A stretch of 64,000 nt of DNA from IMG/VR virus record IMGVR_UViG_3300042922_000542, positions 124,001 through 188,000 of that record, one strand, 5' to 3'. The position numbers and the translations under genes are program-made. Under the pieces are notes generated by a model. The model saw only the letters and a list, made by a program, of their open reading frames with translations, made no database searches and was not told the DNA's origin. How positions within the stretch are numbered: the first letter of the stretch is position 1; each line of letters starts with the position of its first letter. Shown here piece after piece: positions 1-64,000 of this stretch.

Positions 1-52
1 CCTCATTAGAACCGAATTGACCATATTTGCTGCTCAACACAATTTTTTCCAT
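1..52 (-). CDS. 5' end of a hypothetical gene running off the window (MEKIVLSSKYGQFGSNE...)
   Basis: GGAGG RBS at 63-67 (minus), ATG at 52, early-type promoter motif at 92-101. Confidence 0.55.
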   Translation of the reverse strand, partial: MEKIVLSSKYGQFGSNE

Positions 53-91
53 TATTATATATCCTCCATTAATATTTTATCATATAATAAT

Positions 92-101
92 ATAATATAT
101 A
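92..101 (-). promoter_or_regulatory. early-type promoter motif TATATATTAT
   Basis: Same 10-mer recurs upstream of many non-structural genes in the window. Confidence 0.55.
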
Positions 102-181
102 ACTATATTCGATTTAGGCATGTATTTAAATCAATATAAATATAATAAAATTAATTTGTAATTTTATATTAAAAAAATAAT

Positions 182-213
182 AAATAGGAGTGGGGATCAC
201 CCCACCCCTATTT
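182..213. terminator. intrinsic terminator hairpin downstream of beta'-N gene
   Basis: AAATAGGAGTGGGG-atca-CCCCACCCCTATTT stem, T-tract on minus strand, 8 nt after stop at 221. Confidence 0.75.
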
Positions 214-220
214 ATTATAT

Positions 221-379
221 TTACATATCACTTAATAATGCAATTGAGATATTCTCAAGTGCAGATACATCTATTTTGATCTCATTGTTTACTCTGTTGA
301 TGATCATATTTTTAGGATTAAATCCTTCAAACATAAATTCTAATTCGTCTAACTCTCCAGCTAGTGAATTCAGTTCATC
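221..379 (-). CDS. rpoC: exon 2 of non-virion RNAP beta'-N subunit (DELNSLAG...LLSDM)
   Basis: Joining GAC GGT (exon 1) to GAT GAA CTG restores NADFDGD-ELN; 52 aa resembling the C-terminus of AR9-type beta'-N. Confidence 0.9.
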   Translation of the reverse strand, partial: DELNSLAGELDELEFMFEGFNPKNMIINRVNNEIKIDVSALENISIALLSDM

Positions 380-1225
380 CGTTCTATTCACATAAGTTCG
401 CAACACCTATGCAGTTCTCTTATGAACTTCCCTAACTTTCATTAGGATACTAGACTATATCTTTACTCTACTGAATTAGAGTACATCTCGTTTCCCATTA
501 CTCTACTATCTTGAAAATAGCAGCCTGTCATTGGCTTACAGGGGTACTCCCATTACTGGGATAGTCGTTGAGGCTGATTCATAATATTAATTGAATTTAT
601 AATAACTCTGGTAAATTATTATATCTTCGTAATTATTCTGGTAAATTACTATCTGCTTCCCCTAGCGATGTCCCATTCTAAATTGTTTACGTTGTTATTG
701 GTCTTGTTCCCGTCTATATGACGAACACAAATCCATCCTTCTGGATTAGGGATAAATGTTCTGGCTACTAATTGATGAACTCTGATCTTATGTATAACTC
801 CTTTGTGTTCAAGTATTACATACAAGGAACCATTTCGGTTGCTACATTGGTCTAATGACTTTCCTGTTATCTTGTCCTTTACATCACCATTTGTACTGAC
901 TCTATATTGGGATCTCTTACCCTGTAGGTATATATCCCTCCATGATGTTTTATTTTTACCCATTAAGCAATTTATCATTTCTATACCCTCATTTATATTT
1001 TTTACCAGATAATATTTAATATTAATATTATGAAGCTTGCCTGCGGATTTGCAATATATCCTTAACATTTTTACTATACCTTAGGAATTACCCCTTGCCA
1101 TTATAACATCACTGTTATTATTTAGTAGTTAAGGCTTTATGCATCCAATTATCAATTTATAATAATCAGATAGAGTTCAAGTAACTCTGGTCCCCGCATA
1201 TATGAGATGATCGGCGACTCATTCC
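380..1225 (-). mobile_element. group I self-splicing intron (846 nt) with homing endonuclease ORF
   Basis: 5' splice site after U (GACGGU) pairs with IGS GCCG(A)UC giving a U.G wobble; intron ends in G (AGAACG|GAT); P element UGCGGGGA, Q element AAUCCGCAG (1041-1049), R element UCAACGACUA (562-571), S element AAGAUAUAGUCU (452-463). Confidence 0.93.
649..978 (-). CDS. intron-encoded NUMOD4-HNH homing endonuclease
   Basis: WRDI..Y.VST.G.V (NUMOD4) plus VHQLVARTFIPNP..VRHIDGNKTNNNVNNLEW (HNH_3). ORF-track start 1068 overlaps the Q element; GAGGG RBS supports ATG at 978. Confidence 0.88.
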   Translation of the reverse strand: MINCLMGKNKTSWRDIYLQGKRSQYRVSTNGDVKDKITGKSLDQCSNRNGSLYVILEHKGVIHKIRVHQLVARTFIPNPEGWICVRHIDGNKTNNNVNNLEWDIARGSR

Positions 1226-2449
1226 ACCGTCAAAATCGGCATTCAGTCCAGGAAGTATACCAGATGGAATTGATAATGTCATATCATCGCTATCAATTTT
1301 GACATTACGAATTTTCATCTTTAATATACTACCAAACGTTATTGTCGGATTTCTATTAATTATTTTCCAAGGCTTATATTTTTTAAGTACTAATTGTATT
1401 ATCGAATATATGTATTCATCATATTGAAATTTAGATTTTAAATAATTATGGGCCTTTGTAATAGTCCATCCCCTATCATTCATTATCTCCCTGATGATTT
1501 TTCCTGAATATAAAACAATAAATGTTTTATATGACACATCAATTTCATCCAATTTGAGTGTCGGGTCTAGTACGATTACATTTCTGCCCGTATAGTTAAA
1601 CTGTCCACCTAATACGTTTGCTCTAGCCCATCCATGTTTACCATCGATGAGTGAGAAATTTAAATTCCATAATTCATTGACTCTTTGCTGAGCAGAGTAT
1701 AAGTATAATGGAACTTCTATAGGTGAAGCTGTTTTAAGATTTAATGTAATTGCTGTTAATGGATGCACGTGCTTGTCAATAGGACTGAAATAATATGATT
1801 CTGTAGTAATTCCCTGTGGACGTAATACTGTGCTATACACAGGTATTTTAGATGTCCATAGAGAATCTTTCTCCGCAATTAATGAATCAATTAAATCAGC
1901 CTTCATTTTTCTCTTCTGTCGATAATATAACATAATTTCTTCAAAGTTTTGATAGAACTCATTCAATCCAATATTATGATATTTTAACATTGATTTTTTA
2001 ACTTCGATATCATCACCGTACTTACGTATTACACCAGTAGATGTTATGATATTATCATTAGCGATTATATTCTCCAAATTCTTCTTACTTAAAGCGGATT
2101 GTAGTTTTTGATAATAATATGGATTTATTACTTTATACGGATAGAAGTTTAGCCATCCTGTATACAAAATATCCACATCGGTGTATTCTATCTTTGTATT
2201 ACACTCTGGACATATTTCACCCTCAAGTATAGCTCCGATGTAATGACCGCACTTGCATCTATACCTATCTGAAAATTCATTATTATCGCCATATGTAGTT
2301 CCATATAAGGGTGAGCGTGGCCCACCCATATTTCGTATAGATTTGTCGATATCACTAAACGGTTTATCCGTTATTAAGAAGCCTTTATCATTCATGATAT
2401 CATAGTAACATTCTGTCTCAAAGTTGATTCTTGAAAATTTCATTCGCAT
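1226..2449 (-). CDS. rpoC: exon 1 of non-virion RNAP beta'-N subunit (spliced product 460 aa)
   Basis: Zn motif RYRCKCG..CPECN, RP motif (STVLRP), GKHGWAR..VLG..NYTGRNVI, INRNPTI, GLNADFDG. Confidence 0.95.
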
Positions 2450-2505
2450 TGTTTACCATTCTCCTTGCCAAATCATTATTTATGTTTAATCGGTAATGAC
2501 TACAT

Positions 2506-3183
2506 TTATTTTCCATCAATCTTCATTTTATCAAGTTTCTCAAAACATTCTTTGATTATCATTGTATCAAAGAATGCATTGTGTTTTGATGATGAGAGTT
2601 CAGGTGTTGCAGATATATTGGTATCCATGATATCCTTGTCACCTGCTTTTATACCTGCAAATTCTTCTCTAGATATATCGGGATCAATATCATTAGCCCA
2701 TAACAAGGTCGATAAATCGATTGGAATATAATTTATAAACTTTGGCATACCCATTGCAGATTTATTAACACCATCATCTTTAGATAACAAATCCACAAAT
2801 AGTATCCAGTCATATGCATAACAATCAGTATAGATTTGTACCTGATCAGTATCTAATATTTCTGCTTCAGTTTCCAACCAATGATGCAATTCTTTTTTGA
2901 TATCTTCTCTGGTGCCAACCATTTCTATATTATATTGCTTCACACCACTATGATTATTAGATGCAAGGCTCTTCAATAAATATGAAAAATCTTCGATATT
3001 ACCATGGGAATGAATTAAATGTCCAATAACTTCTTTTTGAATCCAATCATTAACCTGATTTTTATCATAATCTGTAAATTCGGCGTAGAAATAATTACCC
3101 GATTCTGATATAAATGCTAAACTTATATAAGTACTATTGCGATGCAATCCCGTAAACTCGGAATCATGATAAATTCTATTCAT
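2506..3183 (-). CDS. DEDDh 3'-5' exonuclease, Rv2179c-like
   Basis: DSEFTG, SLAF, YFYAE, AYDWILF and HNAFFD motifs; GGAGG RBS favours ATG at 3183. Confidence 0.8.
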   Translation of the reverse strand: MNRIYHDSEFTGLHRNSTYISLAFISESGNYFYAEFTDYDKNQVNDWIQKEVIGHLIHSHGNIEDFSYLLKSLASNNHSGVKQYNIEMVGTREDIKKELHHWLETEAEILDTDQVQIYTDCYAYDWILFVDLLSKDDGVNKSAMGMPKFINYIPIDLSTLLWANDIDPDISREEFAGIKAGDKDIMDTNISATPELSSSKHNAFFDTMIIKECFEKLDKMKIDGK

Positions 3184-3216
3184 ATTAATATACCCTCCAA
3201 TTAGATCCAAATCTCA

Positions 3217-3402
3217 TCATTTATTATCATCAATCTCACCCGGACATGCATTATCATTATATCCATATGGGTTACAGTGGTGACAGAAACAAAATCCACA
3301 TATAATACATTTTGGTCCGTTACAACAACGTCCATCCTCTTCGACTTCATATGCAAAATCATCAATGTCGCCATCTTTATCCAATTGCCATGTATGTTTC
3401 AT
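3217..3402 (-). CDS. small Cys-rich (Zn-binding) hypothetical protein
   Basis: CCNGPKCIICGFCFCHHC; AAAGGA RBS; tightly packed in the operon. Confidence 0.65.
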   Translation of the reverse strand: MKHTWQLDKDGDIDDFAYEVEEDGRCCNGPKCIICGFCFCHHCNPYGYNDNACPGEIDDNK

Positions 3403-3417
3403 ATACGCGCATCCTTT

Positions 3418-5112
3418 CTATACGTTGATTCCAATATTTTGATTTGCTAGAATTAAAAATGTTATTAGCTCATCTATCAATTGCCTTTTATTGAATGTAA
3501 TTTCTTTATCATATATATCGGGATTTTCATATAGTACGAATTTATATTTACTATTAGCAAACGTTATTAAAAATTTCTTAATTATATCATCATTGATATT
3601 GATTATGTTAGAATAATATTTCTTTACCAATGCAACATAATCATCGTTATCCTTTAAATATTTCATATCTTTGATGTACATTTTTTCTCCAACTGGGCGT
3701 TCTTCTATATTGGCAGTTAATATTAAAGGAAGTGCTGAATCACAGAGCGTGTTTTTATCAACATTGAAACGTTTCATAATATCACATCTCATGATTAATA
3801 GCAGTTTATACCAATCGAGATTTCTTAATAGAGCAAATTCTTGAGATGAGCCTGTATAGTTGAAGAAATATATTTCGATCATTAATTGATGGAGTCTCCC
3901 GGGTTTCATATTTCGTCTATAGTATTCAACCTCAGCAATAGATATTTCCTTTTCGTATTTCTTATAGAGGCTTTCAACCAACTGCTTCATATCGAGACTG
4001 CATAATGTTACATATTCTTCATTTATCTTCATTTTAGATGCTCGATATCTATCATTTTTACTATTACCATCCGCATCTGGTATGATTGATGTTTCAATTA
4101 GATTACGACGGAATACTTGCATAATAAAGTTACTGATGTGGGTATTCACTATGGAACATAGAAAAGATAGCACTCGCTCCCTAGGTTGTTCTTTAATACC
4201 ATCCCACGTTTGTGGCATTTGAAACTTGATAAAATTATCAATAATAACATTTCTGCTCATTAATTGATTTATGATTATTGATTTATCTTTACCTTCAATT
4301 TCCTGCTGTTCAAATATTGACTTATTGAAGTTATATGATGAATTAACTTTATTTTCAATATACGCAAATATTTTATTGTATATATTGAAATCATGTTCGA
4401 ACACTTCAAACATGTCTATGTAGAATTTATGGAATAGGTCTATGTTTTTCTGAATATTGATACTACGCATAACTGCGAAGTGATTTATAATGAATGATAA
4501 TATTTTTATACCAAATGCTATTTCGAGCATGGCTTTCACATGTTCGTTTAAAAATTCAAGTGATTTCTTTTTACGTTGCATAATGGATAACATGTCTGGG
4601 TTCTTCATGTTATTGGTGTTTTCAGCTTCAATATCATCCATATAATTTTCTTCAACCATTTGAGTTATTTTAGCTTTAATTGAAGGCGTGAATATAGTTT
4701 TATAACATAAATCTTTAAATGCATCAAAGTTCTTCAATGTAAATGAAATGTTATCAACATCTATCAAATATTTTATTCTAAATAATGCTGCTATGAGTTC
4801 ACCTTCTTTATCATACATCGTTTCAAAGAAGTTCAATTCCTCACATAGTTTTGGAAGATATGTTGAGTATGATAGCTTAGTCACCTTCCATTCATTAAGA
4901 ACTGATATATTTTCATTTCCTAATTGATTTAATTCTTTATTGAATTTTATTATTAATATCTTTGGTAATGCGAAAAATCTAGCATCGTCCGGATATAATT
5001 TCCATTTAATCCAATATGATGATGCTCCATTAGGGAATGAGTGTTTCTTATAATCCCACCTAGGTAAGTCCTTTACTTTTTCAACCGGTTTTAGTGCATT
5101 AATTTGAAGCAT
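3418..5112 (-). CDS. sigma-like promoter-specificity subunit of non-virion RNAP (AR9 gp226 / phiKZ gp68 family)
   Basis: Colinear resemblance, from recall, to AR9 gp226: KFNKEL..ENISVLNEWKVTKLSY, LIAALFRIKY, ITQMVEENY, AMLEIAFGIKILSFII, C-terminal ITFNKRQLIDELITFL; lies in the operon leading to beta'-N. Confidence 0.75.
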   Translation of the reverse strand: MLQINALKPVEKVKDLPRWDYKKHSFPNGASSYWIKWKLYPDDARFFALPKILIIKFNKELNQLGNENISVLNEWKVTKLSYSTYLPKLCEELNFFETMYDKEGELIAALFRIKYLIDVDNISFTLKNFDAFKDLCYKTIFTPSIKAKITQMVEENYMDDIEAENTNNMKNPDMLSIMQRKKKSLEFLNEHVKAMLEIAFGIKILSFIINHFAVMRSINIQKNIDLFHKFYIDMFEVFEHDFNIYNKIFAYIENKVNSSYNFNKSIFEQQEIEGKDKSIIINQLMSRNVIIDNFIKFQMPQTWDGIKEQPRERVLSFLCSIVNTHISNFIMQVFRRNLIETSIIPDADGNSKNDRYRASKMKINEEYVTLCSLDMKQLVESLYKKYEKEISIAEVEYYRRNMKPGRLHQLMIEIYFFNYTGSSQEFALLRNLDWYKLLLIMRCDIMKRFNVDKNTLCDSALPLILTANIEERPVGEKMYIKDMKYLKDNDDYVALVKKYYSNIININDDIIKKFLITFANSKYKFVLYENPDIYDKEITFNKRQLIDELITFLILANQNIGINV

Positions 5113-5875
5113 ATTCCGTCAAGTCCTCCTTTTTATATGATGATAGTATTTTTTCTGTTTCAACAGCTAGGTTATGTAAATCAGCTGCAGAGAATGATTC
5201 AACACGTAATGTGAGATTATCTTTTGATATTTCATAGAGGTCATGCTTAAACGTCTTATTATTATCGATATAATTGTATCGATAATCATGTGCTAACAAA
5301 AGATGTGAATATGTTCCAACTAAAACATCTGATAGTTCTTTAAATAATTCAATATCAGATATTATATATGTGAAATTATGATCACAATGCTTGATTGCCG
5401 CTGTTAAGTCACCATAAACATATTTAACGGGTATTCCCCTGAATATATTCACAATGTCATCTTCTATATGCGGTTCATACTCTCTACTGTATATAAACAC
5501 TGGAAATGTCATATGTTGCTTCTTATACACTGATAATAGTTTACATATATTTAGTGACGGCGCCAGATCATATAGCGATTTATCAGTGTTTAATATTTCT
5601 AAAATCATTTTATCAAGATCTTCATGTTTATATTTATTGAGATAATCAATGCATATTAATGGATTCTGATATCGTCTCTTAACATACCATTCTACCATTG
5701 ATAATGATTTATTTTTCGATAAAATATTAATCGGTAAATTGTATTTATCTTCGTTTAATATCATTTTTAATGTAGCCCATAAATATACAGGCTTTACAAT
5801 ATCATGATATTGAATGAACATCCCAGCTCCACCTGAGAAGAATATATTTGTATCAAATTTATTATTAAAATCCAT
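5099..5875 (-). CDS. hypothetical protein, possibly degenerate HAD-like fold
   Basis: 258-aa ORF overlapping the sigma-like gene start; no intact DxD motif. Confidence 0.6.
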   Translation of the reverse strand: MDFNNKFDTNIFFSGGAGMFIQYHDIVKPVYLWATLKMILNEDKYNLPINILSKNKSLSMVEWYVKRRYQNPLICIDYLNKYKHEDLDKMILEILNTDKSLYDLAPSLNICKLLSVYKKQHMTFPVFIYSREYEPHIEDDIVNIFRGIPVKYVYGDLTAAIKHCDHNFTYIISDIELFKELSDVLVGTYSHLLLAHDYRYNYIDNNKTFKHDLYEISKDNLTLRVESFSAADLHNLAVETEKILSSYKKEDLTEYASN

Positions 5876-5906
5876 TTTAAAATATCACCTCAAGCCATAA
5901 GATTGA

Positions 5907-5929
5907 AAAGGATACTATCAGTATCCTTT
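5907..5929. terminator. hairpin between 5943 ORF and 5875 ORF
   Basis: AAAGGATACT-atc-AGTATCCTTT perfect 10-bp stem; weak U-tract. Confidence 0.5.
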
Positions 5930-5942
5930 CCATATAAAATTA

Positions 5943-6746
5943 TTATTCTTGGATACTATATGATCCCATTCCTATAGATTGTGATGGAGTATTATTAGCC
6001 CATGGTGCAGGTGCATTGTTATTTTGATTATTATTTTGATAATTGTTTTGGTATCCATTATTTTGATATGGTTTCTTGTAGTTGTTATAAGGCTTCTTCT
6101 GGTATCCATTATTTTGATATTTATTTTGATAGCCGCCTTGCTGTTGCTGCTGATTGCCATCACCTTGAGGTTGTTTATTTTCCTGAGCCTTTGCAAAATC
6201 TTCAGTTAATTTATTGAGGTGTCTATCGGCATTAATTCCAGTTAAATAACCTTCTATAATTTTTATAAATACCAGCAACCCACTTTCTATTATTTGAGAT
6301 ATGTTTTGGCCATTCTTGGTTATCTGAATGATTTTTGTATCAAATTTGAATAACACTGTTTCACCATTCTTTTCAATTGATAACCAGGTAGTCATTTGAT
6401 TGTTTTGATCAAGTTTACGCTCAAGTACTACTCGCACTCCATTATTGCATTCGACTGGTACTCTCATTGTATCAGTGTGATTTATATTTTTTATGATATC
6501 CATTGCAGCATATTGTAGTAATGCAGCACCTTCATAATTTATAGTAGTGGTAATTGATTTAGGCTCATTGTATTTATTCTTACCATTTGCATCTTTAGTC
6601 ATAAATGGTACAAATTTAAATGATAGATTTGTATTATAGAATGTAATCGTTAGGTACGATAAATTCTCTGAATATAGTGTACGGATATGTGTGCTAGTTC
6701 CTTTGCTAGCATTATTGTTATTATTAAACTCTGCCATGTGTGTCAT
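5943..6746 (-). CDS. putative ssDNA-binding protein with Q/N/Y-rich tail
   Basis: Beta-rich N-terminal 190 aa then a low-complexity GGYQNKYQNNGYQ..NNQNNN tail; downstream of DNA polymerase. SSB call is inference. Confidence 0.45.
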   Translation of the reverse strand: MTHMAEFNNNNNASKGTSTHIRTLYSENLSYLTITFYNTNLSFKFVPFMTKDANGKNKYNEPKSITTTINYEGAALLQYAAMDIIKNINHTDTMRVPVECNNGVRVVLERKLDQNNQMTTWLSIEKNGETVLFKFDTKIIQITKNGQNISQIIESGLLVFIKIIEGYLTGINADRHLNKLTEDFAKAQENKQPQGDGNQQQQQGGYQNKYQNNGYQKKPYNNYKKPYQNNGYQNNYQNNNQNNNAPAPWANNTPSQSIGMGSYSIQE

Positions 6747-6763
6747 CCTCCAAATTTATTTTT

Positions 6764-7567
6764 TTAATTTTCTTGACTTGATAAATTTAATTTCATATCT
6801 TCTTCAAATAATCTAATCATAGTTGTATAATTTATGATTTCCATAGAAAATACTTCATTCTGATATAGTTTAGGTGTATATTTTCGAAGAAAGTTTCCTA
6901 TGATTTGATTATTAGTAAATAAATCATATATTTCTTTATCCCCTGTTAACTGAATAAATTCAACTGGTGTCACCTTTTGAATTAATGGTGAAAATAGTTC
7001 CATTAATGTTTGAACTTGATTAAAATATGCATCATCATCAAGACCATCTTCAATCATACCATTGATTGATGATGCAATAACTGTCTTGAAATTATTCTTA
7101 GCATTCAATATAAAATATTCATATGCACGTTGAATCATGAATTGAAGATCTTCACGATTACTATTCTCAGCATCATTTATTGATATAAATAATCTAGTCT
7201 CGAATAAATGTAATATATTGTCAGTAAATACATCATATATTTTATCGAGACACACTTTAACTTCATGCGGATAATCTTCGCCTTCATTATCACATAATGC
7301 TTTATATGAATTTGCAAGTTGCTCATAAAATACATTTACATAATTTGCAGTGTCTTCCATATTGATATAATCATCAAATTGAACCTTAATACTTTCAATG
7401 ATAGTCTTAAATGAAATGTCACCAAGGAAGTGCACCTGCTGCATCAACTGATTATAATCTATGGGTTTATCGTCATAGTCATAATCATCCACTTCTTCCA
7501 AATCATCGTCAAGCGTGATATCATCCTGCTGAATTATTCCATTATTCATAATTAATCCACCTCTCAA
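6764..7567 (-). CDS. hypothetical protein (acidic N-terminus)
   Basis: 267-aa ORF, GAGAGGTG RBS. Confidence 0.7.
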   Translation of the reverse strand: MRGGLIMNNGIIQQDDITLDDDLEEVDDYDYDDKPIDYNQLMQQVHFLGDISFKTIIESIKVQFDDYINMEDTANYVNVFYEQLANSYKALCDNEGEDYPHEVKVCLDKIYDVFTDNILHLFETRLFISINDAENSNREDLQFMIQRAYEYFILNAKNNFKTVIASSINGMIEDGLDDDAYFNQVQTLMELFSPLIQKVTPVEFIQLTGDKEIYDLFTNNQIIGNFLRKYTPKLYQNEVFSMEIINYTTMIRLFEEDMKLNLSSQEN

Positions 7568-7601
7568 TTTTATTTATTTTTACATATGTTATGTTCAAGT
7601 A

Positions 7602-9629
7602 CTATAAAGATATTAAACTAGTTGTAATATTAGCTTTACCATTCGGGGTCTTAATTGGAATAGTTTCTAATTTGAATGCATCTAATACAGATCTAAAAGA
7701 ACTGCATACATCCGAGATGATTGTAGTGTAATCTATTAATTCTCTAATCCATTCAGGTGTTTCATGTATAGTTGACGGTATTGCGATAACTTTCATTCCA
7801 GCTTTAATTAATTCAGGATCCGATGATTTAAATATATTATTATAAATTAATTTATATTCTTCTGGATATTTATCTTTTATCTTATCTAGATCCTGTAAAC
7901 CTGTCACAACTGTCTTTACTAATTTAACTTTGTCCAATGAATATATTTTATTATTAGGATACATTGCATTCCATACTGCCACTGCTTTATATACTTGAAC
8001 CGACCATGGTTTCTTATAAGCATCTCCTGATTTATAACTCTGAGGTTTGAGATATTGAGTTCCACCTTGTTTTAGATCATGATATATTTCCTTCTCAAAT
8101 CTTTTTACCTCTCGCATCAACTCATGTAGTTGCAATTCCTCTGAGAACAAAATATATTTTTCTAGCATTTTTGTAAATACCTTAGTAACGTGATCGCTAA
8201 CACCGGCCTTTATAAAATCCAATCCTTTGATTTCAGTCTTATATGGAACCATAATGTGACCCTCACGTAATACAATGCTACTAGCATATCTCTTTTTCTT
8301 TTGCATCAATAAAAATCGTTTAAATAGGAATTCATTTTTCATTGTCATTTCTTTACGTGCATCCGCATTTGCATTATGTAAGATACCGTATGTGTCAAGT
8401 ATTTTTTTAACTGGGGTATCGAGTAGCGTTGCTAATATGTTAACTGTTATCATTTCATTATACAAACGATTTCTATTGAATGTTTCATCCTTACATATTG
8501 CATCAAGTATAAATGTTACAAATTCATTAGTATACAATACATTTGAATCAGTATCAACTAACAATACCCTATTTCGGAAATGATTATTCAATTTAATAAT
8601 ACTATCCGGAGTTAAATAATTCACAAAGCACATCTGTGTTACGATTTCAACTAATTTTGTCATTTCATTCTTTATAATATCTGGAATCGTATATGGGTCT
8701 AGGAACATTTCTCGAGATACCCAATCATTGTATTTATTGATCTCTGAAAATTTATTTTTGAATTCATCAGGTATTGTATCTTCAGATGCTTCATATAATG
8801 GGAGATTACTTAATACATCCCGAATTATATTTTTAACTTTATCATGTCTCTCAATAAACGTGTGCAAGTTATTTGCATAAAATATATAACATAGCTCACT
8901 ATCAGTACAATTATCGATATATGCATTAATTGTAACTGTATCTTTTATATCGAATGGCATGAAATGTGATATAATACGATGACGGATTTCATCTCTACTT
9001 GGAATTACAACCCATTTTGGAATCTCATCTTCTTTTGCACAAATATGATTTAACCAATCAATACATTCATTAATATGGAAAAATTTCATATTATCGCCAA
9101 TATATCCTTCAAAGAACGCTGCCATTGTGGTTATGATACTTTGCGCCATAAGAGTTGTTGCAGCGGGTGAATATTTTGTATAGAAAGCTGCAGTTGGAGC
9201 ACCAGATCCGCCATATTCAGCATTCATTACAACTTTAACATTACTTTGACCAAGATCCAACATAGCATATTTATCATCACTAGGTTTATATTTAAACATT
9301 TCACCCTTGATGCTTTTTCTTTCCTTCTTTAACGATCGGAGCATGTTTGACGTTGGAGACTGTAATACTTCAGGTTGAACATAGAAAGTAGCATTACCTG
9401 ATACAACCGGACACTTTGTATCAATCCAATGACATAAATCAACTAAATTTGTTACTAAATTTTCTTTTGTTACATTATTATCCATAATTATCGTCGGATT
9501 CGACATATCTTGTTTCATACTTTTTATAACAGTTTTTCTAACAAGTTCTGCATCTAAGGTTGGATCCATTTTCAAGATGGTGTCAACTGCTGTTTCTACA
9601 TATTTTGATTTAAAACTCATACTCATCAC
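7602..9629 (-). CDS. polB: family B DNA polymerase, phiKZ/AR9-type split catalytic subunit
   Basis: KVVMNAEYG (motif B), VDTDS (motif C), KKRYA, EIKGLDFIK; no exonuclease domain and no motif A in this ORF. Confidence 0.9.
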   Translation of the reverse strand: MMSMSFKSKYVETAVDTILKMDPTLDAELVRKTVIKSMKQDMSNPTIIMDNNVTKENLVTNLVDLCHWIDTKCPVVSGNATFYVQPEVLQSPTSNMLRSLKKERKSIKGEMFKYKPSDDKYAMLDLGQSNVKVVMNAEYGGSGAPTAAFYTKYSPAATTLMAQSIITTMAAFFEGYIGDNMKFFHINECIDWLNHICAKEDEIPKWVVIPSRDEIRHRIISHFMPFDIKDTVTINAYIDNCTDSELCYIFYANNLHTFIERHDKVKNIIRDVLSNLPLYEASEDTIPDEFKNKFSEINKYNDWVSREMFLDPYTIPDIIKNEMTKLVEIVTQMCFVNYLTPDSIIKLNNHFRNRVLLVDTDSNVLYTNEFVTFILDAICKDETFNRNRLYNEMITVNILATLLDTPVKKILDTYGILHNANADARKEMTMKNEFLFKRFLLMQKKKRYASSIVLREGHIMVPYKTEIKGLDFIKAGVSDHVTKVFTKMLEKYILFSEELQLHELMREVKRFEKEIYHDLKQGGTQYLKPQSYKSGDAYKKPWSVQVYKAVAVWNAMYPNNKIYSLDKVKLVKTVVTGLQDLDKIKDKYPEEYKLIYNNIFKSSDPELIKAGMKVIAIPSTIHETPEWIRELIDYTTIISDVCSSFRSVLDAFKLETIPIKTPNGKANITTSLISL

Positions 9630-9654
9630 CTTCTTTATTTCATTTATTAATTTT

Positions 9655-9664
9655 ATAATATATC
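9655..9664 (-). promoter_or_regulatory. early-type promoter motif GATATATTAT upstream of polB
   Basis: Recurrent motif about 25 nt upstream of the start. Confidence 0.55.
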
Positions 9665-9692
9665 ATTAATATTAAATATGTAAATTTAATAA

Positions 9693-9722
9693 TATATAGG
9701 AGTCGTTTCGGACTCCTATATA
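9693..9722. terminator. intrinsic terminator after 9736 ORF
   Basis: TATATAGGAGTC-gtttcg-GACTCCTATATA stem, T-tract on minus strand. Confidence 0.75.
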
Positions 9723-9735
9723 ATAAAAAAATATT

Positions 9736-10545
9736 TTATACTTTAGTTTTTAATATTGTGATAACTGCCTGATTGTATGGGCTGGTATTAATTCGATATA
9801 TCTGCTCGTCATCATCAAGTGTACCTGATGTAATAACAGTTGATGTTACGAATTTTAATAATTCCATAATACCACTATTATTAATTACTTGCTTATTAAA
9901 ATGAATTAATGATATCGCATTTTCATTCCCTATAGTGAGAAACGCATGACTATCATCAGGTATTATAATATCTGAATTATTTTCTATCATAGTGACAATT
10001 TTTTTTATTTTTGGTGTGATATTGAGCATGTGCAATATAGTTTGGTCGACGATATATTTTGTATATGATTTATTTAAATAAATTGACTGCCTTTGAAATA
10101 TATCGATCTCATTACTCTCAACGAATAATTGCACTTCAGGATTCCCAATTCCAAATTTATTAGCGATTGTGGATGTTATTACTCTTGACACATTCGGTAA
10201 TATATAAAGATCTGTGATGGCTTTTAGTATCTCAATATCTTCATTATTGAATAATGCAAAATCATCTATATTTGAAAATTCTCTAAATAATTCGTTTTTA
10301 ACTATATCATCAATCAAATTATTAGATAGATATACCATAAATTCTCCATCAGGATCCAATAACATTCTGACTTGTTGTAATTCTGGTATAAATACTTTGT
10401 GCACTGGTTTGTATACTTGTTTAAAATTTTTAATAAATTCTGAGAATATTAATCCAGCCAGTGATGATATAATTGATAATTGAAATAGTTCAACTTGAGC
10501 TTTGTTTTCTTTCAATATTTCTTTAATTCGATTTGAAATAGACAT
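9736..10545 (-). CDS. hypothetical protein
   Basis: 269-aa ORF with AAAGGTGG RBS. Confidence 0.7.
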   Translation of the reverse strand: MSISNRIKEILKENKAQVELFQLSIISSLAGLIFSEFIKNFKQVYKPVHKVFIPELQQVRMLLDPDGEFMVYLSNNLIDDIVKNELFREFSNIDDFALFNNEDIEILKAITDLYILPNVSRVITSTIANKFGIGNPEVQLFVESNEIDIFQRQSIYLNKSYTKYIVDQTILHMLNITPKIKKIVTMIENNSDIIIPDDSHAFLTIGNENAISLIHFNKQVINNSGIMELLKFVTSTVITSGTLDDDEQIYRINTSPYNQAVITILKTKV

Positions 10546-10605
10546 AGTATGTTAACCACCTTTTTAATATAATTTATTAAATATAATTGTAAAGGAGAAA
10601 TATAA

Positions 10606-12042
10606 ATGTATAATGATAATATGTTTTCATTAAATATTTTTGAAGAATCACAAAAGTCGGAATTTATCACCGAGGCAGTTTTTAAGGATGGTAAGAATAA
10701 AATTAAACCAATACAGGATTCCTTCGATAAACTAGCTAGAGTTTATTCAACAATGAAAAAAGGTTTGAACGGTTATAGTTCTACATATGATAATCATGTA
10801 AAATTTTATAAAGATGATGCTTGGAAAGAATTAGAGAAGAGTATGATAGAAATACTGGGAGTTAGAAGTATAGTATTTGATCATATGTCCATGCGATCAG
10901 GACATGCTGGTAAATATTGGTTGAATTGCTACACATATACAAATATGTATGATAGATTCCCGATTGATAGTTTAATATCAGATGCTGGATTTTACGACCA
11001 GTCTCATACATTAATGTGTGAAATGACAATATCACAACAGTTATTTGAAATATGTACACCTGAAGAAATCACTGCAATATTTTTACATGAGTTGGGGCAT
11101 AATATAGATCCAGCTTTAGTTGATATTAAATATTCAGGCGTCGATGTATTAATCGATTCAATGTTGGGTAGAACAACATCAGAATCCAAAATAGATAAAT
11201 TAAAATCAAAATTGGGTATTAAAAAGAAAGGTCTTGTCGAAGACGTAGTTTTTACAATATATGTATTATTCTTGATGATTATTACATTTGGTCCACTTGT
11301 TGCCATATTGATAGACACATTGATTAGAAGATTTGAATCTAAAGAGAAAAAAATGAATAAAATTAAGGAATTATTAAAAGAAGCCAATGAATTTAATAGA
11401 AAAAATAATACAGAAGCATACGCTGATAATATAGCTAGAATGTATGGATATGGTGCAGCTCTTATGACGGGTTTAGAAAAGGTCGGAAAACAGAATGAAG
11501 ATATTGCACTTTATTCATATAGAAAAAAAGCTAAACGTAGAGAAAAAGTAATATTAGATATGTATATTGATTCATTGAGAGATGTACATGGTACAGATGT
11601 TCAACGTATAGTTGCACTTATAAAAGAATACGAAACTGACCTTAAAGATCCATCAATCCCAGACGGCACTAAAAAGTGGATACGAGCAGATAAAGAAAAA
11701 TTAGAAGCAGTCTTAAATGCATATGTAAATAATAAAGACAAAGTTAAAGCTAACGTTAATAAGATGATTAAAACTGCAATGGACGGATTGGATTCAGAAA
11801 AAGATGGAGAAAATATTGTAGAAAGTGTTGAATTGTTTGAAGAGAAACATCGTGATGATTATCAATCATTAACTGCGGCTGAACGAGAAATCGCTAATGA
11901 GCGATTTGGTAAAATACAATGTAGTATCATGAAGGATAAGGATGGATATTTTGCTAGAACTCATAGGATGAGGAGCAAGTCTTATACATCCTTGGAAAAA
12001 CTCCCTATATCAGTGGTTGAACGTGTATCATCCTCCAGTTAA
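10606..12042 (+). CDS. zincin (HExxH) metallopeptidase with transmembrane helix, probably virion-associated
   Basis: FLHELGH, downstream EAYADN third-ligand motif, hydrophobic VVFTIYVLFLMIITFGPLVAILI segment; AAAGGAG RBS. Confidence 0.8.
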   Translation: MYNDNMFSLNIFEESQKSEFITEAVFKDGKNKIKPIQDSFDKLARVYSTMKKGLNGYSSTYDNHVKFYKDDAWKELEKSMIEILGVRSIVFDHMSMRSGHAGKYWLNCYTYTNMYDRFPIDSLISDAGFYDQSHTLMCEMTISQQLFEICTPEEITAIFLHELGHNIDPALVDIKYSGVDVLIDSMLGRTTSESKIDKLKSKLGIKKKGLVEDVVFTIYVLFLMIITFGPLVAILIDTLIRRFESKEKKMNKIKELLKEANEFNRKNNTEAYADNIARMYGYGAALMTGLEKVGKQNEDIALYSYRKKAKRREKVILDMYIDSLRDVHGTDVQRIVALIKEYETDLKDPSIPDGTKKWIRADKEKLEAVLNAYVNNKDKVKANVNKMIKTAMDGLDSEKDGENIVESVELFEEKHRDDYQSLTAAEREIANERFGKIQCSIMKDKDGYFARTHRMRSKSYTSLEKLPISVVERVSSSS

Positions 12043-12044
12043 AT

Positions 12045-12054
12045 TATATATTAT
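12045..12054 (+). promoter_or_regulatory. early-type promoter motif TATATATTAT
   Basis: 33 nt upstream of ATG 12087. Confidence 0.55.
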
Positions 12055-12086
12055 TAATATAATAAATATAAAAGGGAGAATAATAT

Positions 12087-12251
12087 ATGAGCGAGTTTGA
12101 TTGGTTTGGTCCAAAGAAAAAATCTAAACCCGTTAATGTTTTTGTCGAGGGTCCTATAACGAAAAAGATTATTAAAAAATTAAAACGTGATAAACCCGGT
12201 CGCACAATTATCATTAATGGAAAAATATATATCGATCCTGATACTGATTAA
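12087..12251 (+). CDS. 54-aa basic protein absent from the ORF track (MSEFDWFGPKKKSKPVNV...YIDPDTD)
   Basis: AAAGGGAG RBS, own promoter motif and downstream terminator. Confidence 0.7.
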   Translation: MSEFDWFGPKKKSKPVNVFVEGPITKKIIKKLKRDKPGRTIIINGKIYIDPDTD

Positions 12252-12285
12252 AAAATAGGAGGGAGTCAAACCCCTCCTATTTTTT
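12251..12285. terminator. bidirectional terminator
   Basis: AAAAATAGGAGGG..CCCTCCTATTTTT between convergent small genes. Confidence 0.8.
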
Positions 12286-12470
12286 TATTTATTATAGTCG
12301 TAATATGGTAATCTAAAGAATGCATCAAGTGGTCTATTTGGGAATATGCAATTATATGGAAAATATTTTTTTATATCTGATATCAATTGAAATTCCGCAA
12401 AACACGTATTGCAGAAATAATGATCACCTATTATTTTTATATCTTGAGAATCACATTTTGGACATTTCAT
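12285..12470 (-). CDS. small zinc-ribbon protein
   Basis: MKCPKC..YFCNTC; AAGGAG RBS. Confidence 0.7.
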   Translation of the reverse strand: MKCPKCDSQDIKIIGDHYFCNTCFAEFQLISDIKKYFPYNCIFPNRPLDAFFRLPYYDYNK

Positions 12471-12565
12471 ATATTTAATCCTCCTTAAACATATTATAAA
12501 CTTGTAAAGACGTTTGACATGGAGATAATAAAAATAATTAAAAATCAGAAAGGACTGGATTTACT

Positions 12566-15500
12566 ATGATTGATAATATAACCACTGGAATTGAATTAAG
12601 TAATTTAGACTATGATACATATGCTCTTACACAAGACGGTTCATTTTCAGAAGCATATAAATTTACATCAATTGAATTTAATCGAATATATACTTCAAAA
12701 GTTCGTTTACCAGATGGAAAGAGTAATATCATATATTTATTATCTGATACATTTGATAAAACAGTTGATTTATTAAATCACAATAGTATTAGTATACCAC
12801 CTACATATCGTAAAGTATATTATCCAATTGTGAAGCAAGGAACATTTCTCAATAGACGTTATCGTATGAATTTTCTTAAAGCTAAAGTTGAAAGGGATGC
12901 ATTCATAAAAACTCAAACAAATCGAAAAAGGATTGCATATCCAAGTAGAACCATTTCAGCAACATCTACTGATAATTTATTTTTCATTACATCTGATTTA
13001 TATAATGTAGTCTCACCTGTAATGAAAAATGTTTCGATTAATAAATTAATGAAAACATTTTTTAATGATTTTATTGATATACTGCAGTCAATGACACCTG
13101 CTAATCAGGAGGCTAAAGGTCCTGAATTTAGTAATAGAATCTTAATCGTCGATGCAGATGCATTTAGATTCTCGGGTGGATCGTTAACTGAAAATAAAAC
13201 AAATCTATTATTTTTATTATATCTATCATTTTTAAGAACTCGTGACAACTCAGCAACGGGTGCTGATATTGATATAGTTATATTAAGTAAAAATTTACTT
13301 ATGAAATTTAATCCTGCAAGAATAAATCCAAATAAATTTAATAAATTTAGAACAGCATTATTTAGAATAATGAAAACCAATTTGGATGATTATACTGCAA
13401 CATTAACTGAGGATGAACAAAAGGAACTTACGATATCATCTGATGATATAATTACGAAAAATATAGTAGATAAAAAGGTTGATGTTTATACAAAATACAG
13501 TTCACCTGCAGTACGTACTGCATTAGCAAGTGCTATTGATAGTGAATTACGTTCAAAACATATGCAATCAATGGCTCGTGAAGATATAACTAAATCTACG
13601 CAAAACGAAATATCTACTGGTAAAAAAATGACTGGTAAAGATTATGATAATATTAATCACTCGATCGAATATAAAATGTCTAAAACTGTAGTGAATGATT
13701 TGAGTAGAACGCCTAAGACTGTTAAAGACTCTCAAGATACAAGAAAGCGTGATTTATTTAAATCGGTTATCGGTGGCGGTTATGAACCTCTCGTTAGTGA
13801 AGAAGAAATTGATATGGGTGCAGTTGAGGATGATATTATCGGTAAACAGGATCCTGCGGAGTTGGATGATTATATCGATAATGTATCAGATGAAATTGAT
13901 AATATCATATTAAATGATAAAAGCATTGCTGAAGATATAATTGATGAAATACAAACTCGTACGATTCCTATGGGTAGTAAACGAAACTCCCCAGTTAATG
14001 GACCATTAGATGAGAAACTAAGGGAACAACAGAAAAAGGTTGTCGTTAGGGATTCTACAATAGAAGAAATTTTATCACGTGAAAATTCAGCAATACCTGT
14101 TCAAACCGATGATAAGTCCGCAAGTTTCAAAAGCTTAAATCCGAATGTTAAAACTATTACGTTTGCTAACTTTGATAAGACTTATATAGAGGAATTATAT
14201 AGTGCCGATTTAGTTGCAGTATTCAATTCACTACAGGATAAATCAACGCCGTTTTATATAACATCGATTGATATCACCGATGCTTCAACTGCGTTAGATC
14301 TTAAAGAAACATGGAAAGTACACCTAAAAGATGAAACTGGTAAGTCCCATACTATTACGGTAGATATACCAAAATTTTATCAAAATAAATTCTTATGGCT
14401 CGGCGGCAATAAGAAAATGATAATGAAACAAAATCTATATAATCCAATAGTAAAAGACACGGCAGATTCAGTTATAATAACAACTAACTACAATAAAGTC
14501 ACTGTAACTCGTAGAGCTACAAAATCATTTGCTCAAATTGAAAATTTATTTTCACTGGTTAAAAAAGTGGATGATGTCGAAATGTTTATTGCAGGTGATG
14601 CATCTAAAATAAACATGAAATATATATCGACATTAGAATATGATGAGATCGGTAAATCATTATTTAAATTTAAATCGGGTGATTGTGAATTATTCTTTAA
14701 TAGGGAATATATTAATAATAATATTAATACCACAGAGACTATTGGTAACAATGAATTTATTATAGGTTTCGAAGGTAAAACGCCTGTAATCATACATGAA
14801 GATACCGGTAAAGATAGAAATAATAGAACAATCATCGAAGTCATATATCAAAATCTATCTGATGAACATAAGGCTATATTTGATTCGACTAAGGCTAGAA
14901 AACAAGCTATGTATGCTGAAGGAAAATTATTAGGTCAATTTGTTCCAGTGATTGTGACATTGATAGTATGGAATGGAATAACTAAAACATTAGACGCGAT
15001 GGATATCCAATGGCAATTCCATAAAGATGTAAAACGATTACCAAAAATGAATTTTAATATGAGTTATATTAAATTTGAAGATGGAATCCTTGAATATGAA
15101 TCAAACCTATTTACCCAGCTCATATTAAATGGATTAAATAAGCTAGGACCTGAACACCTTACATTTGAATCATTAAATGATGAAAGTGGATATATTGAAT
15201 ATCTCCATTCAATATTCGGTACATATACAATCGTGACACAGTTCAGAACATTCTATGAATTTTTAGTAGATCCTGTAACAAAAGATATTTGCCGAGATAT
15301 GTTTTTACCACAGACACCTGAAGGCCTTATGATACATTCTGTAAAATTATTAGCAAATAATGCATATATTAATAAAGCATCAGATAAATCATATAGAATT
15401 AGATCTGTGGAAATAATACCCGCTATATTATATAATAAAATAGCTGCACAATACACGAAATATGTTACATCGGGTAGAAGAATACCATTTAGTTTACCAA

Positions 15501-17050
15501 AAGAAACTGTTATCAAAGAATTATTAGCAGTTAACACGGTTGAGGATTATTCAACTCTTAACCCAGCAATCGAAATTGGTAAATCATATGGAATATCAGC
15601 GAGAGGTTATAAAGGTTCTAATACCGATAGATCATATGATGAGGAAAAACGTTCATACGATGAATCATCAATTGGTAAACTAGCGATGTCATCTCCAAAT
15701 GATGCCAATATCGGTATAACTCGTGAGTTAGTTGTTGAGCCTACAATTACAAATGCAAGAGGGTGCCGCGCACCAGTAGAGGATCTCGACGACCTTAAGG
15801 ATGTTAATATATTTAGTCCTGTGGAGCTTTTGACACCCGGTACTGTAAGAATGGATGATCCAATACGTACTGCAATTGCAGGTAAACAAACTCGTCACTT
15901 GGTTCCTGTTGCAAATGCATCTCCTGCGTTAATATCTAATGGATTTGATGAGGCGATTCAATTTCATCTCTCATCGGACTTTGTTGTTAATGCGGAAGAA
16001 GATGGTGAAGTTGTAGAAGTAAATGAAGAAGTTGGTTTCATTATCGTTAAATATAAATCAGGTAATACACAGGCAATAAACATTAATCCTGAAATAGTAA
16101 AAAATGGCGGTGGAGGATTCTATCTATCAAATACTTTAAGAGCGACTGTTAAATTGCACGATAAATTTAAAAAAGATGATGTGTTGGCATATCATGATAA
16201 ATATTTTAAATTCTCAAAGAATAATGGATTGCGTTTTGCTATAGGTCCGCTTGTAAAATGCGCATTTATATCAACATATAATACCTATGAGGATGCTGGT
16301 ATATGTACAGAAAAATTGGCGGATATGATGAAAACATCCATCGTATATAAAGAGGTTGGTACGTTTAAACGAAATTCAAACGTAATTAATATGGTTAATG
16401 TAGGTGATCATGTTAATATTGGAGATTCATTAATTAAATATGATACATCGTTTGATGACACTGAAATTTCAAAACTCATGGCTCATCTGTCGGATGAAAA
16501 TAAAGAATTGATTGAAGAAACCTCCAAGAATGATGTTATAACGCAACATGCGGGTAAAGTTGTTGACATTAAGATATTTACTCTACATGATCCTTCTAAT
16601 CTATCACCAACTTTAGGTGATGTTGTTAAAAAATACTTTGATGTAGGATTATCTAGAAAAGAATTATTAACGAAATATGATTCATCTGAAGGAATTATAA
16701 AAGCTGGTTATCTATTAACAGAAACAATTGAGCCGGTTGTATCTAGATATAATGATATTAAAGGTATAAAGACTGATGTGTTAATAGAATTTTATATTGA
16801 ACATGGTGATGTTGCCGGCATCGGTGATAAAATAGTATTATACGGACCTAATAAGCAGATTATCTCTGAAGTAATTCCAAAAGGATATGAACCATACTCA
16901 GAATTACATCCGGATGAGGAGATATCAGTATTTACAAGTCCGGGTACTATAGCAAGGCGTATGACATCAAGTATTATTCCTATTTCTATGGGGATGAAAA
17001 TCATGGTCGAGCTAAAAAGAAAAATTAAAGATATTATAAAATATAAGTAA
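12566..17050 (+). CDS. rpoB: virion RNAP beta subunit, large N-terminal part (phiKZ gp178-like)
   Basis: GKLAMSSP.DANIGITREL, DDPIRTAIAGKQ.RH.VP, GDKIV.YGPNKQIISEVIP, SPGTIARRM; 1494 aa with a long N-terminal extension. Confidence 0.9.
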   Translation: MIDNITTGIELSNLDYDTYALTQDGSFSEAYKFTSIEFNRIYTSKVRLPDGKSNIIYLLSDTFDKTVDLLNHNSISIPPTYRKVYYPIVKQGTFLNRRYRMNFLKAKVERDAFIKTQTNRKRIAYPSRTISATSTDNLFFITSDLYNVVSPVMKNVSINKLMKTFFNDFIDILQSMTPANQEAKGPEFSNRILIVDADAFRFSGGSLTENKTNLLFLLYLSFLRTRDNSATGADIDIVILSKNLLMKFNPARINPNKFNKFRTALFRIMKTNLDDYTATLTEDEQKELTISSDDIITKNIVDKKVDVYTKYSSPAVRTALASAIDSELRSKHMQSMAREDITKSTQNEISTGKKMTGKDYDNINHSIEYKMSKTVVNDLSRTPKTVKDSQDTRKRDLFKSVIGGGYEPLVSEEEIDMGAVEDDIIGKQDPAELDDYIDNVSDEIDNIILNDKSIAEDIIDEIQTRTIPMGSKRNSPVNGPLDEKLREQQKKVVVRDSTIEEILSRENSAIPVQTDDKSASFKSLNPNVKTITFANFDKTYIEELYSADLVAVFNSLQDKSTPFYITSIDITDASTALDLKETWKVHLKDETGKSHTITVDIPKFYQNKFLWLGGNKKMIMKQNLYNPIVKDTADSVIITTNYNKVTVTRRATKSFAQIENLFSLVKKVDDVEMFIAGDASKINMKYISTLEYDEIGKSLFKFKSGDCELFFNREYINNNINTTETIGNNEFIIGFEGKTPVIIHEDTGKDRNNRTIIEVIYQNLSDEHKAIFDSTKARKQAMYAEGKLLGQFVPVIVTLIVWNGITKTLDAMDIQWQFHKDVKRLPKMNFNMSYIKFEDGILEYESNLFTQLILNGLNKLGPEHLTFESLNDESGYIEYLHSIFGTYTIVTQFRTFYEFLVDPVTKDICRDMFLPQTPEGLMIHSVKLLANNAYINKASDKSYRIRSVEIIPAILYNKIAAQYTKYVTSGRRIPFSLPKETVIKELLAVNTVEDYSTLNPAIEIGKSYGISARGYKGSNTDRSYDEEKRSYDESSIGKLAMSSPNDANIGITRELVVEPTITNARGCRAPVEDLDDLKDVNIFSPVELLTPGTVRMDDPIRTAIAGKQTRHLVPVANASPALISNGFDEAIQFHLSSDFVVNAEEDGEVVEVNEEVGFIIVKYKSGNTQAININPEIVKNGGGGFYLSNTLRATVKLHDKFKKDDVLAYHDKYFKFSKNNGLRFAIGPLVKCAFISTYNTYEDAGICTEKLADMMKTSIVYKEVGTFKRNSNVINMVNVGDHVNIGDSLIKYDTSFDDTEISKLMAHLSDENKELIEETSKNDVITQHAGKVVDIKIFTLHDPSNLSPTLGDVVKKYFDVGLSRKELLTKYDSSEGIIKAGYLLTETIEPVVSRYNDIKGIKTDVLIEFYIEHGDVAGIGDKIVLYGPNKQIISEVIPKGYEPYSELHPDEEISVFTSPGTIARRMTSSIIPISMGMKIMVELKRKIKDIIKYK

Positions 17051-17052
17051 AA

Positions 17053-17084
17053 AAAATAGTTGGGATTTAAATCCCAACTATTTT
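17053..17084. terminator. bidirectional terminator
   Basis: AAAATAGTTGGGAT-ttaa-ATCCCAACTATTTT perfect 14-bp stem between convergent genes. Confidence 0.85.
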
Positions 17085-17097
17085 ATATTTTATTTGT

Positions 17098-17415
17098 TTA
17101 ATCTTCTATTATTTGTAACTGCAATAAGCTGGCAATATCGGATATTCTAATTCTTAACATTTCTAGAATATCTGACAACTTCCGCGGTGCACCACTATTA
17201 ATATATATTTCATAATACCATGTATCTAATTTTTCAAGAAATTCAAATATATCGATAAAAGCATTTATATATGTTTTATTATCTAAATTTTTAGCAATAT
17301 GCTTGAAACAATTGATAGTATAAATACGTGATAAGAATTCAACTTTATCACCATCTTCCCAGAATTCAACTTCAAATAAATTATCATTAGTTTCATTTCT
17401 TAAATAAATGACCAT
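17098..17415 (-). CDS. hypothetical protein
   Basis: 105 aa, AGGAG RBS, small-gene cluster. Confidence 0.65.
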   Translation of the reverse strand: MVIYLRNETNDNLFEVEFWEDGDKVEFLSRIYTINCFKHIAKNLDNKTYINAFIDIFEFLEKLDTWYYEIYINSGAPRKLSDILEMLRIRISDIASLLQLQIIED

Positions 17416-17441
17416 AATAATTTCTCCTATTTATGATATTT

Positions 17442-17735
17442 TCACCTATCAACATTTTGACTGTTGCGTAATTCATCAATAATGCGTTGAGCCGATCCAC
17501 TACCATTATCTCTATCATATAGCCATTCTTCGAACTCTTCATCCGATTTCAAATCTATCTTCATCACTCTACCATTTAAATAGTCAAAATATGTGCTGCG
17601 TTTAAGCATTTCTTCAGCTTCATCTTCGGTAATCTGTTTTTGGAATGGTGCAAATATACCCATTCCTTGAACTTGTGCTTCATTATAAAGTGCAATTAAA
17701 ACTGTTGATTTTTTTAAACCTTTAATATTTACCAT
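17442..17735 (-). CDS. hypothetical protein of a phage-associated family (LIALYN..QGMG..YFDYLNGRVMKIDL..LYDRDNG)
   Basis: Recognisable conserved motif set of unknown function. Confidence 0.7.
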   Translation of the reverse strand: MVNIKGLKKSTVLIALYNEAQVQGMGIFAPFQKQITEDEAEEMLKRSTYFDYLNGRVMKIDLKSDEEFEEWLYDRDNGSGSAQRIIDELRNSQNVDR

Positions 17736-17765
17736 AATCGTTCACCCCTATAATATTGTATTTTT

Positions 17766-18035
17766 TTACCATCTTGATTTAGTTGCAAGAAGCACACCAC
17801 TCAGTACAATGCTAGTGTACCAAAACTCTGGGTAATCCCCTCCAAATGCTTCCTTAATTTTATCACAACGATCATTCCAATCTTTTTCAGATGTTGCCTT
17901 CGTCATAAATTCAACTAAATCGTCAGGTGTTTTAATGGTATCTCTACAGGTCGTTAATATTCTATTATCTGTTGTCTCATTTGAGGCTGTTGTTATAACA
18001 TCTTTTAATATTGAACACTTTTCAAAATCCTTCAT
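17766..18035 (-). CDS. hypothetical protein
   Basis: 89 aa, GAGG RBS, packed against neighbours. Confidence 0.65.
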   Translation of the reverse strand: MKDFEKCSILKDVITTASNETTDNRILTTCRDTIKTPDDLVEFMTKATSEKDWNDRCDKIKEAFGGDYPEFWYTSIVLSGVLLATKSRW

Positions 18036-18037
18036 TA

Positions 18038-18487
18038 TTATATCCTCATTTCATCCATATTGAGATTTGTTAATTTTAAAATTCGTATCAATTCATCATA
18101 TACTGTTTTTGTTATAGGCTGACCATTCAACGTTGCAACCTCAAACGCACGATTATCATACCATGTAAAGAAATAATTATCGAAGAACTCTCTATATCCT
18201 TCTCCATCATTTGATTCTCCATCAATTATTATATTTAAAAATAATTGCTTATCACCAGGTCTGATAAATGATATCATTACTGTTAAGGAATCATATTTAT
18301 CATTTTCTAATTCGATATCATCACATACCATGACCGATGTTTGATCACCATACCAAAACTCATTATGATATAATATTTTACGTAATTCATGAAAATCATT
18401 ATCTAGACTTAAAACATCAATTGTCGGTAATGTTTTTAATTCATCACATATTTTATTTGTTTCCAATTTAATATTATCTTTATTCAT
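18038..18487 (-). CDS. hypothetical protein
   Basis: 149 aa, GGAGG RBS. Confidence 0.7.
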   Translation of the reverse strand: MNKDNIKLETNKICDELKTLPTIDVLSLDNDFHELRKILYHNEFWYGDQTSVMVCDDIELENDKYDSLTVMISFIRPGDKQLFLNIIIDGESNDGEGYREFFDNYFFTWYDNRAFEVATLNGQPITKTVYDELIRILKLTNLNMDEMRI

Positions 18488-18515
18488 TTATTATACATAC
18501 CTCCTATTTTGCATA

Positions 18516-18788
18516 TTATATTATGCAGCAAACAAATTTGCATCCTTGTTTTTCATGTTGGGTTAAATCAATATATTTTTCCAACAAATGATAATCGTCT
18601 GGTAATATTTCGACGTAATCATCGCCACCTTTATTTTTCTTATATAAGGCCGCTCGTATATCATAAAATTCAATGAGTGGTCTTCTTTCCTCAAATATTA
18701 ATGGCGCATTTTTAAATTCGTCAACCCAGGGAAGTAATGTCGTATTAGTTTCTTCTTTTACTTGAAATATACTAAATTCAGTTGCCAT
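18516..18788 (-). CDS. hypothetical protein
   Basis: 90 aa, overlaps the upstream stop. Confidence 0.6.
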   Translation of the reverse strand: MATEFSIFQVKEETNTTLLPWVDEFKNAPLIFEERRPLIEFYDIRAALYKKNKGGDDYVEILPDDYHLLEKYIDLTQHEKQGCKFVCCII

Positions 18789-19218
18789 TTATAGACCCTC
18801 TCAATATATTCGATGTACACTTTTCCATATGATGCATATGAATTTCCGAAAGTTCATTCTTCATAGTGTATCCCACCTTTATTGCATATACCAATGCATC
18901 CTGAATCGGCATATTATCAGCAATCGCAACTTTAATCACCGCCCTAAAACAATTATCAGTTTCATATAATCGCAATAGTTCCGGATCATTTACGATAAAA
19001 TCTTCAATTGATGTATATCGATTAGTTTCACCTGTTGTTGTTACATGAATATGTTTAGAATTTTTTTCCATAAGATATTTTGCATCTGAATAATCACCAT
19101 GGGTTATTAAATTATTAACTACACTCATTAATTCAATATTATTATTTACCATATTTATGTCAGCGCATTGTTTCCTAAATTGATTATTATTAATAGCATT
19201 ATTGATTATTGAACACAT
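18778..19218 (-). CDS. hypothetical protein
   Basis: 146 aa, GGGGAG RBS. Confidence 0.65.
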   Translation of the reverse strand: MCSIINNAINNNQFRKQCADINMVNNNIELMSVVNNLITHGDYSDAKYLMEKNSKHIHVTTTGETNRYTSIEDFIVNDPELLRLYETDNCFRAVIKVAIADNMPIQDALVYAIKVGYTMKNELSEIHMHHMEKCTSNILRGSINGN

Positions 19219-19300
19219 TATTTATTTATCTCCCCGTTATAGTTATTAATTTATTCGTCAATCCTCTTTTATAAATTATAACATATTTCTCAATAATAAG

Positions 19301-19327
19301 ATGAGTAGGGTAATGAACCCTACTCAT
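19301..19327. terminator. terminator hairpin
   Basis: ATGAGTAGGGT-aatga-ACCCTACTCAT perfect 11-bp stem. Confidence 0.7.
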
Positions 19328-19388
19328 TATAAGATAATAATTTTATTTAGATAGTAATATTGTTAGTTATTTTAATTCCATATTTTCC

Positions 19389-19646
19389 TTAATCTGATAT
19401 TATAATCGGATCTCCATCGAAATCTCCTGGCAAGGTTACCCTTTCATGACGTTTACGTAGGAGATGTGCCAAATTAGTATTATCCATTTTACGTCTACGC
19501 TTAAATGGATATTTTGCCCTCCCCCTCCTCATTTTCTTACCATGCAGTCTCAACCAATTATTTGTATTACGATATGAATATAGCGACATCCTATACTCAT
19601 TTAACCAAATATCATCTTCGTCACAATTAGTTATTTTTATATCCAT
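19389..19646 (-). CDS. small basic hypothetical protein
   Basis: 85 aa, Arg/Lys-rich middle, GAGG RBS. Confidence 0.65.
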   Translation of the reverse strand: MDIKITNCDEDDIWLNEYRMSLYSYRNTNNWLRLHGKKMRRGRAKYPFKRRRKMDNTNLAHLLRKRHERVTLPGDFDGDPIIISD

Positions 19647-19673
19647 ACTATATCCTCATTTTCACCATTTTAA

Positions 19674-19880
19674 TTATAAACAAACTTTCGCAATGTATTC
19701 AGCATCCAATATTCTTTCTGAATTTAATACATGACCGCATTCACATTTTATCAATGGGTCGATATAAAATTCTCCATTTTTATCTTTATATATTGCACAT
19801 ATAGTAAAGTGTGCAACATATTCCTTATTACATTTCGCACACTTAATTTTTATTACTTTACCAAGCATATACCCATCCAC
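19674..19880 (-). CDS. small zinc-ribbon protein
   Basis: CAKC..C..KCECG; GAGGTGG RBS. Confidence 0.65.
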   Translation of the reverse strand: MDGYMLGKVIKIKCAKCNKEYVAHFTICAIYKDKNGEFYIDPLIKCECGHVLNSERILDAEYIAKVCL

Positions 19881-19900
19881 CTCTCGAATTAATATTTATT

Positions 19901-20290
19901 TTATATGGATAGTAATATAGTTAATGGATCCCTCTCATCTTTATGAATTTCATTAAGCCTAAAATTATATTCTGTTCGACCTGCCTTAAATTCCTCAAGT
20001 TTTATTTGTGATTTTTCAGCTGCTTCTTTATAACTATTGGCATGTACATAAATAGTCTTCATATGATCGCGGTGATCACAAAATCCATCACAATAGTTAT
20101 GAGTTATTTCGGTAAAGAAAATCATAGGTTGTTCTAATTCCATATCTTCTTCAACTATATAGTACTCAATCGTTCCATGTATTAACCTAACTGGAGAAAT
20201 ACATTCTTTACTTTCAGCCTCGACAAACTTGGTTGATAAGTATAATTTTCTAGATTTATCATGAAATATGTCTATTTTATATCTTGGCAT
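19901..20290 (-). CDS. hypothetical protein
   Basis: 129 aa overlapping the upstream gene end. Confidence 0.65.
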   Translation of the reverse strand: MPRYKIDIFHDKSRKLYLSTKFVEAESKECISPVRLIHGTIEYYIVEEDMELEQPMIFFTEITHNYCDGFCDHRDHMKTIYVHANSYKEAAEKSQIKLEEFKAGRTEYNFRLNEIHKDERDPLTILLSI

Positions 20291-21699
20291 ATTACCACCG
20301 TCCTATCACATTTTTGTTTAGCAACTAGAATTGGAATGTTTAGAATATTTGCTAAAATTATTAGGTCACCATTCATAACATACTCTTTATCATTAATATT
20401 AATATTGCTAAAATATTCACTAAGATCAATAAATGATAATTCATTTATTATTTTATCATTAATATATTCATTTTCATCATTTAGACATCTAGTGCGTTTC
20501 CAATAATTTTTCATTTTATATAATTTATCATCAGTTACGTCTTTTACATTTGGCATATAATCACTCAACTCAAATACCATTGCCGATGCAATGGTATTAA
20601 ATTCAACCTCAGCATACATCCACTTTTCTGCAATATCCGCACCTACAAATTCATCAACGATATTACATTCCAGAATACGCCCGTTTGGTAGCATGTATTT
20701 ATATCTAGTTTTTGTGATTAATGGTTTACTAATAAAGAATTTCAAATATTCATATAACATTTTACCAATAGATATTTCTAACTCTGCTCTTGAAATAGTT
20801 CCATCTGATTTACCTGTTATAAAATACTCAGGTCCGGCGTCAATTGACGTCACCTTTCTAATTCGAATTTCATTATCAAATGATTCCAAATAACCCTGTT
20901 CGATATTACATTTTGATATACATTTTAAATTGTCAGGGAGTGATTCTATCAAATATTTCTTTTCAATTTCTTTGTCAAAAACAGTTATTGGTGTACAATT
21001 ATAGATCATATCTATAGATCCATCAATAATATTATCTGATTTTTCAGGTTGATTTACATTAGATGTAGGGCGCCATGAAGTCACTAGCTTATATATATTG
21101 CCATTATTTTTTACATGAACTGCCGCATCTAAATATTTATCTATCTTTTCAACCCATTCATTGAATCCTAGTTCAGACATTGCATGTAATAATATATTGG
21201 CACTATTCTTACCAAAGTTTCTCATAGCTAATAAATCATATGCACTTAATCTAAGAAGATCTTGAATATATTTGACATGACCACGCATTAAACTGTTACG
21301 TGTCAATGTTGGTAGATTCAAAATGGATATACTGGATCTCATCAATTCATATTGTGTAGGTTGATCAATGAGTTTAGTGATATTACTTAAATGATAATTT
21401 AATAGACGGATTACCTTAGACTTAATTTGGCTAACTCTTGTAGATGTTCTATCAATTATTAAAGCAATTTCATTTGAATTATGTCGATCGTTTCCGTCTA
21501 AACCGTAATAAAGGTTTATTACACGTTGCTGTATTTCTGTTAATTTTTTAATGCCATCCATTAATACTAATGAAAGTTCTTCAGATTTATTATATTTTGA
21601 TAATAAATCTTTCAATGTATTTGGATCTTTTTTGAATATATCTTGTAACAATTTTCTTTCACGTTCATTAACGTTGTCAATACTTATACAATGTCCCAT
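20272..21699 (-). CDS. fusion protein: sigma70 region-4 HTH + RNAP alpha-CTD-like domain + CYTH (triphosphate tunnel) domain
   Basis: LTEIQQRVINLYYGL..NEIA..TRVSQIKSKVIRLL (sigma4); ISILNLPTLTRNSL..IQDLL..LLAMRNFGKNS (alphaCTD); EIEKKYL..IEQGYL..IRIRK..TGK..RAELE..KTRY..AEVEF..DVT (CYTH). Confidence 0.85.
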   Translation of the reverse strand: MGHCISIDNVNERERKLLQDIFKKDPNTLKDLLSKYNKSEELSLVLMDGIKKLTEIQQRVINLYYGLDGNDRHNSNEIALIIDRTSTRVSQIKSKVIRLLNYHLSNITKLIDQPTQYELMRSSISILNLPTLTRNSLMRGHVKYIQDLLRLSAYDLLAMRNFGKNSANILLHAMSELGFNEWVEKIDKYLDAAVHVKNNGNIYKLVTSWRPTSNVNQPEKSDNIIDGSIDMIYNCTPITVFDKEIEKKYLIESLPDNLKCISKCNIEQGYLESFDNEIRIRKVTSIDAGPEYFITGKSDGTISRAELEISIGKMLYEYLKFFISKPLITKTRYKYMLPNGRILECNIVDEFVGADIAEKWMYAEVEFNTIASAMVFELSDYMPNVKDVTDDKLYKMKNYWKRTRCLNDENEYINDKIINELSFIDLSEYFSNININDKEYVMNGDLIILANILNIPILVAKQKCDRTVVICQDIK

Positions 21700-21719
21700 T
21701 TCAAGTTCTCCCTTAAATT

Positions 21720-21923
21720 TTATGATTTGAAGTGACCAGGATAGTTATTATGATATAATTCCACTTTCATTAAATATATCGACTCACCCGTTTCAAGCGT
21801 TTTACTTAATTCATCCAATAATGTCTCCCCAGTTTCATTATTATCAGGATCGACAGACCTTATAGTATAGCTACCATCGATATGTTCTATAATTATTGCC
21901 CCATTTTCAAATTCATTATACAT
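21720..21923 (-). CDS. hypothetical protein
   Basis: 67 aa, AAGGAG RBS. Confidence 0.6.
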   Translation of the reverse strand: MYNEFENGAIIIEHIDGSYTIRSVDPDNNETGETLLDELSKTLETGESIYLMKVELYHNNYPGHFKS

Positions 21924-21926
21924 AAT

Positions 21927-22244
21927 CTAATTCTCCTTTATAATTTCAATGCCGCCATGATCTGATAAATGTTTAGTTAGATCATCAATTGATATTAGAT
22001 TATTACTATATTTTTCATACAATTCTAAACATTGATCTATGAAGATAGGAATTTTCTTTTCAGCAGTTTTAGGCCAGTAATTATCATGTAGAACTGATAC
22101 TGGAATTGATAGCATCATAATAAATACTTTTTCAGTTGCATCCTTAACTGCGTCTTCTTTAAGTTTTTCCATTTGGCTCTCTGTGAGTATATATGTAGTT
22201 TCCTTTTTGCTTTTTTCACTACGCCTGCGCTCTGATCTATTCAT
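21927..22244 (-). CDS. hypothetical protein (MNRSERRR.. family seen in Firmicutes phages)
   Basis: AAAGGTG RBS before ATG 22244; IPV.VLHD..W motif. Confidence 0.65.
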   Translation of the reverse strand: MNRSERRRSEKSKKETTYILTESQMEKLKEDAVKDATEKVFIMMLSIPVSVLHDNYWPKTAEKKIPIFIDQCLELYEKYSNNLISIDDLTKHLSDHGGIEIIKEN

Positions 22245-22256
22245 ATAAAACACCTT

Positions 22257-22592
22257 TCATTTGAGTGAATTGTCTTCACAAATAATATGTTTCATACTAG
22301 CATCATCTACGTTATATACACTACCATTGAATGCTAAGTATTGATACCCAGTATTTTTTGCGATTTCCCTACATTTATGGTAATCAGACGGCCAGACATT
22401 TTGACTATTAAATACATCCTTCCATAATAGCGAAAGGACCGTAGATGAGGCGGTCCCTTCATGTTTATCACATTCTATTTCAGTAGCCTCTGCATCTGGA
22501 TCTATTCCATTCATTCTGAAAAACATATCATCAAGTCCCATTCCCGCAGCTTTCTCATGTGCTTCCCTGTTTGTCATTATTGACACCTCCAT
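22257..22592 (-). CDS. hypothetical protein
   Basis: 111-aa ORF; internal ATG at 22577 has a GGAGG RBS. Confidence 0.65.
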   Translation of the reverse strand: MEVSIMTNREAHEKAAGMGLDDMFFRMNGIDPDAEATEIECDKHEGTASSTVLSLLWKDVFNSQNVWPSDYHKCREIAKNTGYQYLAFNGSVYNVDDASMKHIICEDNSLK

Positions 22593-22635
22593 AATTTATA
22601 AATTGCAATAATAGATATTTAATATCATAATACTT

Positions 22636-23148
22636 TTATCCAAAAACTATTTTACCTTTCTTTGTTGATATAATACCTGATAGCCAACCGAAACTATCCG
22701 CTTCACCAGGTCCTACATTAAAACCATTTTCTTTCATTATATTAATATTTTCCCAATTTGGGGTTCCTTCAGATGTTATAAGAAATATATTTGCCCATTC
22801 TTCAAGTTTGTCATTAGATATTATTTTCTCACCATCTGTTACTTTGCGACAGTAGTGACCAACTTCACCACTTGTTAAATCGGTAAATGTTTCACCTTCA
22901 TTTAGGTTATCCTCATCGGTTGTTAAATAAATATTGATACCTGGAATATCACCATCGACTTCTTCAATTGTCTTAAGAATCAATATAAAAGCATCGATGT
23001 TTTTGCACAATCGATCTTTAAGTCCTTCTTGTTTAAGTATAGGCTTTAATATTGTTACAGCAGTTTTAATATTCAATTCATTTACCTCCACAATTTTATT
23101 GTTTAATTCCACATGTATTAATAATATATCAATAATAATATAAAACAT
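22636..23148 (-). CDS. hypothetical protein (true start probably downstream of 23148)
   Basis: C-terminal GE.DSFGWL.G.I.T.KG..VFG motif; early promoter motif GATATATTAT at 23121-23130 lies inside the ORF-track 5' end. Confidence 0.65.
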   Translation of the reverse strand: MFYIIIDILLIHVELNNKIVEVNELNIKTAVTILKPILKQEGLKDRLCKNIDAFILILKTIEEVDGDIPGINIYLTTDEDNLNEGETFTDLTSGEVGHYCRKVTDGEKIISNDKLEEWANIFLITSEGTPNWENINIMKENGFNVGPGEADSFGWLSGIISTKKGKIVFG

Positions 23149-23181
23149 GCTATAAAAATATTTTTTATTTGACTATGAACA

Positions 23182-23206
23182 AACCCCTTTATAAAACACT
23201 ATATTG
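23182..23206 (+). promoter_or_regulatory. late-type promoter candidates AACC-N6-TA (23182-23193) and AACA-N6-TG (23195-23206)
   Basis: Match the AR9-type late consensus; directly upstream of a virion gene. Confidence 0.5.
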
Positions 23207-23224
23207 TAATATATTACGAAAGGA

Positions 23225-25510
23225 ATGATATTATATATGCCAACAATATTACCAAGTGGGGAAGAGGTGTTTGTAACACCTGAAGAAATATTAAAGTATT
23301 TAAACAGTGATGGACTACGTCAACTCCTACGTCAGGAGCGTCTTCATTGGAATTTAAAACCAAATAAGGATGCCGATTATTATAGTAAAGCAACTAACTA
23401 TAAATATAGTGGTGACCTTCATAACGAAGGAGATCATCAGAGAATGGAAGTTAGAACATTCCCTGATAATGGTGCAAACCCAGGATATGCTGGTGTAGCA
23501 GTCGATGGTGGAGAATTCGGTTTAACTCATAATAGAGAAAAATGGGATCATGCACTAAGCGATGAGTCTAAAGAAGCAATTAGTCAAAGAGTCGAGGTCG
23601 GAGTTTCCGGAGTTCGCGCAGATAAAATGGGATATGGTCTTGAGGGAGAAGTTGTCGAAAAGAATTCCCATAATAGAGAAGCCAGTATGATTTTTGATTC
23701 CGTTGATGGTAGGGCGTATTTATTATCAAATGATGAGCCGTTCTATGTTAATAATGAAGAACGTTCTCCTGAAACAAGATTACCATTAAGAACTGTAGCA
23801 AGAATTGCTGATATTCCAACTAGAATAACAGATCTTGGTAATGATTTCGATTTTATATCAGATTGGGATTATCATCACACTGATAATGATTTTACACATT
23901 CAAACAGATATGTTCTTGATAATTTAGATGATAGGACATTTGTATCACCAGAAATATCGAAAGATGCAAGTGGTAGTTATATAAGTAATAATTATGTCGG
24001 CCTTGCTGGATTGAGTAATTATGCTGAAGGTGACAGTACTGGATCTGATGGTGGTCGTGCATCAAACATTCAACCTGAAATAGGTTCTAATAATGATAGG
24101 CAAAATGCTGCGGTAAATAGTTATAATAAAAATAAAAATTTCAGTGGTAATAACTATTCAAACGGATATTTTCCTGGTGTATTCAAATCATTCGAGGAAT
24201 TAGAAAAGGTGGATATATTAAGACAAAAAAGAACTACATTAAATAGTGCAACGCCTGGCGGCAGACGAAGACAAAATTATTATGAATTCGATGGAATCTG
24301 GGCATATAATAGTTATGATAGAACTGCCAGTGATACAAGTTATCTATCTGAAAGTCATAATCCTACTAATATAGAAAATGCTATTGGATTTAAGCCGACT
24401 TCATTTAATAATTTAAATCAAGACACTACATTTAATTCTTCAATGTTATACCAATGGAGATACAATAGGGTTAGTGTTTATTGGGAATCTAAAAATATTA
24501 CTATATTAATTGCGGATCCTGGAGTTGATTATAAAGTTGGCGACTTGTTAAGATATACATACACTAATGAAATTATAACATATAAAGTCAATAGTGTTGG
24601 ACCTAATGGAGAAATACTAAGTGGTCAATATCTAACACCAGATATACCAGTCAGATTTGAACAAGACCCATCTACAAATGGAATTGGTGTCCCATTCACT
24701 GATTATGTTTCTGGTGGAAAAGGTGCAACTTTGATTATTGCATGTAAAGCATCAGTATATGTAAATGCAACTCAAATAAAAAATAATTTATATGCATATG
24801 TCGATGTTGTACCTACAGTGCGTAGTGACAATACATCTAAATGGTCAGATATTAATAATCCATCTACCGACAATGGTGTTGTTGTTCGTAGTACTGCACC
24901 ATCGCCAGCATACACTGGAGTTAATAGTGGTCGCGGAGGAGATGCCCCATCAAGTTTATCATCCGAACATGCATTCTATGAGCATGGTGGAAATGCTACA
25001 GCTGGGCCGCATATACACATATTCAAATATGTTATAAATACAACTGATCCAACATGGGAAATTGTGGACGGCGTAAAAGTATATACTGGTAAATGGGTTG
25101 ATTGCGGTCCTCTAGGTTTGGAAAGACCTGCTGATATCAAGGCGTTATTATTTTCCAATTCAGATTGTAATAACTTTAATAATTATTATAAATTTACTTT
25201 GGATATAATGTTAGATATGATGAATCGTAATCCTGATAGAGTTATATCCAACAATGAAACCGCTTTGAGTAATATGTATATACATATGGCGGAATCAGAT
25301 CCGGAACCTGATAAAAAATTCTATATTAAACGTATAAATCCAATAACATCTGCAATTGAAACAGTTGATATTACAAATAAAGTGTATTATATCAATATGG
25401 GTACAAGGGTTCCATTTGTATATAACGCCGGACCTAAAAATGACCCAACTTTCGGTTATGGAAATACTCCAATAGGCTGGGTATCACTTGTAGGAACAAT
25501 TGGTAATTAA
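23225..25510 (+). CDS. putative virion structural protein (baseplate/tail-associated)
   Basis: 761 aa, G/S/N-rich, ADPGVDYKVGD and GGKGATL fibre-type motifs; precedes the neck gene. Confidence 0.55.
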   Translation: MILYMPTILPSGEEVFVTPEEILKYLNSDGLRQLLRQERLHWNLKPNKDADYYSKATNYKYSGDLHNEGDHQRMEVRTFPDNGANPGYAGVAVDGGEFGLTHNREKWDHALSDESKEAISQRVEVGVSGVRADKMGYGLEGEVVEKNSHNREASMIFDSVDGRAYLLSNDEPFYVNNEERSPETRLPLRTVARIADIPTRITDLGNDFDFISDWDYHHTDNDFTHSNRYVLDNLDDRTFVSPEISKDASGSYISNNYVGLAGLSNYAEGDSTGSDGGRASNIQPEIGSNNDRQNAAVNSYNKNKNFSGNNYSNGYFPGVFKSFEELEKVDILRQKRTTLNSATPGGRRRQNYYEFDGIWAYNSYDRTASDTSYLSESHNPTNIENAIGFKPTSFNNLNQDTTFNSSMLYQWRYNRVSVYWESKNITILIADPGVDYKVGDLLRYTYTNEIITYKVNSVGPNGEILSGQYLTPDIPVRFEQDPSTNGIGVPFTDYVSGGKGATLIIACKASVYVNATQIKNNLYAYVDVVPTVRSDNTSKWSDINNPSTDNGVVVRSTAPSPAYTGVNSGRGGDAPSSLSSEHAFYEHGGNATAGPHIHIFKYVINTTDPTWEIVDGVKVYTGKWVDCGPLGLERPADIKALLFSNSDCNNFNNYYKFTLDIMLDMMNRNPDRVISNNETALSNMYIHMAESDPEPDKKFYIKRINPITSAIETVDITNKVYYINMGTRVPFVYNAGPKNDPTFGYGNTPIGWVSLVGTIGN

Positions 25511-25547
25511 TTATATAATTAAAAAATATTAAGGATGTGATGAAAAA

Positions 25548-26267
25548 GTGAATATAAGTCGATGTACATCATCATTAATACAACAACTCGGATTATATAA
25601 TGTTAATCTTCCATTCAAAGAACCAACCGAGAAGGTTATTCAAAACATATTAAAAACTACTACTATCCCAGAATACTCGGAATTTGTACCTTGGATAAAG
25701 CAAGACACTGTAGACATTAGAGCATTAAAATGTGTTAATCCAAACGAGCACATATACATATTGCCGGGTTCATTAACTATGACACCTGTGAAATATGTGT
25801 CAGACGTAGCTATACCATCAAATCAATTTAGAGGTTCATATGGTGCGGTTGCTCCTTCATATGGTATCACTCGTGCAGCTCAAGGTGTTGCTACAGGTCA
25901 GGCTGCAATGATGTTAGTCGGGCAGATGCGATCTGAGCCAACATTTGAATATTTAGGATATAATCAGATTAGATTGTATGCATTTCCGAAGAGCCTTGTT
26001 ACATTCAAAGTAGCTTGCGAACATTTGGAAAACGGTGAATCGATAGAACCAAGTTGTTATGATTCATTTATGCAGCTTGCATTATTAGACGTAAAGATGT
26101 TTCTATATAACAATCTGAAGTTGTATGATGGTATTACTACAGCATTTGGCACAATACAATTGAAAACAGATGAGTTTCAAAGTGCTGAATCTGATAGAAA
26201 TGCTTTACTTGAGGATTGGAGAAATACGTTTCATTTGGATAATATTGATTGGATCGAATGGATGTAA
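25548..26267 (+). CDS. head-tail neck/adaptor protein, T4 gp13-like
   Basis: LIQQLGLYNVNLP N-terminus and LALLDVKMFL..YDGITTAFGTIQL..RNALLEDW C-terminus parallel the gp13 pattern. Confidence 0.6.
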   Translation: MNISRCTSSLIQQLGLYNVNLPFKEPTEKVIQNILKTTTIPEYSEFVPWIKQDTVDIRALKCVNPNEHIYILPGSLTMTPVKYVSDVAIPSNQFRGSYGAVAPSYGITRAAQGVATGQAAMMLVGQMRSEPTFEYLGYNQIRLYAFPKSLVTFKVACEHLENGESIEPSCYDSFMQLALLDVKMFLYNNLKLYDGITTAFGTIQLKTDEFQSAESDRNALLEDWRNTFHLDNIDWIEWM

Positions 26268-26280
26268 AATTTAAACAAAA

Positions 26281-26313
26281 AAATAGATAGGGGATATAAT
26301 CCCCTATCTATTT
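26281..26313. terminator. bidirectional terminator
   Basis: AAATAGATAGGGGAT-ata-ATCCCCTATCTATTT perfect 15-bp stem between convergent genes. Confidence 0.85.
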
Positions 26314-26704
26314 AACTCTTTTTTATTTTTCCATATGGAGTCTTTTGTTCTGGAACAGTTGGATCTTTATATACGAATCCATCCATATATGGTTTTGGTA
26401 ATTTAGTCCAAGTAATAACATTATTCGTGCGGTCCTGTCCAATATCATCAAGTTTCTTACCACTATATCCAATGACATCGTATGTTTCACAGACATTTTT
26501 TCTAATGTTATCTATAAATCTCTCTGTAGATGGATACCAATATAAATTCATAATGTACCTTTGTTGATTCGGCACTTCAATGGTACATTGGTACCAATCC
26601 TGTTCTGTCGGTTTAACTTTGGGGAAGATATTCCATTTCGGATAGGTTAATTTACCAAATATTATCCCCCGTAAAAATTGATATATGTTGCGTAGTGTTT
26701 TCAT
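26312..26704 (-). CDS. DUF551-like hypothetical protein
   Basis: WNIFPKVKP..Y.CTIE and VITWTKLPKPY. Confidence 0.55.
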   Translation of the reverse strand: MKTLRNIYQFLRGIIFGKLTYPKWNIFPKVKPTEQDWYQCTIEVPNQQRYIMNLYWYPSTERFIDNIRKNVCETYDVIGYSGKKLDDIGQDRTNNVITWTKLPKPYMDGFVYKDPTVPEQKTPYGKIKKS

Positions 26705-26733
26705 AAATCAATGTAACCCCCTTATTTGTTATT

Positions 26734-26994
26734 TTATTTAAATGAAATATTTTCTATAGATATGTGATCATCATATTCATAGATATATGCAGTTACTGTT
26801 GCCGAACCTACTCTTATTTTACTAAATGTACAGATATCCTCAGTATTAATTATTTTTCTACCATTAATAAATTTAGATAATAAACCATTAGCACTGAGTT
26901 TATTGCTACATAATCCGTTAAATACATTTCGATTGAAAAATCCCATTTTTACAGGTTTACCATTCCAGTTTAATTGGTTTATATCATCGGGCAT
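26734..26994 (-). CDS. hypothetical protein
   Basis: 86 aa in a small-gene cluster. Confidence 0.6.
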   Translation of the reverse strand: MPDDINQLNWNGKPVKMGFFNRNVFNGLCSNKLSANGLLSKFINGRKIINTEDICTFSKIRVGSATVTAYIYEYDDHISIENISFK

Positions 26995-26997
26995 AGT

Positions 26998-27408
26998 TTA
27001 AAACTCCTCTTGAATTAGTTTATTGATGGGAACTCCCCTAATTAATTTTCGCCAACCTTTATGATTTAATACAACATTGAAGTGATTTCGACAATGATCG
27101 ATTAATTCAGCTATATCATATGTTGCACAATCACGACCCTCAATTCCGCCAACATAATTTGAATCAGGAGTTTCTTTATACCCACACCTGACCCAATATT
27201 TACCATCTAATTTATTTTTTCTAATCATGACAGTGAAGATCTTTCCATCAAATATTTCATATTCTCTGAATATTTCGTCATATGTATCACAAGATGTTTT
27301 TGCTGGCACCGCATACTCATTTTCATCTTTATGAAGACATAAAGATTCTTTACGTAATTCCTGGTCTAATTTATTACATACATTTGAAAGTGGCATATAA
27401 ACCTCCAT
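26998..27408 (-). CDS. hypothetical protein
   Basis: GGAGG RBS precedes ATG 27396; early motif at 27433-27442. Confidence 0.7.
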   Translation of the reverse strand: MEVYMPLSNVCNKLDQELRKESLCLHKDENEYAVPAKTSCDTYDEIFREYEIFDGKIFTVMIRKNKLDGKYWVRCGYKETPDSNYVGGIEGRDCATYDIAELIDHCRNHFNVVLNHKGWRKLIRGVPINKLIQEEF

Positions 27409-27432
27409 AAATTTTTATTCATATATGTATTA

Positions 27433-27442
27433 ATAATATATA
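27433..27442 (-). promoter_or_regulatory. early-type promoter motif TATATATTAT
   Basis: Recurrent motif. Confidence 0.55.
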
Positions 27443-27476
27443 ATACGTTATCGATTATATGCGGTATGCAATATGA

Positions 27477-27887
27477 TTAAACTATGTATGATAGTATAAA
27501 TAAAACGAATTCGTGTAATCTTTGATCTATGTTAATATGCATAAACCCGTATGTGTTATAATCATTAATTTGATCCCACGACATTCCTTTAAATCGCATA
27601 ATTAACTTAACTGGGATTCTAGTATCAATTATTACATGCGATATAAATAATGTTAATGACACAGTAGATACTTGAAAATCTGTTACTATAACACGTAACA
27701 GTACGAGAATAGTCAAAGTGAAGAATGCATAAACGTAACTATGTGAGACGAGTGCCCCAATTGCGTTTAAATAATTTCCTTTAATCCATTTACCCTTATT
27801 TATTGCTTGACACTCCCATTGTAATATCCAATCCACAAATAGACTTACAAAATAGGATATAACTAAAAATTGAACATTAATTCTCAT
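27477..27887 (-). CDS. DUF3307-family membrane protein
   Basis: Hydrophobic helices with SHS..Y, SHVIID and IDQRLH motifs. Confidence 0.75.
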   Translation of the reverse strand: MRINVQFLVISYFVSLFVDWILQWECQAINKGKWIKGNYLNAIGALVSHSYVYAFFTLTILVLLRVIVTDFQVSTVSLTLFISHVIIDTRIPVKLIMRFKGMSWDQINDYNTYGFMHINIDQRLHEFVLFILSYIV

Positions 27888-27893
27888 TATACA

Positions 27894-28214
27894 TCATTCC
27901 TTTTCTTTATATTGGTTTAAGTTGCTTGGTATGCTACACGTTTCTTTCAAATCATCTTTATCAATTAGATTTAATAAAGCAATACCTAGTGCAGTATTCT
28001 GGAGGATTCTCTTTCGTAATTCAATCTTAGCATGGGGATTCATAGGATCGATATCATCAATTTTTACGATACGTTTTTTGAACATTAATTTCCATTCTTC
28101 CAAATCCCATTGTTTATTATATTCTCCCCATAAGAATTCTTGTACCTTTCTGGCGCTCATAATTGCTTCAAATAAATATTTTTCTTCTTCAGTTAATATA
28201 TCAAAATTGTTCAT
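27894..28214 (-). CDS. hypothetical protein
   Basis: 106 aa, overlaps the upstream stop. Confidence 0.65.
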   Translation of the reverse strand: MNNFDILTEEEKYLFEAIMSARKVQEFLWGEYNKQWDLEEWKLMFKKRIVKIDDIDPMNPHAKIELRKRILQNTALGIALLNLIDKDDLKETCSIPSNLNQYKEKE

Positions 28215-28551
28215 TTAACAATTCCCATAGAGGATCTTCGAATGGTTTGATTATAATTTTAGCGCCAATAAATTTTTTCACAGCTTCTTCTACGGCATCA
28301 TCATATATGAATCTAATATCTCTAAAGAATATAATTTCTTCAATAATATTATCTTCATTTACTTTAATACCTCCTCGTGTTGCACCCGGAAACCTTAATG
28401 CATAGCATCCATGTTCGTTAGGCTTACCTTCATAGATGTATGTACAAACGTAGTCTGGATAATTTCCTATGAGGTGCTTATCAATTTCTTTTGTTAGATC
28501 ATTTACATAATCATTATCATTCCTATATTTCGGTGTAGTAATTAGATCCAT
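28201..28551 (-). CDS. hypothetical protein (LRFPGATRGGI motif)
   Basis: 116 aa, AAGGAG RBS. Confidence 0.65.
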   Translation of the reverse strand: MDLITTPKYRNDNDYVNDLTKEIDKHLIGNYPDYVCTYIYEGKPNEHGCYALRFPGATRGGIKVNEDNIIEEIIFFRDIRFIYDDAVEEAVKKFIGAKIIIKPFEDPLWELLNEQF

Positions 28552-28589
28552 TTGATATCTCCTTATTCCTATTTTATTTTATAAAATAT

Positions 28590-28823
28590 TTACCATTTAT
28601 AACTCCATCCGCTAGTGCATTTAAGATCTTCCCCGTCATAAGGATTAGATGAATTATAATATTTACCTCTATCACAAGTGGCACCTTTTACATAATTAAC
28701 TAATAAAATTACCCGACGATCTAATCTCTGTCTAAGTTTATATTCAACAACATCTCTTGCTTTAGAGGTATTATCGGTATCTATATTATAAGTTGTGCCA
28801 TCCTTTAAAACCACTATACACAT
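28590..28823 (-). CDS. hypothetical protein
   Basis: 77 aa, GAGGGAG RBS. Confidence 0.6.
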   Translation of the reverse strand: MCIVVLKDGTTYNIDTDNTSKARDVVEYKLRQRLDRRVILLVNYVKGATCDRGKYYNSSNPYDGEDLKCTSGWSYKW

Positions 28824-28842
28824 TTTATCAATCTCCCTCGTA

Positions 28843-29295
28843 TTATACGATATTAAATTTCCTTTTTAATTCATCTTTTATGTCATATAGCTTATGTATA
28901 CTACCTGTAAATGGACAATTAATAAAACTGTCTACACAGTTGTGTTTTTGAAGTTCTTCCATAGCCCCAATACTTATACCATCTTCGATCCAAATGAACC
29001 TCCTATTCCAATCTTTTATTCCGGAGGCTTTATCAATTGGACCATGCTCCCAATTCGCAGTTTTAAATCTAGATGCGATTTTATCACCATATATCAATTT
29101 TAAGACATCATTGAAACCTGAACCCCATGATGATAACCAATAACAGTTTTCAAAATTATTAACTAAGAAATGAAGAAATCCTAGCGCACCATCTCTCAAC
29201 TCGAGTATTCCATTTTCGCGACAAAATAGAACACCATCGACATCTAGGTATATATCGACATCAATCAATAATAACAACCCCCATTCCATTTGCAT
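28843..29295 (-). CDS. HAD-superfamily phosphatase (HAD_SAK-like)
   Basis: YLDVDGVL motif I, WLSSW, FIWIEDG; early motif at 29305-29314. Confidence 0.7.
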   Translation of the reverse strand: MQMEWGLLLLIDVDIYLDVDGVLFCRENGILELRDGALGFLHFLVNNFENCYWLSSWGSGFNDVLKLIYGDKIASRFKTANWEHGPIDKASGIKDWNRRFIWIEDGISIGAMEELQKHNCVDSFINCPFTGSIHKLYDIKDELKRKFNIV

Positions 29296-29304
29296 ATTAT
29301 TATG

Positions 29305-29314
29305 ATAATATATA
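29305..29314 (-). promoter_or_regulatory. early-type promoter motif TATATATTAT
   Basis: Recurrent motif heading the 26312-29295 cluster. Confidence 0.55.
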
Positions 29315-29405
29315 ATTTTTAAATAGTATTCGTAATGTTTTCTATTATGATGCCAACAACCCCAATAATAAAAAAATACTTAACGATTGGATGTGAATTA
29401 ATAAA

Positions 29406-29948
29406 ATGGCTGGAAATAAAAAATATTATTTAGGTCTATCAGATAGACCAAACGAGTACCGTATTTGCTATTTGTTAGAAGGTAGCATGATTTATCTACG
29501 TAGATACAATGACTCAGTTATTGCAGTAAGTGATTTAGACAGATATAACTTAATTGGCACTAGTGATGTAATAGGTTCATCTATACTCAACCAGTTGGTT
29601 ATATATGTATATGGTGATATAGATGTGCGCGATTTCATACTCTCGATGTTTGATATTTTTAAATATTCGGGTACAGTTGAATTACAACAACTGATCGAAA
29701 TATTAAATTTAATTGACAAGGATTTAGATCCATATGTTTATGAGAGTTATTTAGATCACTATTCAGAATGCTTATATCCCGATAATGTTGAATTAAAAAT
29801 ATATGTATCTATATACAAGCTGCTAAGATCAATAGAATCAACACTAAATATAGATACTTTGTATGATCCTAGGGTGGAAACAATTTCATTATTCATAAAT
29901 AACATAATGATATTATTTGGATATGAAGCTGTTGAAATTACAGAATAG
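29406..29948 (+). CDS. hypothetical protein
   Basis: 180-aa ORF. Confidence 0.65.
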   Translation: MAGNKKYYLGLSDRPNEYRICYLLEGSMIYLRRYNDSVIAVSDLDRYNLIGTSDVIGSSILNQLVIYVYGDIDVRDFILSMFDIFKYSGTVELQQLIEILNLIDKDLDPYVYESYLDHYSECLYPDNVELKIYVSIYKLLRSIESTLNIDTLYDPRVETISLFINNIMILFGYEAVEITE

Positions 29949-30036
29949 TGTGAAATCGCATATTCCCTGGATTTAGTTGTATATTATACAAATATCAAAG
30001 AATAATTCTTGTATAAAATAGGGAGGTTGAATCATA

Positions 30037-30656
30037 TGATTCCAACATTTAGTTTGAGACAAATAGATTTTTCAGCATTGAATGGAAAATACACAGGTAT
30101 ATTAAATTTTACACACATTATGCATGATGCCTATAAGAGTGAGAACAGATTACACGGATCAATTGAAATTGACGGAAAGCCCCAGCCATTATATGCTACA
30201 TTTGAATATTTTGTCGATAACAAAAGTATTCGATTTGTTGGTAAAAATGATGGCGACAAAAGTCCATTTACAATCAGTATTAAGCCGGTAATAAAATTTG
30301 GTAAAGTATATTTAAATATTGATGGGATATATGGTAATAAAAATTTATCTCATATAGTAGAACCTGAATTTACTAAAATTAAAATTGCAGGATCTGCAGT
30401 ATTTAATGATAAAGAATATCCTGTAAATTTTGTAATAAGTGGAAGTATGACTGGAAACGGGTTTAAGATAACAGGTGTCAATAACCTAGATAGAAAGTTA
30501 TTTATACTTTCAGTAACACCAAAAATGGGAATAGGTGGAAAGTGTAAGATTGAAGGTAGTTATGGAGCTAAAGTAATTCCTGCTTTATTAATACCGATGG
30601 ATGCCACTGCATTACCGCAAATAATAAGGACGTTAAAACAATTTGTAATTAAATAA
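30037..30656 (+). CDS. hypothetical protein made of two tandem beta-rich repeats; start probably ATG near 30037
   Basis: GGGAGG RBS; internal duplication GS..I.GK..P..F / I.G.YG.K. Confidence 0.6.
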
Positions 30657-30806
30657 TCAATTAATACGTAATACATAATGTAATTATATAAGTAAATATG
30701 AATTATCGCATATTATCATAATTTACTTATATATTCTTCAATTATCAAAGAATAAAAATTTATTCAAAAAAATATTATAATATAAAAAAATGAGGAGGAC
30801 ATTGAC

Positions 30807-31292
30807 ATGTCATACAAAAAAGATTTAGAAGGATTTATAGCAAGAGGAACAATAACACCAGAAGAGGCAATAGCATTTGTAATCGGGAAAAAACATTTAA
30901 GACTTCCTAAGCTAACAGAAGTAAATCAATTATGTGATATATTAAACACTGAATCAGAAGATGCTGATAGCGCAATTGATTTTGAAACTGTAAAAGGTAG
31001 CAATAAAGCTGCTATGGAAAATTTACAAGCAATCATCAGAAATGTAACTTTAACAAAGAAGAATTTACTTCAACTTTGGTATCTTGCAAAAGATAAAAGA
31101 AAGAGACAATATATGATAGCTTTAATTGGTATTGGATCTGTAGCTGCAATCGGTGGAATCGCATATGGTATAAAAACAGTAATGGATAAGAGGAATAACA
31201 AAGATCAAGGTACTGATACTACTGGCGATATCTTAGAAGATACATACAGAGATGATATTCCACAAGTAGAAATGGAAGAAGTAGAAATCTAA
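30807..31292 (+). CDS. small membrane-anchored protein with acidic tail
   Basis: GAGGAGG RBS; TM segment MIALIGIGSVAAIGGIAYGI; own terminator. Confidence 0.7.
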   Translation: MSYKKDLEGFIARGTITPEEAIAFVIGKKHLRLPKLTEVNQLCDILNTESEDADSAIDFETVKGSNKAAMENLQAIIRNVTLTKKNLLQLWYLAKDKRKRQYMIALIGIGSVAAIGGIAYGIKTVMDKRNNKDQGTDTTGDILEDTYRDDIPQVEMEEVEI

Positions 31293-31299
31293 AACTTTG

Positions 31300-31326
31300 G
31301 AGCTATTTGAATTATTCAAATAGCTC
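31300..31326 (+). terminator. intrinsic terminator
   Basis: GAGCTATTTGAA-tta-TTCAAATAGCTC followed by a T-tract. Confidence 0.85.
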
Positions 31327-31337
31327 TTTATTTTTTT

Positions 31338-31349
31338 AACCTGTTTATA
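31338..31349 (+). promoter_or_regulatory. late-type promoter AACCTGTTTATA
   Basis: Identical 12-mer at 58248-58259 (minus) upstream of another virion operon; follows a terminator. Confidence 0.6.
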
Positions 31350-31402
31350 AATGTTTTATGTACAATTGATCATAATGAATACACGGAGAGGTGATATAAA
31401 TT

Positions 31403-31852
31403 ATGTATAACAATATAGGATATGATTGTACTTTTGAAATGAATGATTTTAATGAACCACGATTACGTGAAGAAGCTGAGCTAATAAAAAATGTTGTGTT
31501 ATTAATATTATTTATGAAGCCTGGTCAGTACCCATCAATTCCTCATCTAGGTATGAATATACAAGATAGATTATATTCATATTATGATGAGATCGATGAA
31601 TCTGCCTTTGCGAGAGAATTAATGGATCAATGTCAAATACTGGGAACATACATCCAACAGGGATCCATAGTAATTAAGAAAATGATTTATAGAAATATGC
31701 CATCGTTGATCATTTACATAACAACCGCAACCGATGATGATAGAATTGTCGATTATAATCGAACTAGAAATAAGATTAATGAATTCTATATAGGCATATC
31801 GGTGAATGAATTAAATAAATTATTGTATAATGTAAATGCTAGGGCATCATAG
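31403..31852 (+). CDS. baseplate wedge protein, gp25-like
   Basis: IKNVVLLILFMKPGQYPSIPHLG motif. Confidence 0.75.
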   Translation: MYNNIGYDCTFEMNDFNEPRLREEAELIKNVVLLILFMKPGQYPSIPHLGMNIQDRLYSYYDEIDESAFARELMDQCQILGTYIQQGSIVIKKMIYRNMPSLIIYITTATDDDRIVDYNRTRNKINEFYIGISVNELNKLLYNVNARAS

Positions 31853-31873
31853 AGAGGAGGTTTATTTTTTTAT

Positions 31874-32593
31874 ATGGTTACTAATCGTAAAGAAATTGAA
31901 AAGCTAATATACGACGTATTTGATGCAATTGATCCCAGTGGAAATAATACTGCAAAATATAGAGGTATGTATGAACCAATGAGTGACGCACAGTTCGAGA
32001 AGCATATGAAATCATTTCTATCAAGCGATGATGAAAACTTTATATTAGACATAGTTGAGTTTGAGCATGATCTTAATTTCAATCAATGTGAGGCTGCGGC
32101 AAAGGTTTTAAATATTCCATTAGCAGAATATGTATTTATGCCACATTTAACAATGGATAAATCTCGAGTGGTAGTATCAAAAGAAAAATGTTTAGTTGGG
32201 TGGATGAATGTAAAACGTCCACAGCAATTACTCCATAAGAAAAATGGGTTGGCAATGTCTGATGAAAAAATTTCACCTATAACAGGTCAAGTCGTTGGTG
32301 AAGATAAAGGTGCTAGAGATAGTGATATCGAGGCTGCCATGTTAGTATCACTAGGCGCTGAAAAGATATTACAAGAATTGCACGGTCCTAGAGCCGATGA
32401 TATTGTAATGAAGCGACAAATGACTCAAGATATTACTACCAAAGGATATGTTTTGTTAGATGAATTAGAAAATGATGTTACAAATAAAACATCATTACGA
32501 GCATTGGATTCGTATTTAATCAGTATGGGAGTTAAAAGCGATCTCATAACAGAAACTTATATTTTACGGAATACAGCTGAAAATGCATTCTAA
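31874..32593 (+). CDS. rpoB: virion RNAP beta subunit, C-terminal part (phiKZ gp149-like)
   Basis: RKEIEKLI..DP.G.N..KY, VG...VKRPQQLL.KKN, TGQV.G.DKG, ELHGPRADD, YL..MG. Confidence 0.85.
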   Translation: MVTNRKEIEKLIYDVFDAIDPSGNNTAKYRGMYEPMSDAQFEKHMKSFLSSDDENFILDIVEFEHDLNFNQCEAAAKVLNIPLAEYVFMPHLTMDKSRVVVSKEKCLVGWMNVKRPQQLLHKKNGLAMSDEKISPITGQVVGEDKGARDSDIEAAMLVSLGAEKILQELHGPRADDIVMKRQMTQDITTKGYVLLDELENDVTNKTSLRALDSYLISMGVKSDLITETYILRNTAENAF

Positions 32594-32631
32594 ATAAAAA
32601 ATAATATAAATGAAAGGAAGGTACATATAAT

Positions 32632-33264
32632 ATGTTACCAATTATTTGTAAAGGAAAGGGGTTAATACCGAGAGTTGGTATGATCGCTCCAATATTAGTA
32701 CCATTTAAAGTAGATATTCAAACATTAACGATTATAATAAAAACACCTGGTTCAGTTTTAAAGCCTCATTTTGTTGATCCTGTAACAGCTAAAGAAGTAT
32801 TATTAACTAATACTAATTATAAAGATATTTATAATGAATATCAAAATAGAACTCCTGCAGCTATAGTACAGAAAGAAAAAGAGATTATTATAACGCCACC
32901 TACAGGTGGTTCAGTTACCGAAGATGATTCTGATTCAAAACCGAATATTTCATCAGAAGATGAGAATACTGTAATAAACATTATAACTAAACCTGCGGAT
33001 GATTATAATGCAGATGAGGTAATTGTAGATAATATAGCAAATACTGCAGAAAAAACTGAAATCGATAATATACATTCTGTAAATGCTGATGTGTCAATCC
33101 CAGTCATCACAAAAATTGACGATCCAACAACTTCAGTTAATGAAAATGCTGATACTAGATCAATTCCAGTTATTACGAAAGCTATTGATAATAACGGCGG
33201 CAACAATAATAGGCATAATAACAATAATAGACATAATAACAATAATAGATATAATAACAAATAA
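32632..33264 (+). CDS. hypothetical protein with acidic linker and Asn-rich tail
   Basis: AAAGGAAGG RBS; internal repeat SIPVITK x2. Confidence 0.7.
   Translation: MLPIICKGKGLIPRVGMIAPILVPFKVDIQTLTIIIKTPGSVLKPHFVDPVTAKEVLLTNTNYKDIYNEYQNRTPAAIVQKEKEIIITPPTGGSVTEDDSDSKPNISSEDENTVINIITKPADDYNADEVIVDNIANTAEKTEIDNIHSVNADVSIPVITKIDDPTTSVNENADTRSIPVITKAIDNNGGNNNRHNNNNRHNNNNRYNNK
33202..33255 (+). repeat. 3 x 18-bp tandem repeat (AACAATAATAGRYATAAT) encoding NNNR(H/Y)N
   Basis: Read directly from the sequence. Confidence 0.85.
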
Positions 33265-33270
33265 CATGCA

Positions 33271-33300
33271 ATATCATCGTGACTTCGGTCACGATGATAT
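33271..33300. terminator. 13-bp perfect hairpin with C(UUCG)G loop; terminator or RNA stabiliser
   Basis: ATATCATCGTGAC-ttcg-GTCACGATGATAT; no immediate U-tract. Confidence 0.55.
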
Positions 33301-33352
33301 AAATTTTATAATTATATATTTTCAATATATCGTAGGGTTTAAATAATTAAAA

Positions 33353-33931
33353 TTGAAAGGGAATAATAAAATGGAATCAGATAAAGAAATAATAAATGAA
33401 AATGCAACGGATGAAGAAATAATTAATCGGTTAGTGGCCGATGCTGTGGTTTCTATGACAGAAAATATGCTTAAACAAACTTGTCAGATGCATACTGAAA
33501 ATATGGATGAATTATTTAATATTACAAATAAAATGATACTTGTGACAGTTGATACTTTAATTGATAAAATTAAAGAAATTCAGATGGATAATATGAGAAA
33601 CATGGATTTTATAAAGGCCGTATTATTCACGCAGAATTTATCAAATAATGAATGTTATGCAAACTATGTCAATGAATGGAATCGACTTAATGCAAATAAA
33701 TTCAAAAAAGTAATTGATCCTGCAGTTGATCCAACTGTATATAAAAGTATTGATGCTAAATCGCATGTATGTGATCATGAAAAATCTTATACAGCGTTAC
33801 CAATAATACCAGCAGGAATAACCCTTCAATGGAAATGTATAAAATGCGGAAAGGAAGGATTGGAGCGCGTTAATAATTCGGAGAGTGAGACTACTGATGC
33901 ATCAATTAAAACGAGAGTTGATAATAATTGA
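33353..33931 (+). CDS. hypothetical protein with C-terminal Zn-ribbon
   Basis: HVCDH..WKCIKCG; likely ATG start at 33371. Confidence 0.65.
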   Translation: MKGNNKMESDKEIINENATDEEIINRLVADAVVSMTENMLKQTCQMHTENMDELFNITNKMILVTVDTLIDKIKEIQMDNMRNMDFIKAVLFTQNLSNNECYANYVNEWNRLNANKFKKVIDPAVDPTVYKSIDAKSHVCDHEKSYTALPIIPAGITLQWKCIKCGKEGLERVNNSESETTDASIKTRVDNN

Positions 33932-34012
33932 TATTACATATTTTATTTAATAACTATTTTGAGCATAACAATACAATATCAAAATTATATATGAAATGGG
34001 GCTGGTGATATT

Positions 34013-36154
34013 ATGTACGTTCTACCACATATACGAACAATACATGACTGTGAGAGGGAGTTTGGGGATGTTATAATCATTTCTCATTATAATACCTATG
34101 AAAAATTTGATGAATTATATTGGAAAGTATATTATGCAATTTGCGCATGTTATGAAATTTCAGAGTGCGTTAAATATAAAATACGTTTCAAATTTTACGA
34201 TTCCGATAGTAAGACCTATGAGCTATCTATGGTTAAATTTCTTTTAAATATAAACGCATGGAGACCACTAATTGAATTATATCAATTGCAAAAATATTAT
34301 CATTATAAATTAGAAGTATTGGATGAAAGCTTCATCATTAACAGAATGATGAGTGATACATTAAGAATAGGATTGGAATCTAAAGTATTGAAGACATTAG
34401 ATGATTATGGTATCTCATTTGAAAGATCATCTGATCTAATAAAGACTGTTATCGAAAGATATCAAGAGATATCGATCGAGTTTTCGTTGTTAGCTCCAGC
34501 CGGAATATTTACTCTTGAGAATTGTTTCCTAAACGATTATATGAATAATGAAAAGATTCGAGAGTTAAATAATACTGTAATATCACAAAATATTCAAACT
34601 GCCGATGTTGAGGAATTATTAAAAGAGAAGTATAATGAGCTTGTCGTAGAGTTAGGTAAAACTAAGAACCCGATATGGTATGTTAGTAAAGCAGGTAATC
34701 ACATCAAAGCTAAACAGGTACAAGAATTATTTATTTCGTACGGTCAGGTTCCGAATGTTGATGGTAATGTAATTCCTTATACGATGGAAGGTAATGGATT
34801 CAGTACTGGGTTTAATAGCCCATCTGCATATTATGTTGCCGCAACTGGTGCTAGATTATCGGCTATCATGAATAAAACTAAAATGGGTGAAGCGGGTTAT
34901 CTATCTCGTAATTTAATTTTATTGAGTAGAACAATGCATCTCTCTACAACTACATTTGATTGTGGTACTAAACACATGCTTGAATTATTTGTATCAAGTT
35001 CAACTATGTTGAGGAGATTGGAGAATCGTTGGTTTTGTGAATATTTGGGGGATCCATTACAATGCATTCATTATGAAACCCATAAACATTTAATTGGTAA
35101 GAAAATTTATGTGAGGTCTTTGTTAACATGTGCAGGTGGTGATGAGGTATGTCATGTATGTTACGGACGAGATAGTCACCTTGTTGCAAATATGCCAGGT
35201 ATGGCAATATTTAATACGGAAGTTTATTCAGAACCAGTATCGCAAAATATATTATCCACTAAACATTTATTGTTTACAGCCGCCAATAAATTGACATTCA
35301 GCGATTCGTTTGATAAATATTTTAAATTTAATGCAGGGGATATTTATTTGAAGGATCAAGATGAATGGAATAATGAGTTACCATTTGAATATTTAAGCAT
35401 AAGAATTGAAGAAAGCAATGTGCTATCCGTTAATGAACAGGATATAATTGAATATAGTACATTCGGTAATAATATAGAATCCCCATTCTTTATATATAAT
35501 AAAAAGACCGGCGAATATGATAAAATAGAAATAATAAATGCTGAATCCATGTTTATAGATGCGACATCTATGAAATTATTCAAAACAGTTATTGATAAGA
35601 AGCATGCGAATAGTAAGTTTTATGAACTTCCGCTACATACAATAGCTACTGAATTAGAGGGTCGTTTAATGTCAGTTGATATTAAAAATAATGGATTAAC
35701 CGATAACCTCTATATGATAATGGACTTATTAAATAAAAATGCATCTAAATATGATGATTATAATCAACTTGCACAATACTTCTTTGAAATGTTAATTAAT
35801 GTTGGAATCCGTTGCAGAAATATTCAAGCAGAAATTATATTAAATCGATTGATACGCGATAATAATGATATATATGCTAGACCTGATTTTTCTAAATTCA
35901 AAGCGCCTGAATATAAAATATTGACATTGAATCAAGCATTGATAAATACCAAAGCACCTACAATAGGTTTATCATATCAAGAAATCAAACGTCAATTACT
36001 CAGCGATGATCTTTATGCCAGTAAGAATGGAGCATCATATTTAGATCCTATGTATGCGACATCAATCAGTACTGATCGTTTAAAAGAAATACATAATAAG
36101 TTAAGAAATAAATTAAAGGAGAAAAAGGAAAATGAGCAATCAGAACATAAATAA
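34013..36154 (+). CDS. rpoC: non-virion RNAP beta'-C subunit (AR9 gp154 / phiKZ gp74-like)
   Basis: KQVQELFISYG..P, GARLSAIMNK..GEAGYLSR (bridge helix), DCG, LTC..VCHVCYG Zn site, EPVSQNILSTKHLL (trigger loop). Confidence 0.92.
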   Translation: MYVLPHIRTIHDCEREFGDVIIISHYNTYEKFDELYWKVYYAICACYEISECVKYKIRFKFYDSDSKTYELSMVKFLLNINAWRPLIELYQLQKYYHYKLEVLDESFIINRMMSDTLRIGLESKVLKTLDDYGISFERSSDLIKTVIERYQEISIEFSLLAPAGIFTLENCFLNDYMNNEKIRELNNTVISQNIQTADVEELLKEKYNELVVELGKTKNPIWYVSKAGNHIKAKQVQELFISYGQVPNVDGNVIPYTMEGNGFSTGFNSPSAYYVAATGARLSAIMNKTKMGEAGYLSRNLILLSRTMHLSTTTFDCGTKHMLELFVSSSTMLRRLENRWFCEYLGDPLQCIHYETHKHLIGKKIYVRSLLTCAGGDEVCHVCYGRDSHLVANMPGMAIFNTEVYSEPVSQNILSTKHLLFTAANKLTFSDSFDKYFKFNAGDIYLKDQDEWNNELPFEYLSIRIEESNVLSVNEQDIIEYSTFGNNIESPFFIYNKKTGEYDKIEIINAESMFIDATSMKLFKTVIDKKHANSKFYELPLHTIATELEGRLMSVDIKNNGLTDNLYMIMDLLNKNASKYDDYNQLAQYFFEMLINVGIRCRNIQAEIILNRLIRDNNDIYARPDFSKFKAPEYKILTLNQALINTKAPTIGLSYQEIKRQLLSDDLYASKNGASYLDPMYATSISTDRLKEIHNKLRNKLKEKKENEQSEHK

Positions 36155-36617
36155 TTCAAATATATCAATATTGAATCAACATGCTTTTGAAGAGGCTGCA
36201 GTAGAAATTAAGCAATTGCAAGATAAGATCGATGACAAATTAAAGGAAAAATGCCCAGATGAATTAGAATCTCATGAGAATTTATTATTTAAAGAAATCA
36301 GCTCTACTATAATTAAAATACTCACAGACACTTCTACTCAAGAGGCATTCAGAGAGTTGCAGAATAAAATAGGAACTGATATTTCGAAGGAATTAGTTGA
36401 ACTGATCTCAACTGTAACAACATTTGCAACATATAATGCAATTGCATTTTATGATATGACTGTTAAAGAACAAATTTCAGAAAATTTTACAGAGTGGGGA
36501 AAAACTATTATGAAACATGATAGTGATATAAATGTCATGGCTGCTAAAATTGGAGATATCGAAAAGAAATCAATTGTTTCTAAATTGCAAAATATTGTTG
36601 ATAATGATGTAATATAG
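36132..36617 (+). CDS. hypothetical helical protein
   Basis: 161 aa overlapping the beta'-C stop. Confidence 0.65.
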   Translation: MSNQNINNSNISILNQHAFEEAAVEIKQLQDKIDDKLKEKCPDELESHENLLFKEISSTIIKILTDTSTQEAFRELQNKIGTDISKELVELISTVTTFATYNAIAFYDMTVKEQISENFTEWGKTIMKHDSDINVMAAKIGDIEKKSIVSKLQNIVDNDVI

Positions 36618-36647
36618 ATACATATTATACAAAAGCAATTAGTTTAA

Positions 36648-36684
36648 ATATGAGAGGGGATGGGCGGCCATCCTCCTTCATATT
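36648..36684 (+). terminator. intrinsic terminator
   Basis: AATATGA.GAGGGGATGG-gcgg-CCATCCTCCT.TCATATT then T-rich run. Confidence 0.7.
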
Positions 36685-36698
36685 CTTATTTTTTTATT

Positions 36699-36708
36699 TA
36701 TATATTAT
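36699..36708 (+). promoter_or_regulatory. early-type promoter motif TATATATTAT upstream of ppk1
   Basis: Recurrent motif immediately after a terminator. Confidence 0.6.
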
Positions 36709-36753
36709 AATTATATAATAATTGAATAACAAAATAAAGTGAGGGTTTATGAT

Positions 36754-38571
36754 ATGTCAAAAATATCTGCAATTAAAAGTCTTATTATGTTTAATCAAAG
36801 AGTCTTATCACTAGGCGAAGTAATAGATGGTAAAACATATACAATGAATGAATTAAAAAAGACATTATCATTCAATCAAATATTCATTAATAATATGAAT
36901 GAAATTTTCAAAAATCAGAAGAAGTTCACTGAGTGCATTGATGAGTATAATGCCGACCTAAAGAAAGTTCATTTAAATTTATATAACATTATTAACAAAA
37001 TAATGGAGATTGATAAATCGATCATGATAGAGTTGGATGACAGATATCAGTTCGAATGTAGATTTGCAATATTGGATTTTATTAAGAATGGACTGATGAT
37101 TGATGTTATTAATAAAACTGAATTAGAAACATACCATTTTGATGAAGGTTTAATCTATTATATAATATCCGCGGGCAGTAGTTATATCATTTATCATATG
37201 GATTCTAAATGCAAATTATATCAATGCTTAATATCATATAAATTTAATGATTATATTAGATATTGGAAAACTGATGCAGCGATGTTATCATATCTTAAAA
37301 ATAATCACAAAGATGATAGTAATGATATATATGGAATTGTAATGAAAGTTACGAAATCATCAGACAGCCATGATCTGGTTAAGGTCGACATGTATGGAGA
37401 AACCGATGATATGCAGTCAATATATAATGATATGGTGACACATTCAAATTGGCATGATAAGTTCATTATAAAAAATCAATTCATGTATATGAGTGATATT
37501 GAACAAATCATTACATCGTCTAAGCTATATCAAAATATACCCGCCCATACTAATGTATTTGCATCAGATAATGATAAAGAATCGTTCTTACTATCAGATA
37601 TATTTGATAAAGATATATTAGTTGAATACCCTAATGATTCATTTGATTCATATTTACGATTATTACATCTTGCATCAATCGATAATAGGGTTGAATCGAT
37701 ATCCGTAACATTATATAGAATAGGTAATAATCCTATTATATATTATATTCTTAGAGACGCTGTAAGGAGAGGTGTTCAAGTGCATGTAAATTTAGAACTT
37801 AGAGCATCTGAAGAAAAGATTAATAAATTCTGGGCAAGTGAGATGAAGGCAGTTGGTATAGATGTGGCGCATTATGCGGATGGATATTTAAAGGTCCATT
37901 GCAAATTGACATTAATAAAATTCAAAGATAATAAAATGATAGCCCAGATCGGTACGGGTAATTATCATTCTCAAACCACATCGCAATATACAGATTTTTC
38001 ACTCATGACTACAGATAAAAAAATGACGTCACAAATATCAGATCTATTTGATGTTATATTTAATAGAGCGACAAAAGTTAAATTTAATAAAGACTTATTG
38101 GTCACTCAATATAATATGAGGGATACTCTTAAAGAGCTAATATTGAATCAAACAAATCTAGGTCCTAAAGGGTTAATTCAAATTAAATGCAATGCTCTTG
38201 ATGACGACGAAATGATAAAATATTTGGATTCAGCTGCATTAGCTGGATGTAAGATGCAATTAATAATAAGAGGTGTATGCACATGGATTCCACCTGAAAA
38301 TACACTTAATAAAAATGTGACAATCAAATCTATAGTATGGGATAAATTGGAACATTCCAGGGTATACTGTTTTGGAAATATTAACCCTAATGTATATTTA
38401 GGATCGCTAGACTTAATAACACGAAAATTAGATAATCGAATCGAAACATTGGTTCGAATAACTAATAAACATACACTAGTTGAGTTATGCAATTATATGA
38501 CTAGATATAATAATTTTAGCGGGGCTTGGAGTATGATTTATGATGGTGGAAATATTAAATATGTAAAATAA
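36754..38571 (+). CDS. ppk1: polyphosphate kinase 1
   Basis: MFNQRVL, F..IF.NNMNEIF, DILVEYP.DSF, TLYR, ELRA, LKVHCKL (phospho-His site), IGTGNY, YTDFSL, IKCNAL, IIRGVC, LEHSRVY, SLDLITRKLDNRIE; GAGGG RBS supports ATG 36754. Confidence 0.92.
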   Translation: MSKISAIKSLIMFNQRVLSLGEVIDGKTYTMNELKKTLSFNQIFINNMNEIFKNQKKFTECIDEYNADLKKVHLNLYNIINKIMEIDKSIMIELDDRYQFECRFAILDFIKNGLMIDVINKTELETYHFDEGLIYYIISAGSSYIIYHMDSKCKLYQCLISYKFNDYIRYWKTDAAMLSYLKNNHKDDSNDIYGIVMKVTKSSDSHDLVKVDMYGETDDMQSIYNDMVTHSNWHDKFIIKNQFMYMSDIEQIITSSKLYQNIPAHTNVFASDNDKESFLLSDIFDKDILVEYPNDSFDSYLRLLHLASIDNRVESISVTLYRIGNNPIIYYILRDAVRRGVQVHVNLELRASEEKINKFWASEMKAVGIDVAHYADGYLKVHCKLTLIKFKDNKMIAQIGTGNYHSQTTSQYTDFSLMTTDKKMTSQISDLFDVIFNRATKVKFNKDLLVTQYNMRDTLKELILNQTNLGPKGLIQIKCNALDDDEMIKYLDSAALAGCKMQLIIRGVCTWIPPENTLNKNVTIKSIVWDKLEHSRVYCFGNINPNVYLGSLDLITRKLDNRIETLVRITNKHTLVELCNYMTRYNNFSGAWSMIYDGGNIKYVK

Positions 38572-38578
38572 CTGAGAG

Positions 38579-39304
38579 GTGACGTTAATGTATACTCCTA
38601 ATATGAGTATTTGGTTAAATCCTAATTTAGAATATCTATTCAATACAGAGATAATCGAATATGATATGAAGGAAGCAGGATTTAGCTTAATAAAGCAATT
38701 TCATTTATTATCTGACGATGAAATTCATAAATTAAATATGATTGAAAAGTCTGAAAGGACGATAGCTATTGGCAAACTGCAACGTGATAAGATTTTATCA
38801 AGTTCTGCATTATCTGATAAATTCACAGAAATGCGAGCTGCATTTATCGAAGCTAATAAAATAACAGATAATGATATTATATCTGTTAAAAAAGATGCTA
38901 TATTTACTATAGGTAAATGTAAAAGGCAGAAATTTGGCGGTATTGAATTTGTAGAAAAGCATAATTATTCATCATATATTAGATTTGTGAATAATTCTAA
39001 TATTGAAATATTTTATAATGATGGGGATGGTTTAGAAATAAAAGGTATTGGTGATATAGGAATTAATAGACACAGATTGTACTTAATCCCATTCCTTGAA
39101 AAAATAATTAAATATATTGAGTTAAAGAATCCATCGGTAAAACGACAGATTAGAACATTTATAGATGATTATAAGGCTATGAAATTGGATGAGGGGTACT
39201 ATATTGAATTCAATAATAAGAGTGCATCAGTAGATCCGATGTACAATTATCAGAAATTATTAATACCCCTAGTTCAATTAGTTGTGGAGGAACTTAACAA
39301 ATGA
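38579..39304 (+). CDS. minimal palm-domain DNA-polymerase-like protein
   Basis: IIEYDMKEAGFS (motif A-like Asp), ISVKKDAIF (motif C-like Asp), LEIKGIG (PolB KG-like); only 241 aa. Confidence 0.55.
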   Translation: MTLMYTPNMSIWLNPNLEYLFNTEIIEYDMKEAGFSLIKQFHLLSDDEIHKLNMIEKSERTIAIGKLQRDKILSSSALSDKFTEMRAAFIEANKITDNDIISVKKDAIFTIGKCKRQKFGGIEFVEKHNYSSYIRFVNNSNIEIFYNDGDGLEIKGIGDIGINRHRLYLIPFLEKIIKYIELKNPSVKRQIRTFIDDYKAMKLDEGYYIEFNNKSASVDPMYNYQKLLIPLVQLVVEELNK

Positions 39305-39948
39305 AATATGATGATGCAGAAGATCAAGTATATTATCTTGTATATAAAACATCCGATGATCGACATGGTGGAATCGAGGATCTATATGGATGGTCACATA
39401 GTAAATCAGTTGTAAATGCATTTCTGAAGCAACGGAATCCAAAAAAATATGTTATTGATAAAATGGTAATAACTGCAGACAAAAGTGGGGCATATAGTAA
39501 GAGAGGTTTAGTTGACACAAGATATCTAGATTTGAGTGATCCAATTATGTTAAATATACTCCCATTAAAATCATGCAACACTGGTGAAACCGTTAAATTA
39601 TTTACAACAAGTGATGAACAAATTAGGATAGTTAGCGACATCGATTCAATGTTTGATCAACTTAGATCATTTGACAGAGTCGAAGATACATCCATAGCTC
39701 ATCTCGTTAATATATATAAATCAATTAAACCAAAATATATTAATGCACTTGAATGGATTGGATATAACCCCACAGAGATATCATATTTATATGACACAGT
39801 GGATGATATATATAATGAAATAAACTTTGGTCAAGATTATATCGATGAATCTGATGATGAAATCGATAAAGGTGGATTGAATTTAATTAAGGCGATGTTT
39901 TATTCACTAGAGTCTGTAATTAAAGTTTTGAAGGATGAGTTGATTTAG
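39301..39948 (+). CDS. hypothetical protein, paralogue A
   Basis: ATGA overlap with the upstream stop; shares motifs with the next gene. Confidence 0.7.
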   Translation: MKYDDAEDQVYYLVYKTSDDRHGGIEDLYGWSHSKSVVNAFLKQRNPKKYVIDKMVITADKSGAYSKRGLVDTRYLDLSDPIMLNILPLKSCNTGETVKLFTTSDEQIRIVSDIDSMFDQLRSFDRVEDTSIAHLVNIYKSIKPKYINALEWIGYNPTEISYLYDTVDDIYNEINFGQDYIDESDDEIDKGGLNLIKAMFYSLESVIKVLKDELI

Positions 39949-39963
39949 GAGGATCAGGTAACT

Positions 39964-40488
39964 ATGAAGAATTATGAAAGAGAAGATAATGTCACATTCT
40001 ATTTCGTTTTGTCTAAACGTGCATCAGGCGGTAATGATATTAAAGCTTGGAGTGATGATAAATGCTGCGTAGAGTTTTATGTGAAATTTCACAATTGCCC
40101 AAATCATCATATACGCAAAGTTAGTAAAAAGATGAGAGATATATCATCAATACTAAATGAGAATCATAATGACGAGATTGAAATTATGAATATTATAACC
40201 AGGGATAAAAATAATCGACCTAAAATTATACAGATTCCAATGACTACAACAGAACGAAGTGTAGTTGATGATGCATCTAAAACATTCTGTTCTGCAATGG
40301 TTGATTATTCGGCATTAAATGATCATGTGGGTATATTAAAACCAAAATATCAAAAATCTTTAGAAAGAATTGGAATGATGGATATCATTCGTTCGACGAT
40401 ATATAATAAGTCTACAAAATTTATATCTGAAATTGAAATCGACCAACTGCGCCTACTAGCACGATTATTCAAAGGTGATTTCAATTAA
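39964..40488 (+). CDS. hypothetical protein, paralogue B
   Basis: GGAGG RBS; DIKAWS..K vs DLYGWS..K and LKPKYQKSLERIG vs IKPKYINALEWIG. Confidence 0.7.
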   Translation: MKNYEREDNVTFYFVLSKRASGGNDIKAWSDDKCCVEFYVKFHNCPNHHIRKVSKKMRDISSILNENHNDEIEIMNIITRDKNNRPKIIQIPMTTTERSVVDDASKTFCSAMVDYSALNDHVGILKPKYQKSLERIGMMDIIRSTIYNKSTKFISEIEIDQLRLLARLFKGDFN

Positions 40489-40491
40489 GAT

Positions 40492-40501
40492 TATATATTA
40501 T
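40492..40501 (+). promoter_or_regulatory. early-type promoter motif TATATATTAT upstream of the kinase
   Basis: Recurrent motif. Confidence 0.55.
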
Positions 40502-40544
40502 TGATATATAGTAATATGGAACAAAATATTATCGAGAGGAGATT

Positions 40545-41405
40545 GTGAATACATACATGCAGAAAGTATTAAGATCAACAATATGTGAATTATTTCCGTT
40601 TGATCTTCGTGTGGAGTTGGAATTATTATCAAAACGAAGAGATATATCTAATAAAGAAAAACAAACGGAATTATTTAACTTATTTAGAAAATATGATATA
40701 GAGGCAGTTCCTCTTGGACCCGGAACTAATCGTTATGCATTTAAATTGAATTCATATGCGATCAAGTTTGCAACCAATAATGACGGTAAGATAGATAATC
40801 TTAAAGAGTTTAAAATGGCTAAAAGATTATATCCCAACGTTATTAAAGTATATGAAGTAAGTATGAATGGAACAATTCTAGTTACAGAGTATATACAACC
40901 ATTTGAAAGTTTTTCAGAGATGTTGTCTCATGAGAAAGAAATCAAAAAAATATTAAGCGACATGTCATCAGTATATATGTTTGGTGATGTAGGGGTAATA
41001 GAAAAGAATTATGCCAATTGGGGTATTAGAATTGGAACGACCGAGCCAGTCTGTTTAGATTTTGCATATGTATATGATGTTAGCAGTGATATATTTATAT
41101 GCCATGCTTGTCATAATGATGCAATGTTATCATTAACATCTGACTTCGCTTCATTAAAATGTCCCAGTTGTGGTAAAGTTTATAAGTTCGAAGAGATTCG
41201 AAGAAGAATCGGTAATGATATACACAATCATGAAATCGGTGATTTAACAACAGAAGGATACGTATTAGAGACATCTAATGTGCCAGTAACATTAGATGAG
41301 AATCGAAGTCCGTATTTAAAGAAGAAAGCATCTAAAATTAAAAATAATGAAATAAAAGTAGTTATAACAGAAGAGCCAATCGACACCTTTATTATGCCAT
41401 CATAA
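40545..41405 (+). CDS. protein-kinase-like fold enzyme with C-terminal Zn-ribbon
   Basis: LGPGTNRYAF (Gly loop), YAIKFA (VAIK Lys), NLKEF (helix C Glu), GDV...NYANWG (catalytic D..N), LDFA (DFG-like), CHAC..CPSC. Confidence 0.8.
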   Translation: MNTYMQKVLRSTICELFPFDLRVELELLSKRRDISNKEKQTELFNLFRKYDIEAVPLGPGTNRYAFKLNSYAIKFATNNDGKIDNLKEFKMAKRLYPNVIKVYEVSMNGTILVTEYIQPFESFSEMLSHEKEIKKILSDMSSVYMFGDVGVIEKNYANWGIRIGTTEPVCLDFAYVYDVSSDIFICHACHNDAMLSLTSDFASLKCPSCGKVYKFEEIRRRIGNDIHNHEIGDLTTEGYVLETSNVPVTLDENRSPYLKKKASKIKNNEIKVVITEEPIDTFIMPS

Positions 41406-41448
41406 AATTATTTAATATATTAAATCAAAATCTTAGGAGGATTTATCC

Positions 41449-43410
41449 ATGGTAAACATTATTAGAAATCAAGGTACAGTGAAAGTTATTCAGCAGAATA
41501 ACAATACCCAACATGAAGACAATTTCGTATTACAGACACCTATTAAAGAAACTTTAGCTGTGCCTGTTACAAAATTTGTATTTGAGGGTGACATTGATAG
41601 TTCAATCGAATCGCAATCATATAATAATATTTCACAAAAATCAAATACTAACATCAATGCAAATGATAGATATGATGATTTCGTTTTAGCTAAACCTGGT
41701 AATGAACAATTAGTAGATGGGGTTACTAAGAAAACTATGAATTCCCAAGAACCTCATAAAATCAATAGATTTGATAATCCTGAAAGTATACCATCCATTG
41801 TAGATGTGACTAGATCGATATCAAAGATAGCTAACATGATTAGGGAATCATTAAAACGAAATGACGTTTATGGTAAAATAACTTATGACAAAATGAAAGA
41901 ATCTGAATTTTACTATAAATTGAGCAATCCTATCTGGAAAAGTTTATTGCAAATATGCAATATTGAACAACTACCAGGTGAGAATCAATTTAATATCCCA
42001 AAGGTAGATATGAATACACCTTATCTAGAAACTTGGAGATTTTTCGATAGGATGTATCATGATACAAGGGTTAGTTTCGACAAAGATCCTATTATAGCAA
42101 TCACTAATTATAAGAATATATTCCAGGTTAATGGCGGAATCACTAGTAAATTAATACCAGTACTATTTTCGAAAATAGGGGAAAAATTAAATGGTATATC
42201 ACCATCAGATCTAAATATTATAGTGAATAACATTGGTGGTGTATGGTGTTATCGTGACCCATCTTATATCGAATCCATTGGAGTCGACAGTCCAATGCCA
42301 CCACGCATGACACTGTTTGATCCATTTGCACATAATGATACTGATGAAGAATTCTCTATCGGTAATGAAGTGCAGGTGCATATTCCAATAGCACAGATGG
42401 ATAAAGTGAATAAAAATAATAATATATATCAAACTGATGATAATGATGATTACGAAGATGATTGCGATGATGAATCTGATTATGATGAGGATTGTGATGA
42501 TTATGACGACTGCTGCGATGAATATGAAGATGAGGATCATGATGATGAGGTATTAACTATCGATATACAGAATGATACAGATGTTAATGAAGCCATTATT
42601 TCTATATCAGCATGGAATGGTACTACAACGGCATTATATGAAGTATTAGAAGTTAAACCAGAAACTGAAGAATCATTAGATTGGTCTTGGTTACGTCATT
42701 TTATACCAAATGCTGTAATTGTTACAGAAGAACCAGATGCATATTTAGAATACAATGAAATGTTGGATTGTATTAGATTTGCACAGTTGGCAAAATCTAA
42801 AGATGTAACTGAAGAGCCGAATGATAGTGCTACGATAATAGGTTTATACTATATTGATGAAGAAGTTGAAAATATGGAAGATAACTTATTGCACACTATT
42901 GGTAATATCGTTGAGCAAAATATGTCGGTTGCACCAAATTTAAGCCATCTAGTAAGAACCCTTCAGATGGATAGATTAATAGTTGATGAAATATCACTTT
43001 TAAAATGCATTGGTCAAATTGATGATGATGATAATGGAAATTATGCTAATCCAGATGCCGATGAATGTGAAGACGAAGATGAAGAATATGAATCAACATT
43101 AGCATTTGCAGCTTCATTAATATCGGGCAATAATGACATGGAAGCACCAACGCCTACAGAAATTATTGAAGAAGATGATTATGAGGATGATAATCAAGAA
43201 GTGATGGAAGAACCAGATGCAGAAGCCGAGGTAAATGAAGAGATATATGAGGTATATGAAGAAGAGGAAGAAATAGTAGAGTCAGATACTTCTGATAATT
43301 GTGAAAATACAATCGGCGATTACATCCGTAATAAATATGGTGATGCGGATGGTCTAGTATTACAACCAATCGTAAAAGGTCGAAATAGTAAATATCAAGA
43401 CGTTGAGTAA
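41449..43410 (+). CDS. large, highly acidic protein
   Basis: 653 aa with DDYEDDCDDESDYDEDCDD and EEDDYEDD..EEEEE tracts; GGAGG RBS. Confidence 0.8.
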   Translation: MVNIIRNQGTVKVIQQNNNTQHEDNFVLQTPIKETLAVPVTKFVFEGDIDSSIESQSYNNISQKSNTNINANDRYDDFVLAKPGNEQLVDGVTKKTMNSQEPHKINRFDNPESIPSIVDVTRSISKIANMIRESLKRNDVYGKITYDKMKESEFYYKLSNPIWKSLLQICNIEQLPGENQFNIPKVDMNTPYLETWRFFDRMYHDTRVSFDKDPIIAITNYKNIFQVNGGITSKLIPVLFSKIGEKLNGISPSDLNIIVNNIGGVWCYRDPSYIESIGVDSPMPPRMTLFDPFAHNDTDEEFSIGNEVQVHIPIAQMDKVNKNNNIYQTDDNDDYEDDCDDESDYDEDCDDYDDCCDEYEDEDHDDEVLTIDIQNDTDVNEAIISISAWNGTTTALYEVLEVKPETEESLDWSWLRHFIPNAVIVTEEPDAYLEYNEMLDCIRFAQLAKSKDVTEEPNDSATIIGLYYIDEEVENMEDNLLHTIGNIVEQNMSVAPNLSHLVRTLQMDRLIVDEISLLKCIGQIDDDDNGNYANPDADECEDEDEEYESTLAFAASLISGNNDMEAPTPTEIIEEDDYEDDNQEVMEEPDAEAEVNEEIYEVYEEEEEIVESDTSDNCENTIGDYIRNKYGDADGLVLQPIVKGRNSKYQDVE

Positions 43411-43421
43411 AAACATTAATG

Positions 43422-43453
43422 TACACAGGGTTCTATTACCAGAACCCTGTGTA
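43422..43453 (+). terminator. intrinsic terminator
   Basis: TACACAGGGTTCT-attacc-AGAACCCTGTGTA followed by a T-rich run. Confidence 0.8.
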
Positions 43454-43489
43454 AATTATTATTTTTTGAAAGGGGAAGTGACATTATAT

Positions 43490-44152
43490 ATGTTATTTAG
43501 GATTAACCATGAAAACTTTATATATCATATGATTGATTATTTTACTAGAGAAGAAATAACAAATTTATCATATATGATAATAAGTGCTTCCATTCGTAAT
43601 CAAGGTACACAGCCAAACATTGTTAAATGTAATGATTTATATCCTTCTAGTGATGATGCAATATCGAATTATATTCAACTTGAGGATAAAAAATTATTTC
43701 ATAAAACATATTATAGGGAATTAAAGCAGACTGAAAATATAATATATCAGGCAATTATTGATCCTATATTGAAGCATCGACATAATATTGTATTAATATG
43801 TGCTGAGCGTGAAGATATGTATATTGACGTCCTATGCGACTTTTTAAAACAAGAATTCGCTTTAAAGACCGTCGATCTAAATAAATTATTCGATGAGGGT
43901 GAAACTGATATATTTGTTATAGATAAAACCGAAGTTAACAACAAATCCATAGAAATAAAACGTAATGCAGTGCGTGAAAGTATCAGAAGTAGAGAACAAA
44001 CCCCAGATGGTCGTGCACATTTATTGTCATTAATGGCAAAAGAAGATAAATTGAAGAAATTAAAATCACTCGGCATTAAAGTGGATAAATCAATGAAAGA
44101 TTCAGAATTAACTGAATTATTGAAAGATGAGTGGGTGGCATCTGGGGAATAG
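43490..44152 (+). CDS. hypothetical protein
   Basis: In-frame ATG after the terminator and AGGGG RBS; ORF-track start 43403 overlaps the terminator. Confidence 0.65.
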   Translation: MLFRINHENFIYHMIDYFTREEITNLSYMIISASIRNQGTQPNIVKCNDLYPSSDDAISNYIQLEDKKLFHKTYYRELKQTENIIYQAIIDPILKHRHNIVLICAEREDMYIDVLCDFLKQEFALKTVDLNKLFDEGETDIFVIDKTEVNNKSIEIKRNAVRESIRSREQTPDGRAHLLSLMAKEDKLKKLKSLGIKVDKSMKDSELTELLKDEWVASGE

Positions 44153-44219
44153 ATAATATTCCTCGGATCCATCTTTTTTTTGTATTTATTACCTGAAACA
44201 GAAGCATAATGAATATGTA

Positions 44220-44231
44220 AACATAACACTA
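44220..44231 (+). promoter_or_regulatory. late-type promoter AACA-TAACAC-TA
   Basis: Exact AACA-N6-TA upstream of the head operon, after a hairpin/T-tract at 44141-44181. Confidence 0.55.
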
Positions 44232-44268
44232 AAAAATATTTTTTATAAAGATAAGGAGAGATAATCAT

Positions 44269-46125
44269 ATGATTACTGTAAATTCTAAAACAAATAAAAA
44301 CCCGTCATCAGGTGATGAAAATTTTAATGAATTTAAATTACCAGAAGCAATGCAAGTTAAAAATGATGGGCTTGAAAAAATGGATAAACATGCAGAGCAA
44401 ATTCAAAAGGATATTAAACCTGTGGGGGATTGGGCGGATTTATTGAATACAACAACCGACAGCGTTACCAATGCAATAAATTCTGCTACAACTGATCGTC
44501 GTTCAATTATAGCCAGAGCTAAAAATTCAATAATACAATTTCCAATATACATAGTTGACAATGTTAATATTAGTGCAGCTCATATAGTCGCTAAAGCATT
44601 TGAACGTGTATATGCTTCATTTGTACAAACGGTATTATCACAGTATCCGGTAGTAGACGAAAATTCTATAAATGACTTAGCATTTTTAAAACAATTCCAT
44701 ACAAATATAAGAGAATCTGCAAATTCATTATTCAATGAATATTATCAACCAATTGATGATTTTGATGAAATTATGCAGGAAAGTATATCTAATACAGTAT
44801 TATGCGAAGATGGTATTATGGCAAATTTCAATGTCGCTCCATGCACCAATAGTTATCTTATTGCCGAAAATGCAAGACTACTAAATGAGCCATTACAGGG
44901 ATTTGAAAATTACTTCATCGAAGCTAAAATGAATGATGCTGCTAACCTTAAGAAACTAGATTCTGATAGACAGGATGTTAGATCGACACATGATCCACAG
45001 GGTGATATAATAGCGGGTATGAACGAGCAAGATGTTCTTGCATTATTCGATCAGAAGGAACCCGTAGAACCGAAGGAACCTACAAAAAATACACTTCCTC
45101 CAGAACCCAAATTTTTTATTAGAGATGGTGAAGAGAAGTCAGAGGCTCAAATTAGACATGCTAAAGATCTTGCTGAATATAATGCAATTGTTGATGAAAA
45201 AATGGGTGAATATGAAGATGCGGTTATTGCCTATAAAGATGCATTAGAAAAGTATGGTGCTGATAAGGAAATATTCCTTCAAAGTATAAAAGATGGCGTA
45301 AAGGTTGTATATAATAAAGATGGTGCACCAGTATTATATAATAAGGAAAAAGATCAATTCTATGTTATTAAACCTGGCGTACACAAAATCACTACATCTT
45401 CACGACAAGTATCTGCTGAATTTAAAGCACCTGCTATGTTAAGAGACTCAGATATTAAAAAGATAAATGGTATGTTGCCATATACATTTGATGCTAGTTT
45501 TACAATAAAGAGTAAAACTACTCCTATCAACAATATAGTGCATTATATAATTGGAGTGAAGTCTGTTCTTCATCTAATTAAGGCGAATGATCTTAGTGAA
45601 GAACTTCAAGGTCTAGTTACCGGGGATATCAAGAATTTACAAAAGGTTCGTTATAAAACTGGCGAAATTGCATTCTGGAAAGATTACATATTCAGAAAAG
45701 GTGAACTTAAGAGAGATGCATCTAAACAATTAGATAGCGGCAAGAGATGGATAAATACTCTTAAACAATTATCGCAATATAATAAAGAATATGGTAGCTT
45801 ACTAGATAAACCTGCCTCTCTATTGGCCGGTGGAGATATTCCAATTCCTAATGCCACATTAATTTTAACACAACCTGTTGTACAAAAAATGAAAAATGAA
45901 ACTGGTATTAATTTGGAAGATGTTGCTATGGCTAAAAAATTAGCAAAAAATTTATTCTTGATATCGATTGTAATTCTTGACTCATCTGCAGGTAATATGA
46001 AAGTACTATTTACTGATACAAATAATGCCTGGGACATTCAATCGTTAGCATCTATAGAAACAGAAATTGCTAAGACTGATAATAGCAATTTGATAAAAGA
46101 GCTCAATCAGATTATAAATAAATAA
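44269..46125 (+). CDS. putative head/inner-head structural protein
   Basis: First gene of the operon containing the prohead protease; several hydrophobic-X-E-(S/A/D/N) sites. Confidence 0.5.
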   Translation: MITVNSKTNKNPSSGDENFNEFKLPEAMQVKNDGLEKMDKHAEQIQKDIKPVGDWADLLNTTTDSVTNAINSATTDRRSIIARAKNSIIQFPIYIVDNVNISAAHIVAKAFERVYASFVQTVLSQYPVVDENSINDLAFLKQFHTNIRESANSLFNEYYQPIDDFDEIMQESISNTVLCEDGIMANFNVAPCTNSYLIAENARLLNEPLQGFENYFIEAKMNDAANLKKLDSDRQDVRSTHDPQGDIIAGMNEQDVLALFDQKEPVEPKEPTKNTLPPEPKFFIRDGEEKSEAQIRHAKDLAEYNAIVDEKMGEYEDAVIAYKDALEKYGADKEIFLQSIKDGVKVVYNKDGAPVLYNKEKDQFYVIKPGVHKITTSSRQVSAEFKAPAMLRDSDIKKINGMLPYTFDASFTIKSKTTPINNIVHYIIGVKSVLHLIKANDLSEELQGLVTGDIKNLQKVRYKTGEIAFWKDYIFRKGELKRDASKQLDSGKRWINTLKQLSQYNKEYGSLLDKPASLLAGGDIPIPNATLILTQPVVQKMKNETGINLEDVAMAKKLAKNLFLISIVILDSSAGNMKVLFTDTNNAWDIQSLASIETEIAKTDNSNLIKELNQIINK

Positions 46126-46149
46126 AAAATTCATGCTAGGAGAATTATT

Positions 46150-47202
46150 ATGAATAACGAATATAAAATATCAAATGATTTTTATGAAATCATTTCTGGT
46201 ACCAATAATAAAACATTACCAGTATATACTGAAGCTGTTAATGCAACAGAATCTGATGATAAAAAATCTTTATTATTCATCAAAAAATTTTTAAGATCAA
46301 TTGGTAGGGTTGCACCTGATGGAAGAATAAAAAATACAGATATATCTAAAAGTAAAGGAAATATTAAAACATTCAATAAATATAAAGAGCTGGATGAATC
46401 GTTCAAATTACTTGAAAAATATATTCCAAAAAATGCCGAATTTAAATCATTAAAAAATATAAAGGCTAAATTAGAAGAAAATGCAGAATACTATATAGAA
46501 TCATATAGAAGAAATATAGATATTCTAATTATGGAATATGAAGCATCAATGTATTTATTGACTGAAGGTTTAGGATTTGTCATCGTAACATATATTACCG
46601 TAGAAAATACTAAGCTCGGTTTGACAATAAAACCTAATGCATCTGCAGCAATGAACAGAGGTATTATATTTAAATTGATTACCGATTTAGATAAAGAATT
46701 ATCCAGTGCAAATCATACTAACTATATCAAAGAATTTATTAATATGGATAAAACCGGTGTAGTTAAAGAGGCTGCAGGTGATGCTACAGTAGCAACAATT
46801 GAATTGATCACAACAATCTTCAATCAAAGTGCAAACATATTTAAACGAGGGAAATATGCAATTAAAGTATTCATTAAATCTATTTTTGGTATACTTCCTC
46901 TTATAAGATCTATTATATATTTACATTACAAACGCAAGGCGGATCAGATTAACTCATTAGAAGTAAATGCTCAGTTTATACAATTGAATATTGAAATGCT
47001 TAAAAATAGGACCAATATAGATCCTAATAAGAAAGCAGAAATAATTAAGAAACAGGAAGCTAAAGTATCAGCATATTTAAAGAGAGCTGAAAAATTGAGA
47101 GCTGAACTTGTTGACACGGAAAAAGACACTGCTGCATCACTGGAGGATGATAATAAAATTATGTCTAAACCTTCGAATGATGATGATTTCATTTTAGATT
47201 AA
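46150..47202 (+). CDS. putative head/inner-head protein
   Basis: Same operon; VYTEA, ATES and VKEA motifs. Confidence 0.5.
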   Translation: MNNEYKISNDFYEIISGTNNKTLPVYTEAVNATESDDKKSLLFIKKFLRSIGRVAPDGRIKNTDISKSKGNIKTFNKYKELDESFKLLEKYIPKNAEFKSLKNIKAKLEENAEYYIESYRRNIDILIMEYEASMYLLTEGLGFVIVTYITVENTKLGLTIKPNASAAMNRGIIFKLITDLDKELSSANHTNYIKEFINMDKTGVVKEAAGDATVATIELITTIFNQSANIFKRGKYAIKVFIKSIFGILPLIRSIIYLHYKRKADQINSLEVNAQFIQLNIEMLKNRTNIDPNKKAEIIKKQEAKVSAYLKRAEKLRAELVDTEKDTAASLEDDNKIMSKPSNDDDFILD

Positions 47203-47221
47203 AAGAAAGGAAGTAGATTAT

Positions 47222-48085
47222 ATGACAGGAAATTTATCAACTCTTTGTTATATAAGCGAGCAAACATCTTTCGCTGAAGATTACAAAGATTTTGGATATA
47301 AAGTACATGATCGTGGCAACCGATTCTTTTTAACATTCGATGCTACATTACAATCATTCGGTATAAAAAATCGTAATAAGAGAGTATATGAATCGGCTAA
47401 TATTTTAAATAGGATTGAACAAGATGATTTTATACAATCTATGCTAAAACAGCAATCATGGATAGGCGAGATCGATCATCCAGGATCAACAATTGAAGGA
47501 CAAGATTTAACTCAGAACCGTATTGGAAATCCTGATCCAAAAATGTCTTCTCATTTTATCAGAAAACCTTGGCTAGTCGGAAATTTATTGAAAGCTCCGA
47601 TTCAAACGGATTCTTCAAATGAGCATGGAATGAATATGGCAATCAAGATTGTCGATGGAAAGATAGTGCCAGCATTTAGTGCAAGGGTATTTGGTGAATT
47701 AATTAATAAATTGGGTGTTCCTACTGTTATCGTTAAAAGATTAATAACATATGATTGGGTAATGTACCCATCTCACCCAGAAGCACTCGCAGATATTAAA
47801 CCTGGTATATTAACTGAATCTACCAATATGATTGAGGGTGCTATGAATGGAACGATAATATTCATAAAAGAATTGGCGAAAATGGCCGCAAACAATTCTA
47901 AAGAAACTGAATGGTTGTGCGAATCATTCGGATTGACGATTGATAATATCATTGGTATTAATGATACTGGCGATTCTATTATTATTCAAGAAAATAAGAA
48001 TATATACGCCCAGCCGATATCTGATAAATTCATACGTGAAAAGACCAAAAATCAATTATCTGACTTTTTAGGAAGGAGAGTTTAA
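47222..48085 (+). CDS. prohead maturation protease, T4 gp21 / phiKZ gp175 type
   Basis: LQSF..KNRNKRVY, WIGEIDHP (His), PAFSAR (Ser), ITYDWV.YPS. Confidence 0.88.
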   Translation: MTGNLSTLCYISEQTSFAEDYKDFGYKVHDRGNRFFLTFDATLQSFGIKNRNKRVYESANILNRIEQDDFIQSMLKQQSWIGEIDHPGSTIEGQDLTQNRIGNPDPKMSSHFIRKPWLVGNLLKAPIQTDSSNEHGMNMAIKIVDGKIVPAFSARVFGELINKLGVPTVIVKRLITYDWVMYPSHPEALADIKPGILTESTNMIEGAMNGTIIFIKELAKMAANNSKETEWLCESFGLTIDNIIGINDTGDSIIIQENKNIYAQPISDKFIREKTKNQLSDFLGRRV

Positions 48086-48087
48086 AC

Positions 48088-48651
48088 ATGATTATAGATA
48101 AAGCCCTTCAGACATTTAAGGAAACATATGATAGAGAAGCTATTGAATCAATAGTTCAATTATCTGAGGATAGATCTTTGTATAAATCGTCATTCAAAGG
48201 ATTTAATATTCAAGAAGCTGTTAATAAATTTATAACATATTTAAATGGATATGCTGAATATCGTATTGAAAATGTTGATAAAACGGAAGTCATGGATAAT
48301 AATACCATTACGGAACATACAAAATCTTTCATTAAGAATAAATCAAATGATAATATTTTATTTGAAGAAGCAGTGATCCCATTTAATGATTCAACAAAAT
48401 TTATTCAAGAGTATTTTGAATGTATTGGACTATTAATTGAATCTGTTAATAAAAATCAGACGATTCTGATGGAATCAATAGATGATTCTGAAAGCAGTGG
48501 CTGCATATTAAAATTCACAGAAATGTTCTTGGAAGACGTTAATGAACGAATTCATCCAATAATGGAATACTTACTTCAAAGCAGTGGATATTATTCTAGA
48601 AAACGTTTACGTGCACCATCCGTAAAAAAGGAACAAAATTTTTTCTTATAA
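48088..48651 (+). CDS. hypothetical (probable head-associated) protein
   Basis: Last gene of the protease operon. Confidence 0.6.
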   Translation: MIIDKALQTFKETYDREAIESIVQLSEDRSLYKSSFKGFNIQEAVNKFITYLNGYAEYRIENVDKTEVMDNNTITEHTKSFIKNKSNDNILFEEAVIPFNDSTKFIQEYFECIGLLIESVNKNQTILMESIDDSESSGCILKFTEMFLEDVNERIHPIMEYLLQSSGYYSRKRLRAPSVKKEQNFFL

Positions 48652-48658
48652 AAGATAA

Positions 48659-48694
48659 AATAATAGGATGGGGCTTTAACCCCATCCTATTATT
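48659..48694. terminator. intrinsic terminator
   Basis: AATAATAGGATGGGG-ctttaa-CCCCATCCTATTATT perfect 15-bp stem. Confidence 0.85.
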
Positions 48695-48866
48695 TATTAA
48701 AACAACTATACTCGTTTCAAATGATTATTGATGGAACCAAATTCATAATGAATATTATTCACATAATGATAGATTGATATTTTTTAGTAATGACAATAAT
48801 ATATTTATATCATACTTATCAATTGTAAGTTACATTGTTCTAAATAAAAATAAATATGGGAGTTGA

Positions 48867-50711
48867 ATGCATATGGCAAATATAAATCAACCCACATTAA
48901 TACTATTTGAAGATATTAGAAGGGAGTTGGATTATACACCTCCTGCTAATAGCAATGAAGTATTTAGCGTGGGATCCGGAAATATTGTTTTACAAACATT
49001 ACGAGATAATCAAGATGATTATAGATTTGATATAAGAATACAGAATAGGTCTGTCGATACTGGCATTGGTGAATTTTATATATCAGGAGAATGTAATAAC
49101 AAGCTTAGACCATATCGTCGAATGTATATTAATTCTGCTGCAACCTTTAATGTTACCGAACGATTAAGTGTATCAAATACATCAAATGATATATCATTGA
49201 ATCCTCTTATAACGAACGATGGTACGATGGTATTCAAGAGTAATTCTATAATAAATATTGGCAATGGTGTAGAAGTTGTTAATACAAGCATAGGAATATT
49301 AAATATTGAAGATAATGTAAAAATAATTATCGGAAATAATAATGCCTCATTTAAAATATATGGAACTATTAATATTTCATATTCCAGCGTTCGAAATTTA
49401 TTAGCTAATCCTAAAATAATTATTGATAATAGTACAATCGTAAATATACTAGGATTGCCTACCGGACGATTATTTAGCTTAACGGATTACATTGCTGATT
49501 TAAGAAAGAAATATCAAAATCAAAATACAATTGGTAGTAGATATATATCTGATTCATCCAGGGTGACATATTATTGGAAAGCCGGGGACCCACTACAACC
49601 GTCAGATGTATTATCACTGGTTGTAGAAACAGGCACTTCTATATTAGGAGATTTTACAGTACCATTAGTCGGAATGCCTGAGCATATTGAACAATTTATG
49701 CAAACATTAAGTGATCTAACGATAAGTAGATTTGCAACATTATACATTGGAGATAGCTATAATGGATCGACATATATAAGTCCATTGTTATATATTACAG
49801 AGATACCAGGAAATTCAGCTAATACTGGATTCTGCAATGTTGATGGTACTATTATTGTGGATGGACAATTATCATCAATTAATGTCGATAGAGGTGCGTA
49901 TATTCGGATTAAGGAAACTGGTAAAATTATATTGACAAATGGTGGCAAAATAATAAATAGTAACAATAGCGATGAATCATCATTATATATTAATGGATCA
50001 CTTATAATAGACGATATATCTCAGCTAGAAGGATTTGATCCAAAGAATATTGAATTTGGAATAAACGGTAAATTGATAATATTAAATACAAATAATACCG
50101 ACGATAAAAAGATATTATTTTCTACTCCAAATGGTATTTTAACATCCGAATTGTATAGATTATTCAAAGATAGACTCATTCATATTGAATATCACATTCA
50201 AAATAATGATGGTATACGTATTGATGAATTTAATAATGGTTATGAGCTATCAAATTGGTATGGTGGTATGAGACTTGAAAAGGCTGTAAAGCTCGGATAT
50301 ATAATATGGCACGATGGTGCATATATAGAATTAGATAAATCTATAGTACCGTGGGTTGATGATGATTCAACATTATCCAAAGTAGGACGATTATTTAATG
50401 TATTCGGCGATACCGATCAAAAAAAACTACAGAGTGCAATTGAGCGTTTAATATATGCAGGATTTGATAATATCGTATTCAGATTTATATCTGGTAATAA
50501 TGTTAAAGATATAACATTAACACTTGAAAGCTGCTATATCAAAACTGCGTTATATAATAATAGTAATAAAAGATATAAAATATCTGCAACAAATTCAGGT
50601 TCAATGTTTATTAGAAATAACATTAACTCTGCGGATACTGACGATATCATCAATACGGCATCAAAGGTTTATAATATTAATAATCCTGAAAAAACGGAGT
50701 TTTTATTATAA
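48867..50711 (+). CDS. putative virion protein with beta-helix-like segments
   Basis: 614 aa, I/N/G-rich periodic segments; upstream of the fibre gene. Confidence 0.5.
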   Translation: MHMANINQPTLILFEDIRRELDYTPPANSNEVFSVGSGNIVLQTLRDNQDDYRFDIRIQNRSVDTGIGEFYISGECNNKLRPYRRMYINSAATFNVTERLSVSNTSNDISLNPLITNDGTMVFKSNSIINIGNGVEVVNTSIGILNIEDNVKIIIGNNNASFKIYGTINISYSSVRNLLANPKIIIDNSTIVNILGLPTGRLFSLTDYIADLRKKYQNQNTIGSRYISDSSRVTYYWKAGDPLQPSDVLSLVVETGTSILGDFTVPLVGMPEHIEQFMQTLSDLTISRFATLYIGDSYNGSTYISPLLYITEIPGNSANTGFCNVDGTIIVDGQLSSINVDRGAYIRIKETGKIILTNGGKIINSNNSDESSLYINGSLIIDDISQLEGFDPKNIEFGINGKLIILNTNNTDDKKILFSTPNGILTSELYRLFKDRLIHIEYHIQNNDGIRIDEFNNGYELSNWYGGMRLEKAVKLGYIIWHDGAYIELDKSIVPWVDDDSTLSKVGRLFNVFGDTDQKKLQSAIERLIYAGFDNIVFRFISGNNVKDITLTLESCYIKTALYNNSNKRYKISATNSGSMFIRNNINSADTDDIINTASKVYNINNPEKTEFLL

Positions 50712-50740
50712 TTACAAAATAATATGAAAGGAATGATAAT

Positions 50741-53341
50741 ATGGCTCATCAGAATATTACGATACAAACTAAATCAAAACAATCAGACCAATACGCATGG
50801 GATGATGGTATGGTTAAGACAACGGCAAGTCAGGTAATTGAAGAACCTGATAAAAAATTTATTAATGCTGCTGAAAAAATTAAGATCCATAATATACCTT
50901 CTGCAATGGATGGTATTTCATTAAATGGACAAGGTAATCTAATTCATTTATATATGACTGGAGATTCCAGTGAAACTGTAACAAAAACTATTACGTATAT
51001 TAATGAATTGCATAACACAGAACCTGCAACTGAAGATGGTACTAACATTTATATTTTATTTATAAATGGTCATTCACGACCTTCGATGATCCTAAAATTT
51101 GAAGGCGGCACATCTTATCCTGTAAAATATTTTGGTAATACTAATTCTTTACTATTTGAACGCATCGTTGCCAATACAATTATTGAATTTCAATTTCATA
51201 ATAATGCATGGAATATTATAGGTGCATTAGATGCGATATCCTTGATAAATGAGAAAGTATTATCGAATGCTCCTATAGTACCTGGCAGTGGTGCTAAAAT
51301 ATCTTATGACGCAAAGGGATTGGTAATAGGAAGCGAACAATTAGTAGAAGCAGACATCCCTATGATCCCAATCAGCAAAGTTTCAGGATTAGTACAGGTC
51401 ATCGATGAATTAAAAGATACTACAGTTATTGATAATATTATCACTCAATTAAATACGAAAATAACGGCAAATGGAAATATTGAAGCTAAAACGGCTACAA
51501 AAATATCATATGATAATAAAGGTCTGGTAACAGGAGGAAGCGATTTAATAGAATCAGATATACCCATTATACCTATATCAAAAGTTCAAAATTTACAAGA
51601 ATCATTAAATACAAAAATTAATAAGAGAACCCCGATTGATCCTGGAGTTGGTACCAAAATTGTATATAATAGTGATGGACTTGTTACCGGAAAATATGAC
51701 TTATTAGCAACAGATATACCGCTATTAGATATAAATAAGATTGTTAATCTTCAAACGATATTAGATAATAAAGTTACCGCTAATGCAAATATTATTGCTA
51801 AAACTGCTGCAAAAATATCTTATGACGCAAAAGGATTGGTAACAGGCGGTCAGGATTTAAATATAGACGATATTCCTACATTACCTACATCAAAGATAAC
51901 TGGATTGGATAATGCGTTAGCTAATGTTGCATCAGCTAGTACTGTAACTGAATTGCAGTCGCAAATGATAGATAAATTAGATAAAAATGTTGACATTATT
52001 GCTGGCACTGCCACAAAGATAACCTATGATGTTAAAGGTTTAATAACTGGCGGTAGTGCACTATCCATCATAGATATACCCGAAATACCGATATCGAAGG
52101 TAACAGGACTTATAGCTGCATTAGACGCTGCCGGTTCTGAATCATCAATTGAAGATATCCGAACTCAATTAAATAATAAATTAGATAAGAATATAGATAT
52201 CATGTCAGGAACCGGTACTAAGCTTAGTTATGACAGTAAAGGTTTAATAACGGGTAAATCCGATTTAGTAGTAACAGATATCCCTCAATTGTCTATTGAT
52301 AAAATTAGTAATCTTCAAGATATAATAGATACTAAACTGAACAGAAATAATGAAATATCATCAGGTACTGCTACTAAAATCACTTATGATGTCAATGGTT
52401 TAATAACTAACGGATCATTATTAACTGCTGCTGATATTCCGACTATTGAGATTATTCAGGTAAATCAATTGCAGGATATACTAAACCAAAAAGCACTAGA
52501 TTCGGCATTAACTGATTTAGACACAAGAGTAACTGACTCACTAAGTACAATGGACATTTCATTATCACAGAAAATGACTGGTAATGTTGCTATAACTCCG
52601 GGAACTGCTACTAAGCTTACTTATGATGAAAAAGGTTTGATTGTTGAAGGTTTATTATTAACTGCAGATGATATACCATCTTTACCTATTTTAAAAATAA
52701 ATACACTACAAGATGCATTAGATAGTAAAGCACCCATGTCACATGCAATATCAGATGATAGATATGGTATTGCAACAGCTTTTGTTTACGGTCATGTCAG
52801 GGCGGGAGATGTAATTTTAGCTCCCGGTGAACCATCTACCGGAACTGATAATGGAAGATATGCTAGAGCCGACCACGTACATCCACTTCAAGTAAATATT
52901 ACTGGTGATGCTGCAACTGTGAATGGATTTACAATAGACCAAAATCTACAAACAACCGATACCCCATCATTTAATTCTATTAATGTTGGTAGTGAAATCA
53001 ATATTGGAAGTAATGGTGGTGTATTTAGTCGCAATCTTACCGATATCCCGGTATCGATGATAAATATGGTTGGGGATAATGTACAAGTTGGATCCGGTGA
53101 CGCCGATTTAATATTGAATGGTAATGGGGTTAAATTGAAGAGTGGTCAACAAGTTGCTACGATAGATCAAATCCCTGCAGAACTTACGGGTACTGTAACT
53201 TCACATAGGCATGATTTAGATATACCGAACATGACTATTATAAATGCGACAATAGCTAATACAACACTTAAATTACAATTATCAATGACTGAACCAAGTG
53301 GTGTAATCGCTGCAAATACATTATATGGTGTATATGCTTAG
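50741..53341 (+). CDS. tail fibre protein with eight ~34-aa repeats
   Basis: 8 x (A/G)TKI.YD.KGL.TGG.DL...DIP.LPISKI..L, plus the fibre motif ARADHVHP. Confidence 0.8.
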   Translation: MAHQNITIQTKSKQSDQYAWDDGMVKTTASQVIEEPDKKFINAAEKIKIHNIPSAMDGISLNGQGNLIHLYMTGDSSETVTKTITYINELHNTEPATEDGTNIYILFINGHSRPSMILKFEGGTSYPVKYFGNTNSLLFERIVANTIIEFQFHNNAWNIIGALDAISLINEKVLSNAPIVPGSGAKISYDAKGLVIGSEQLVEADIPMIPISKVSGLVQVIDELKDTTVIDNIITQLNTKITANGNIEAKTATKISYDNKGLVTGGSDLIESDIPIIPISKVQNLQESLNTKINKRTPIDPGVGTKIVYNSDGLVTGKYDLLATDIPLLDINKIVNLQTILDNKVTANANIIAKTAAKISYDAKGLVTGGQDLNIDDIPTLPTSKITGLDNALANVASASTVTELQSQMIDKLDKNVDIIAGTATKITYDVKGLITGGSALSIIDIPEIPISKVTGLIAALDAAGSESSIEDIRTQLNNKLDKNIDIMSGTGTKLSYDSKGLITGKSDLVVTDIPQLSIDKISNLQDIIDTKLNRNNEISSGTATKITYDVNGLITNGSLLTAADIPTIEIIQVNQLQDILNQKALDSALTDLDTRVTDSLSTMDISLSQKMTGNVAITPGTATKLTYDEKGLIVEGLLLTADDIPSLPILKINTLQDALDSKAPMSHAISDDRYGIATAFVYGHVRAGDVILAPGEPSTGTDNGRYARADHVHPLQVNITGDAATVNGFTIDQNLQTTDTPSFNSINVGSEINIGSNGGVFSRNLTDIPVSMINMVGDNVQVGSGDADLILNGNGVKLKSGQQVATIDQIPAELTGTVTSHRHDLDIPNMTIINATIANTTLKLQLSMTEPSGVIAANTLYGVYA

Positions 53342-53358
53342 GGGAAGGTGGTAACGAT

Positions 53359-54390
53359 ATGTCAATATATAGTTCAGTAGGTGGCGTTAATAAAGAAATT
53401 ATAAAACTATATGGTCTTTCGGGTGGGGTTAACCGAGAAATTAAAAACTTATTCGGTGTAGATGGCGGTGCTAATAGAGAAATATTTGGCTCAATTTTAC
53501 CAGGTACTATATGGACTGAGCGTAGTGTGGTATTTGGAACTTTCATATATTGTTATTATGCTAACGGATTATGGGTAGCTTGTAGCGATATGGGTTTACA
53601 TTATTCAATCGATGGTATCGAATGGTATATGAGTAATATAATAACTGGAATTTTTAATAATTGCAATTATGGTAATAATACATGGGTAGCTTGTGGTATT
53701 AATAATGGTCTATATTATTCAACTGATGGTACAGAATGGACTCAGAGTAATATAACAATTGGAAGTTTTAAATATTGTTATTATAGTAATAATACATGGA
53801 TTGCTTGTAGTGATAATAGTGGGTTACGTTATTCAACTGATGGTATAACATGGACTCTGAGTACAGGTGGAAATTTTTATCATTGTTATTATGGTAATAA
53901 TAAATGGGTAGCTGCTGGAGCTAGTGGGTTACGTTATTCAACTGATGGTATAACATGGACTATGAGTAATATTGAATCAACTGTATTTTATCATTGTTAT
54001 TATGGTAATAATATATGGGTAACTTGTAATAATAGTAATTATGGTTTATGGTATTCAACTGATGGTATAACATGGTCTCAAAGTAATATAACGACTGGAA
54101 TTTTTAATAATTGCAATTATGGTAATAATACATGGGTAGCTTGTGGTAATAGTGGTCTATATTATTCAACTGATGGTATAACATGGAATCTGAGTACAGG
54201 TGGAAATTTTAAATATTGTTATTATGCTAACAGATTATGGGTTGCATGTAGTGCTAATGGTTTATGGTATTCAACTGATGGTATAACATGGTCTCAAAGT
54301 AATATAACGACTGGAATTTTTAATAATTGCAATTATGGTAATAATACATGGGTAGCTTGTGGTAATAACAATTTATATTATTCAAAATAA
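53359..54390 (+). CDS. 8-bladed beta-propeller (BNR-like repeat) putative receptor-binding protein
   Basis: 8 x C.Y.N..WVAC...GL.YSTDG..W; N-terminal GGVN.EI repeats. Confidence 0.75.
   Translation: MSIYSSVGGVNKEIIKLYGLSGGVNREIKNLFGVDGGANREIFGSILPGTIWTERSVVFGTFIYCYYANGLWVACSDMGLHYSIDGIEWYMSNIITGIFNNCNYGNNTWVACGINNGLYYSTDGTEWTQSNITIGSFKYCYYSNNTWIACSDNSGLRYSTDGITWTLSTGGNFYHCYYGNNKWVAAGASGLRYSTDGITWTMSNIESTVFYHCYYGNNIWVTCNNSNYGLWYSTDGITWSQSNITTGIFNNCNYGNNTWVACGNSGLYYSTDGITWNLSTGGNFKYCYYANRLWVACSANGLWYSTDGITWSQSNITTGIFNNCNYGNNTWVACGNNNLYYSK
54041..54367 (+). repeat. two identical 111-bp direct repeats (54041-54151 and 54257-54367); 55-bp third copy at 53644-53698
   Basis: Base-by-base comparison. 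Confidence 0.85.
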
Positions 54391-54410
54391 AAATAAAGGA
54401 GAATTAAATT

Positions 54411-55394
54411 ATGGCTATGGAAAGAACACCCCATTGGGGTAATGATTATTATGATGCATTAGTTAAATCGGGGATGCAATTAGATCCGCAGAATATGGAA
54501 GATCAGGTAACATGGGCTGAATTGTATGCATTTACATGTAAATTGAAAGGTATTCAAGTAACGCCGAGTGGAATAGTTACTCCAGTTCCTCCGACGCCTG
54601 TGATTCAGACAAATAGTATATTTGAAACGAAATCGAATAAAGGTATCATATACGAATTTAAAAATAAATCTAATATAAAATCAACATATGGTACAGATCC
54701 TAACAATGAATCGGTTCGTTTCATAAAGATTCATCCTGATAATTTTGCTATATGGGAAGCAGAATCTGCTAATAATCCGGAAAATATATTACACAAGAAA
54801 GCATTCAATATTGAACAAGTTAATGGTTATGGTATGAATGCTATATTCTTTGGAACCGGATCTGCTATAATCAATGGTAAAAAAACAACAATATGGGCAC
54901 ACGATGGTATATTTGGTGTAGAAAATAAAGTACTATGTGATCATGCATGTCATGCAAAACCATGGAATGATCCAAAGACATGGTATCCGCAAAGTTGCAT
55001 AATCTACTATAAGGATGGAACTTTTGGAATAGAAGTAGTTAAAAATATAAAAGAAATAACAAAACCATATTTCTGGGTATTATCAGGTATTGGTTTGACA
55101 AACTGGAACCCTGCTAGAGAAGGATTTATTGGTGCTATGACTGGACCACTTAGATTTACAGACCATACGTCTATAGGTATTACTGAAGATAATTATATAA
55201 TACTAGCTAGAAGTTATCAATGTAATAGAATTGATACAATACAACATATGAAAAAACTAGGATGTAAGATGGCAGTAGGTTTGGATGGCGGAGGTAGTAC
55301 ACAATATAGAGTTCCTGGAGCACAGAGACCTTCATCCTCATCAAGCATGAGATTAGTTCCATCGATGGTATTTGCAAGAGACTTAATGATATAA
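54411..55394 (+). CDS. phosphodiester glycosidase family (NAGPA/DUF2233-like) protein
   Basis: MNAIFF, R..HTSIGITED, MKKLGCKMAVGLDGGGST. Confidence 0.8.
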   Translation: MAMERTPHWGNDYYDALVKSGMQLDPQNMEDQVTWAELYAFTCKLKGIQVTPSGIVTPVPPTPVIQTNSIFETKSNKGIIYEFKNKSNIKSTYGTDPNNESVRFIKIHPDNFAIWEAESANNPENILHKKAFNIEQVNGYGMNAIFFGTGSAIINGKKTTIWAHDGIFGVENKVLCDHACHAKPWNDPKTWYPQSCIIYYKDGTFGIEVVKNIKEITKPYFWVLSGIGLTNWNPAREGFIGAMTGPLRFTDHTSIGITEDNYIILARSYQCNRIDTIQHMKKLGCKMAVGLDGGGSTQYRVPGAQRPSSSSSMRLVPSMVFARDLMI

Positions 55395-55399
55395 ACATA

Positions 55400-55432
55400 A
55401 ATAAGGTGCGGGAATTACTCCCGCACCTTATT
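55400..55432. terminator. bidirectional terminator
   Basis: AATAAGGTGCGGGA-attac-TCCCGCACCTTATT between convergent virion operons. Confidence 0.85.
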
Positions 55433-55443
55433 ATATTATTTTG

Positions 55444-55839
55444 TTACCCTTCAACCGGTGGTGTCAGTGCTTCAACAGCTGCTTCCAGTGCAGCTATCCT
55501 AGTTTCATAATCAATAATAGCTGCTTTATCTTCTTTACTCATAGCACCATCTGCAAGTTCAGTTGCCAGTGTCAATGTTAATACACCATCAACGCCTATA
55601 GATAGTCCACCACCAGTAATTTTAACACCGCCTAAAACAGTATCTGTTGCAACAGGCATTTCATATAATACTGCTTCATTACTCAATCCGGCCAATTTCG
55701 TCTTTTCAGCTGTAGAAAAATCATTTGTTGATAAGACCTTACCTTCAACTTTATCTACCTTTTTTTCTAAAAATTTTAAAGTTAAAGATGTAGCTAAAGC
55801 ATTATTCGTTTTGGACATATTTTTATCTCCTTCTATCAA
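55444..55839 (-). CDS. small fibre/decoration-type virion protein
   Basis: KVDKVEGKVLSTNDFSTAEKTKLAGL, LPVAT..LGGVK-like and ADGAMSKEDK fibre motifs. Confidence 0.7.
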   Translation of the reverse strand: MIEGDKNMSKTNNALATSLTLKFLEKKVDKVEGKVLSTNDFSTAEKTKLAGLSNEAVLYEMPVATDTVLGGVKITGGGLSIGVDGVLTLTLATELADGAMSKEDKAAIIDYETRIAALEAAVEALTPPVEG

Positions 55840-55901
55840 ATATTTAGTATAATAATTATATTTTTAATTATACTATTATAAAATGGTAGGATTTTTCAAC
55901 A

Positions 55902-57119
55902 CTATGACAATTGTAATATTTTTCTCATAATATAAATTATGATAGGAGTATATAGAAATACATCTAATGTTTTACTACTCGATATCAATGAATCTGCAGT
56001 ATATAATGATATATCTTGAACTGACGTTATGCTACCTTGAATAAATTTCTTAATTAACATTTCATATTCGTTATCTTTTACTAAATGTTCATCTTTAAAA
56101 AAATCAACCTGCTCTTGAGTAAAAAATGTGGCACCAATTTGATCTTGACAATCTTGCATTGGTGGTATCAAGATGCGTACATCATCTTCACTCCACATGA
56201 TAAATGATGATTCCGGATAATAGTCAGCATCTACCAATTTAAATCGAAATTGTTCAATAAATCTTAAAGGAGCATCGATGTCAATCCAATGATATACACT
56301 TCTATTATATCGTGATGGTAATAATAAGTCATTTAGTTTCTGTTGTAATAAAATAACATTTGTAGAATTTTCATAATTCATAATAGAATGTTTTGCAATA
56401 AATTCGTTACCGCATAAATCAAACCACCTAGTCGATGTCTCAGTATCCCGATATAAAAAACAATTATGTTTTTCATTATAAAATAATGCACGGTATGATG
56501 TAATCATATCATTTATCATTTTTTCAATTTGAGATTTCCTAACGAAATCATCATATCTGATGATAGGATTTTTATCAGTGCCAATTGCTGTCATATCACA
56601 TTTATAATGATTTACTGTTTGTGCCTTTAGATTTTCCGATGTTTCACTTGATGTACTTAGTAATCTATATCTAATTTTATAAAATCCTTCAACCCTCATT
56701 GAATCATATGTTACTTCAGTAACTTGGAAGAATGCTTTCATCTTAAGGTGATTTATTGTGAAAATATCATACTGTTTTGGCACTATCATTGATGGTAAAA
56801 TTATGCAATCACCTTCAACAACAATGTCTTCGACCTGCTGCTCGTCCGTGTTATTAGGATTGGCACTATCAAAACCATAGAGTGGTAAATTATCAATTTG
56901 ATTATATCTTATGGGAGATTGTTTTCCAAATATTTGCTCAATATCTTTTAATCCTCTATCAACAGTTGTTGCATCCTCATTGATATTGTAATATGTTGTA
57001 AGTATTGCGCCACTTTCAATATATTTATTAGTAGCACTTTTTAAACGTTGTTCATATTTAAAAATATTATTCGTTAATAGTGATTCTTCATTAAATTGTA
57101 ATCCGTTTATAATAATCAA
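55902..57119 (-). CDS. putative virion structural protein
   Basis: 405 aa in a late operon; SPIRYN.I.NLPLYG motif. Confidence 0.55.
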   Translation of the reverse strand: MIIINGLQFNEESLLTNNIFKYEQRLKSATNKYIESGAILTTYYNINEDATTVDRGLKDIEQIFGKQSPIRYNQIDNLPLYGFDSANPNNTDEQQVEDIVVEGDCIILPSMIVPKQYDIFTINHLKMKAFFQVTEVTYDSMRVEGFYKIRYRLLSTSSETSENLKAQTVNHYKCDMTAIGTDKNPIIRYDDFVRKSQIEKMINDMITSYRALFYNEKHNCFLYRDTETSTRWFDLCGNEFIAKHSIMNYENSTNVILLQQKLNDLLLPSRYNRSVYHWIDIDAPLRFIEQFRFKLVDADYYPESSFIMWSEDDVRILIPPMQDCQDQIGATFFTQEQVDFFKDEHLVKDNEYEMLIKKFIQGSITSVQDISLYTADSLISSSKTLDVFLYTPIIIYIMRKILQLS

Positions 57120-57134
57120 CTCCTCATTTATATT

Positions 57135-58220
57135 TTATTTAGAATAACGCATGCCATTAGTACTAAAACCACATATTACCCACATTCCATTATCGTACTG
57201 ACACGATACAAAAGAACCTCCCGTAGTATTACCTCGTAACCAGGTAATACCATCTGTAGAATAATACATACCAGTATTACTATTACTGCATGCTACCCAT
57301 ATACCATTTGCATAATTGCAATTATTAAAACTTCCTGAAGATATACTACTTTGAACCCAAGACATTCCATCTATAGAGTAATATAAACCCTTAGAACTGG
57401 TGCCGCTAGTTATCACCCATATACCGTTGTCATAGTGGCAATCATTGAAATATGATCCTGTCATATTGCTTTGTATCCAGAACATACCATCGGTGGAGTA
57501 AAGAATGCCAGGACAACTAGAACTAGCTCCAGCAGCTACCCAAAGATCATTCGCATAATAACAATCATTACAAAAACCAGCAGTTTTATTACTGCGAGTC
57601 CATGTCATACCATCTGTTGAATACCATAATCCACCAGCGGAGTTACCGACCCATATATTATTCGCATAATAACATTTATAAAAATTAAGATTCGTCACAT
57701 TACTTTGAGTCCATGTAACACCATCTATCGAGTAATATAATCCTTTAGTACTAAAACTACATGCAATCCAAATACCATTTGCGTAATAACAATAAGAAAA
57801 ATTACCAGTTGTTACATCACTTTGAGACCAAGACATTCCATCTATAGAGTAATGTAAACCTGTACCATTATAACTACATGCTACCCAAATACCATTTGCG
57901 TAATAGCAAGATCTGAATTCACCGCTTGTTCTATTACTTTGAGTCCAGTTCATACCATCTATGGAATAATATAAACCCTTAGCAGTAGTACCACTACAAG
58001 CAACCCATATACCATTTCCGTAGTAACATGATCTGAAAGAACCTGTTGTTATATTACTTTGTTTCCAATTTATACCAGGTAAAATGTTACCATATACTTT
58101 TCGATTTATACCATCGTTAACTGTATATATTTCAATAACATTTCTATTTATACCCTCATCCACTATATTATGACCTATAAATTTTTGGTTAACACCTTCC
58201 ACTGATTTATATATCGACAT
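57135..58220 (-). CDS. second 8-bladed beta-propeller putative receptor-binding protein
   Basis: 8 x C.Y.NG.WVAC..GLYYS.DG..W; same N-terminal pattern and terminal YSK as 53359-54390. Confidence 0.75.
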   Translation of the reverse strand: MSIYKSVEGVNQKFIGHNIVDEGINRNVIEIYTVNDGINRKVYGNILPGINWKQSNITTGSFRSCYYGNGIWVACSGTTAKGLYYSIDGMNWTQSNRTSGEFRSCYYANGIWVACSYNGTGLHYSIDGMSWSQSDVTTGNFSYCYYANGIWIACSFSTKGLYYSIDGVTWTQSNVTNLNFYKCYYANNIWVGNSAGGLWYSTDGMTWTRSNKTAGFCNDCYYANDLWVAAGASSSCPGILYSTDGMFWIQSNMTGSYFNDCHYDNGIWVITSGTSSKGLYYSIDGMSWVQSSISSGSFNNCNYANGIWVACSNSNTGMYYSTDGITWLRGNTTGGSFVSCQYDNGMWVICGFSTNGMRYSK

Positions 58221-58247
58221 ATTTTACTCTCCTTACGTGTTATAACT

Positions 58248-58259
58248 TATAAACAGGTT
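58248..58259 (-). promoter_or_regulatory. late-type promoter AACCTGTTTATA
   Basis: Identical to 31338-31349; follows the terminator at 58287-58316. Confidence 0.6.
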
Positions 58260-58286
58260 TATTAATCATAAAAATGAATAAAAAAA

Positions 58287-58316
58287 ATAAGTTGCCTGAA
58301 TGACCAGGCAACTTAT
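58287..58316 (-). terminator. intrinsic terminator
   Basis: ATAAGTTGCCTG-aatgac-CAGGCAACTTAT with a T7 tract on the minus strand. Confidence 0.85.
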
Positions 58317-58321
58317 ATGTG

Positions 58322-58837
58322 TTAATTGAGAAATTCTCTTAAAATTAATGATTCAAAGAACATTTTAAGTCTTGAGTCATCAATAATATTATTCTTACTT
58401 GAAAATACAATTTTTAAGAAACCTGGAAAATTTTGTGTACGCATTTCATCATTGAATTTATACCAATTATTTGATATGAATTTAACAAAGTCTTCTGAAC
58501 TACCACGTCTCTCCAATCTCTCGATCCAATCATTCTTTAATGTTCGATCTGGATATATTAATATTGTTTTGATATTATTTTCAGCAAGCGCCCCTCTAAC
58601 AATATCATGACTGCTAACAAATATTACATCAACTTCACCAATATTTGATTTAATATGTTCTATGTAGTTATTTGGAAACTCTGGATTCCTTTCTTTGGTA
58701 TTATTGCCATCTTTATCTTTAATCCAACTAAACTCGCTGCTGTCACTATCAATCATCTTAAAGAGATCTCCATATTTTTTACAACAATAACTTTTTCCTA
58801 CTCCAGGAAATCCAGATATTACAAATGTTCTACGCAT
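58322..58837 (-). CDS. P-loop nucleotide kinase-like protein
   Basis: ISGFPGVGKS Walker A, IDSDSS, IFVSSH, RGS lid motif. Confidence 0.75.
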   Translation of the reverse strand: MRRTFVISGFPGVGKSYCCKKYGDLFKMIDSDSSEFSWIKDKDGNNTKERNPEFPNNYIEHIKSNIGEVDVIFVSSHDIVRGALAENNIKTILIYPDRTLKNDWIERLERRGSSEDFVKFISNNWYKFNDEMRTQNFPGFLKIVFSSKNNIIDDSRLKMFFESLILREFLN

Positions 58838-58888
58838 GATTTATTATCCCCCACTAAATTTATTATTTTATGTAATTTATTTTATTGA

Positions 58889-59923
58889 TTAAATATTGAA
58901 AACATTACTTGTTATTTTACCTAAAAATTGATCTTCAAGAGTCATAATATTTTGTAATAATATATTTGCTACATCATCAGATAAATCTTTTCTGATAAAT
59001 TTATCCAACCCTACTATCATTGCCAATACTTTTCTCTTAGTAGTTTCACTCTTGTTATCAACATCATTGAACACTATGAGATTCATAAAATACATGAGCA
59101 GCAAATTACTCTGTGTATGATATTTCTCTTCTAAATATAGCTTTTCAAATTGAGCTATTTCCAAAATGAATTTTTCAGAAATCTTCAGCCTGCTTAATTC
59201 ATTACGCGTTCTTTCAATTATGTATTGAATTTTGCGCGCATCATTGAATGTATTTACGATATGACCCATATTCTTTTCATCGACAGCTTCTTTCAAAAAG
59301 TCCAAATATTTGAAATAAAAGTGATCGTACAGCTGCTTTTCCATAGATGCTTTCTTTTCTGCATCCGTTTCTTGTTCAATAGCAGCTTTTAATTGTTCTA
59401 TACTTAATTTTTCTCTATCTTCAATTATTTGAGAATATTGTTTAGATAGATTATTGAAATCAAACAATGCACGCATATAATTGTAGAATGCTTGAGCTGC
59501 CCATTTAACTCTATCGACAGTCTGAGCCTGATCTACTCCAAATATCTCAGCGTCTTCACCGAATATTTCAATCAATTTTTCTTCGGATATATTATTAATT
59601 CCATTTACGAAATCAAAATCTTCTGGATATGTACTAGGATCATCTAAGTCTATTCCCTCTGGAACAATTCTGTTAGCTTCATTATAATCAATGATTATTC
59701 TCATTTGATTACTATTAACATTAAACTCAGATTGAGTTTGTTGCCAAATTGATTCCTGATAAGATAGCATTTCCTTTACAGTATGCATTAAAGATTGTAA
59801 TTCCTGCATTGATGGCATACTTTGATTTTCAACAGGTTCCGGTGTTTCTACCTCAGTTACAGCGTCAGCTTCACCTACAACTGTTGGTTGTATTTCCATT
59901 ACTTCATCGTGATTATTTTCCAT
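58889..59923 (-). CDS. hypothetical helical protein
   Basis: 344 aa, GAGAGGT RBS. Confidence 0.7.
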   Translation of the reverse strand: MENNHDEVMEIQPTVVGEADAVTEVETPEPVENQSMPSMQELQSLMHTVKEMLSYQESIWQQTQSEFNVNSNQMRIIIDYNEANRIVPEGIDLDDPSTYPEDFDFVNGINNISEEKLIEIFGEDAEIFGVDQAQTVDRVKWAAQAFYNYMRALFDFNNLSKQYSQIIEDREKLSIEQLKAAIEQETDAEKKASMEKQLYDHFYFKYLDFLKEAVDEKNMGHIVNTFNDARKIQYIIERTRNELSRLKISEKFILEIAQFEKLYLEEKYHTQSNLLLMYFMNLIVFNDVDNKSETTKRKVLAMIVGLDKFIRKDLSDDVANILLQNIMTLEDQFLGKITSNVFNI

Positions 59924-59945
59924 ATTAATATACCTCTCTCTTTTT

Positions 59946-60413
59946 TTAATTTATAATAGTAATATCTTCAATTGCTCCATCCATTAGTTTATCGATTGTA
60001 ACAATTGCTATATCACTGATATATTTCATATAATATTTTTCTGTTAATAAATTATATCGATCCTTTAAAGGGTCGGTATCTTTAAATGACTCAAATACTT
60101 CAGTTGATATTTGACCTATTAATTGTTGTATTACAGTTCGACTTAATTTAGTCATATCATTATTCATCTTAAATTTCTGAAACTCAATAACTGTAGTTTC
60201 GATTATTAAGAATTTTAGAAATTGATGAAATTCTTTGGTACGAATTGATAGTGTTGATATATTACATACATCATCAACATGTTGCGACTGCAAAACACGA
60301 ATTCTAGATTTTAATAATGATAATATTTTTAATCCAAATATTATCAATACTAAATATATACCAAGATTAGATATGATGTTATATATAATATATCTTAGTG
60401 TAGGTTCAAACAT
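59946..60413 (-). CDS. hypothetical protein with N-terminal TM helix
   Basis: IISNLGIYLVLIIFGLKIL; AAAGGAGG RBS. Confidence 0.65.
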   Translation of the reverse strand: MFEPTLRYIIYNIISNLGIYLVLIIFGLKILSLLKSRIRVLQSQHVDDVCNISTLSIRTKEFHQFLKFLIIETTVIEFQKFKMNNDMTKLSRTVIQQLIGQISTEVFESFKDTDPLKDRYNLLTEKYYMKYISDIAIVTIDKLMDGAIEDITIIN

Positions 60414-60935
60414 TTAATGTTCCTCCTTTCTTGATAATTCAGCAACGAACTCATCATGATATGTAATATCGGCTCTATTTCCATAAACAATAGGATTTTT
60501 AATAATATTTACCATTTTATTTAGTGAGTCTGACTCTAATAACATTATGCTATTATCGGGATTTTTATATTTCCATTGTGTTGCAAAATCTCTTATTTCT
60601 AGAATTGATTGCATATCTTTAGAATCAGTTGCGCTAACAATAAAGAACGGTAATTCATACTTCGATGCTAACGCTTCAACTTCAAGACAAAATTGTTTAG
60701 CTTTATTTATATCGTGTGCTCGTGCCTTAATTGTTTCGATAGCATTCGGGATACCTATATTTCTATTCATTAATGGAAATGTCATCGGACCTTCTAATAA
60801 TATCTTAGGTATTCCTGCATTTTCACATATTTGATCTTGTAATGTTTCTACAAGTGTTTTTGGATTCGGCGGTGCAGGTATTTCAAGAATTGAATTCTTT
60901 AATTCAGGACTTATATCATTTAATTTATTATCCAT
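60414..60935 (-). CDS. hypothetical protein
   Basis: 173 aa, AAGGAGG RBS. Confidence 0.65.
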   Translation of the reverse strand: MDNKLNDISPELKNSILEIPAPPNPKTLVETLQDQICENAGIPKILLEGPMTFPLMNRNIGIPNAIETIKARAHDINKAKQFCLEVEALASKYELPFFIVSATDSKDMQSILEIRDFATQWKYKNPDNSIMLLESDSLNKMVNIIKNPIVYGNRADITYHDEFVAELSRKEEH

Positions 60936-61077
60936 ATTAACCTCCTTTATTATTTTTTAGAATGTAATGGGATATATGTATGTCCTTGATTGTCTGAAAA
61001 ATAAATTTTATTATCAAACATAATAAGTACTAATGTCTGATTATTTATTACTTCAATTTTACATGTCATTGATGGCA

Positions 61078-63396
61078 TTATATTGTTAATACCTCCAAGT
61101 TACGTTTAAATATATTGATGATATCATCTGTTAAATGTTTCTTCTTAAATGGTAAATTCTCCATCACATAATCCCAGACCTCATCAAAGTCATTGATCAT
61201 ATTAGGATTATCTTTAATATACCTCTTATACATTTTTGACAATTTCTTTACATGATACATTTCATTATTAGTGCAGAATATTACTCTATTCTTGACTGTA
61301 TATGCAATAATTTCTTTGTCGTCGATTTCATCATCTATATATTCATCTTCATCATGAATTGATTCAATTTTAACACCTAATGACTTTAAGTACACCTGGA
61401 GTATTTCTGCAGATCTTGAAGTAAACTTATCTGGTATATTATATTCACCGTCTTCTGATATAATAGCTTCATACATGAATCGTCTACCATCAATAGATGA
61501 GCGATACAGTGCAGTTATTAAAGCAAAATCTTCAGGACGTGTAATTATCATAAAATTAGGTGTTTCATATTCACCGAATCGAATAGGCGTTTCTGAATGC
61601 CATAACTTTCCAATTTTATTTTCATTGCTCTTTTCAGGTAAACTCTCATCAGATATGGCTCCTGCTGATCTAACACTGAATCCTTTTTCACCGCTTTGTT
61701 TTAGTAATAAAATATATTGATATCCAATATGATATTTTCCGACAAATATGTCCCTGCCCCAATTTGGCTTTGGTATAAATAGATTGTACGGTTTAACTAT
61801 ATCATCAAATTCCTTATAAATTCTAATAACTGCATCTCTTATCATATTATCATCATCAAATGGTTCGACTTTTATGTATATACCTTTATTAATTGCAGAT
61901 TTAATAAACTCCCTCTGCTCTCTTTCACTCATTGAATTATATAATTTTTCAGTGTCTTTGGCCTCTTTAGTATTAAATATTTTTATAACATCAAACATTA
62001 TTTTCTTCTTATCATTTATACTATCCAATGTGGCCATATATTCTCTTACACGTTCTAATATAAATGTTTTACTAGCCTCGAATAATGCCATAGGTATACC
62101 TCTATTTATAAAGGCTAATGGATTTGTTATTAATTCAATACGTTTCTTTTCTCCTTTTGGATGGACTGCACCATATTCATCGACATATGAATCTACTGTT
62201 ATGTATGGCATTTCCTCGTCTGGTACAATTTTACTAACAACAGTTTTATTACCATAACGCCCAGTAATTTTACGCCCAATTCTAATTGGCTCTTTTCGTC
62301 TAATTAGTATTTCAACCATCATATTAGAAAATATATTATCGTTAAATGCCCACTTAGCATCCTCATCTAAATAATTCATAGCTTTACGCATCCAGTGGTT
62401 TATTTCACGATCAATTGATTTTGATCCGCTATTAATTATTTTTTTGCATATACGATAAACTTCAGTATAGAATACCTTGGCATCATTATAGTATTGAAAC
62501 AATTGCCTATTTAAATTGTTAGGTTTTAGTTTATGATTATTACAGTATACATTTATATCTATTACTTCACCATCACCATAAAATATTTGATCCGATGAAA
62601 AGTTTATTGTTGTTAGTGATATATCACGAAGATCACTAAACATCCTAGTTTCTTTTATTGTTCGAGTTGCGGCTAGTATACCATTGGTAACAGTATCGCC
62701 GATATTTGGTAAACATTGATAATTATTATCATCACCATATAGATTAATAAATACTGTATTATCATTCACTGGAATTGTGGTAGTGCTAATTTTATTACTC
62801 ATCATTCTTTTAGCAAATGATTCTGATATCTTTATAGCGTCATCCTGAACATATGGATCTACAGCATATAATATTCTACCATTAACACCTATACTCACAT
62901 TCATATCGTCATCATATGAAGTAGATGTATATAGTACAGTATTTGTTGGTATTGTATCGCCAATATTTGAATTATCTAAATAATCATTTTTATAGTCAAA
63001 TCCAAATTTTTCAGTTAAATCTTCACATTCTTTTCTTTCTATTAATCTATAAGAATCGTCATCTTTACAATATAGAAAATATAATGCGCTATATGTTTTC
63101 CCTTTTAATAATTCATTATATTTTTTAACAATGTTTATAACTTTATAGGTCTTATTAGTTCTATAATAGAAAGATGAATTTGCACCAATGAGGTTTTCAT
63201 TACCATTATATATGAATGGAAACTCTGGTTTATCTATTGTCAAATGTTGATTATGATGTTTAATATTCATGGTGGTACGCATCAATGCAGATTTACCTGG
63301 AAAATCCCCTTGTCCTACCATTGATAATTTCTTCTTACCGACTAATTCTTCATTCTTCTTTCTCAGTTCGTTTATTAAATTAAATTTTTCCTTCAT
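61078..63396 (-). CDS. rpoB: non-virion RNAP beta-C subunit (AR9 gp089 / phiKZ gp71-73-like)
   Basis: SALMRTTM..KH, QDDAIKISES, IGRKITGRYGNKTVVSKIVPDEEMP, ITNPLAFINR, PIRFGEYET. Confidence 0.93.
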   Translation of the reverse strand: MKEKFNLINELRKKNEELVGKKKLSMVGQGDFPGKSALMRTTMNIKHHNQHLTIDKPEFPFIYNGNENLIGANSSFYYRTNKTYKVINIVKKYNELLKGKTYSALYFLYCKDDDSYRLIERKECEDLTEKFGFDYKNDYLDNSNIGDTIPTNTVLYTSTSYDDDMNVSIGVNGRILYAVDPYVQDDAIKISESFAKRMMSNKISTTTIPVNDNTVFINLYGDDNNYQCLPNIGDTVTNGILAATRTIKETRMFSDLRDISLTTINFSSDQIFYGDGEVIDINVYCNNHKLKPNNLNRQLFQYYNDAKVFYTEVYRICKKIINSGSKSIDREINHWMRKAMNYLDEDAKWAFNDNIFSNMMVEILIRRKEPIRIGRKITGRYGNKTVVSKIVPDEEMPYITVDSYVDEYGAVHPKGEKKRIELITNPLAFINRGIPMALFEASKTFILERVREYMATLDSINDKKKIMFDVIKIFNTKEAKDTEKLYNSMSEREQREFIKSAINKGIYIKVEPFDDDNMIRDAVIRIYKEFDDIVKPYNLFIPKPNWGRDIFVGKYHIGYQYILLLKQSGEKGFSVRSAGAISDESLPEKSNENKIGKLWHSETPIRFGEYETPNFMIITRPEDFALITALYRSSIDGRRFMYEAIISEDGEYNIPDKFTSRSAEILQVYLKSLGVKIESIHDEDEYIDDEIDDKEIIAYTVKNRVIFCTNNEMYHVKKLSKMYKRYIKDNPNMINDFDEVWDYVMENLPFKKKHLTDDIINIFKRNLEVLTI

Positions 63397-63761
63397 ATAA
63401 TTATCCCTCCCACCTGTTTTATTATATTATGTAAATATAGAATATCATTCTCATCAAATAATAATCCAAATGGGCATTTCCATTGAAACTCAATAGATAT
63501 TAAATCTAAACCCGCTAAGAACCTCATCCAATTCTCCCATAATATCATATGAAAATCATTATTCTCAATATCTAACCCAAATGATTCATTGATCGATGCT
63601 TCATATCTATCATTATAAATAAATAACCCATCAGTATTAAATTTATTGAATAATTCAATGCTCTTTAATATTTCTTTAGCAATAAGATCTACACTAAAAT
63701 CAGAAACAAGTAGAACTTCTTTATCACTGTAGGTTTTAACAGCATCACTTAAATCGAACAT
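63393..63761 (-). CDS. hypothetical protein
   Basis: 122 aa, GAGGAGG RBS. Confidence 0.65.
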   Translation of the reverse strand: MFDLSDAVKTYSDKEVLLVSDFSVDLIAKEILKSIELFNKFNTDGLFIYNDRYEASINESFGLDIENNDFHMILWENWMRFLAGLDLISIEFQWKCPFGLLFDENDILYLHNIIKQVGGIII

Positions 63762-63773
63762 ACGAATACCTCC

Positions 63774-64000
63774 TCATATAAATTTGGTGATTTTATTTAA
63801 ATCTTGATATATGACAAGTGTCGTTAATCCATTTAACTCATCTTTATATGAGCAATCAGGCAACTCATTATAAACAAATATCTTTTTATCCTGTCTAAAT
63901 GCTTCATACATCTCTAACATGGTTGCTCCACCTATATATCCTTCTTGTCTAATAGGTAAATCAAGATTGAGAACTAATACAGCATCGCATTCTTGGATTT
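63774..64000 (-). CDS. 3' end of a nucleoside 2-deoxyribosyltransferase-like protein (partial)
   Basis: Translated by hand: IQECDAVLVLN..GYIGGATMLEMYEAF..KKIFVYN. Confidence 0.6.
   Translation of the reverse strand, partial: IQECDAVLVLNLDLPIRQEGYIGGATMLEMYEAFRQDKKIFVYNELPDCSYKDELNGLTTLVIYQDLNKITKFI

What the first reader, a model, noticed from the sequence alone, without database searches (positions are those of the whole stretch)
3418..5112. gp226-like sigma factor raises the question of a uracil-DNA genome
Seen: block-by-block resemblance to AR9 gp226 (from recall) and late promoter candidates of the AR9 form AACA-N6-T(A/G). Known: AR9 DNA contains dU instead of dT, and gp226 reads template-strand uracils through a pocket involving Val206. 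Inference: this phage may have dU-DNA. However, the segment I align by eye to the AR9 pocket (YNFNKSIF) is not clearly conserved, so it may be a thymine-tolerant version of the same mechanism.
Basis: partly seen in the sequence, partly recalled or inferred. Interest (0 to 1): 0.6.

Follow-up and report, generated by a model that had tools for sequence, protein, structure and literature searches.

The report
Thymine-type AR9-like phage sigma factor
The gene is a true relative of the phage AR9 promoter-recognition subunit gp226, but this complete jumbo-phage genome makes its own thymidylate and destroys dUTP, so it almost certainly has ordinary thymine DNA and is a natural thymine-reading version of a factor known so far from uracil-DNA phages.

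Summary
Window 3418..5112 (-) encodes a 564-aa protein. It has no direct sequence match to anything named. A profile built through metagenomic intermediates hits AR9 gp226 end to end (E 2e-67; hhalign probability 100%). A pLDDT-88 model matches the gp226 structure (Z 27 over 431 residues), then phiKZ gp68, then nothing. Homologues of all four non-virion RNA polymerase core pieces are in the genome.

The uracil-DNA inference fails. The genome is closed and rated 100% complete. It carries thyA next to DHFR, and a five-motif dUTPase. Five isolated phages with gp226 homologues, four of which the literature lists as uracil-DNA, carry no ThyA, ThyX or dUTPase. The uracil-selecting Val206 of AR9 aligns to Ser265, a position that varies within this clade. 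The D-x-V-I-W-x-[Y/F] signature of those five phages reads N-K-S-I-F-E-Q here.

The raw AACA-N6-T(A/G) pattern is not enriched; it is depleted. The refined form AAC[A/C]-N6-TAA is conserved with strict spacing upstream of the capsid, portal and virion genes in five related genomes. It is purged about 10-fold or more from coding DNA on both strands.

Best reading: a thymine-tolerant gp226 that still uses an AR9-type late promoter.

The parts
3418..5112 (-). Gene for the gp226-family promoter-specificity (sigma-like) subunit of the non-virion RNA polymerase, 564 aa (P0001)
   Evidence: ORF. Profile A2 against PDB hits 7s01_A at E 2.3e-67. hhalign probability 100%. Foldseek E 1.1e-16. VIA-align Z 27.2.
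4300..4335 (-). Codons for residues 260-271 (YNFNKSIFEQQE), the equivalent of the AR9 2.1bis helix. The Ser265 codon (4318..4320) lies opposite AR9 Val206, Ile266 opposite Ile207, and Gln269 opposite Tyr210.
   Evidence: Alignments. DNA read. The model has a short helix at 264-272. Residue roles come from PMC9209446.
3445..4029 (-). C-terminal domain (residues 362-556), the sigma4-like upstream-DNA-binding domain of gp226
   Evidence: 7um1_A (gp226 CTD): Z 15.0, rmsd 3.2 A, 168 of 173 residues. phiKZ gp68 CTD: Z 11-12.
1166..2449 (-). Non-virion RNAP beta' N-terminal piece, homologue of AR9 g270 and phiKZ gp55, in the same leftward gene string
   Evidence: PF00623 and phrog_2987. BLASTP to AR9 g270 E 2.4e-36 and to phiKZ gp55 E 1.7e-14.
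34013..36154 (+). Non-virion RNAP beta' C-terminal piece, homologue of the AR9 ORF at 127805-129700
   Evidence: BLASTP E 7.7e-36. Naming that AR9 ORF g154 rests on my own knowledge and was not checked in the annotation.
61078..63396 (-). Non-virion RNAP beta C-terminal piece, homologue of AR9 g089
   Evidence: BLASTP E 3e-87, 32% identity over 655 aa.
12566..17050 (+). Virion RNAP beta-like subunit, homologue of AR9 g189. It shows that the phage has the two-polymerase programme.
   Evidence: BLASTP E 1e-62 and 8e-36 to the AR9 g189 exons.
9689..9698 (-). Exact TATATATTAT, an AR9-early-promoter-like motif, at the head of the leftward gene string (DNA polymerase 9629..7602, three ORFs, the gp226-like gene, RNase H-like 3210..2506, beta'N)
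   Evidence: Genome-wide there are 43 copies, 35 of them in the 7.2% of the genome that is intergenic. The annotated AR9 early promoters read AAATATATATTAT.
177..218 (-). Terminator-like hairpin (19 pairs followed by a T run) at the end of that gene string
44197..44209 (+). Candidate late promoter AACAGAAGCATAA, 72 nt upstream of virion-protein gene 44269..46125. The 12-mer is identical in G003 and G004 although the flanks have diverged.
   Evidence: The gene is a homologue of the AR9 g214 virion protein.
44220..44232 (+). Second AAC[AC]-N6-TAA site, 49 nt upstream of the same gene
23182..23194 (+). Intergenic AAC[AC]-N6-TAA site, 43 nt upstream of gene 23225..25510
31338..31350 (+). Intergenic AAC[AC]-N6-TAA site (AACCTGTTTATAA), 65 nt upstream of the next plus-strand gene
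58247..58259 (-). Intergenic AAC[AC]-N6-TAA site, the same 13-mer AACCTGTTTATAA, 39 nt upstream of gene 57135..58220 (-)

Best explanation
The gene encodes the fifth, sigma-like subunit of this jumbo phage's non-virion multisubunit RNA polymerase and is a member of the AR9 gp226 family. By homology, it is made early, probably from a virion-polymerase promoter at the head of its gene string. It then binds the split beta/beta' core and directs it to late promoters. The promoter element it reads is of the AR9 type, AAC[A/C]-N6-TAA on the coding strand. In AR9 this element is read on the template strand by the short 2.1bis helix together with the beta-N subunit. Here the DNA contains thymine, not uracil: the phage makes dTMP with ThyA and DHFR and removes dUTP with its own dUTPase. 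The helix residues that exclude thymine in AR9 are replaced (Val206 to Ser265, Asp204 to Asn, Trp208 to Phe, Tyr210 to Gln). Family membership, fold, the polymerase gene set, the thymidylate genes, the conserved upstream motif and its purge from coding DNA were shown here. Physical binding to the core, template-strand reading, which residues admit thymine, and the chemical nature of the DNA are inferred.
For: Family and fold:
- Profile A2 against PDB finds only gp226, at E 2.3e-67. hhalign gives probability 100%.
- Intermediates link both ways: P0126 scores E 1.6e-80 to the query profile and 5.6e-13 to gp226.
- Foldseek and VIA-align give gp226 (Z 27.2), then phiKZ gp68 (Z 11-12), then a drop to 5.5.

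Context:
- Homologues of AR9 g270, g089, g105 and the beta'C piece are present, plus a virion RNAP subunit.
- 54 AR9 ORFs have BLASTP hits in this genome.

Thymine:
- The genome has direct terminal repeats and is rated 100% complete.
- ThyA scores 295 bits on PF00303 and 209 on TIGR03284 (cut-off 108). The catalytic Cys and the dUMP-specific Asn are visible in the sequence.
- DHFR is adjacent, at 161 bits.
- The dUTPase is above both NCBIfam cut-offs and shows all five motifs.
- Zero of 5 isolated gp226-bearing phages have ThyA, ThyX or dUTPase.
- Counting this genome, 9 of 10 complete or near-complete relatives without the valine signature have at least one of them.
- The five isolates read D-x-V-I-W-x-[YF]. 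This clade reads N-x-[S/A/T/P/M/K]-[I/M]-[F/Y]-x-Q.

Promoter:
- AAC[AC]-N6-TA is conserved in orthologous upstream regions of 4 gene families (capsid, portal, two others). Other spacings and permuted 4-mers give 0-1.
- Inside CDS, AAC[AC]-Ng-TAA at g = 0, 3, 6, 9, 12 counts 54, 78, 8, 65, 60 in sense and 50, 45, 8, 47, 31 in antisense. The dip recurs in all five clade genomes.
- A blind scan ranks this motif among the most depleted of more than 2000 patterns.
- 12 of the 28 remaining sites are intergenic, all within 120 nt upstream of a same-strand gene.
- AACA-N6-TA is also the single most depleted pattern in the unrelated-host phages S6 and G007.
Against: - No experiment bears on any step.
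- The contrast between the valine signature and the thymidylate genes is essentially one phylogenetic split, not many independent events.
- Position 265 varies even within the clade (S, A, T, P, M, and V or I in some members). No single residue can therefore be named as the thymine switch, and AR9's exclusion of thymine at -11 comes from DNA backbone packing, which cannot be judged from sequence.
- Serine still has a C-beta, whereas the tested AR9 mutant was V206G.
- One complete clade member (G004) has no ThyA, ThyX or dUTPase.
- Intergenic AAC[AC]-N6-TAA sites are no more frequent than control spacings (12 against 13 and 10). The statistical signal lies in the purge and in conservation, not in enrichment.
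- The beta-N Lys375 that contacts the -10 base in AR9 aligns to Glu, with a Lys next to it.
- The complex prediction gave no verdict.
Confidence: 0.75

Rival explanations
1. One reading: the phage has dU-DNA and the factor needs template-strand uracils, as in AR9.
For: The protein is a true gp226 homologue. An AR9-type AACA-N6-TA element is conserved upstream of late genes. No nucleus-shell protein was detected by BLAST or phmmer, as in the uracil phages (a weak test). One clade member has no thymidylate synthase or dUTPase.
Against: thyA, folA and dut sit in a closed genome at phage-like GC of 0.31-0.35. A phage dUTPase would destroy the precursor that dU-DNA needs. All five isolated gp226-bearing phages lack these genes. 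Val206 and the rest of the conserved helix signature are absent. No Ugi, dCMP deaminase or AR9-type 5'-nucleotidase homologue was found.
Confidence: 0.05
2. The protein is a gp226-family subunit in a thymine phage, but its promoter is something else. On this reading, the purge of AAC-N7-TAA reflects avoidance of a host Type I restriction site, which has the same bipartite look.
For: The depletion is symmetric on both strands and 10- to 50-fold, as is typical of restriction avoidance. Tyr210, which stacks on the -9 G in AR9, is Gln here. Upstream density of the motif is not above control spacings. Only about a dozen sites exist, against 56 motif-bearing upstream regions in AR9.
Against: The surviving sites are not purged from intergenic DNA. 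They sit 34-85 nt upstream of same-strand genes. They are conserved at orthologous positions with strict N6 spacing and the same A/C choice at the fourth base. The core AACA-N6-TA is also the most depleted pattern in Staphylococcus phage S6 and in G007, which are unlikely to share one host restriction system. The motif is the known promoter of the family's type member.
Confidence: 0.15
3. The DNA carries a thymine derivative (for example one derived from 5-hydroxymethyl-dU) rather than plain thymine, and the ThyA homologue is a hydroxymethylase.
For: ThyA-fold enzymes include dUMP and dCMP hydroxymethylases, and jumbo phages often modify their DNA.
Against: The protein passes the thymidylate synthase equivalog model and lies next to DHFR. 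DHFR is needed only when the reaction yields dihydrofolate (the enzymology is textbook knowledge). Clade relatives carry ThyX instead, which also makes dTMP. I made no search for hydroxymethyl-dU kinases or transferases.
Confidence: 0.04

Closest known systems
Bacillus phage AR9/PBS1 gp226 (PDB 7S01, 7UM0, 7UM1)
   Same: It shares the full-length two-domain fold (Z 27.2 over 431 residues, about 20% identity) and a collinear profile alignment. The partner polymerase genes are the same. The 2.1bis helix is present with Ile207 kept as Ile266, and beta-N Arg363 is kept as Arg368. An AACA-N6-TA type element lies upstream of late genes, and the early-promoter motif is similar.
   Different: This protein is 100 residues longer. 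Val206 is Ser, Asp204 is Asn, Trp208 is Phe and Tyr210 is Gln. The genome encodes ThyA, DHFR and dUTPase and lacks Ugi and dCMP deaminase. The promoter is longer (a TAA end, with A or C at the fourth base), rarer, and purged from coding DNA, which AR9 does not show.
AR9 gp226 V206G, the engineered thymine-accepting mutant (PMC9209446)
   Same: Loss of the valine side chain at the -10 pocket goes with acceptance of thymine. The natural protein here also lacks that valine.
   Different: The natural residue is Ser and varies in the clade. Several neighbouring helix residues differ as well. Thymine must also be accepted at -11, which the single AR9 mutant was not reported to achieve. Nothing was tested experimentally here.
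Pseudomonas phage phiKZ gp68 (PDB 7OGP, 7OGR, 8QUE, 9RJS)
   Same: It is the fifth subunit of a split non-virion RNAP in a thymine-DNA jumbo phage. The C-terminal domain superposes (Z 11-12, rmsd 3.6-3.9 A).
   Different: The similarity is far more remote, at 7-11% identity with no BLAST or phmmer hit. phiKZ late promoters are TATG at the start site (PMC7598289). phiKZ builds a nucleus shell, and no shell protein was detected here.
Bacterial sigma-70 family factors
   Same: They have the same role and a weak structural echo of the sigma2 region (5tjg_F, Z 4.2 over model residues 180-332).
   Different: There is no sequence similarity and no Pfam sigma domain. In AR9 the -10-like element is read on the template strand rather than the non-template strand (PMC9209446).

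Membership tests
gp226/gp68 family of non-virion RNAP promoter-specificity subunits | Detectable homology to gp226 over the full length | tested here: met
   Profile E 2.3e-67 and hhalign probability 100%. Direct pairwise comparison is not significant.
gp226/gp68 family of non-virion RNAP promoter-specificity subunits | Two-domain all-helical fold (sigma2-like NTD, sigma4-like CTD) | tested here: met
   Model pLDDT 88. 7s01_A Z 27.2. CTD Z 15.0 at rmsd 3.2 A. gp68 Z 11-12.
gp226/gp68 family of non-virion RNAP promoter-specificity subunits | Genome encodes the split beta and beta' core pieces of a non-virion RNAP | tested here: met
   Homologues of AR9 g270, g089, g105 and the beta'C piece.
gp226/gp68 family of non-virion RNAP promoter-specificity subunits | Short 2.1bis helix between the sigma 2.1- and 2.2-like helices | tested here: met
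   Predicted helix 264-272 aligns to AR9 205-214.
gp226/gp68 family of non-virion RNAP promoter-specificity subunits | Binds the core and confers promoter-specific initiation | tested here: inconclusive
   Complex prediction with beta'N gave no verdict. Biochemistry is not possible with these tools.
Uracil-specific gp226 subgroup (AR9, BpSp, S6, phiR1-37, LPJP1) | Helix signature D-x-V-I-W-x-[Y/F] with the valine that clashes with a C5 methyl group | tested here: not met
   The sequence here is N-K-S-I-F-E-Q. The role of the valine comes from PMC9209446.
dU-DNA jumbo phages | No thymidylate synthase and no dUTPase | tested here: not met
   ThyA, DHFR and dUTPase are present. All are absent in the five control phages.
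dU-DNA jumbo phages | Uracil-supporting functions (Ugi, dCMP/dCTP deaminase, dTMP-removing nucleotidase) | tested here: not met
   No PF00383 hit. No BLASTP hit to AR9 g104, g221 or g151. This was tested at BLAST or Pfam level only.
dU-DNA jumbo phages | Deoxyuridine replaces thymidine in virion DNA | not testable with these tools
   This needs LC-MS or UDG digestion of virion DNA.
AR9-type late promoters (AACA-N6-TA/G) | Motif upstream of late genes with fixed N6 spacing | tested here: met
   It is conserved upstream of the capsid, portal and two other gene families at N6 only.
AR9-type late promoters (AACA-N6-TA/G) | Motif is the dominant upstream signal of the genome, and the TG variant is used | tested here: not met
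   Rank 662 here against rank 1 in AR9. The TG form is at chance and is not depleted.
AR9-type late promoters (AACA-N6-TA/G) | Transcripts start at the TA | not testable with these tools

The most novel reading that the evidence does not exclude
A large, mostly metagenomic branch of the gp226 family (254 clusters at 50% identity) serves thymine-DNA jumbo phages that kept AR9's template-strand promoter element. These phages cannot use uracil to tell their own DNA from host DNA. They may instead rely on a longer element, AAC[A/C]-N6-TAA, and on near-complete removal of that element from their own coding sequence. On this reading the uracil-dependent AR9 enzyme is a specialised offshoot rather than the ancestral state. 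This clade would then offer natural sequences showing how the pocket admits thymine at both -11 and -10.
Probability: 0.45. Interest if true: 0.65.

Novelty: new variant of a known kind. Interest (0 to 1): 0.5.

Why it matters
gp226 is the only known sigma-like factor that reads its -10-like element on the template strand. It has been studied only in a uracil-DNA phage, where uracil dependence was proposed as the way to ignore host DNA. A natural thymine-genome relative that keeps the same promoter architecture gives a direct test of which pocket residues set U/T selectivity. The only current data point is the engineered V206G mutant. It also raises the question of how such a phage avoids wasteful initiation; the strong purge of the motif from its genes is a candidate answer. 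In addition, the thyA/thyX/dut gene content together with the helix signature may offer a way to sort uncultured AR9-like phages into uracil and thymine types. That marker rests so far on one phylogenetic split.

Tried and rejected
Searches that found nothing:
- Direct searches with the single protein were blank: Pfam, PHROGs, PDB phmmer, and tblastn against 50,697 phage records.
- The close-relative profile A1 against PDB gave only noise.
- The search for related loci failed or found nothing with the diverse alignment A2 (no conserved stretch), with P0154 and with P0219. I therefore could not test whether valine-bearing metagenomic members lack thymidylate genes.
- Five half-genome fragments (44-52% complete), including a valine-bearing clade member, showed no ThyA, ThyX or dUTPase. 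This is uninformative.

Promoter statistics that were not informative:
- Plain k-mer enrichment upstream of genes found only Shine-Dalgarno, terminator and early-promoter signals.
- A gap scan of AACA-Ng-TA in upstream regions of this genome alone showed no N6 peak. The signal appeared only with conservation across genomes and with same-codon-phase comparison inside genes.

Other checks:
- beta-N pocket: Arg363 is kept, but Lys375 cannot be placed reliably.
- Complex prediction (beta'N with residues 40-350) gave no verdict and is evidence neither way.
I tried no other route to reads, and read laying was not used.
- The nucleus-shell protein was sought only by BLASTP and phmmer with phiKZ gp54, and nothing was found. 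This is a weak test.
- An early reading of window 7602..9629 as beta'C was wrong: it is the family-B DNA polymerase.
Full report
**What is at the coordinates.** Window 3418..5112 (minus strand) is one uninterrupted ORF of 564 aa (P0001). The window is bases 124001-188000 of a single 246,147-bp virus contig. The contig has a 127-bp terminal overlap. IMG/VR classes it as having direct terminal repeats, and CheckV rates it 100% complete. GC is about 30%. Because the genome is closed, statements about gene presence and absence carry weight.

**Is it like gp226?**

Not by direct comparison.
- Pfam, PHROGs, PDB phmmer and tblastn against 50,697 phage records are blank.
- BLASTP against AR9 gp226, taken from the GenBank record, is not significant.
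- A word search found 136 metagenomic relatives, all at least 62% identical, on contigs up to about 300 kb.
- A profile of 19 of these (A1) still found nothing in PDB. Against gp226 it gave only a suggestive collinear hhalign match (E 0.0066, probability 5.7%).

Because the family scans left the protein open, I ran the exhaustive profile search. It found 254 representative clusters at E <= 1e-3.
- An alignment of P0001 with 84 full-length members (A2) hits one PDB sequence, 7s01_A, 7um0 and 7um1 (AR9 gp226). The score is E 2.3e-67 over residues 10-461 of 464.
- hhalign of A2 against gp226 gives probability 100%, E 2.2e-39.
- Intermediates connect both ways. P0126, for example, scores E 1.6e-80 to the query profile and 5.6e-13 by BLASTP to gp226.

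Structure agrees.
- The model from A2 has pLDDT 88 and pTM 0.64.
- Foldseek gives 7s01_A at E 1.1e-16, 7um0_A at 6.5e-14 and phiKZ gp68 (8que_B) at 3.2e-6. Apart from two further gp226 and gp68 entries, nothing scores below E 1.
- VIA-align gives Z 27.2 over 431 residues (model 40-556 against chain 2-464).
- The C-terminal domain gives Z 15.0 at rmsd 3.2 A over 168 of 173 residues.
- gp68 gives Z 11-12, and the next match is an unrelated 5.5.

**Context.**
- Window 1166..2449 (-) is an RNAP beta' N-terminal piece (PF00623, phrog_2987). It matches AR9 g270, the non-virion beta'N (E 2.4e-36), and phiKZ gp55.
- BLASTP of all AR9 ORFs against this genome gives 54 shared ORFs.
- These include g089 (beta C, window 61078..63396), g105 (beta N, genome 216235-217956), the beta'C piece (window 34013..36154) and the virion-RNAP subunit g189 (window 12566..17050).
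- The gp226-like gene lies in a leftward gene string. The string starts behind an exact TATATATTAT at 9689-9698 (-) and ends at a strong hairpin at 218-177.
- That 10-mer occurs 43 times in the genome, 35 times in the 7.2% that is intergenic. It is the core of the annotated AR9 early promoters, AAATATATATTAT.
- So the two-polymerase programme of AR9 is present.

**The pocket.** The facts about AR9 in this paragraph come from PMC9209446.
- The template-strand -10 uracil sits between gp226 Ile207 and beta-N Arg363.
- Its C5 atom is 3.9 A from the C-beta of Val206. The V206G mutant accepts thymine.
- Tyr210 stacks on the -9 G.
- The valine was absolutely conserved in the twelve homologues then known, all from dU phages.

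Both profile alignments place P0001 N263-K264-S265-I266-F267-E268-Q269 opposite AR9 D204-V205-V206-I207-W208-T209-Y210.

An HMM-anchored table shows a clean split.
- AR9, BpSp, phiR1-37, S6 and LPJP1 read D-x-V-I-W-x-[Y/F].
- P0001 and the IMG/VR relatives read N-x-[S/A/T/P/M/K]-[I/M]-[F/Y]-x-Q. One clade member has V.
- Across A2 the position is V 14, G 11, T 10, K 10, P 8, L 8, I 5 and S 4 of 85.
- beta-N Arg363 is kept (Arg368). Lys375 aligns to Glu with a Lys beside it, which is inconclusive.

**Uracil or thymine?**

This genome encodes the following.
- A ThyA: PF00303 at 295 bits, and TIGR03284 at 209 bits against a cut-off of 108. The PC motif cysteine and the PFN asparagine are visible. 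It lies at genome 25292-26080.
- A DHFR immediately next to it (PF00186, 161 bits).
- A trimeric dUTPase above the NF001862 and TIGR00576 cut-offs, with all five motifs readable. It lies at genome 33744-34340.
- Their GC (0.31-0.35) is phage-like.
- It has no ThyX and no dCMP deaminase. It has no BLASTP match to AR9 Ugi, dCMP deaminase or the 5'-nucleotidase g151.

As a control, AR9, BpSp, LPJP1, S6 and phiR1-37 have no ThyA, ThyX or dUTPase. The review PMC7598289 lists AR9/PBS2, BpSp, phiR1-37 and S6 as uracil-DNA phages.

Among IMG/VR relatives of the non-valine type:
- G001, G002 and G003 have ThyX and dUTPase.
- G005 has ThyA.
- G006 and G007 have ThyX and dUTPase.
- G008 has dUTPase.
- G009 (66% complete) has ThyA.
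- G004 has none of the three.

DHFR is needed only when thymidylate synthase produces dihydrofolate, and a dUTPase removes the precursor that a dU genome would need (textbook enzymology). I therefore put thymine DNA at about 0.9. One caveat applies: the contrast is close to a single phylogenetic split.

**Promoters.**

The raw reader pattern is not above chance.
- It occurs 75 times in the window against 130 +/- 12 in shuffles.
- I ran a blind enumeration of every 4-mer-N(4-8)-2-mer pattern in upstream regions. In AR9 it puts AACA-N6-TA at rank 1 of 12,254 (56 regions against 10.5 expected, z 15.5).
- In this genome the same pattern is at rank 662 (16 against 8.8), and the TG form is at chance.

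Three further results change the picture.

(a) The element is conserved upstream of late genes.
- Upstream of the capsid and portal genes, five clade genomes whose proteins are only 54-61% identical keep the element while the flanks diverge.
- For the capsid gene all five keep AAC[AC]AT-N4-TAAA.
- For the portal gene four of five keep GTAACA-N6-TAA.
- Over 61 ortholog families, AAC[AC]-N6-TA is conserved in 4. Spacings N3-5 and N7-9, and permuted 4-mers, give 0-1.

(b) The element is purged from coding DNA.
- Inside coding sequence, at same-codon-phase spacings g = 0, 3, 6, 9, 12, AAC[AC]-Ng-TAA counts 54, 78, 8, 65, 60 in sense and 50, 45, 8, 47, 31 in antisense.
- The same dip is seen in all five genomes, down to 1 and 0 in G001.
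- A blind scan of all 4-mer-N6-2-mer patterns against N3 and N9 was run on each genome.
- It ranks TTA[N]-N6-GT, the reverse complement of the same motif, among the most depleted of more than 2000 patterns.
- AACA-N6-TA is also among the most depleted, at z -4.9 to -7.9.
- AACA-N6-TG is not depleted, and AR9 shows no depletion.

(c) The surviving sites lie upstream of genes.
- Only 28 sites remain in this genome. Twelve or thirteen are intergenic, depending on how one site at a gene boundary is scored.
- All lie 34-85 nt upstream of a same-strand gene.
- The pattern repeats in the other four genomes. In G001, for example, 9 of 10 sites are intergenic.

AACA-N6-TA is also the single most depleted pattern in Staphylococcus phage S6 and in G007. 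That argues against a host-specific restriction site and for a promoter shared by the family. The counter-point is that intergenic density is no higher than for control spacings. The evidence is therefore purge plus conservation, not enrichment.

**Mechanism proposed.** The subunit is probably made early. By homology it joins the split core. It then directs the polymerase to a small set of late promoters, AAC[A/C]-N6-TAA. If read as in AR9, on the template strand, the element is 3'-TTG[T/G] with thymines. The remodelled 2.1bis helix is the likely reason that thymine is tolerated. Which residues are responsible cannot be told from sequence. Position 265 varies within the clade, and in AR9 the exclusion of thymine at -11 comes from DNA backbone packing.

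**Comparison and novelty.** The protein is a member of the gp226 family. It does not belong to the uracil-specific subgroup. Thymine-reading fifth subunits are already known from phiKZ gp68, but gp68 is far more remote and uses a different promoter (TATG). The papers I read for this do not describe a natural thymine-genome lineage of close gp226 relatives that keeps the AR9 element. The 2026 review still presents uracil as the strategy of the non-nucleus phages. I rate this a new variant of a known kind, of moderate interest.

**Limits.** Everything here is computational. The complex prediction gave no verdict.

Noticed in passing
whole genome; window examples 9689-9698 (-), 12045-12054 (+), 36699-36708 (+), 40492-40501 (+): TATATATTAT occurs 43 times in the genome, 35 of them in the 7.2% that is intergenic. 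It matches the core of the annotated AR9 early (virion-polymerase) promoters, AAATATATATTAT.
   Followed up: partly
L030:874-1288 (a close relative's gp226-like gene); also L024, L026, L027, L031: In several close relatives the gp226-like gene is 360-500 nt longer or split. In L030 the insert is a group I intron (RF00028, 55 bits, E 4.7e-12). The other inserts gave no Rfam hit. The gene in this window is uninterrupted.
   Followed up: partly
genome 24757-26080 (outside the window), compared with relatives G001-G004: The thymidylate synthase type differs within one clade. This genome has ThyA and DHFR, G001-G003 have ThyX, and G004 has neither. This suggests repeated gain or replacement of the module.
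   Followed up: partly
window 31338-31350 (+) and 58247-58259 (-): The same 13-mer, AACCTGTTTATAA, sits upstream of two different genes on opposite strands.
   Followed up: no
Staphylococcus phage S6 (L150-L163) and IMG/VR genome G007 (L123-L135): AACA-N6-TA is the single most depleted 4-mer-N6-2-mer pattern, relative to same-phase spacings, in both genomes (z -5.0 and -4.3). It is not depleted in AR9 or phiR1-37.
   Followed up: partly
window 402-464: A stretch of 53-63 nt is 94-98% identical to HNH homing endonuclease genes of Vibrio cholerae phages JA-1, VCO139 and JSF3. This was the only megablast hit of the first 12 kb.
   Followed up: no
window 5943-6746 (-): A 267-aa ORF has no family hit and a long Q/N/Y/G-rich low-complexity C-terminal tail. 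It sits between the DNA polymerase and the gp226-like gene.
   Followed up: no
whole genome and G001-G004: No homologue of the phiKZ nucleus-shell protein gp54 was found by BLASTP or phmmer. A thymine-DNA two-polymerase jumbo phage without a shell would be unusual, but this is a weak test.
   Followed up: partly
upstream regions genome-wide: Strong AAAGGAG-type Shine-Dalgarno sequences are present (38 of 148 upstream regions carry AAGGAG). One relative was binned with a Lachnospiraceae MAG. Both hint at a Firmicutes gut host.
   Followed up: no

What the first reader, a model, noticed from the sequence alone, without database searches (positions are those of the whole stretch)
20272..21699. 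sigma4 - alphaCTD - CYTH triple fusion
Seen: three recognisable domains in one 475-aa early protein. The sigma4 recognition helix reads TSTRVSQIK rather than TRERIRQIE. The alphaCTD has Leu and Asn at the positions I align to the UP-element contacts R265 and K298. The CYTH domain keeps ExExK, RxR, K, RxE, KxR and AEVE. Known: sigma4 and alphaCTD are the two main docking surfaces for bacterial activators, and CYTH enzymes act on triphosphates (PPPi, NTPs, class IV adenylate cyclase). Inference: a decoy that sequesters host activators or binds the beta-flap, coupled to a nucleotide or polyphosphate sensor/enzyme. I know of no description of this architecture.
Basis: partly seen in the sequence, partly recalled or inferred. 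Interest (0 to 1): 0.75.

Follow-up and report, generated by a model that had tools for sequence, protein, structure and literature searches.

The report
Phage RNAP-mimic fused to triphosphatase
A soil jumbo phage encodes one protein that joins copies of two bacterial RNA-polymerase docking domains (sigma region 4 and alpha C-terminal domain) to an intact triphosphate-hydrolysing enzyme; related phages keep the two halves as adjacent separate genes, which suggests they work together on the transcription machinery in a way not described before.

Summary
Window 20272-21699 (-) is one uninterrupted 475-aa ORF with a good RBS. An independent 35-kb Logan contig at ~92x depth reproduces it with no differences.

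- **Domains:** Sigma70_r4 and RNA_pol_A_CTD both pass Pfam thresholds. Both superpose on solved structures (target-normalised TM 0.8-0.93).
- **CYTH part:** residues 244-405 are missed by Pfam. They match the NE1496/NeuTTM triphosphatase by sequence (E 4e-13; profile E 1.7e-33) and by fold. All catalytic motifs are present. Published rules predict a hydrolase, not a class IV cyclase or ThTPase.
- **Fusion of a gene pair:** four related phage contigs carry sigma4-alphaCTD (~240 aa) immediately upstream of a separate CYTH gene. The window protein is therefore a fusion of a conserved pair.
- **Rarity:** it is the only triple fusion seen among 1.84 billion representative proteins. The two-domain sigma4-alphaCTD module, however, recurs in uncultured phages and in some Clostridia, always uncharacterised.
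- **Phage:** a complete 246-kb AR9/PBS1-like jumbo phage with its own multisubunit RNAPs and no sigma region 2. The operon is headed by an AR9-early-like promoter motif.

Best reading: an early host-takeover factor in which an RNAP-mimic module delivers a TTM hydrolase to the transcription apparatus. The target and the substrate remain untested.

The parts
20272..21699 (-). Whole 475-aa ORF (sigma4 - alphaCTD - linker - CYTH/TTM - tail), stop codon included
21708..21714 (-). Shine-Dalgarno AAGGGAG, 8 nt upstream of the ATG
   Evidence: read directly from the sequence
21565..21699 (-). Residues 1-45: N-terminal helices, conserved in the phage relatives. They align to the part of FliA/WhiG-type sigma factors just upstream of region 4 (possibly a region 3 / 3.2 remnant).
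   Evidence: 1rp3 alignment over 96 columns
21364..21564 (-). Residues 46-112: sigma-70 region 4 (4.1 + 4.2 HTH). Recognition helix TSTRVSQIK at residues 85-93.
21100..21363 (-). Residues 113-200: RNAP alpha C-terminal domain, including the post-domain F-N-E-W motif. L132 and N165 sit at the R265 and K298 positions.
20971..21099 (-). Residues 201-243: predicted disordered linker, equivalent to the C-terminal tail of the unfused relatives. Their conserved DYDG motif is degenerate here (IIDGS). This is the site of the ancestral gene boundary.
20485..20970 (-). Residues 244-405: NeuTTM-like CYTH / triphosphate tunnel metalloenzyme domain with all catalytic motifs intact
20275..20484 (-). Residues 406-475: acidic tail (net charge -6) found only in this protein, modelled with low confidence. 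It replaces the ~200-aa C-terminal domain carried by the CYTH proteins of relatives.
23115..23131 (-). Probable early (virion-RNAP-type) promoter heading the minus-strand operon: GATATATTATTAATACA, a 1-mismatch copy of the T-TATATATTAT-N4-ATA motif
   Evidence: AR9 early consensus in PMC5312081
17098..23148 (-). Co-directional cluster of 14 small genes, mostly ORFans, that contains the fusion gene. Three of them have homologs flanking the gene pair in relatives L001 and L002.

Best explanation
The gene is a real fusion of two genes that work together in a small clade of AR9/PBS1-like jumbo phages. These phages probably infect low-GC Bacillota.

- Part 1 is an 'RNAP-mimic' targeting module. It combines a sigma-factor C-terminal fragment (region 4, with a short upstream remnant) and an RNAP alpha C-terminal domain. 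It has neither sigma region 2 nor the alpha N-terminal domain, so it can be neither a sigma factor nor an RNAP subunit.
- Part 2 is a catalytically competent NeuTTM-type triphosphate tunnel metalloenzyme. It should hydrolyse a triphosphate-bearing substrate using two metal ions.

I propose that the protein is made early from a virion-RNAP-type promoter and that the sigma4/alphaCTD module homes to the host transcription-initiation apparatus. Candidate targets are the beta-flap at the RNA exit channel, the regulators that normally touch sigma4 and alphaCTD, or -35/UP-type promoter DNA. The module would bring the TTM hydrolase there as part of host takeover.

Shown: the anatomy, the intact catalytic residues, the authenticity of the fusion, the conserved gene pairing, and the absence of sigma2 from the phage.
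Inferred: physical cooperation of the two halves, the early timing, the host RNAP as the target, and the substrate.
For: - Domain identities come from sequence and fold.
- The gene pair sigma4-alphaCTD followed by CYTH is adjacent and tightly coupled in 4 of 4 relatives: a TAATG stop/start overlap in L001 and 2-3 nt spacing in the others. It is fused only here. This is a Rosetta-stone argument for physical or functional coupling.
- The unfused proteins end in a conserved DYDG motif that has decayed in the fusion. This fits a docking peptide made redundant by the covalent link.
- Every invariant CYTH position is kept. The Vogt et al. rules (PMC8233210) give a hydrolase signature: no HF motif, both Arg of RxR kept, both Glu of ExE kept.
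- The fusion is confirmed by an independent assembly at ~92x depth, and no other reading frame is open across the junction.
- The complete phage genome has no sigma region 2 and no second sigma4 or alphaCTD. The phage has its own multisubunit RNAPs.
- A promoter-like site of the AR9-early type heads the operon.
- Phages of Bacillota are already known to target the sigma4/alphaCTD junction. One example is phage G1 gp67, which binds sigmaA region 4 (PDB 4g6d among the hits; PMC3694059 listed).
Against: - No binding, activity or expression data exist. The host is unknown.
- The alphaCTD of this particular protein has lost the R265 and K298 equivalents that are critical for UP-element DNA binding. 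Three of five -35-contact positions in sigma4 differ from primary sigma factors.
- AR9-type phages do not need host RNAP (PMC5312081). The module could instead serve the phage's own polymerases.
- Standalone homologs of this CYTH subfamily are scattered in many phages with no transcription link. One homolog is fused to a Maf NTP pyrophosphatase, which fits plain nucleotide housekeeping.
- Only five loci support the gene pairing. Four of them are contigs of 3 kb or less.
Confidence: 0.45

Rival explanations
1. Pure decoy or competitor. The soluble sigma4 and alphaCTD surfaces titrate host regulators that normally contact them, for example Spo0A-type or Spx-type factors in Bacillota. Alternatively they compete with host sigma for the beta-flap and so shut down host promoters. 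The CYTH part would act independently on a small molecule (PPPi, polyP or NTP), and its fusion would only ensure co-expression.
For: - Sigma4 and alphaCTD are the two classic activator-contact surfaces. Structures of Spx-alphaCTD (1z3e), WhiB1-sigma4 (6ono) and phage G1 ORF67-sigma4 (4g6d) are among the best fold matches.
- Loss of the R265/K298 equivalents fits a protein-binding role better than a DNA-binding role.
- The Oscillospiraceae sigma4-alphaCTD genes sit next to spo0A and a kinase.
- The closest characterised CYTH relative, NeuTTM, is a PPPi-specific enzyme.
Against: - It does not explain why the CYTH gene is adjacent in 5 of 5 loci and fused in one.
- R265 is kept in all four relatives where that position is visible.
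- No interaction partner is known.
Confidence: 0.2
2. Positive transcription factor. The sigma4-alphaCTD module is the -35/UP-reading subunit of a split sigma factor, as in T4 gp33/gp55, B. subtilis SigO-RsoA or Tn916 Sig7-Sig8. Alternatively it is a two-headed DNA-binding activator. Either way it would direct the host RNAP, or one of the phage's own multisubunit RNAPs, to a class of phage promoters.
For: - Sigma4-only subunits of split sigmas are established in Bacillota mobile elements and in T4 (preprint 10.64898/2026.10.01.756105).
- Their small sigma2-like partners escape standard profiles, and the operon is full of small ORFans.
- The R586 and Q589 equivalents of the recognition helix are kept in 3 of 4 family members. 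Both domains carry a net positive charge.
- Iyer et al. note that the beta-flap of group-1 jumbo-phage RNAPs has no known sigma-like partner (PMC7824862).
Against: - No sigma region 2 anywhere in the complete genome, and no RsoA-like hit among the neighbours.
- AR9 non-virion RNAP uses a different specificity subunit, gp226 (papers listed).
- AR9 early transcription needs no factor made after infection.
- The role of the obligatorily linked TTM enzyme stays unexplained.
Confidence: 0.2
3. Incidental fusion. Stop-codon loss joined two neighbouring but functionally unrelated early genes. The CYTH part does ordinary nucleotide or polyphosphate housekeeping, as proposed for CYTH and MazG enzymes of jumbo phages. 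The junction has no mechanistic meaning.
For: - Iyer et al. suggest that jumbo-phage CYTH enzymes degrade unwanted NTPs (PMC7824862).
- A CYTH-Maf fusion exists in a homolog, and a TTM-DHH gene pair occurs in phage Nachito.
- The fusion is seen in a single genome.
Against: - Adjacency with stop/start overlap is conserved across relatives that share only about 30-40% identity in the sigma4-alphaCTD protein and whose flanking genes have been rearranged.
- The conserved DYDG tail has decayed only in the fused form.
- The phage has ThyA and dUTPase, so the specific idea of excluding dTTP for uracil-DNA does not apply.
Confidence: 0.12

Closest known systems
NeuTTM / NE1496 inorganic triphosphatase (PDB 2FBL, 3TYP) and CthTTM: the bacterial TTM cluster of the CYTH superfamily
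   Same: About 31% identity over the whole domain. Same 8-stranded tunnel fold. ExExK, RxR, K, RxE, KxR and ExE motifs all conserved.
   Different: Those enzymes are about 150-aa standalone proteins. Here the domain carries a 243-aa N-terminal RNAP-mimic module and a 70-aa acidic tail. The substrate is unknown, and Pfam's CYTH model does not reach threshold.
T4 gp33 (a beta-flap-binding sigma4 surrogate) and the sigma4-only subunits of split sigma factors (SigO of SigO-RsoA; Tn916 Sig7)
   Same: A separate polypeptide carries only the sigma region-4 function, encoded by a phage or mobile element.
   Different: No sigma2-type partner is detectable in the phage. The sigma4 here is joined to an alphaCTD and an enzyme. 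gp33 has no sequence similarity to sigma4, whereas this domain passes the Sigma70_r4 threshold.
Phage inhibitors that act at the sigma4/alphaCTD/UP-element junction in Bacillota: phage G1 gp67; also T4 AsiA and the T4 Alt/ModA modification of alpha R265
   Same: Early phage factors aimed at exactly the two RNAP surfaces copied here. 4g6d (gp67 bound to sigmaA region 4) is among the sequence and fold hits. See also PMC3694059 (listed) and PMC5312081.
   Different: Those proteins bind or modify the host domains. This protein is itself made of homologs of those domains. No homology to gp67 or AsiA.
Uncharacterised two-domain sigma4-alphaCTD proteins of uncultured phages and of Oscillospiraceae
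   Same: Same domain order, and the same (F/Y)(N/D)(E/D)W motif after the alphaCTD.
   Different: They are 187-250 aa with no CYTH domain. The bacterial members have a ~45-aa coiled-coil between the domains and lie next to spo0A and a kinase. No function is known for any of them. Common descent with the phage module is not established: the sigma4 parts show no BLAST-level similarity.
TTM-type RNA triphosphatases that are physically part of viral transcription machines: baculovirus LEF-4, the poxvirus capping enzyme D1, and fungal Cet1 bound to Pol II (from my own knowledge, not tested here)
   Same: A triphosphate-tunnel enzyme tethered to an RNA polymerase. This is the only known setting in which a TTM fold is coupled to transcription.
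   Different: Those belong to the Cet1-like branch (Pfam mRNA_triPase), which is not matched here. They serve eukaryotic mRNA capping, and no guanylyltransferase is present here. The resemblance is in architectural logic only.

Membership tests
Sigma-70 family sigma factor | Region 2 (core binding and -10 recognition) | tested here: not met
   No Sigma70_r2 in the protein or anywhere in the complete phage genome at E<=10.
Sigma-70 family sigma factor | Region 4 (HTH that reads -35 and binds the beta-flap) | tested here: met
   PF04545 scores 30.7 bits against a cut-off of 24.1. Target-normalised TM is 0.81-0.87 to Thermus sigmaA region 4.
RNAP alpha subunit (RpoA) | N-terminal dimerisation and assembly domain (RNA_pol_L / RNA_pol_A_bac) | tested here: not met
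   Absent from the Pfam result. NCBIfam rpoA models match only their last ~65 positions.
RNAP alpha subunit (RpoA) | C-terminal domain with the DNA-binding '265 determinant' (R265, N268, C269, G296, K298, S299) | tested here: inconclusive
   The fold and the Pfam match are met. The N268, G296 and S299 equivalents are kept, but R265 is replaced by L132, C269 by S136 and K298 by N165.
CYTH / triphosphate tunnel metalloenzyme superfamily | Eight-stranded beta-barrel tunnel fold | tested here: met
   The AF2 model has 8 strands with pLDDT above 90. Foldseek's top 24 hits are TTM enzymes.
CYTH / triphosphate tunnel metalloenzyme superfamily | N-terminal ExExK, basic tunnel residues, and a C-terminal ExE metal site | tested here: met
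   E244, E246, K248, R279, R281, K297, R304, E306, K330, R332, E364 and E366 are all present.
CYTH / triphosphate tunnel metalloenzyme superfamily | Match to Pfam PF01928 above the gathering score | tested here: not met
   No hit at E<=10. Homolog P0023 does pass, at 24.0 bits against 23.2. The NeuTTM match is E 4e-13 for the single sequence and 1.7e-33 for the profile.
Class IV adenylate cyclase (CyaB type) | HFxxxxExExK motif; first Arg of RxR replaced by a small residue; second Glu of ExE replaced by Ala (Vogt et al. 2021, PMC8233210) | tested here: not met
   The sequence reads ITVFDK-EIEKK, so there is no HF. R279 and E366 are both kept. YpAC-IV is only rank 48 by fold.
Thiamine triphosphatase | Aromatic W/Y two residues before RxR (W/YxRxR) | tested here: not met
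   The sequence is E-I-R-I-R.
Cet1-like RNA triphosphatase (Pfam mRNA_triPase) | Match to the Cet1-like family profile | tested here: not met
   No such Pfam hit at E<=10. Activity on 5'-ppp RNA cannot be tested with these tools.
Split (two-subunit) sigma factor | A sigma2-like partner protein (RsoA / Sig8 / gp55 type) encoded nearby | tested here: inconclusive
   None was found with Pfam, NCBIfam or PHROGs among the operon neighbours or genome-wide. Such partners are known to evade profiles.
Phage sigma4-alphaCTD + CYTH gene pair (defined here) | A sigma4-alphaCTD ORF directly followed by a CYTH ORF on the same strand | tested here: met
   Relative contigs L001, L002, L010 and L011 carry the two as separate genes. 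The window carries them as one ORF.

The most novel reading that the evidence does not exclude
The sigma4 module docks on the RNAP beta-flap at the mouth of the RNA exit channel, exactly where sigma region 4 sits in the holoenzyme. This would hold the TTM domain where the 5'-triphosphate end of a nascent transcript emerges. The enzyme would then remove the gamma-phosphate (or more) co-transcriptionally. That would be a bacteriophage counterpart of the first step of eukaryotic and viral mRNA capping, in which TTM RNA triphosphatases ride on the polymerase. The outcome could be marking host transcripts for 5'-end-dependent decay, or altering the 5' ends of phage RNAs. The AR9 transcriptome paper reports that early phage primary transcripts respond poorly to TEX treatment and suggests 5' dephosphorylation (PMC5312081). 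However, AR9 itself lacks this protein.
Probability: 0.12. Interest if true: 0.9.

Novelty: new variant of a known kind. Interest (0 to 1): 0.7.

Why it matters
If the two halves cooperate, this would be the first bacterial-virus case of an enzyme delivered to the transcription machinery by copies of the polymerase's own docking domains. It would give a function to a recurrent family of phage and Clostridial sigma4-alphaCTD proteins that nobody has studied.

It would also qualify the published generalisation that phiKZ/AR9-type phages, which bring their own RNA polymerases, carry no sigma-derived proteins. It may connect TTM enzymes, whose bacterial roles are largely unknown, to RNA 5'-end or nucleotide chemistry at promoters.

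The natural pairing of fused and unfused versions gives a ready experimental design.

Tried and rejected
- **Assembly chimera or frameshift:** rejected. An independent Logan contig is identical at ~92x depth, and the other frames are closed. Caveat: the run may be the source sample, and contigs hide rare variants.
- **Class IV cyclase, ThTPase or an inactive 'sensor' CYTH:** rejected on published signature rules.
- **dTTP exclusion for uracil-DNA, as in AR9/PBS1:** rejected. The phage has ThyA and dUTPase.
- **Full or split sigma factor:** no sigma2 and no RsoA-like neighbour were found. Left open only as a rival.
- **Searches for relatives that found nothing:**
  - the word-index search returned only the protein itself;
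  - two IMG/VR pattern scans;
  - tblastn of the N-terminal module and of a bacterial member against 50,697 GenBank phages.
- **Full-length alignment A2:** it misaligned the short homologs. I modelled the two halves separately, so there is no model of inter-domain packing.
- **The ~200-aa C-terminal domain of the relatives' CYTH proteins:** not identified, beyond weak DUF4160-like hints. It is absent from this phage.
- **Sigma factor-TTM-DHH adjacency in Bacillus phage Nachito:** a single case, so I treat it as anecdote.
- **Other fusion partners of this CYTH subfamily:** uninformative apart from one Maf fusion.
- **Viral sigma4-alphaCTD clusters in the ESM Atlas:** their sequences could not be retrieved, so I could not measure whether CYTH linkage is general.
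Full report
**1.

Window 20272-21699 (-) is a single 475-aa ORF. An AAGGGAG ribosome-binding site lies 8 nt upstream of the ATG. P0001 is the id used here for this window protein.

Pfam places Sigma70_r4 at residues 50-98 (30.7 bits, cut-off 24.1) and RNA_pol_A_CTD at residues 117-168 (35.4 bits, cut-off 23.8). NCBIfam FliA/WhiG and RpoD models align residues 3-104 to their C-terminal ~100 positions, and rpoA models align residues 113-180 to their last ~65 positions.

An AlphaFold2 model of residues 1-245 is confident for the alphaCTD (pLDDT 94-97) and fair for sigma4 (76-90). By Foldseek the two domains superpose on:
- Thermus sigmaA region 4 (1ku7, 1ku3, 1rio), target-normalised TM 0.81-0.87 at 1.0-1.9 A;
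- alphaCTD structures (9dvt, 7vpd, 1z3e), target-normalised TM 0.89-0.93 at 0.7-0.9 A.

The recognition helix is TSTRVSQIK at residues 85-93. Against Thermus sigmaA (alignment) the equivalents of E. coli R586 and Q589 are kept, and those of R584, E585 and R588 are changed. The E. coli numbering comes from my own knowledge. Ungapped HMMER alignment to real alpha subunits puts L132 at R265 and N165 at K298, while N135, G163, K164 and S166 keep the N268, G296, K297 and S299 equivalents.

The third domain is missed by Pfam's CYTH model, but other evidence identifies it:
- It matches the Nitrosomonas triphosphatase NE1496/NeuTTM at E 4e-13.
- A profile of 116 homologs matches at E 1.7e-33.
- Its model is an eight-stranded barrel with pLDDT above 90.
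- Its best fold matches are TTM enzymes.

**2. It is not an artefact.**

A public soil-metagenome run holds the locus. Its independently built Logan contig (35 kb, depth ~92) covers window 20100-21900 with no differences. It may be the same sample, and contigs do not show minority variants. Across the junction the other two frames are closed, and no internal Shine-Dalgarno precedes Met231. In this genome the CYTH domain can therefore only be made as part of the long protein.

**3. The genome.**

The window lies in a complete 246-kb virus record with terminal repeats and 30% GC. It encodes split beta/beta'-like subunits of multisubunit RNAPs and a divergent family-B DNA polymerase. The best matches for these, at 25-31% identity, are Bacillus phages AR9/PBS1, Staphylococcus S6-like phages and Listeria LPJP1.

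It is thus a distant AR9-like jumbo phage, probably of a low-GC Bacillota host. Unlike AR9 it has ThyA and dUTPase.

An over-represented motif, T-TATATATTAT-N4-ATA, matches the core of AR9's early (virion-RNAP) promoter consensus AAATATATATTAT (PMC5312081). It occurs in 25 exact copies, each 16-111 nt upstream of a gene start on the same strand. The minus-strand operon that holds the gene is headed by a 1-mismatch copy. That site ranks 29th of 492,208 positions on the promoter PWM. Of the 29 sites at or above its score, 26 are intergenic, although only 7.6% of the genome is intergenic. 'Early' is therefore a reasonable inference, not a demonstration.

**4. The key new fact: a fused gene pair.**

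An exhaustive HMMER search of 1.84 billion representatives found no second protein covering all three domains. It did find P0013 (245 aa) and P0050 (241 aa), which match residues ~7-208. Their contigs are L001 and L002. Two more contigs, L010 and L011, were found through the neighbouring gene.

All four contigs carry a sigma4-alphaCTD gene immediately followed by a separate gene. That second gene encodes a CYTH domain plus an unidentified ~200-aa C-terminal domain. The stop and start overlap as TAATG in L001 and are 2-3 nt apart in the others.

Flanking genes are homologous to the window's neighbours at 21927-22253, 22257-22592 and 18778-19218, so these are related phages.

The unfused proteins end in a conserved DYDG(D/S/N) motif. 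In the window protein the corresponding stretch is degenerate (IIDGS) and runs on for 13 residues into EIEKKYL, the start of the CYTH domain. The relatives' extra C-terminal domain is absent from this phage and is replaced by a 70-aa acidic tail that is modelled with low confidence.

Conserved adjacency in 5 of 5 loci, plus one fusion, is the classic signature of proteins that act together.

**5. How rare is the architecture?**

The triple fusion is a singleton. The two-domain sigma4-alphaCTD module is not:
- The ESM Atlas lists at least 11 viral clusters (50-200 members each, 187-216 aa) carrying both Pfam domains. It also lists a 454-aa viral cluster and some Bacillota clusters.
- BFVD holds ~130-aa 'RNA polymerase alpha subunit C-terminal' proteins from uncultured phages.
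- A family of ~205-aa sigma4-coiled-coil-alphaCTD proteins occurs in Oscillospiraceae MAGs. It sits in a conserved neighbourhood between two XRE regulators and a kinase plus spo0A.

None of these is characterised. I found no paper on them. No GenBank phage has a detectable homolog.

Iyer et al. state that no sigma factor is found in group-1 (own-RNAP) jumbo phages and that CYTH triphosphatases are scattered among jumbo phages (PMC7824862).

**6. What the enzyme half is likely to do.**

By the signature rules of Vogt et al. (PMC8233210):
- A class IV cyclase needs HFxxxxExExK, a small residue in place of the first Arg of RxR, and Ala in place of the second Glu of ExE.
- A ThTPase needs an aromatic residue before RxR.

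The protein has none of these. It reads ITVFDK-EIEKK and E-I-R-I-R, and it keeps E364-V-E366. A two-metal hydrolytic TTM is predicted.

The substrate cannot be read from the sequence. NeuTTM prefers PPPi, and one homolog is fused to a Maf NTP pyrophosphatase.

**7. What the N-terminal half can and cannot be.**

It lacks sigma region 2 and the alpha N-terminal domain, and the whole phage lacks sigma2. It is therefore neither a sigma factor nor an RNAP subunit.

It could be the sigma4 subunit of a split sigma (precedents), but no partner is detectable.

Its alphaCTD has lost two key DNA-contact residues in this protein, although R265 is kept in all four relatives where it can be seen.

**8. Synthesis.**

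I favour (0.45) an early host-takeover factor in which an RNAP-mimic module targets the host initiation apparatus and brings a TTM hydrolase with it. The rivals are:
- a pure decoy with an independent enzyme (0.2);
- a positive transcription factor or split-sigma subunit (0.2);
- an incidental fusion (0.12).

The most novel reading still open is co-transcriptional processing of nascent 5'-triphosphate ends from a beta-flap perch (0.12). The only support is the geometry of sigma4 in the holoenzyme, the precedent of polymerase-bound TTM triphosphatases in eukaryotic viruses (from my own knowledge), and a remark on 5' dephosphorylation of AR9 early transcripts.

All of these readings need the experiments listed under next steps.

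Noticed in passing
Relative contigs L001:2-355, L001:358-1095, L001:1095-2204; L002:196-921 and 925-1764; L010:3-299 and 302-1381; L011:2-724 and 727-1761: Four short metagenomic contigs from related phages carry the unfused gene pair. L001 also has a second alphaCTD-bearing paralog directly upstream, so the module is tandemly duplicated there. The CYTH proteins of these relatives carry an unidentified ~200-aa C-terminal domain with an NPPHFHFF motif.
   Followed up: partly
L006:10001-10618, L008:5331-5948, L015, L016 (Oscillospiraceae MAGs): A bacterial family of ~205-aa sigma4-coiled-coil-alphaCTD proteins sits in a conserved neighbourhood: two XRE regulators, the gene itself, a 490-aa HATPase_c kinase, spo0A and PPK2. 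This suggests a role in Spo0A-linked regulation. Uncharacterised.
   Followed up: partly
ESM Atlas clusters; BFVD entries such as A0A6J5M7I6: At least 11 viral clusters of 187-216-aa proteins carry both Sigma70_r4 and RNA_pol_A_CTD, and there is one 454-aa viral cluster. Small alphaCTD-only or sigma4-only proteins also occur in uncultured Caudovirales. Together they form a sizeable, unstudied class of RNAP-fragment proteins in phages.
   Followed up: partly
Proteins P0098, P0082, P0124: P0098 (1031 aa) consists of about 11 tandem alphaCTD-like repeats behind a signal-peptide-like N-terminus. P0082 (770 aa) and P0124 (649 aa) consist of 7-8 tandem sigma4-like repeats. These are odd architectures of unknown origin.
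   Followed up: no
Window 92-102(-), 9689-9699(-), 12044-12054(+), 27433-27443(-), 29305-29315(-), 36698-36708(+), 40491-40501(+); genome-wide list: A promoter-like motif, T-TATATATTAT-N4-ATA, lies 16-111 nt upstream of gene starts in 25 exact copies. It matches the core of the AR9 early (virion RNAP) promoter consensus. It implies a conserved virion-RNAP specificity in a distant relative.
   Followed up: yes
G000:C1:25316-26062(-) and G000:C1:33879-34328(+) (outside the window): The phage encodes a ThyA-family thymidylate synthase and a dUTPase. So, unlike AR9/PBS1, it probably does not have uracil-DNA, although a ThyA-like enzyme could also make a modified base.
   Followed up: partly
Window 1166-2449(-), 12566-17050(+), 34013-36154(+), 61078-63396(-); 7602-9626(-): Four genes for beta/beta'-like fragments of multisubunit RNAPs, and a divergent family-B DNA polymerase (PF20286). 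The 1494-aa product of 12566-17050 has a ~400-500-aa N-terminal part with no match in relatives.
   Followed up: partly
Window 22636-23148(-): The mechanical ORF probably starts too early. A GGAGGT followed by a TTG at about 23073 is the likelier start, which would leave the promoter-like motif in non-coding sequence.
   Followed up: partly
L012:3184-5474 (Bacillus phage Nachito, OP380492.1): In this SPO1-like phage, a sigma factor gene (with sigma region 2) is followed directly by a TTM homolog and an overlapping DHH/DHHA1 phosphoesterase gene. It is the only Bacillus phage in the collection with this TTM.
   Followed up: yes
Genome ends (G000:C1:1-127 and 246021-246147): The last ~127 bases repeat the first ~127. 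IMG/VR classes the record's ends as direct terminal repeats, but the length looks like an assembler k-mer overlap from a circular assembly rather than a biological terminal repeat.
   Followed up: no

What the first reader, a model, noticed from the sequence alone, without database searches (positions are those of the whole stretch)
36699..43453. Candidate undescribed system: early 'phosphate/polyanion' block (ppk1 - palm enzyme - paralogue pair - kinase - acidic scaffold)
Seen: six contiguous co-oriented genes bounded by terminators at 36648 and 43422, with early motifs at 36699 and 40492 and no internal terminator that I could find. Three are phosphoryl- or nucleotidyl-transfer enzymes and one is a polyanion. 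A CYTH domain, a family known to co-occur with PPK in bacterial polyP operons, is encoded 15 kb away. Inference: a module that makes or uses polyP and phosphorylation to build a protective or replicative condensate, or to fuel nucleotide supply, as an alternative to a chimallin shell. The functional link is a hypothesis based on adjacency only.
Basis: inference. Interest (0 to 1): 0.7.

Follow-up and report, generated by a model that had tools for sequence, protein, structure and literature searches.

The report
Early jumbo-phage genes, not one system
The six genes are real early genes of an uncultured AR9-like jumbo phage, but they are not one polyphosphate system. The polyphosphate-kinase-like gene is an optional add-on, and only the kinase and its very acidic partner are clearly one functional unit.

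Summary
Six co-oriented ORFs (36739-43410) lie between two terminator-like hairpins. They are headed by two copies of an AR9-type early-promoter motif.

- a PPK1-superfamily enzyme;
- a 238-aa palm protein, which models confidently as a miniature family-B DNA polymerase domain;
- two distant paralogues;
- a RIO/Bud32-like protein kinase with a zinc ribbon;
- a 653-aa polyanion (net charge -98).

No CYTH domain was found anywhere in the 246-kb genome.

- The PPK1-like gene sits here only in the closest clade. Two complete close relatives lack any PPK1.
- 13 more distant relatives carry a canonical PPK1 about 15-113 kb from the other genes.
- The paralogue pair is also restricted to the close clade.

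What does stay linked across 31-57%-identical relatives is kinase + acidic tail, a further gene (43490-44152) and the mini-polymerase. The kinase and the acidic tail are one fused ORF in many relatives.

The window's PPK1 belongs to a phage-only derived clade with active-site changes, and it scores below the PPK1 equivalog cut-off.

Overall this is a mosaic of uncharacterised early genes. It is of moderate interest, mainly for the mini-PolB family and the kinase-polyanion pair.

The parts
36656..36675 (+). Terminator-like G+C-rich hairpin after the upstream gene (36132-36617). It marks the left border of the block.
   Evidence: Consensus scan, 8-pair stem with 5 G-C pairs followed by a T-rich tail. 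Sequence read.
36698..36708 (+). Early-promoter-like motif TTATATATTAT, with an A 7 bases downstream. It heads unit 1.
   Evidence: Same core as the annotated and experimentally mapped AR9 early promoter. Enriched in the window. Concentrated in non-coding DNA upstream of co-oriented genes genome-wide.
36754..38571 (+). Derived PPK1-superfamily phosphotransferase. 605 aa from ATG 36754; the ORF opens at GTG 36739.
   Evidence: - Pfam PP_kinase_C_1 (1e-38) and PP_kinase_C (1e-32), but no N or middle domain hit.
- E. coli PPK 1xdo E 6e-44 over the C-terminal half.
- TIGR03705 scores 254 bits against a cut-off of 466.
- It belongs to a phage-only clade of 86 proteins. All keep KxHxK and LEHxR, have Q at the E. 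coli His454 position, and have ASGE in place of ARFDE.
- The clade has SH-aLRT support of 100.
38588..39304 (+). Mini family-B DNA-polymerase-like protein (238 aa; phrog_21037). It has palm, fingers and thumb only, with no exonuclease or N-terminal domain.
   Evidence: - AF2 model pLDDT 96.5.
- Z about 10 over 214-220 residues to the polymerase domains of E. coli Pol II, KOD, RB69 and Pol alpha, and to HSV UL8.
- TM 0.68-0.73 to PF00136 clusters.
- Invariant EYD26, K54..G62 and KKD103A.
- Homologues occur in all cultured AR9/PBS1/S6/phiR1-37-type phages.
- The family has 1,219 50%-identity representatives; the best 150 are 190-277 aa.
39301..39948 (+). Small protein of unknown function (215 aa), paralogue A. 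Its start overlaps the stop of the mini-polymerase gene (ATGA).
   Evidence: ORF and overlap. Conserved only in the close clade (13 of 69 sources). Profile-profile match to the next gene. No Pfam, PHROG, NCBIfam, PDB or Atlas lead.
39964..40488 (+). Small protein of unknown function (174 aa), paralogue B.
   Evidence: hhalign against paralogue A gives probability 94.9%, E 4.2e-8 over 119 columns. Restricted to the close clade. No family hit.
40491..40501 (+). Second early-promoter-like motif TTATATATTAT, with an A 7 bases downstream. It heads unit 2.
40545..41405 (+). Protein-kinase-like enzyme (RIO/Bud32-like core) with a C-terminal CxxC...CxxC zinc ribbon.
   Evidence: - AF2 model pLDDT 88.
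- Foldseek hits to RIO2, PRPK, eukaryotic protein kinases and APH(2''). Atlas hits to RIO/Kdo/Pkinase clusters.
- Across 40 homologues the following are invariant or nearly so: G58xG60TNR, K74, E88, D148, N158, D172, and four Cys.
- No Pfam kinase hit.
41449..43410 (+). Polyanionic protein (653 aa, net charge -98). It is the detached C-terminal tail of the kinase.
   Evidence: - Charge profile.
- It forms one fused ORF of 878-1003 aa with the kinase in many close relatives, and 506-971 aa in distant ones.
- Residues 123-523 align to residues ~472-891 of the fused proteins. In the window the two ORFs are in different frames, with several stops and a separate GGAGG site between them.
- Tails, or the ORF that follows the kinase, are acidic throughout: -52 to -113 in close relatives and mostly -28 to -90 in distant ones.
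43422..43453 (.). Long perfect hairpin, terminator-like on both strands. It marks the right border of unit 2.
   Evidence: Scan: 13-14 pairs. It lies between stop 43410 and the probable start 43490 of the next gene.
43490..44152 (+). It travels with the kinase and the mini-polymerase in relatives.
   Evidence: Found in 42 of 69 sources. In distant relatives the order is kinase-(tail)-this gene-mini-polymerase. No informative family or fold lead.

Best explanation
The block is a stretch of early genes in the conserved, collinear core of an uncultured 246-kb jumbo phage distantly related to AR9, PBS1, S6 and phiR1-37. It is read as two units from AR9-type early promoters, presumably by the virion RNA polymerase.

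Unit 1 (36698 to about 40488) holds:
- a lineage-specific, optional PPK1-derived phosphotransferase;
- a widely conserved miniature family-B polymerase;
- two clade-specific paralogous small proteins.

Unit 2 (40491 to 43453) encodes one functional entity in two pieces: a RIO/Bud32-like kinase with a zinc ribbon, and its polyanionic tail.

Shown:
- gene identities at fold or domain level;
- the kinase-tail fusion;
- the conserved linkage of kinase/tail, the gene at 43490-44152 and the mini-polymerase;
- the patchy and unlinked distribution of PPK1.

Inferred (none of this was tested):
- The PPK1-like enzyme acts as an auxiliary gene. It interconverts polyP and nucleoside triphosphates through its retained phospho-histidine, most plausibly tapping host polyP to support the NTP/dNTP demand of a large genome.
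- The mini-polymerase works in phage DNA replication or repair. It is either an active exonuclease-less polymerase or a UL8-like scaffold.
- The kinase with its DNA-like acidic tail is an early host-takeover effector, comparable in logic to T7 gp0.7.

There is no evidence that the six products act together.
For: - Phage identity: RNAP beta' fragment upstream, 27% identical to AR9/PBS1. The record is complete with direct terminal repeats.
- Promoter motif.
- Tight gene packing in two units and no internal terminator-like site.
- PPK1 distribution: next to the block in 8 of 12 close loci and 10 of 69 sources. None in two complete close relatives. A canonical four-domain PPK1 lies elsewhere in 13 of 32 related genomes.
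- PPK1 phylogeny: the derived clade is monophyletic, and the canonical phage copies are scattered among cellular ones.
- Mini-PolB fold and family size.
- The main replicase is a separate gene (PF20286, window 7602-9629).
- Kinase fold and catalytic signature.
- Fusion or fission of kinase and tail, and conserved acidity.
- Linkage of kinase family (53), the 43490 gene (42) and mini-PolB (67) among 69 sources, despite a changed gene order.
Against: - No transcript data exist for this phage; no RNA run was listed. 'Early' and 'two units' therefore rest on motif analogy with AR9.
- Conserved linkage of kinase, the 43490 gene and mini-PolB could be plain synteny. Neighbouring families such as RNAP subunits are also collinear.
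- The PPK1-like enzyme has substitutions at two positions that are conserved in most cellular PPK1s (Q for His454, S for the Arg of ARFDE). It is below the equivalog cut-off. Its substrate may therefore not be polyP at all.
- In the close clade the PPK1-like gene always sits directly before the mini-polymerase. AR9, some Staphylococcus phages and two metagenomic lineages have a guanylate kinase in that place. This leaves room for a nucleotide-supply link between those two genes.
- The complex prediction for kinase plus tail gave no answer.
Confidence: 0.65

Rival explanations
1. All six genes form one system that makes or uses polyphosphate and phosphorylation to build a protective or replicative condensate with the polyanion as scaffold. 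It would be an alternative to a chimallin shell.
For: Adjacency, co-orientation and shared early motifs. Three phosphoryl- or nucleotidyl-transfer folds plus a polyanion are confirmed. The PPK1-like gene keeps the same position in every close relative that has it.
Against: - PPK1 is missing from complete close relatives that keep the other genes.
- It is unlinked, at about 15-113 kb, and of a different type in 13 distant relatives.
- It is absent from 18 of 32 related genomes.
- The paralogue pair is clade-restricted.
- No CYTH was found.
- The whole 31-48 kb region is collinear, so adjacency is not informative.
- Nothing addresses condensates.
Confidence: 0.06
2. A narrower nucleotide-supply and replication link. 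The PPK1-like enzyme regenerates NTPs or dNTPs from polyP for the adjacent mini-polymerase. It would fill the role that a guanylate kinase fills next to the same gene in AR9-like phages. The kinase/tail unit is unrelated.
For: - Guanylate kinase sits directly upstream of the mini-PolB homologue in AR9 and Machias, and in L076/L077 and L089.
- The window genome has no homologue of that guanylate kinase.
- There is a 16-nt gap between the PPK1-like gene and the mini-PolB gene in one promoter unit.
- From general knowledge, not tested here: E. coli PPK1 can use polyP to phosphorylate NDPs.
Against: The mini-PolB family exists without any PPK1 or guanylate kinase neighbour in most loci. Close relatives lose PPK1 without a replacement at the site. 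Active-site changes make the substrate uncertain.
Confidence: 0.2
3. The PPK1-like protein is no longer a polyphosphate kinase. It would be a neo-functionalised PLD-superfamily phospho-histidine enzyme acting on another phosphorylated or nucleic-acid substrate.
For: - All 86 clade members have Q at the His454 position and ASGE for ARFDE. Canonical phage and most cellular PPK1s keep H and ARFDE.
- Pfam does not recognise the N and middle domains.
- Short forms of 370-470 aa lack the head domain.
- The clade sits on a long stem branch and scores below the TIGR03705 cut-off.
Against: - The nucleophilic His motif, the second His motif and many other C1/C2 residues are invariant.
- The N-terminal FNxRVL and FxSNxxE motifs of the PPK1 N domain are still visible.
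- Seven of 34 cellular homologues also lack His at that position.
Confidence: 0.2

Closest known systems
Bacterial polyphosphate kinase 1 (E. coli PPK, PDB 1xdo; Pfam PF17941 + PF13090; TIGR03705)
   Same: The two PLD-like catalytic domains C1 and C2. The KxHxK motif carrying the autophosphorylated His and the LEHxR motif. Remnants of the N-domain motifs.
   Different: - 605 aa, with no Pfam-detectable N or middle (head) domain.
- Q instead of the His454-equivalent, and ASGE instead of ARFDE, in the whole phage clade.
- Below the equivalog score.
- Forms a phage-only clade.
- Other relatives of this phage carry ordinary four-domain PPK1 genes elsewhere in their genomes.
Family-B DNA polymerases (E. 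coli Pol II, RB69 gp43, KOD, Pol alpha) and the inactive PolB-like HSV-1 UL8
   Same: The whole 238-aa protein superposes on the palm-fingers-thumb polymerase domain (Z 9-10.7). An acidic residue ends the first long strand and another sits in a beta-hairpin turn. A K-8-G spacing in the fingers helix recalls motifs A, C and B.
   Different: - About one third of the size of a family-B polymerase.
- No exonuclease or N-terminal domain.
- No sequence-level match to PF00136, to PDB chains or to the phage's own divergent PolB.
- Motif C reads KKDA rather than DTD.
- Whether it is active or a UL8-like pseudo-enzyme is unknown.
AR9 g239, PBS1 gene 130, phiR1-37 g276, Machias gp201 (phrog_21037, function unknown)
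   Same: True sequence homologues of the mini-polymerase gene (25-34% identity). In AR9 the gene lies in a unit headed by an annotated early promoter.
   Different: In those phages the neighbours differ: guanylate kinase, RNase H or helicase, or an isolated gene with its own promoter and terminator in phiR1-37. They have no detectable homologue of the kinase.
RIO/Bud32 (PRPK) atypical protein kinases; phage T7 gp0.7 as a functional analogue (the latter from general knowledge)
   Same: A compact protein-kinase-like fold with Gly-rich loop, beta3 Lys, alphaC Glu, catalytic Asp/Asn and DFG-like Asp. Like T7 gp0.7, it is an early phage kinase joined to a second, non-kinase part.
   Different: - No sequence-level family membership.
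- Atypical Asp-to-Asn spacing.
- An added zinc ribbon.
- A 500-700-residue polyanionic tail that can be a separate gene.
- No homology to gp0.7 was tested or claimed.
AR9 early (virion RNA polymerase) promoters, AAATATATATTAT-(6N)-G
   Same: Ten of the thirteen consensus bases are identical. A purine stands at the same distance downstream. The motif lies in non-coding DNA before co-oriented genes.
   Different: The upstream bases differ (T rather than AAA), and the +1 purine is A rather than G. No transcription start sites have been mapped for this phage.

Membership tests
Polyphosphate kinase 1 (PPK1) | Catalytic C1 and C2 PLD-like domains | tested here: met
   PF17941 at 1.2e-38 and PF13090 at 1.2e-32, both above cut-off. 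1xdo E 6e-44.
Polyphosphate kinase 1 (PPK1) | N-terminal (PF13089) and middle/head (PF02503) domains of the four-domain architecture | tested here: not met
   No hit in the window protein, nor in any of the 85 other clade members listed. Canonical phage copies L109 and L110 have all four domains. Only short N-domain-like motifs remain.
Polyphosphate kinase 1 (PPK1) | Score above the curated equivalog cut-off (TIGR03705) | tested here: not met
   254 bits against a cut-off of 465.85.
Polyphosphate kinase 1 (PPK1) | Autophosphorylated His (E. coli His435) and second catalytic His (His592) | tested here: met
   KxHxK and LEHxR are present in all 86 clade members.
Polyphosphate kinase 1 (PPK1) | His454-equivalent and the ARFDE motif | tested here: not met
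   Q in 86 of 86 clade members, with ASGE-type motif. H occurs in 27 of 34 cellular and 13 of 13 canonical phage copies. That these residues are functionally essential is recalled from the literature, not verified here.
Polyphosphate kinase 1 (PPK1) | PolyP synthesis from ATP, or ATP synthesis from polyP | not testable with these tools
   Needs an enzyme assay.
Family-B DNA polymerase | Palm-fingers-thumb polymerase-domain fold | tested here: met
   Model pLDDT 96.5. Z 9-10.7 over 214-220 of 238 residues, with all top hits PolB or UL8. TM 0.68-0.73 to PF00136 clusters.
Family-B DNA polymerase | Catalytic Asp of motif A and of motif C; Lys of motif B | tested here: inconclusive
   Invariant D26 at a strand end, D103 in a hairpin turn and K54..G62 in a helix fit the expected places. 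No residue-level superposition was available.
Family-B DNA polymerase | N-terminal and 3'-5' exonuclease domains; sequence match to PF00136/PF03104 | tested here: not met
   The protein is 238 aa with no Pfam hit, no PDB sequence hit, and no similarity to the phage's own PF20286 polymerase.
Protein-kinase-like superfamily (RIO/Bud32-like) | Bilobal kinase fold with Gly-rich loop, beta3 Lys, alphaC Glu, catalytic Asp/Asn and metal-binding Asp | tested here: met
   Model pLDDT 88. RIO2, PRPK, ePK and APH hits. G58xG60, K74, E88, D148, N158 and D172 are invariant or nearly so in 40 sequences.
Protein-kinase-like superfamily (RIO/Bud32-like) | Sequence membership of a curated kinase family (PF01163, PF00069, PF01636) | tested here: not met
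   No Pfam, NCBIfam or PDB sequence hit to a kinase. Only the zinc ribbon is seen.
A multi-gene 'system' (operon-like functional module of all six genes) | Co-occurrence and linkage of all components across relatives beyond general synteny | tested here: not met
   Counts among 69 sources: PPK1-like 10, paralogues 13 each, kinase/tail 53, mini-PolB 67. PPK1 is absent from, or 15-113 kb away in, related complete genomes.
A multi-gene 'system' (operon-like functional module of all six genes) | Gene fusion between components | tested here: met
   Met only for the kinase and acidic-protein pair. No other pair is ever fused.
CYTH triphosphatase partner of PPK | A PF01928 domain encoded in the genome | tested here: not met
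   No candidate in 246,147 bases at E<=1. None in ten nearby ORFs.
AR9-type early (virion RNAP) promoter | Consensus motif with a purine start 7 nt downstream, upstream of co-oriented genes | tested here: met
AR9-type early (virion RNAP) promoter | Mapped early transcription start independent of protein synthesis | not testable with these tools
   No RNA run was listed for this phage.

The most novel reading that the evidence does not exclude
The kinase-with-polyanionic-tail, the gene at 43490-44152 and the miniature family-B polymerase may form an undescribed early module of a large group of uncultured AR9-like jumbo phages. Two examples of how it could work: a primer-independent or uracil-tolerant mini-polymerase, or a UL8-like replisome scaffold, working with a kinase whose DNA-mimicking tail captures host nucleic-acid-binding proteins. 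In the window's clade this module would have recruited a re-tooled PPK1 whose altered active site serves a new phosphotransfer reaction.
Probability: 0.15. Interest if true: 0.7.

Novelty: new variant of a known kind. Interest (0 to 1): 0.42.

Why it matters
As a "polyphosphate system" the finding does not hold up, so it should not be carried forward as a new defence-like or condensate system. The check does expose three uncharacterised protein families, all phage-borne in every context examined, with confident fold assignments.

- A roughly 250-aa stand-alone family-B polymerase domain. It has more than 1,200 distinct representatives and is present in every cultured AR9/PBS1/S6/phiR1-37-type phage examined. 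A PolB domain of this size was not seen among the matches here.
- A RIO-like kinase whose long polyanionic tail is conserved in charge but not in sequence, and which is repeatedly fused and split.
- A derived PPK1 clade with changed active-site residues.

PPK1 genes of one kind or another occur in about half of the related jumbo-phage genomes. This suggests that polyP or energy metabolism is a recurrent target of these phages. Each family can be tested by ordinary expression and assay, and in part in cultured relatives.

Tried and rejected
- Nucleotide search of the block against GenBank phages: no match.
- tblastn of the kinase and of the acidic protein against GenBank phages: no match. A kinase profile against AR9, phiR1-37 and Machias found only a zinc-finger hit in AR9 g250.
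- Single-sequence scan of IMG/VR with the PPK1-like protein: nothing. Relatives were reached through the kinase and through a mini-PolB alignment instead.
- CYTH: not found.
- Idea that the mini-polymerase is a fragment or paralogue of the phage's main polymerase: rejected. The main enzyme is a complete PF20286 protein and there is no profile similarity.
- Idea that a stand-alone DEDD exonuclease regularly accompanies the mini-polymerase: seen in only three related loci and absent from this genome.
- Guanylate kinase as a regular neighbour: only in AR9-proximal lineages.
- Atlas, PDB-profile, Pfam, PHROG and NCBIfam searches for the two paralogues, the acidic protein and the 43490 gene: no usable lead.
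- Complex prediction of kinase plus acidic protein: 'no answer', so not used as evidence.
- Sequencing runs: one DNA run that is probably the source sample, and no RNA run listed.
- A tree of mini-PolB plus kinase to time PPK1 gain and loss: the close clade is unresolved, so gain versus repeated loss is left open.
- The structural paper on E. coli PPK could not be read. The functional weight of His454 and the ARFDE Arg therefore rests on memory.
- Rfam and tRNA scans of the region: nothing.

Full report
**Context.** The window is bases 124001-188000 of a complete 246,147-bp IMG/VR virus record with direct terminal repeats and 30% G+C. The gene just upstream of the block (34013-36154) is a fragment of a multisubunit RNA polymerase beta' subunit. 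It is 25-27% identical to those of AR9, PBS1, phiR1-37 and the Staphylococcus S6-type phages. Downstream lie a virion protein (44269-46125) and a prohead protease (47222-48085). This is therefore an uncultured, distant member of the AR9-like jumbo phages. The only run that holds it is labelled soil metagenome. Some homologues are filed under a Ruminococcus MAG. The host is unknown.

**Observation.**
- Six co-oriented ORFs fill 36739-43410.
- Terminator-like hairpins stand at 36656-36675 and 43422-43453. The scan finds no other + strand terminator-like site between them.
- The motif TTATATATTAT stands at 36698 and 40491. The window has 7 copies against 1.77 expected, and no shuffle of 100 reaches 7.
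- Genome-wide, 35 of 43 copies of the 10-mer fall in the ~12% of DNA that a crude gene call leaves non-coding. Of those, 22 have a co-oriented gene start within 150 nt. The base 7 nt downstream is A in 31 and G in 3 of the 35.
- This matches the AR9 early promoter AAATATATATTAT-(6N)-G, which was mapped experimentally and is read by the virion RNA polymerase (PMC5312081; AR9 record features).
- Gene spacing gives two tight units: 16 nt, an ATGA overlap and 15 nt inside the first; a 56-nt gap carrying the second motif; and 43 nt with its own GGAGG site inside the second.
- A CYTH domain was not found anywhere in the genome.

**PPK1-like gene (36754-38571).**
- It has the two catalytic PLD-like domains of PPK1 and matches E. 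coli PPK over residues 288-573.
- It lacks Pfam-detectable N and head domains, and scores 254 bits against the 466-bit cut-off of the PPK1 equivalog model.
- A database search returns 85 further proteins at 34-57% identity with the same reduced Pfam pattern, on contigs up to 300 kb. After a sharp drop in score come ordinary four-domain cellular PPK1s, at no more than 38% identity over the C-terminal half.
- All 86 keep the KxHxK and LEHxR histidine motifs. All have Gln where E. coli has His454, and ASGE where cellular enzymes have ARFDE.
- In a tree of the C1+C2 region this derived group is a single clade (SH-aLRT 100) on a long stem.
- A shorter form without the head region also exists.

**Mini-polymerase (38588-39304).**
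- It has no Pfam hit and belongs to phrog_21037, of unknown function.
- It has homologues in every cultured AR9/PBS1/S6/phiR1-37/LPJP1-type phage.
- With a 30-sequence alignment AlphaFold gives pLDDT 96.5.
- The whole protein superposes on the palm-fingers-thumb domain of family-B polymerases: E. coli Pol II 402-771, KOD 386-751, RB69 393-890 and Pol alpha. It also superposes on the PolB-like HSV UL8. Z is 9-10.7 over 214-220 residues. TM is 0.68-0.73 to PF00136 clusters of the ESM Atlas.
- Invariant residues sit where motifs A, B and C would be: EYD26 at a strand end, K54 and G62 eight residues apart in a helix, and KKD103A in a hairpin turn. This residue equivalence is inferred, not shown by superposition.
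- It is not a piece of the replicase. A complete divergent PolB (PF20286) lies at 7602-9629 and shows no profile similarity.
- The family is large and uniformly small: 1,219 representatives at 50% identity, of which the best 150 are 190-277 aa.

**Paralogues (39301-39948, 39964-40488).** BLASTP is marginal. Profiles built from ten orthologues each align at 94.9% probability, E 4e-8. No function could be assigned.

**Kinase and tail (40545-41405, 41449-43410).**
- The 286-aa protein models at pLDDT 88 as a compact protein-kinase-like fold. It is closest to RIO2, PRPK/Bud32, eukaryotic kinases and APH(2'').
- Forty homologues keep a Gly-rich loop, Lys74, Glu88, Asp148, Asn158, Asp172 and a four-Cys zinc ribbon.
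- The next protein has net charge -98.
- In many relatives the two are one ORF: 878-1003 aa in the close clade and 506-971 aa further out. Elsewhere they are split, as here.
- The window's two ORFs align to residues 1-283 and ~472-891 of the fused proteins. They lie in different frames separated by several stops, so the split is not a sequencing slip.
- Tail sequence is poorly conserved (~20-30% identity), but its acidity is conserved nearly everywhere.
- This is the one functional link in the block that is supported by more than adjacency. A complex prediction gave no answer and is not used.

**Linkage in relatives.**
- In 12 loci from close relatives the whole stretch from 31.4 to 48 kb is collinear. 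The mini-polymerase, both paralogues and the kinase are in all 12. The PPK1-like gene is in 8, always between the same two genes.
- In those without it, the flanking genes abut. Two such genomes are complete (289 kb) and have no PPK1 anywhere.
- Among 68 unique loci found through the mini-polymerase, plus the window, the family counts are: mini-polymerase 67, kinase/tail 53, the gene at 43490-44152 42, RNAP beta' fragment 33, paralogues 13 each, PPK1-like 10.
- In distant relatives the order is kinase-(tail)-43490 gene-mini-polymerase. The window's clade has rearranged this, yet the genes stay within 2 kb of each other.
- Of 32 related genomes over 200 kb, 14 have a PPK1. Thirteen of these are canonical four-domain enzymes that keep His454, and ARFDE where the motif pattern matched. 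By my subtraction of the coordinates, they lie about 15-113 kb from the mini-polymerase.
- In the tree the canonical copies fall in at least three places among cellular sequences.
- PPK1 is therefore a recurrent but optional and unlinked gene in this phage group.
- Cultured AR9-like phages lack the kinase. Several of them place a guanylate kinase before the mini-polymerase gene.

**Interpretation.**
- The block is best read as two early transcription units in a conserved genome core, not as one system.
- Shown: folds and domains; the kinase-tail unity; the conserved linkage of three families; the patchy distribution of PPK1.
- Inferred: a polyP-to-NTP auxiliary role for the PPK1-like enzyme. 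The known NDP-kinase activity of E. coli PPK1 is recalled, not tested.
- Inferred: a replication or repair role for the mini-polymerase.
- Inferred: an early host-takeover role for the kinase with its DNA-like tail.
- The altered active site leaves open that the PPK1-like enzyme has a new substrate.
- The persistent linkage of kinase, 43490 gene and mini-polymerase may be function or plain synteny. I could not separate the two.

**Limits.**
- No transcript data, no host and no biochemical data are available.
- The gene calls in relatives come from a simple ORF finder.
- The tree of close relatives is unresolved.
- The cellular PPK1 sample in the tree is biased towards the best hits.
- Literature searches found no description of a phage mini-PolB or of jumbo-phage PPK1. 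The library is incomplete, however.

Noticed in passing
window 20272-21699 (-): A 475-aa protein combines a sigma-70 region 4 domain (PF04545, 2e-7) with an RNA polymerase alpha C-terminal domain (PF03118, 9e-9). This is an unusual pairing for a phage that brings its own multisubunit RNA polymerases.
   Followed up: no
window 37736-37746 (+): A third exact copy of the early-promoter motif, with an A 7 nt downstream, lies inside the PPK1-like gene. It overlaps codons for the conserved IIYYIL peptide. It may be a coding coincidence or an internal start for a C-terminal product.
   Followed up: partly
window 7602-9629 (-): The phage's main replicase is a full-length 'divergent family B DNA polymerase' (PF20286, 7e-41). 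Its polymerase motifs start near the N terminus, and no exonuclease domain was detected in the same ORF.
   Followed up: partly
G000:C1:244347-244670 (-), outside the window: A weak second match to the kinase profile (E 3e-4, profile positions 52-146) lies in a 483-aa ORF. It may be another kinase-like gene in the same genome.
   Followed up: no
L025:6644-8056 and proteins P0181, P0185, P0189, P0193, P0198-P0202: These are short forms (370-470 aa) of the derived PPK1-like protein. They keep the N-terminal motifs and C1+C2 but lack the ~190-residue head region.
   Followed up: partly
L109:6051-8060, L110:5862-7889 and L111-L121: Thirteen related jumbo-phage genomes carry canonical four-domain PPK1 genes in other neighbourhoods, for example next to a metallophosphoesterase and a DEAD-box helicase. 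They fall in at least three places in the tree, which suggests repeated acquisition.
   Followed up: partly
L042:8741-9406, L039:8746-9405, L043:8750-9406: In three related loci a stand-alone DEDD 3'-5' exonuclease (Rv2179c-like, 2e-7) directly follows the mini-polymerase gene. The window genome has no such gene.
   Followed up: yes
L014/L015 (= L031/L032) 8420-9422: One close relative has two extra ORFs (104 and 233 aa) inserted between the two paralogues. They could be a third paralogue.
   Followed up: no
G000:C1:54637-54750, outside the window: An AT-rich stretch holds five overlapping copies of the promoter 10-mer on both strands. It may be a divergent promoter cluster or a replication-origin-like region.
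   Followed up: no
L001 (AR9 204647-206003), L003 (Machias 195574-196927), L076/L077 7057-7605, L089 7066-7737: A guanylate-kinase-like gene lies directly upstream of the mini-polymerase homologue in AR9-proximal lineages. The window genome has no homologue of it.
   Followed up: yes
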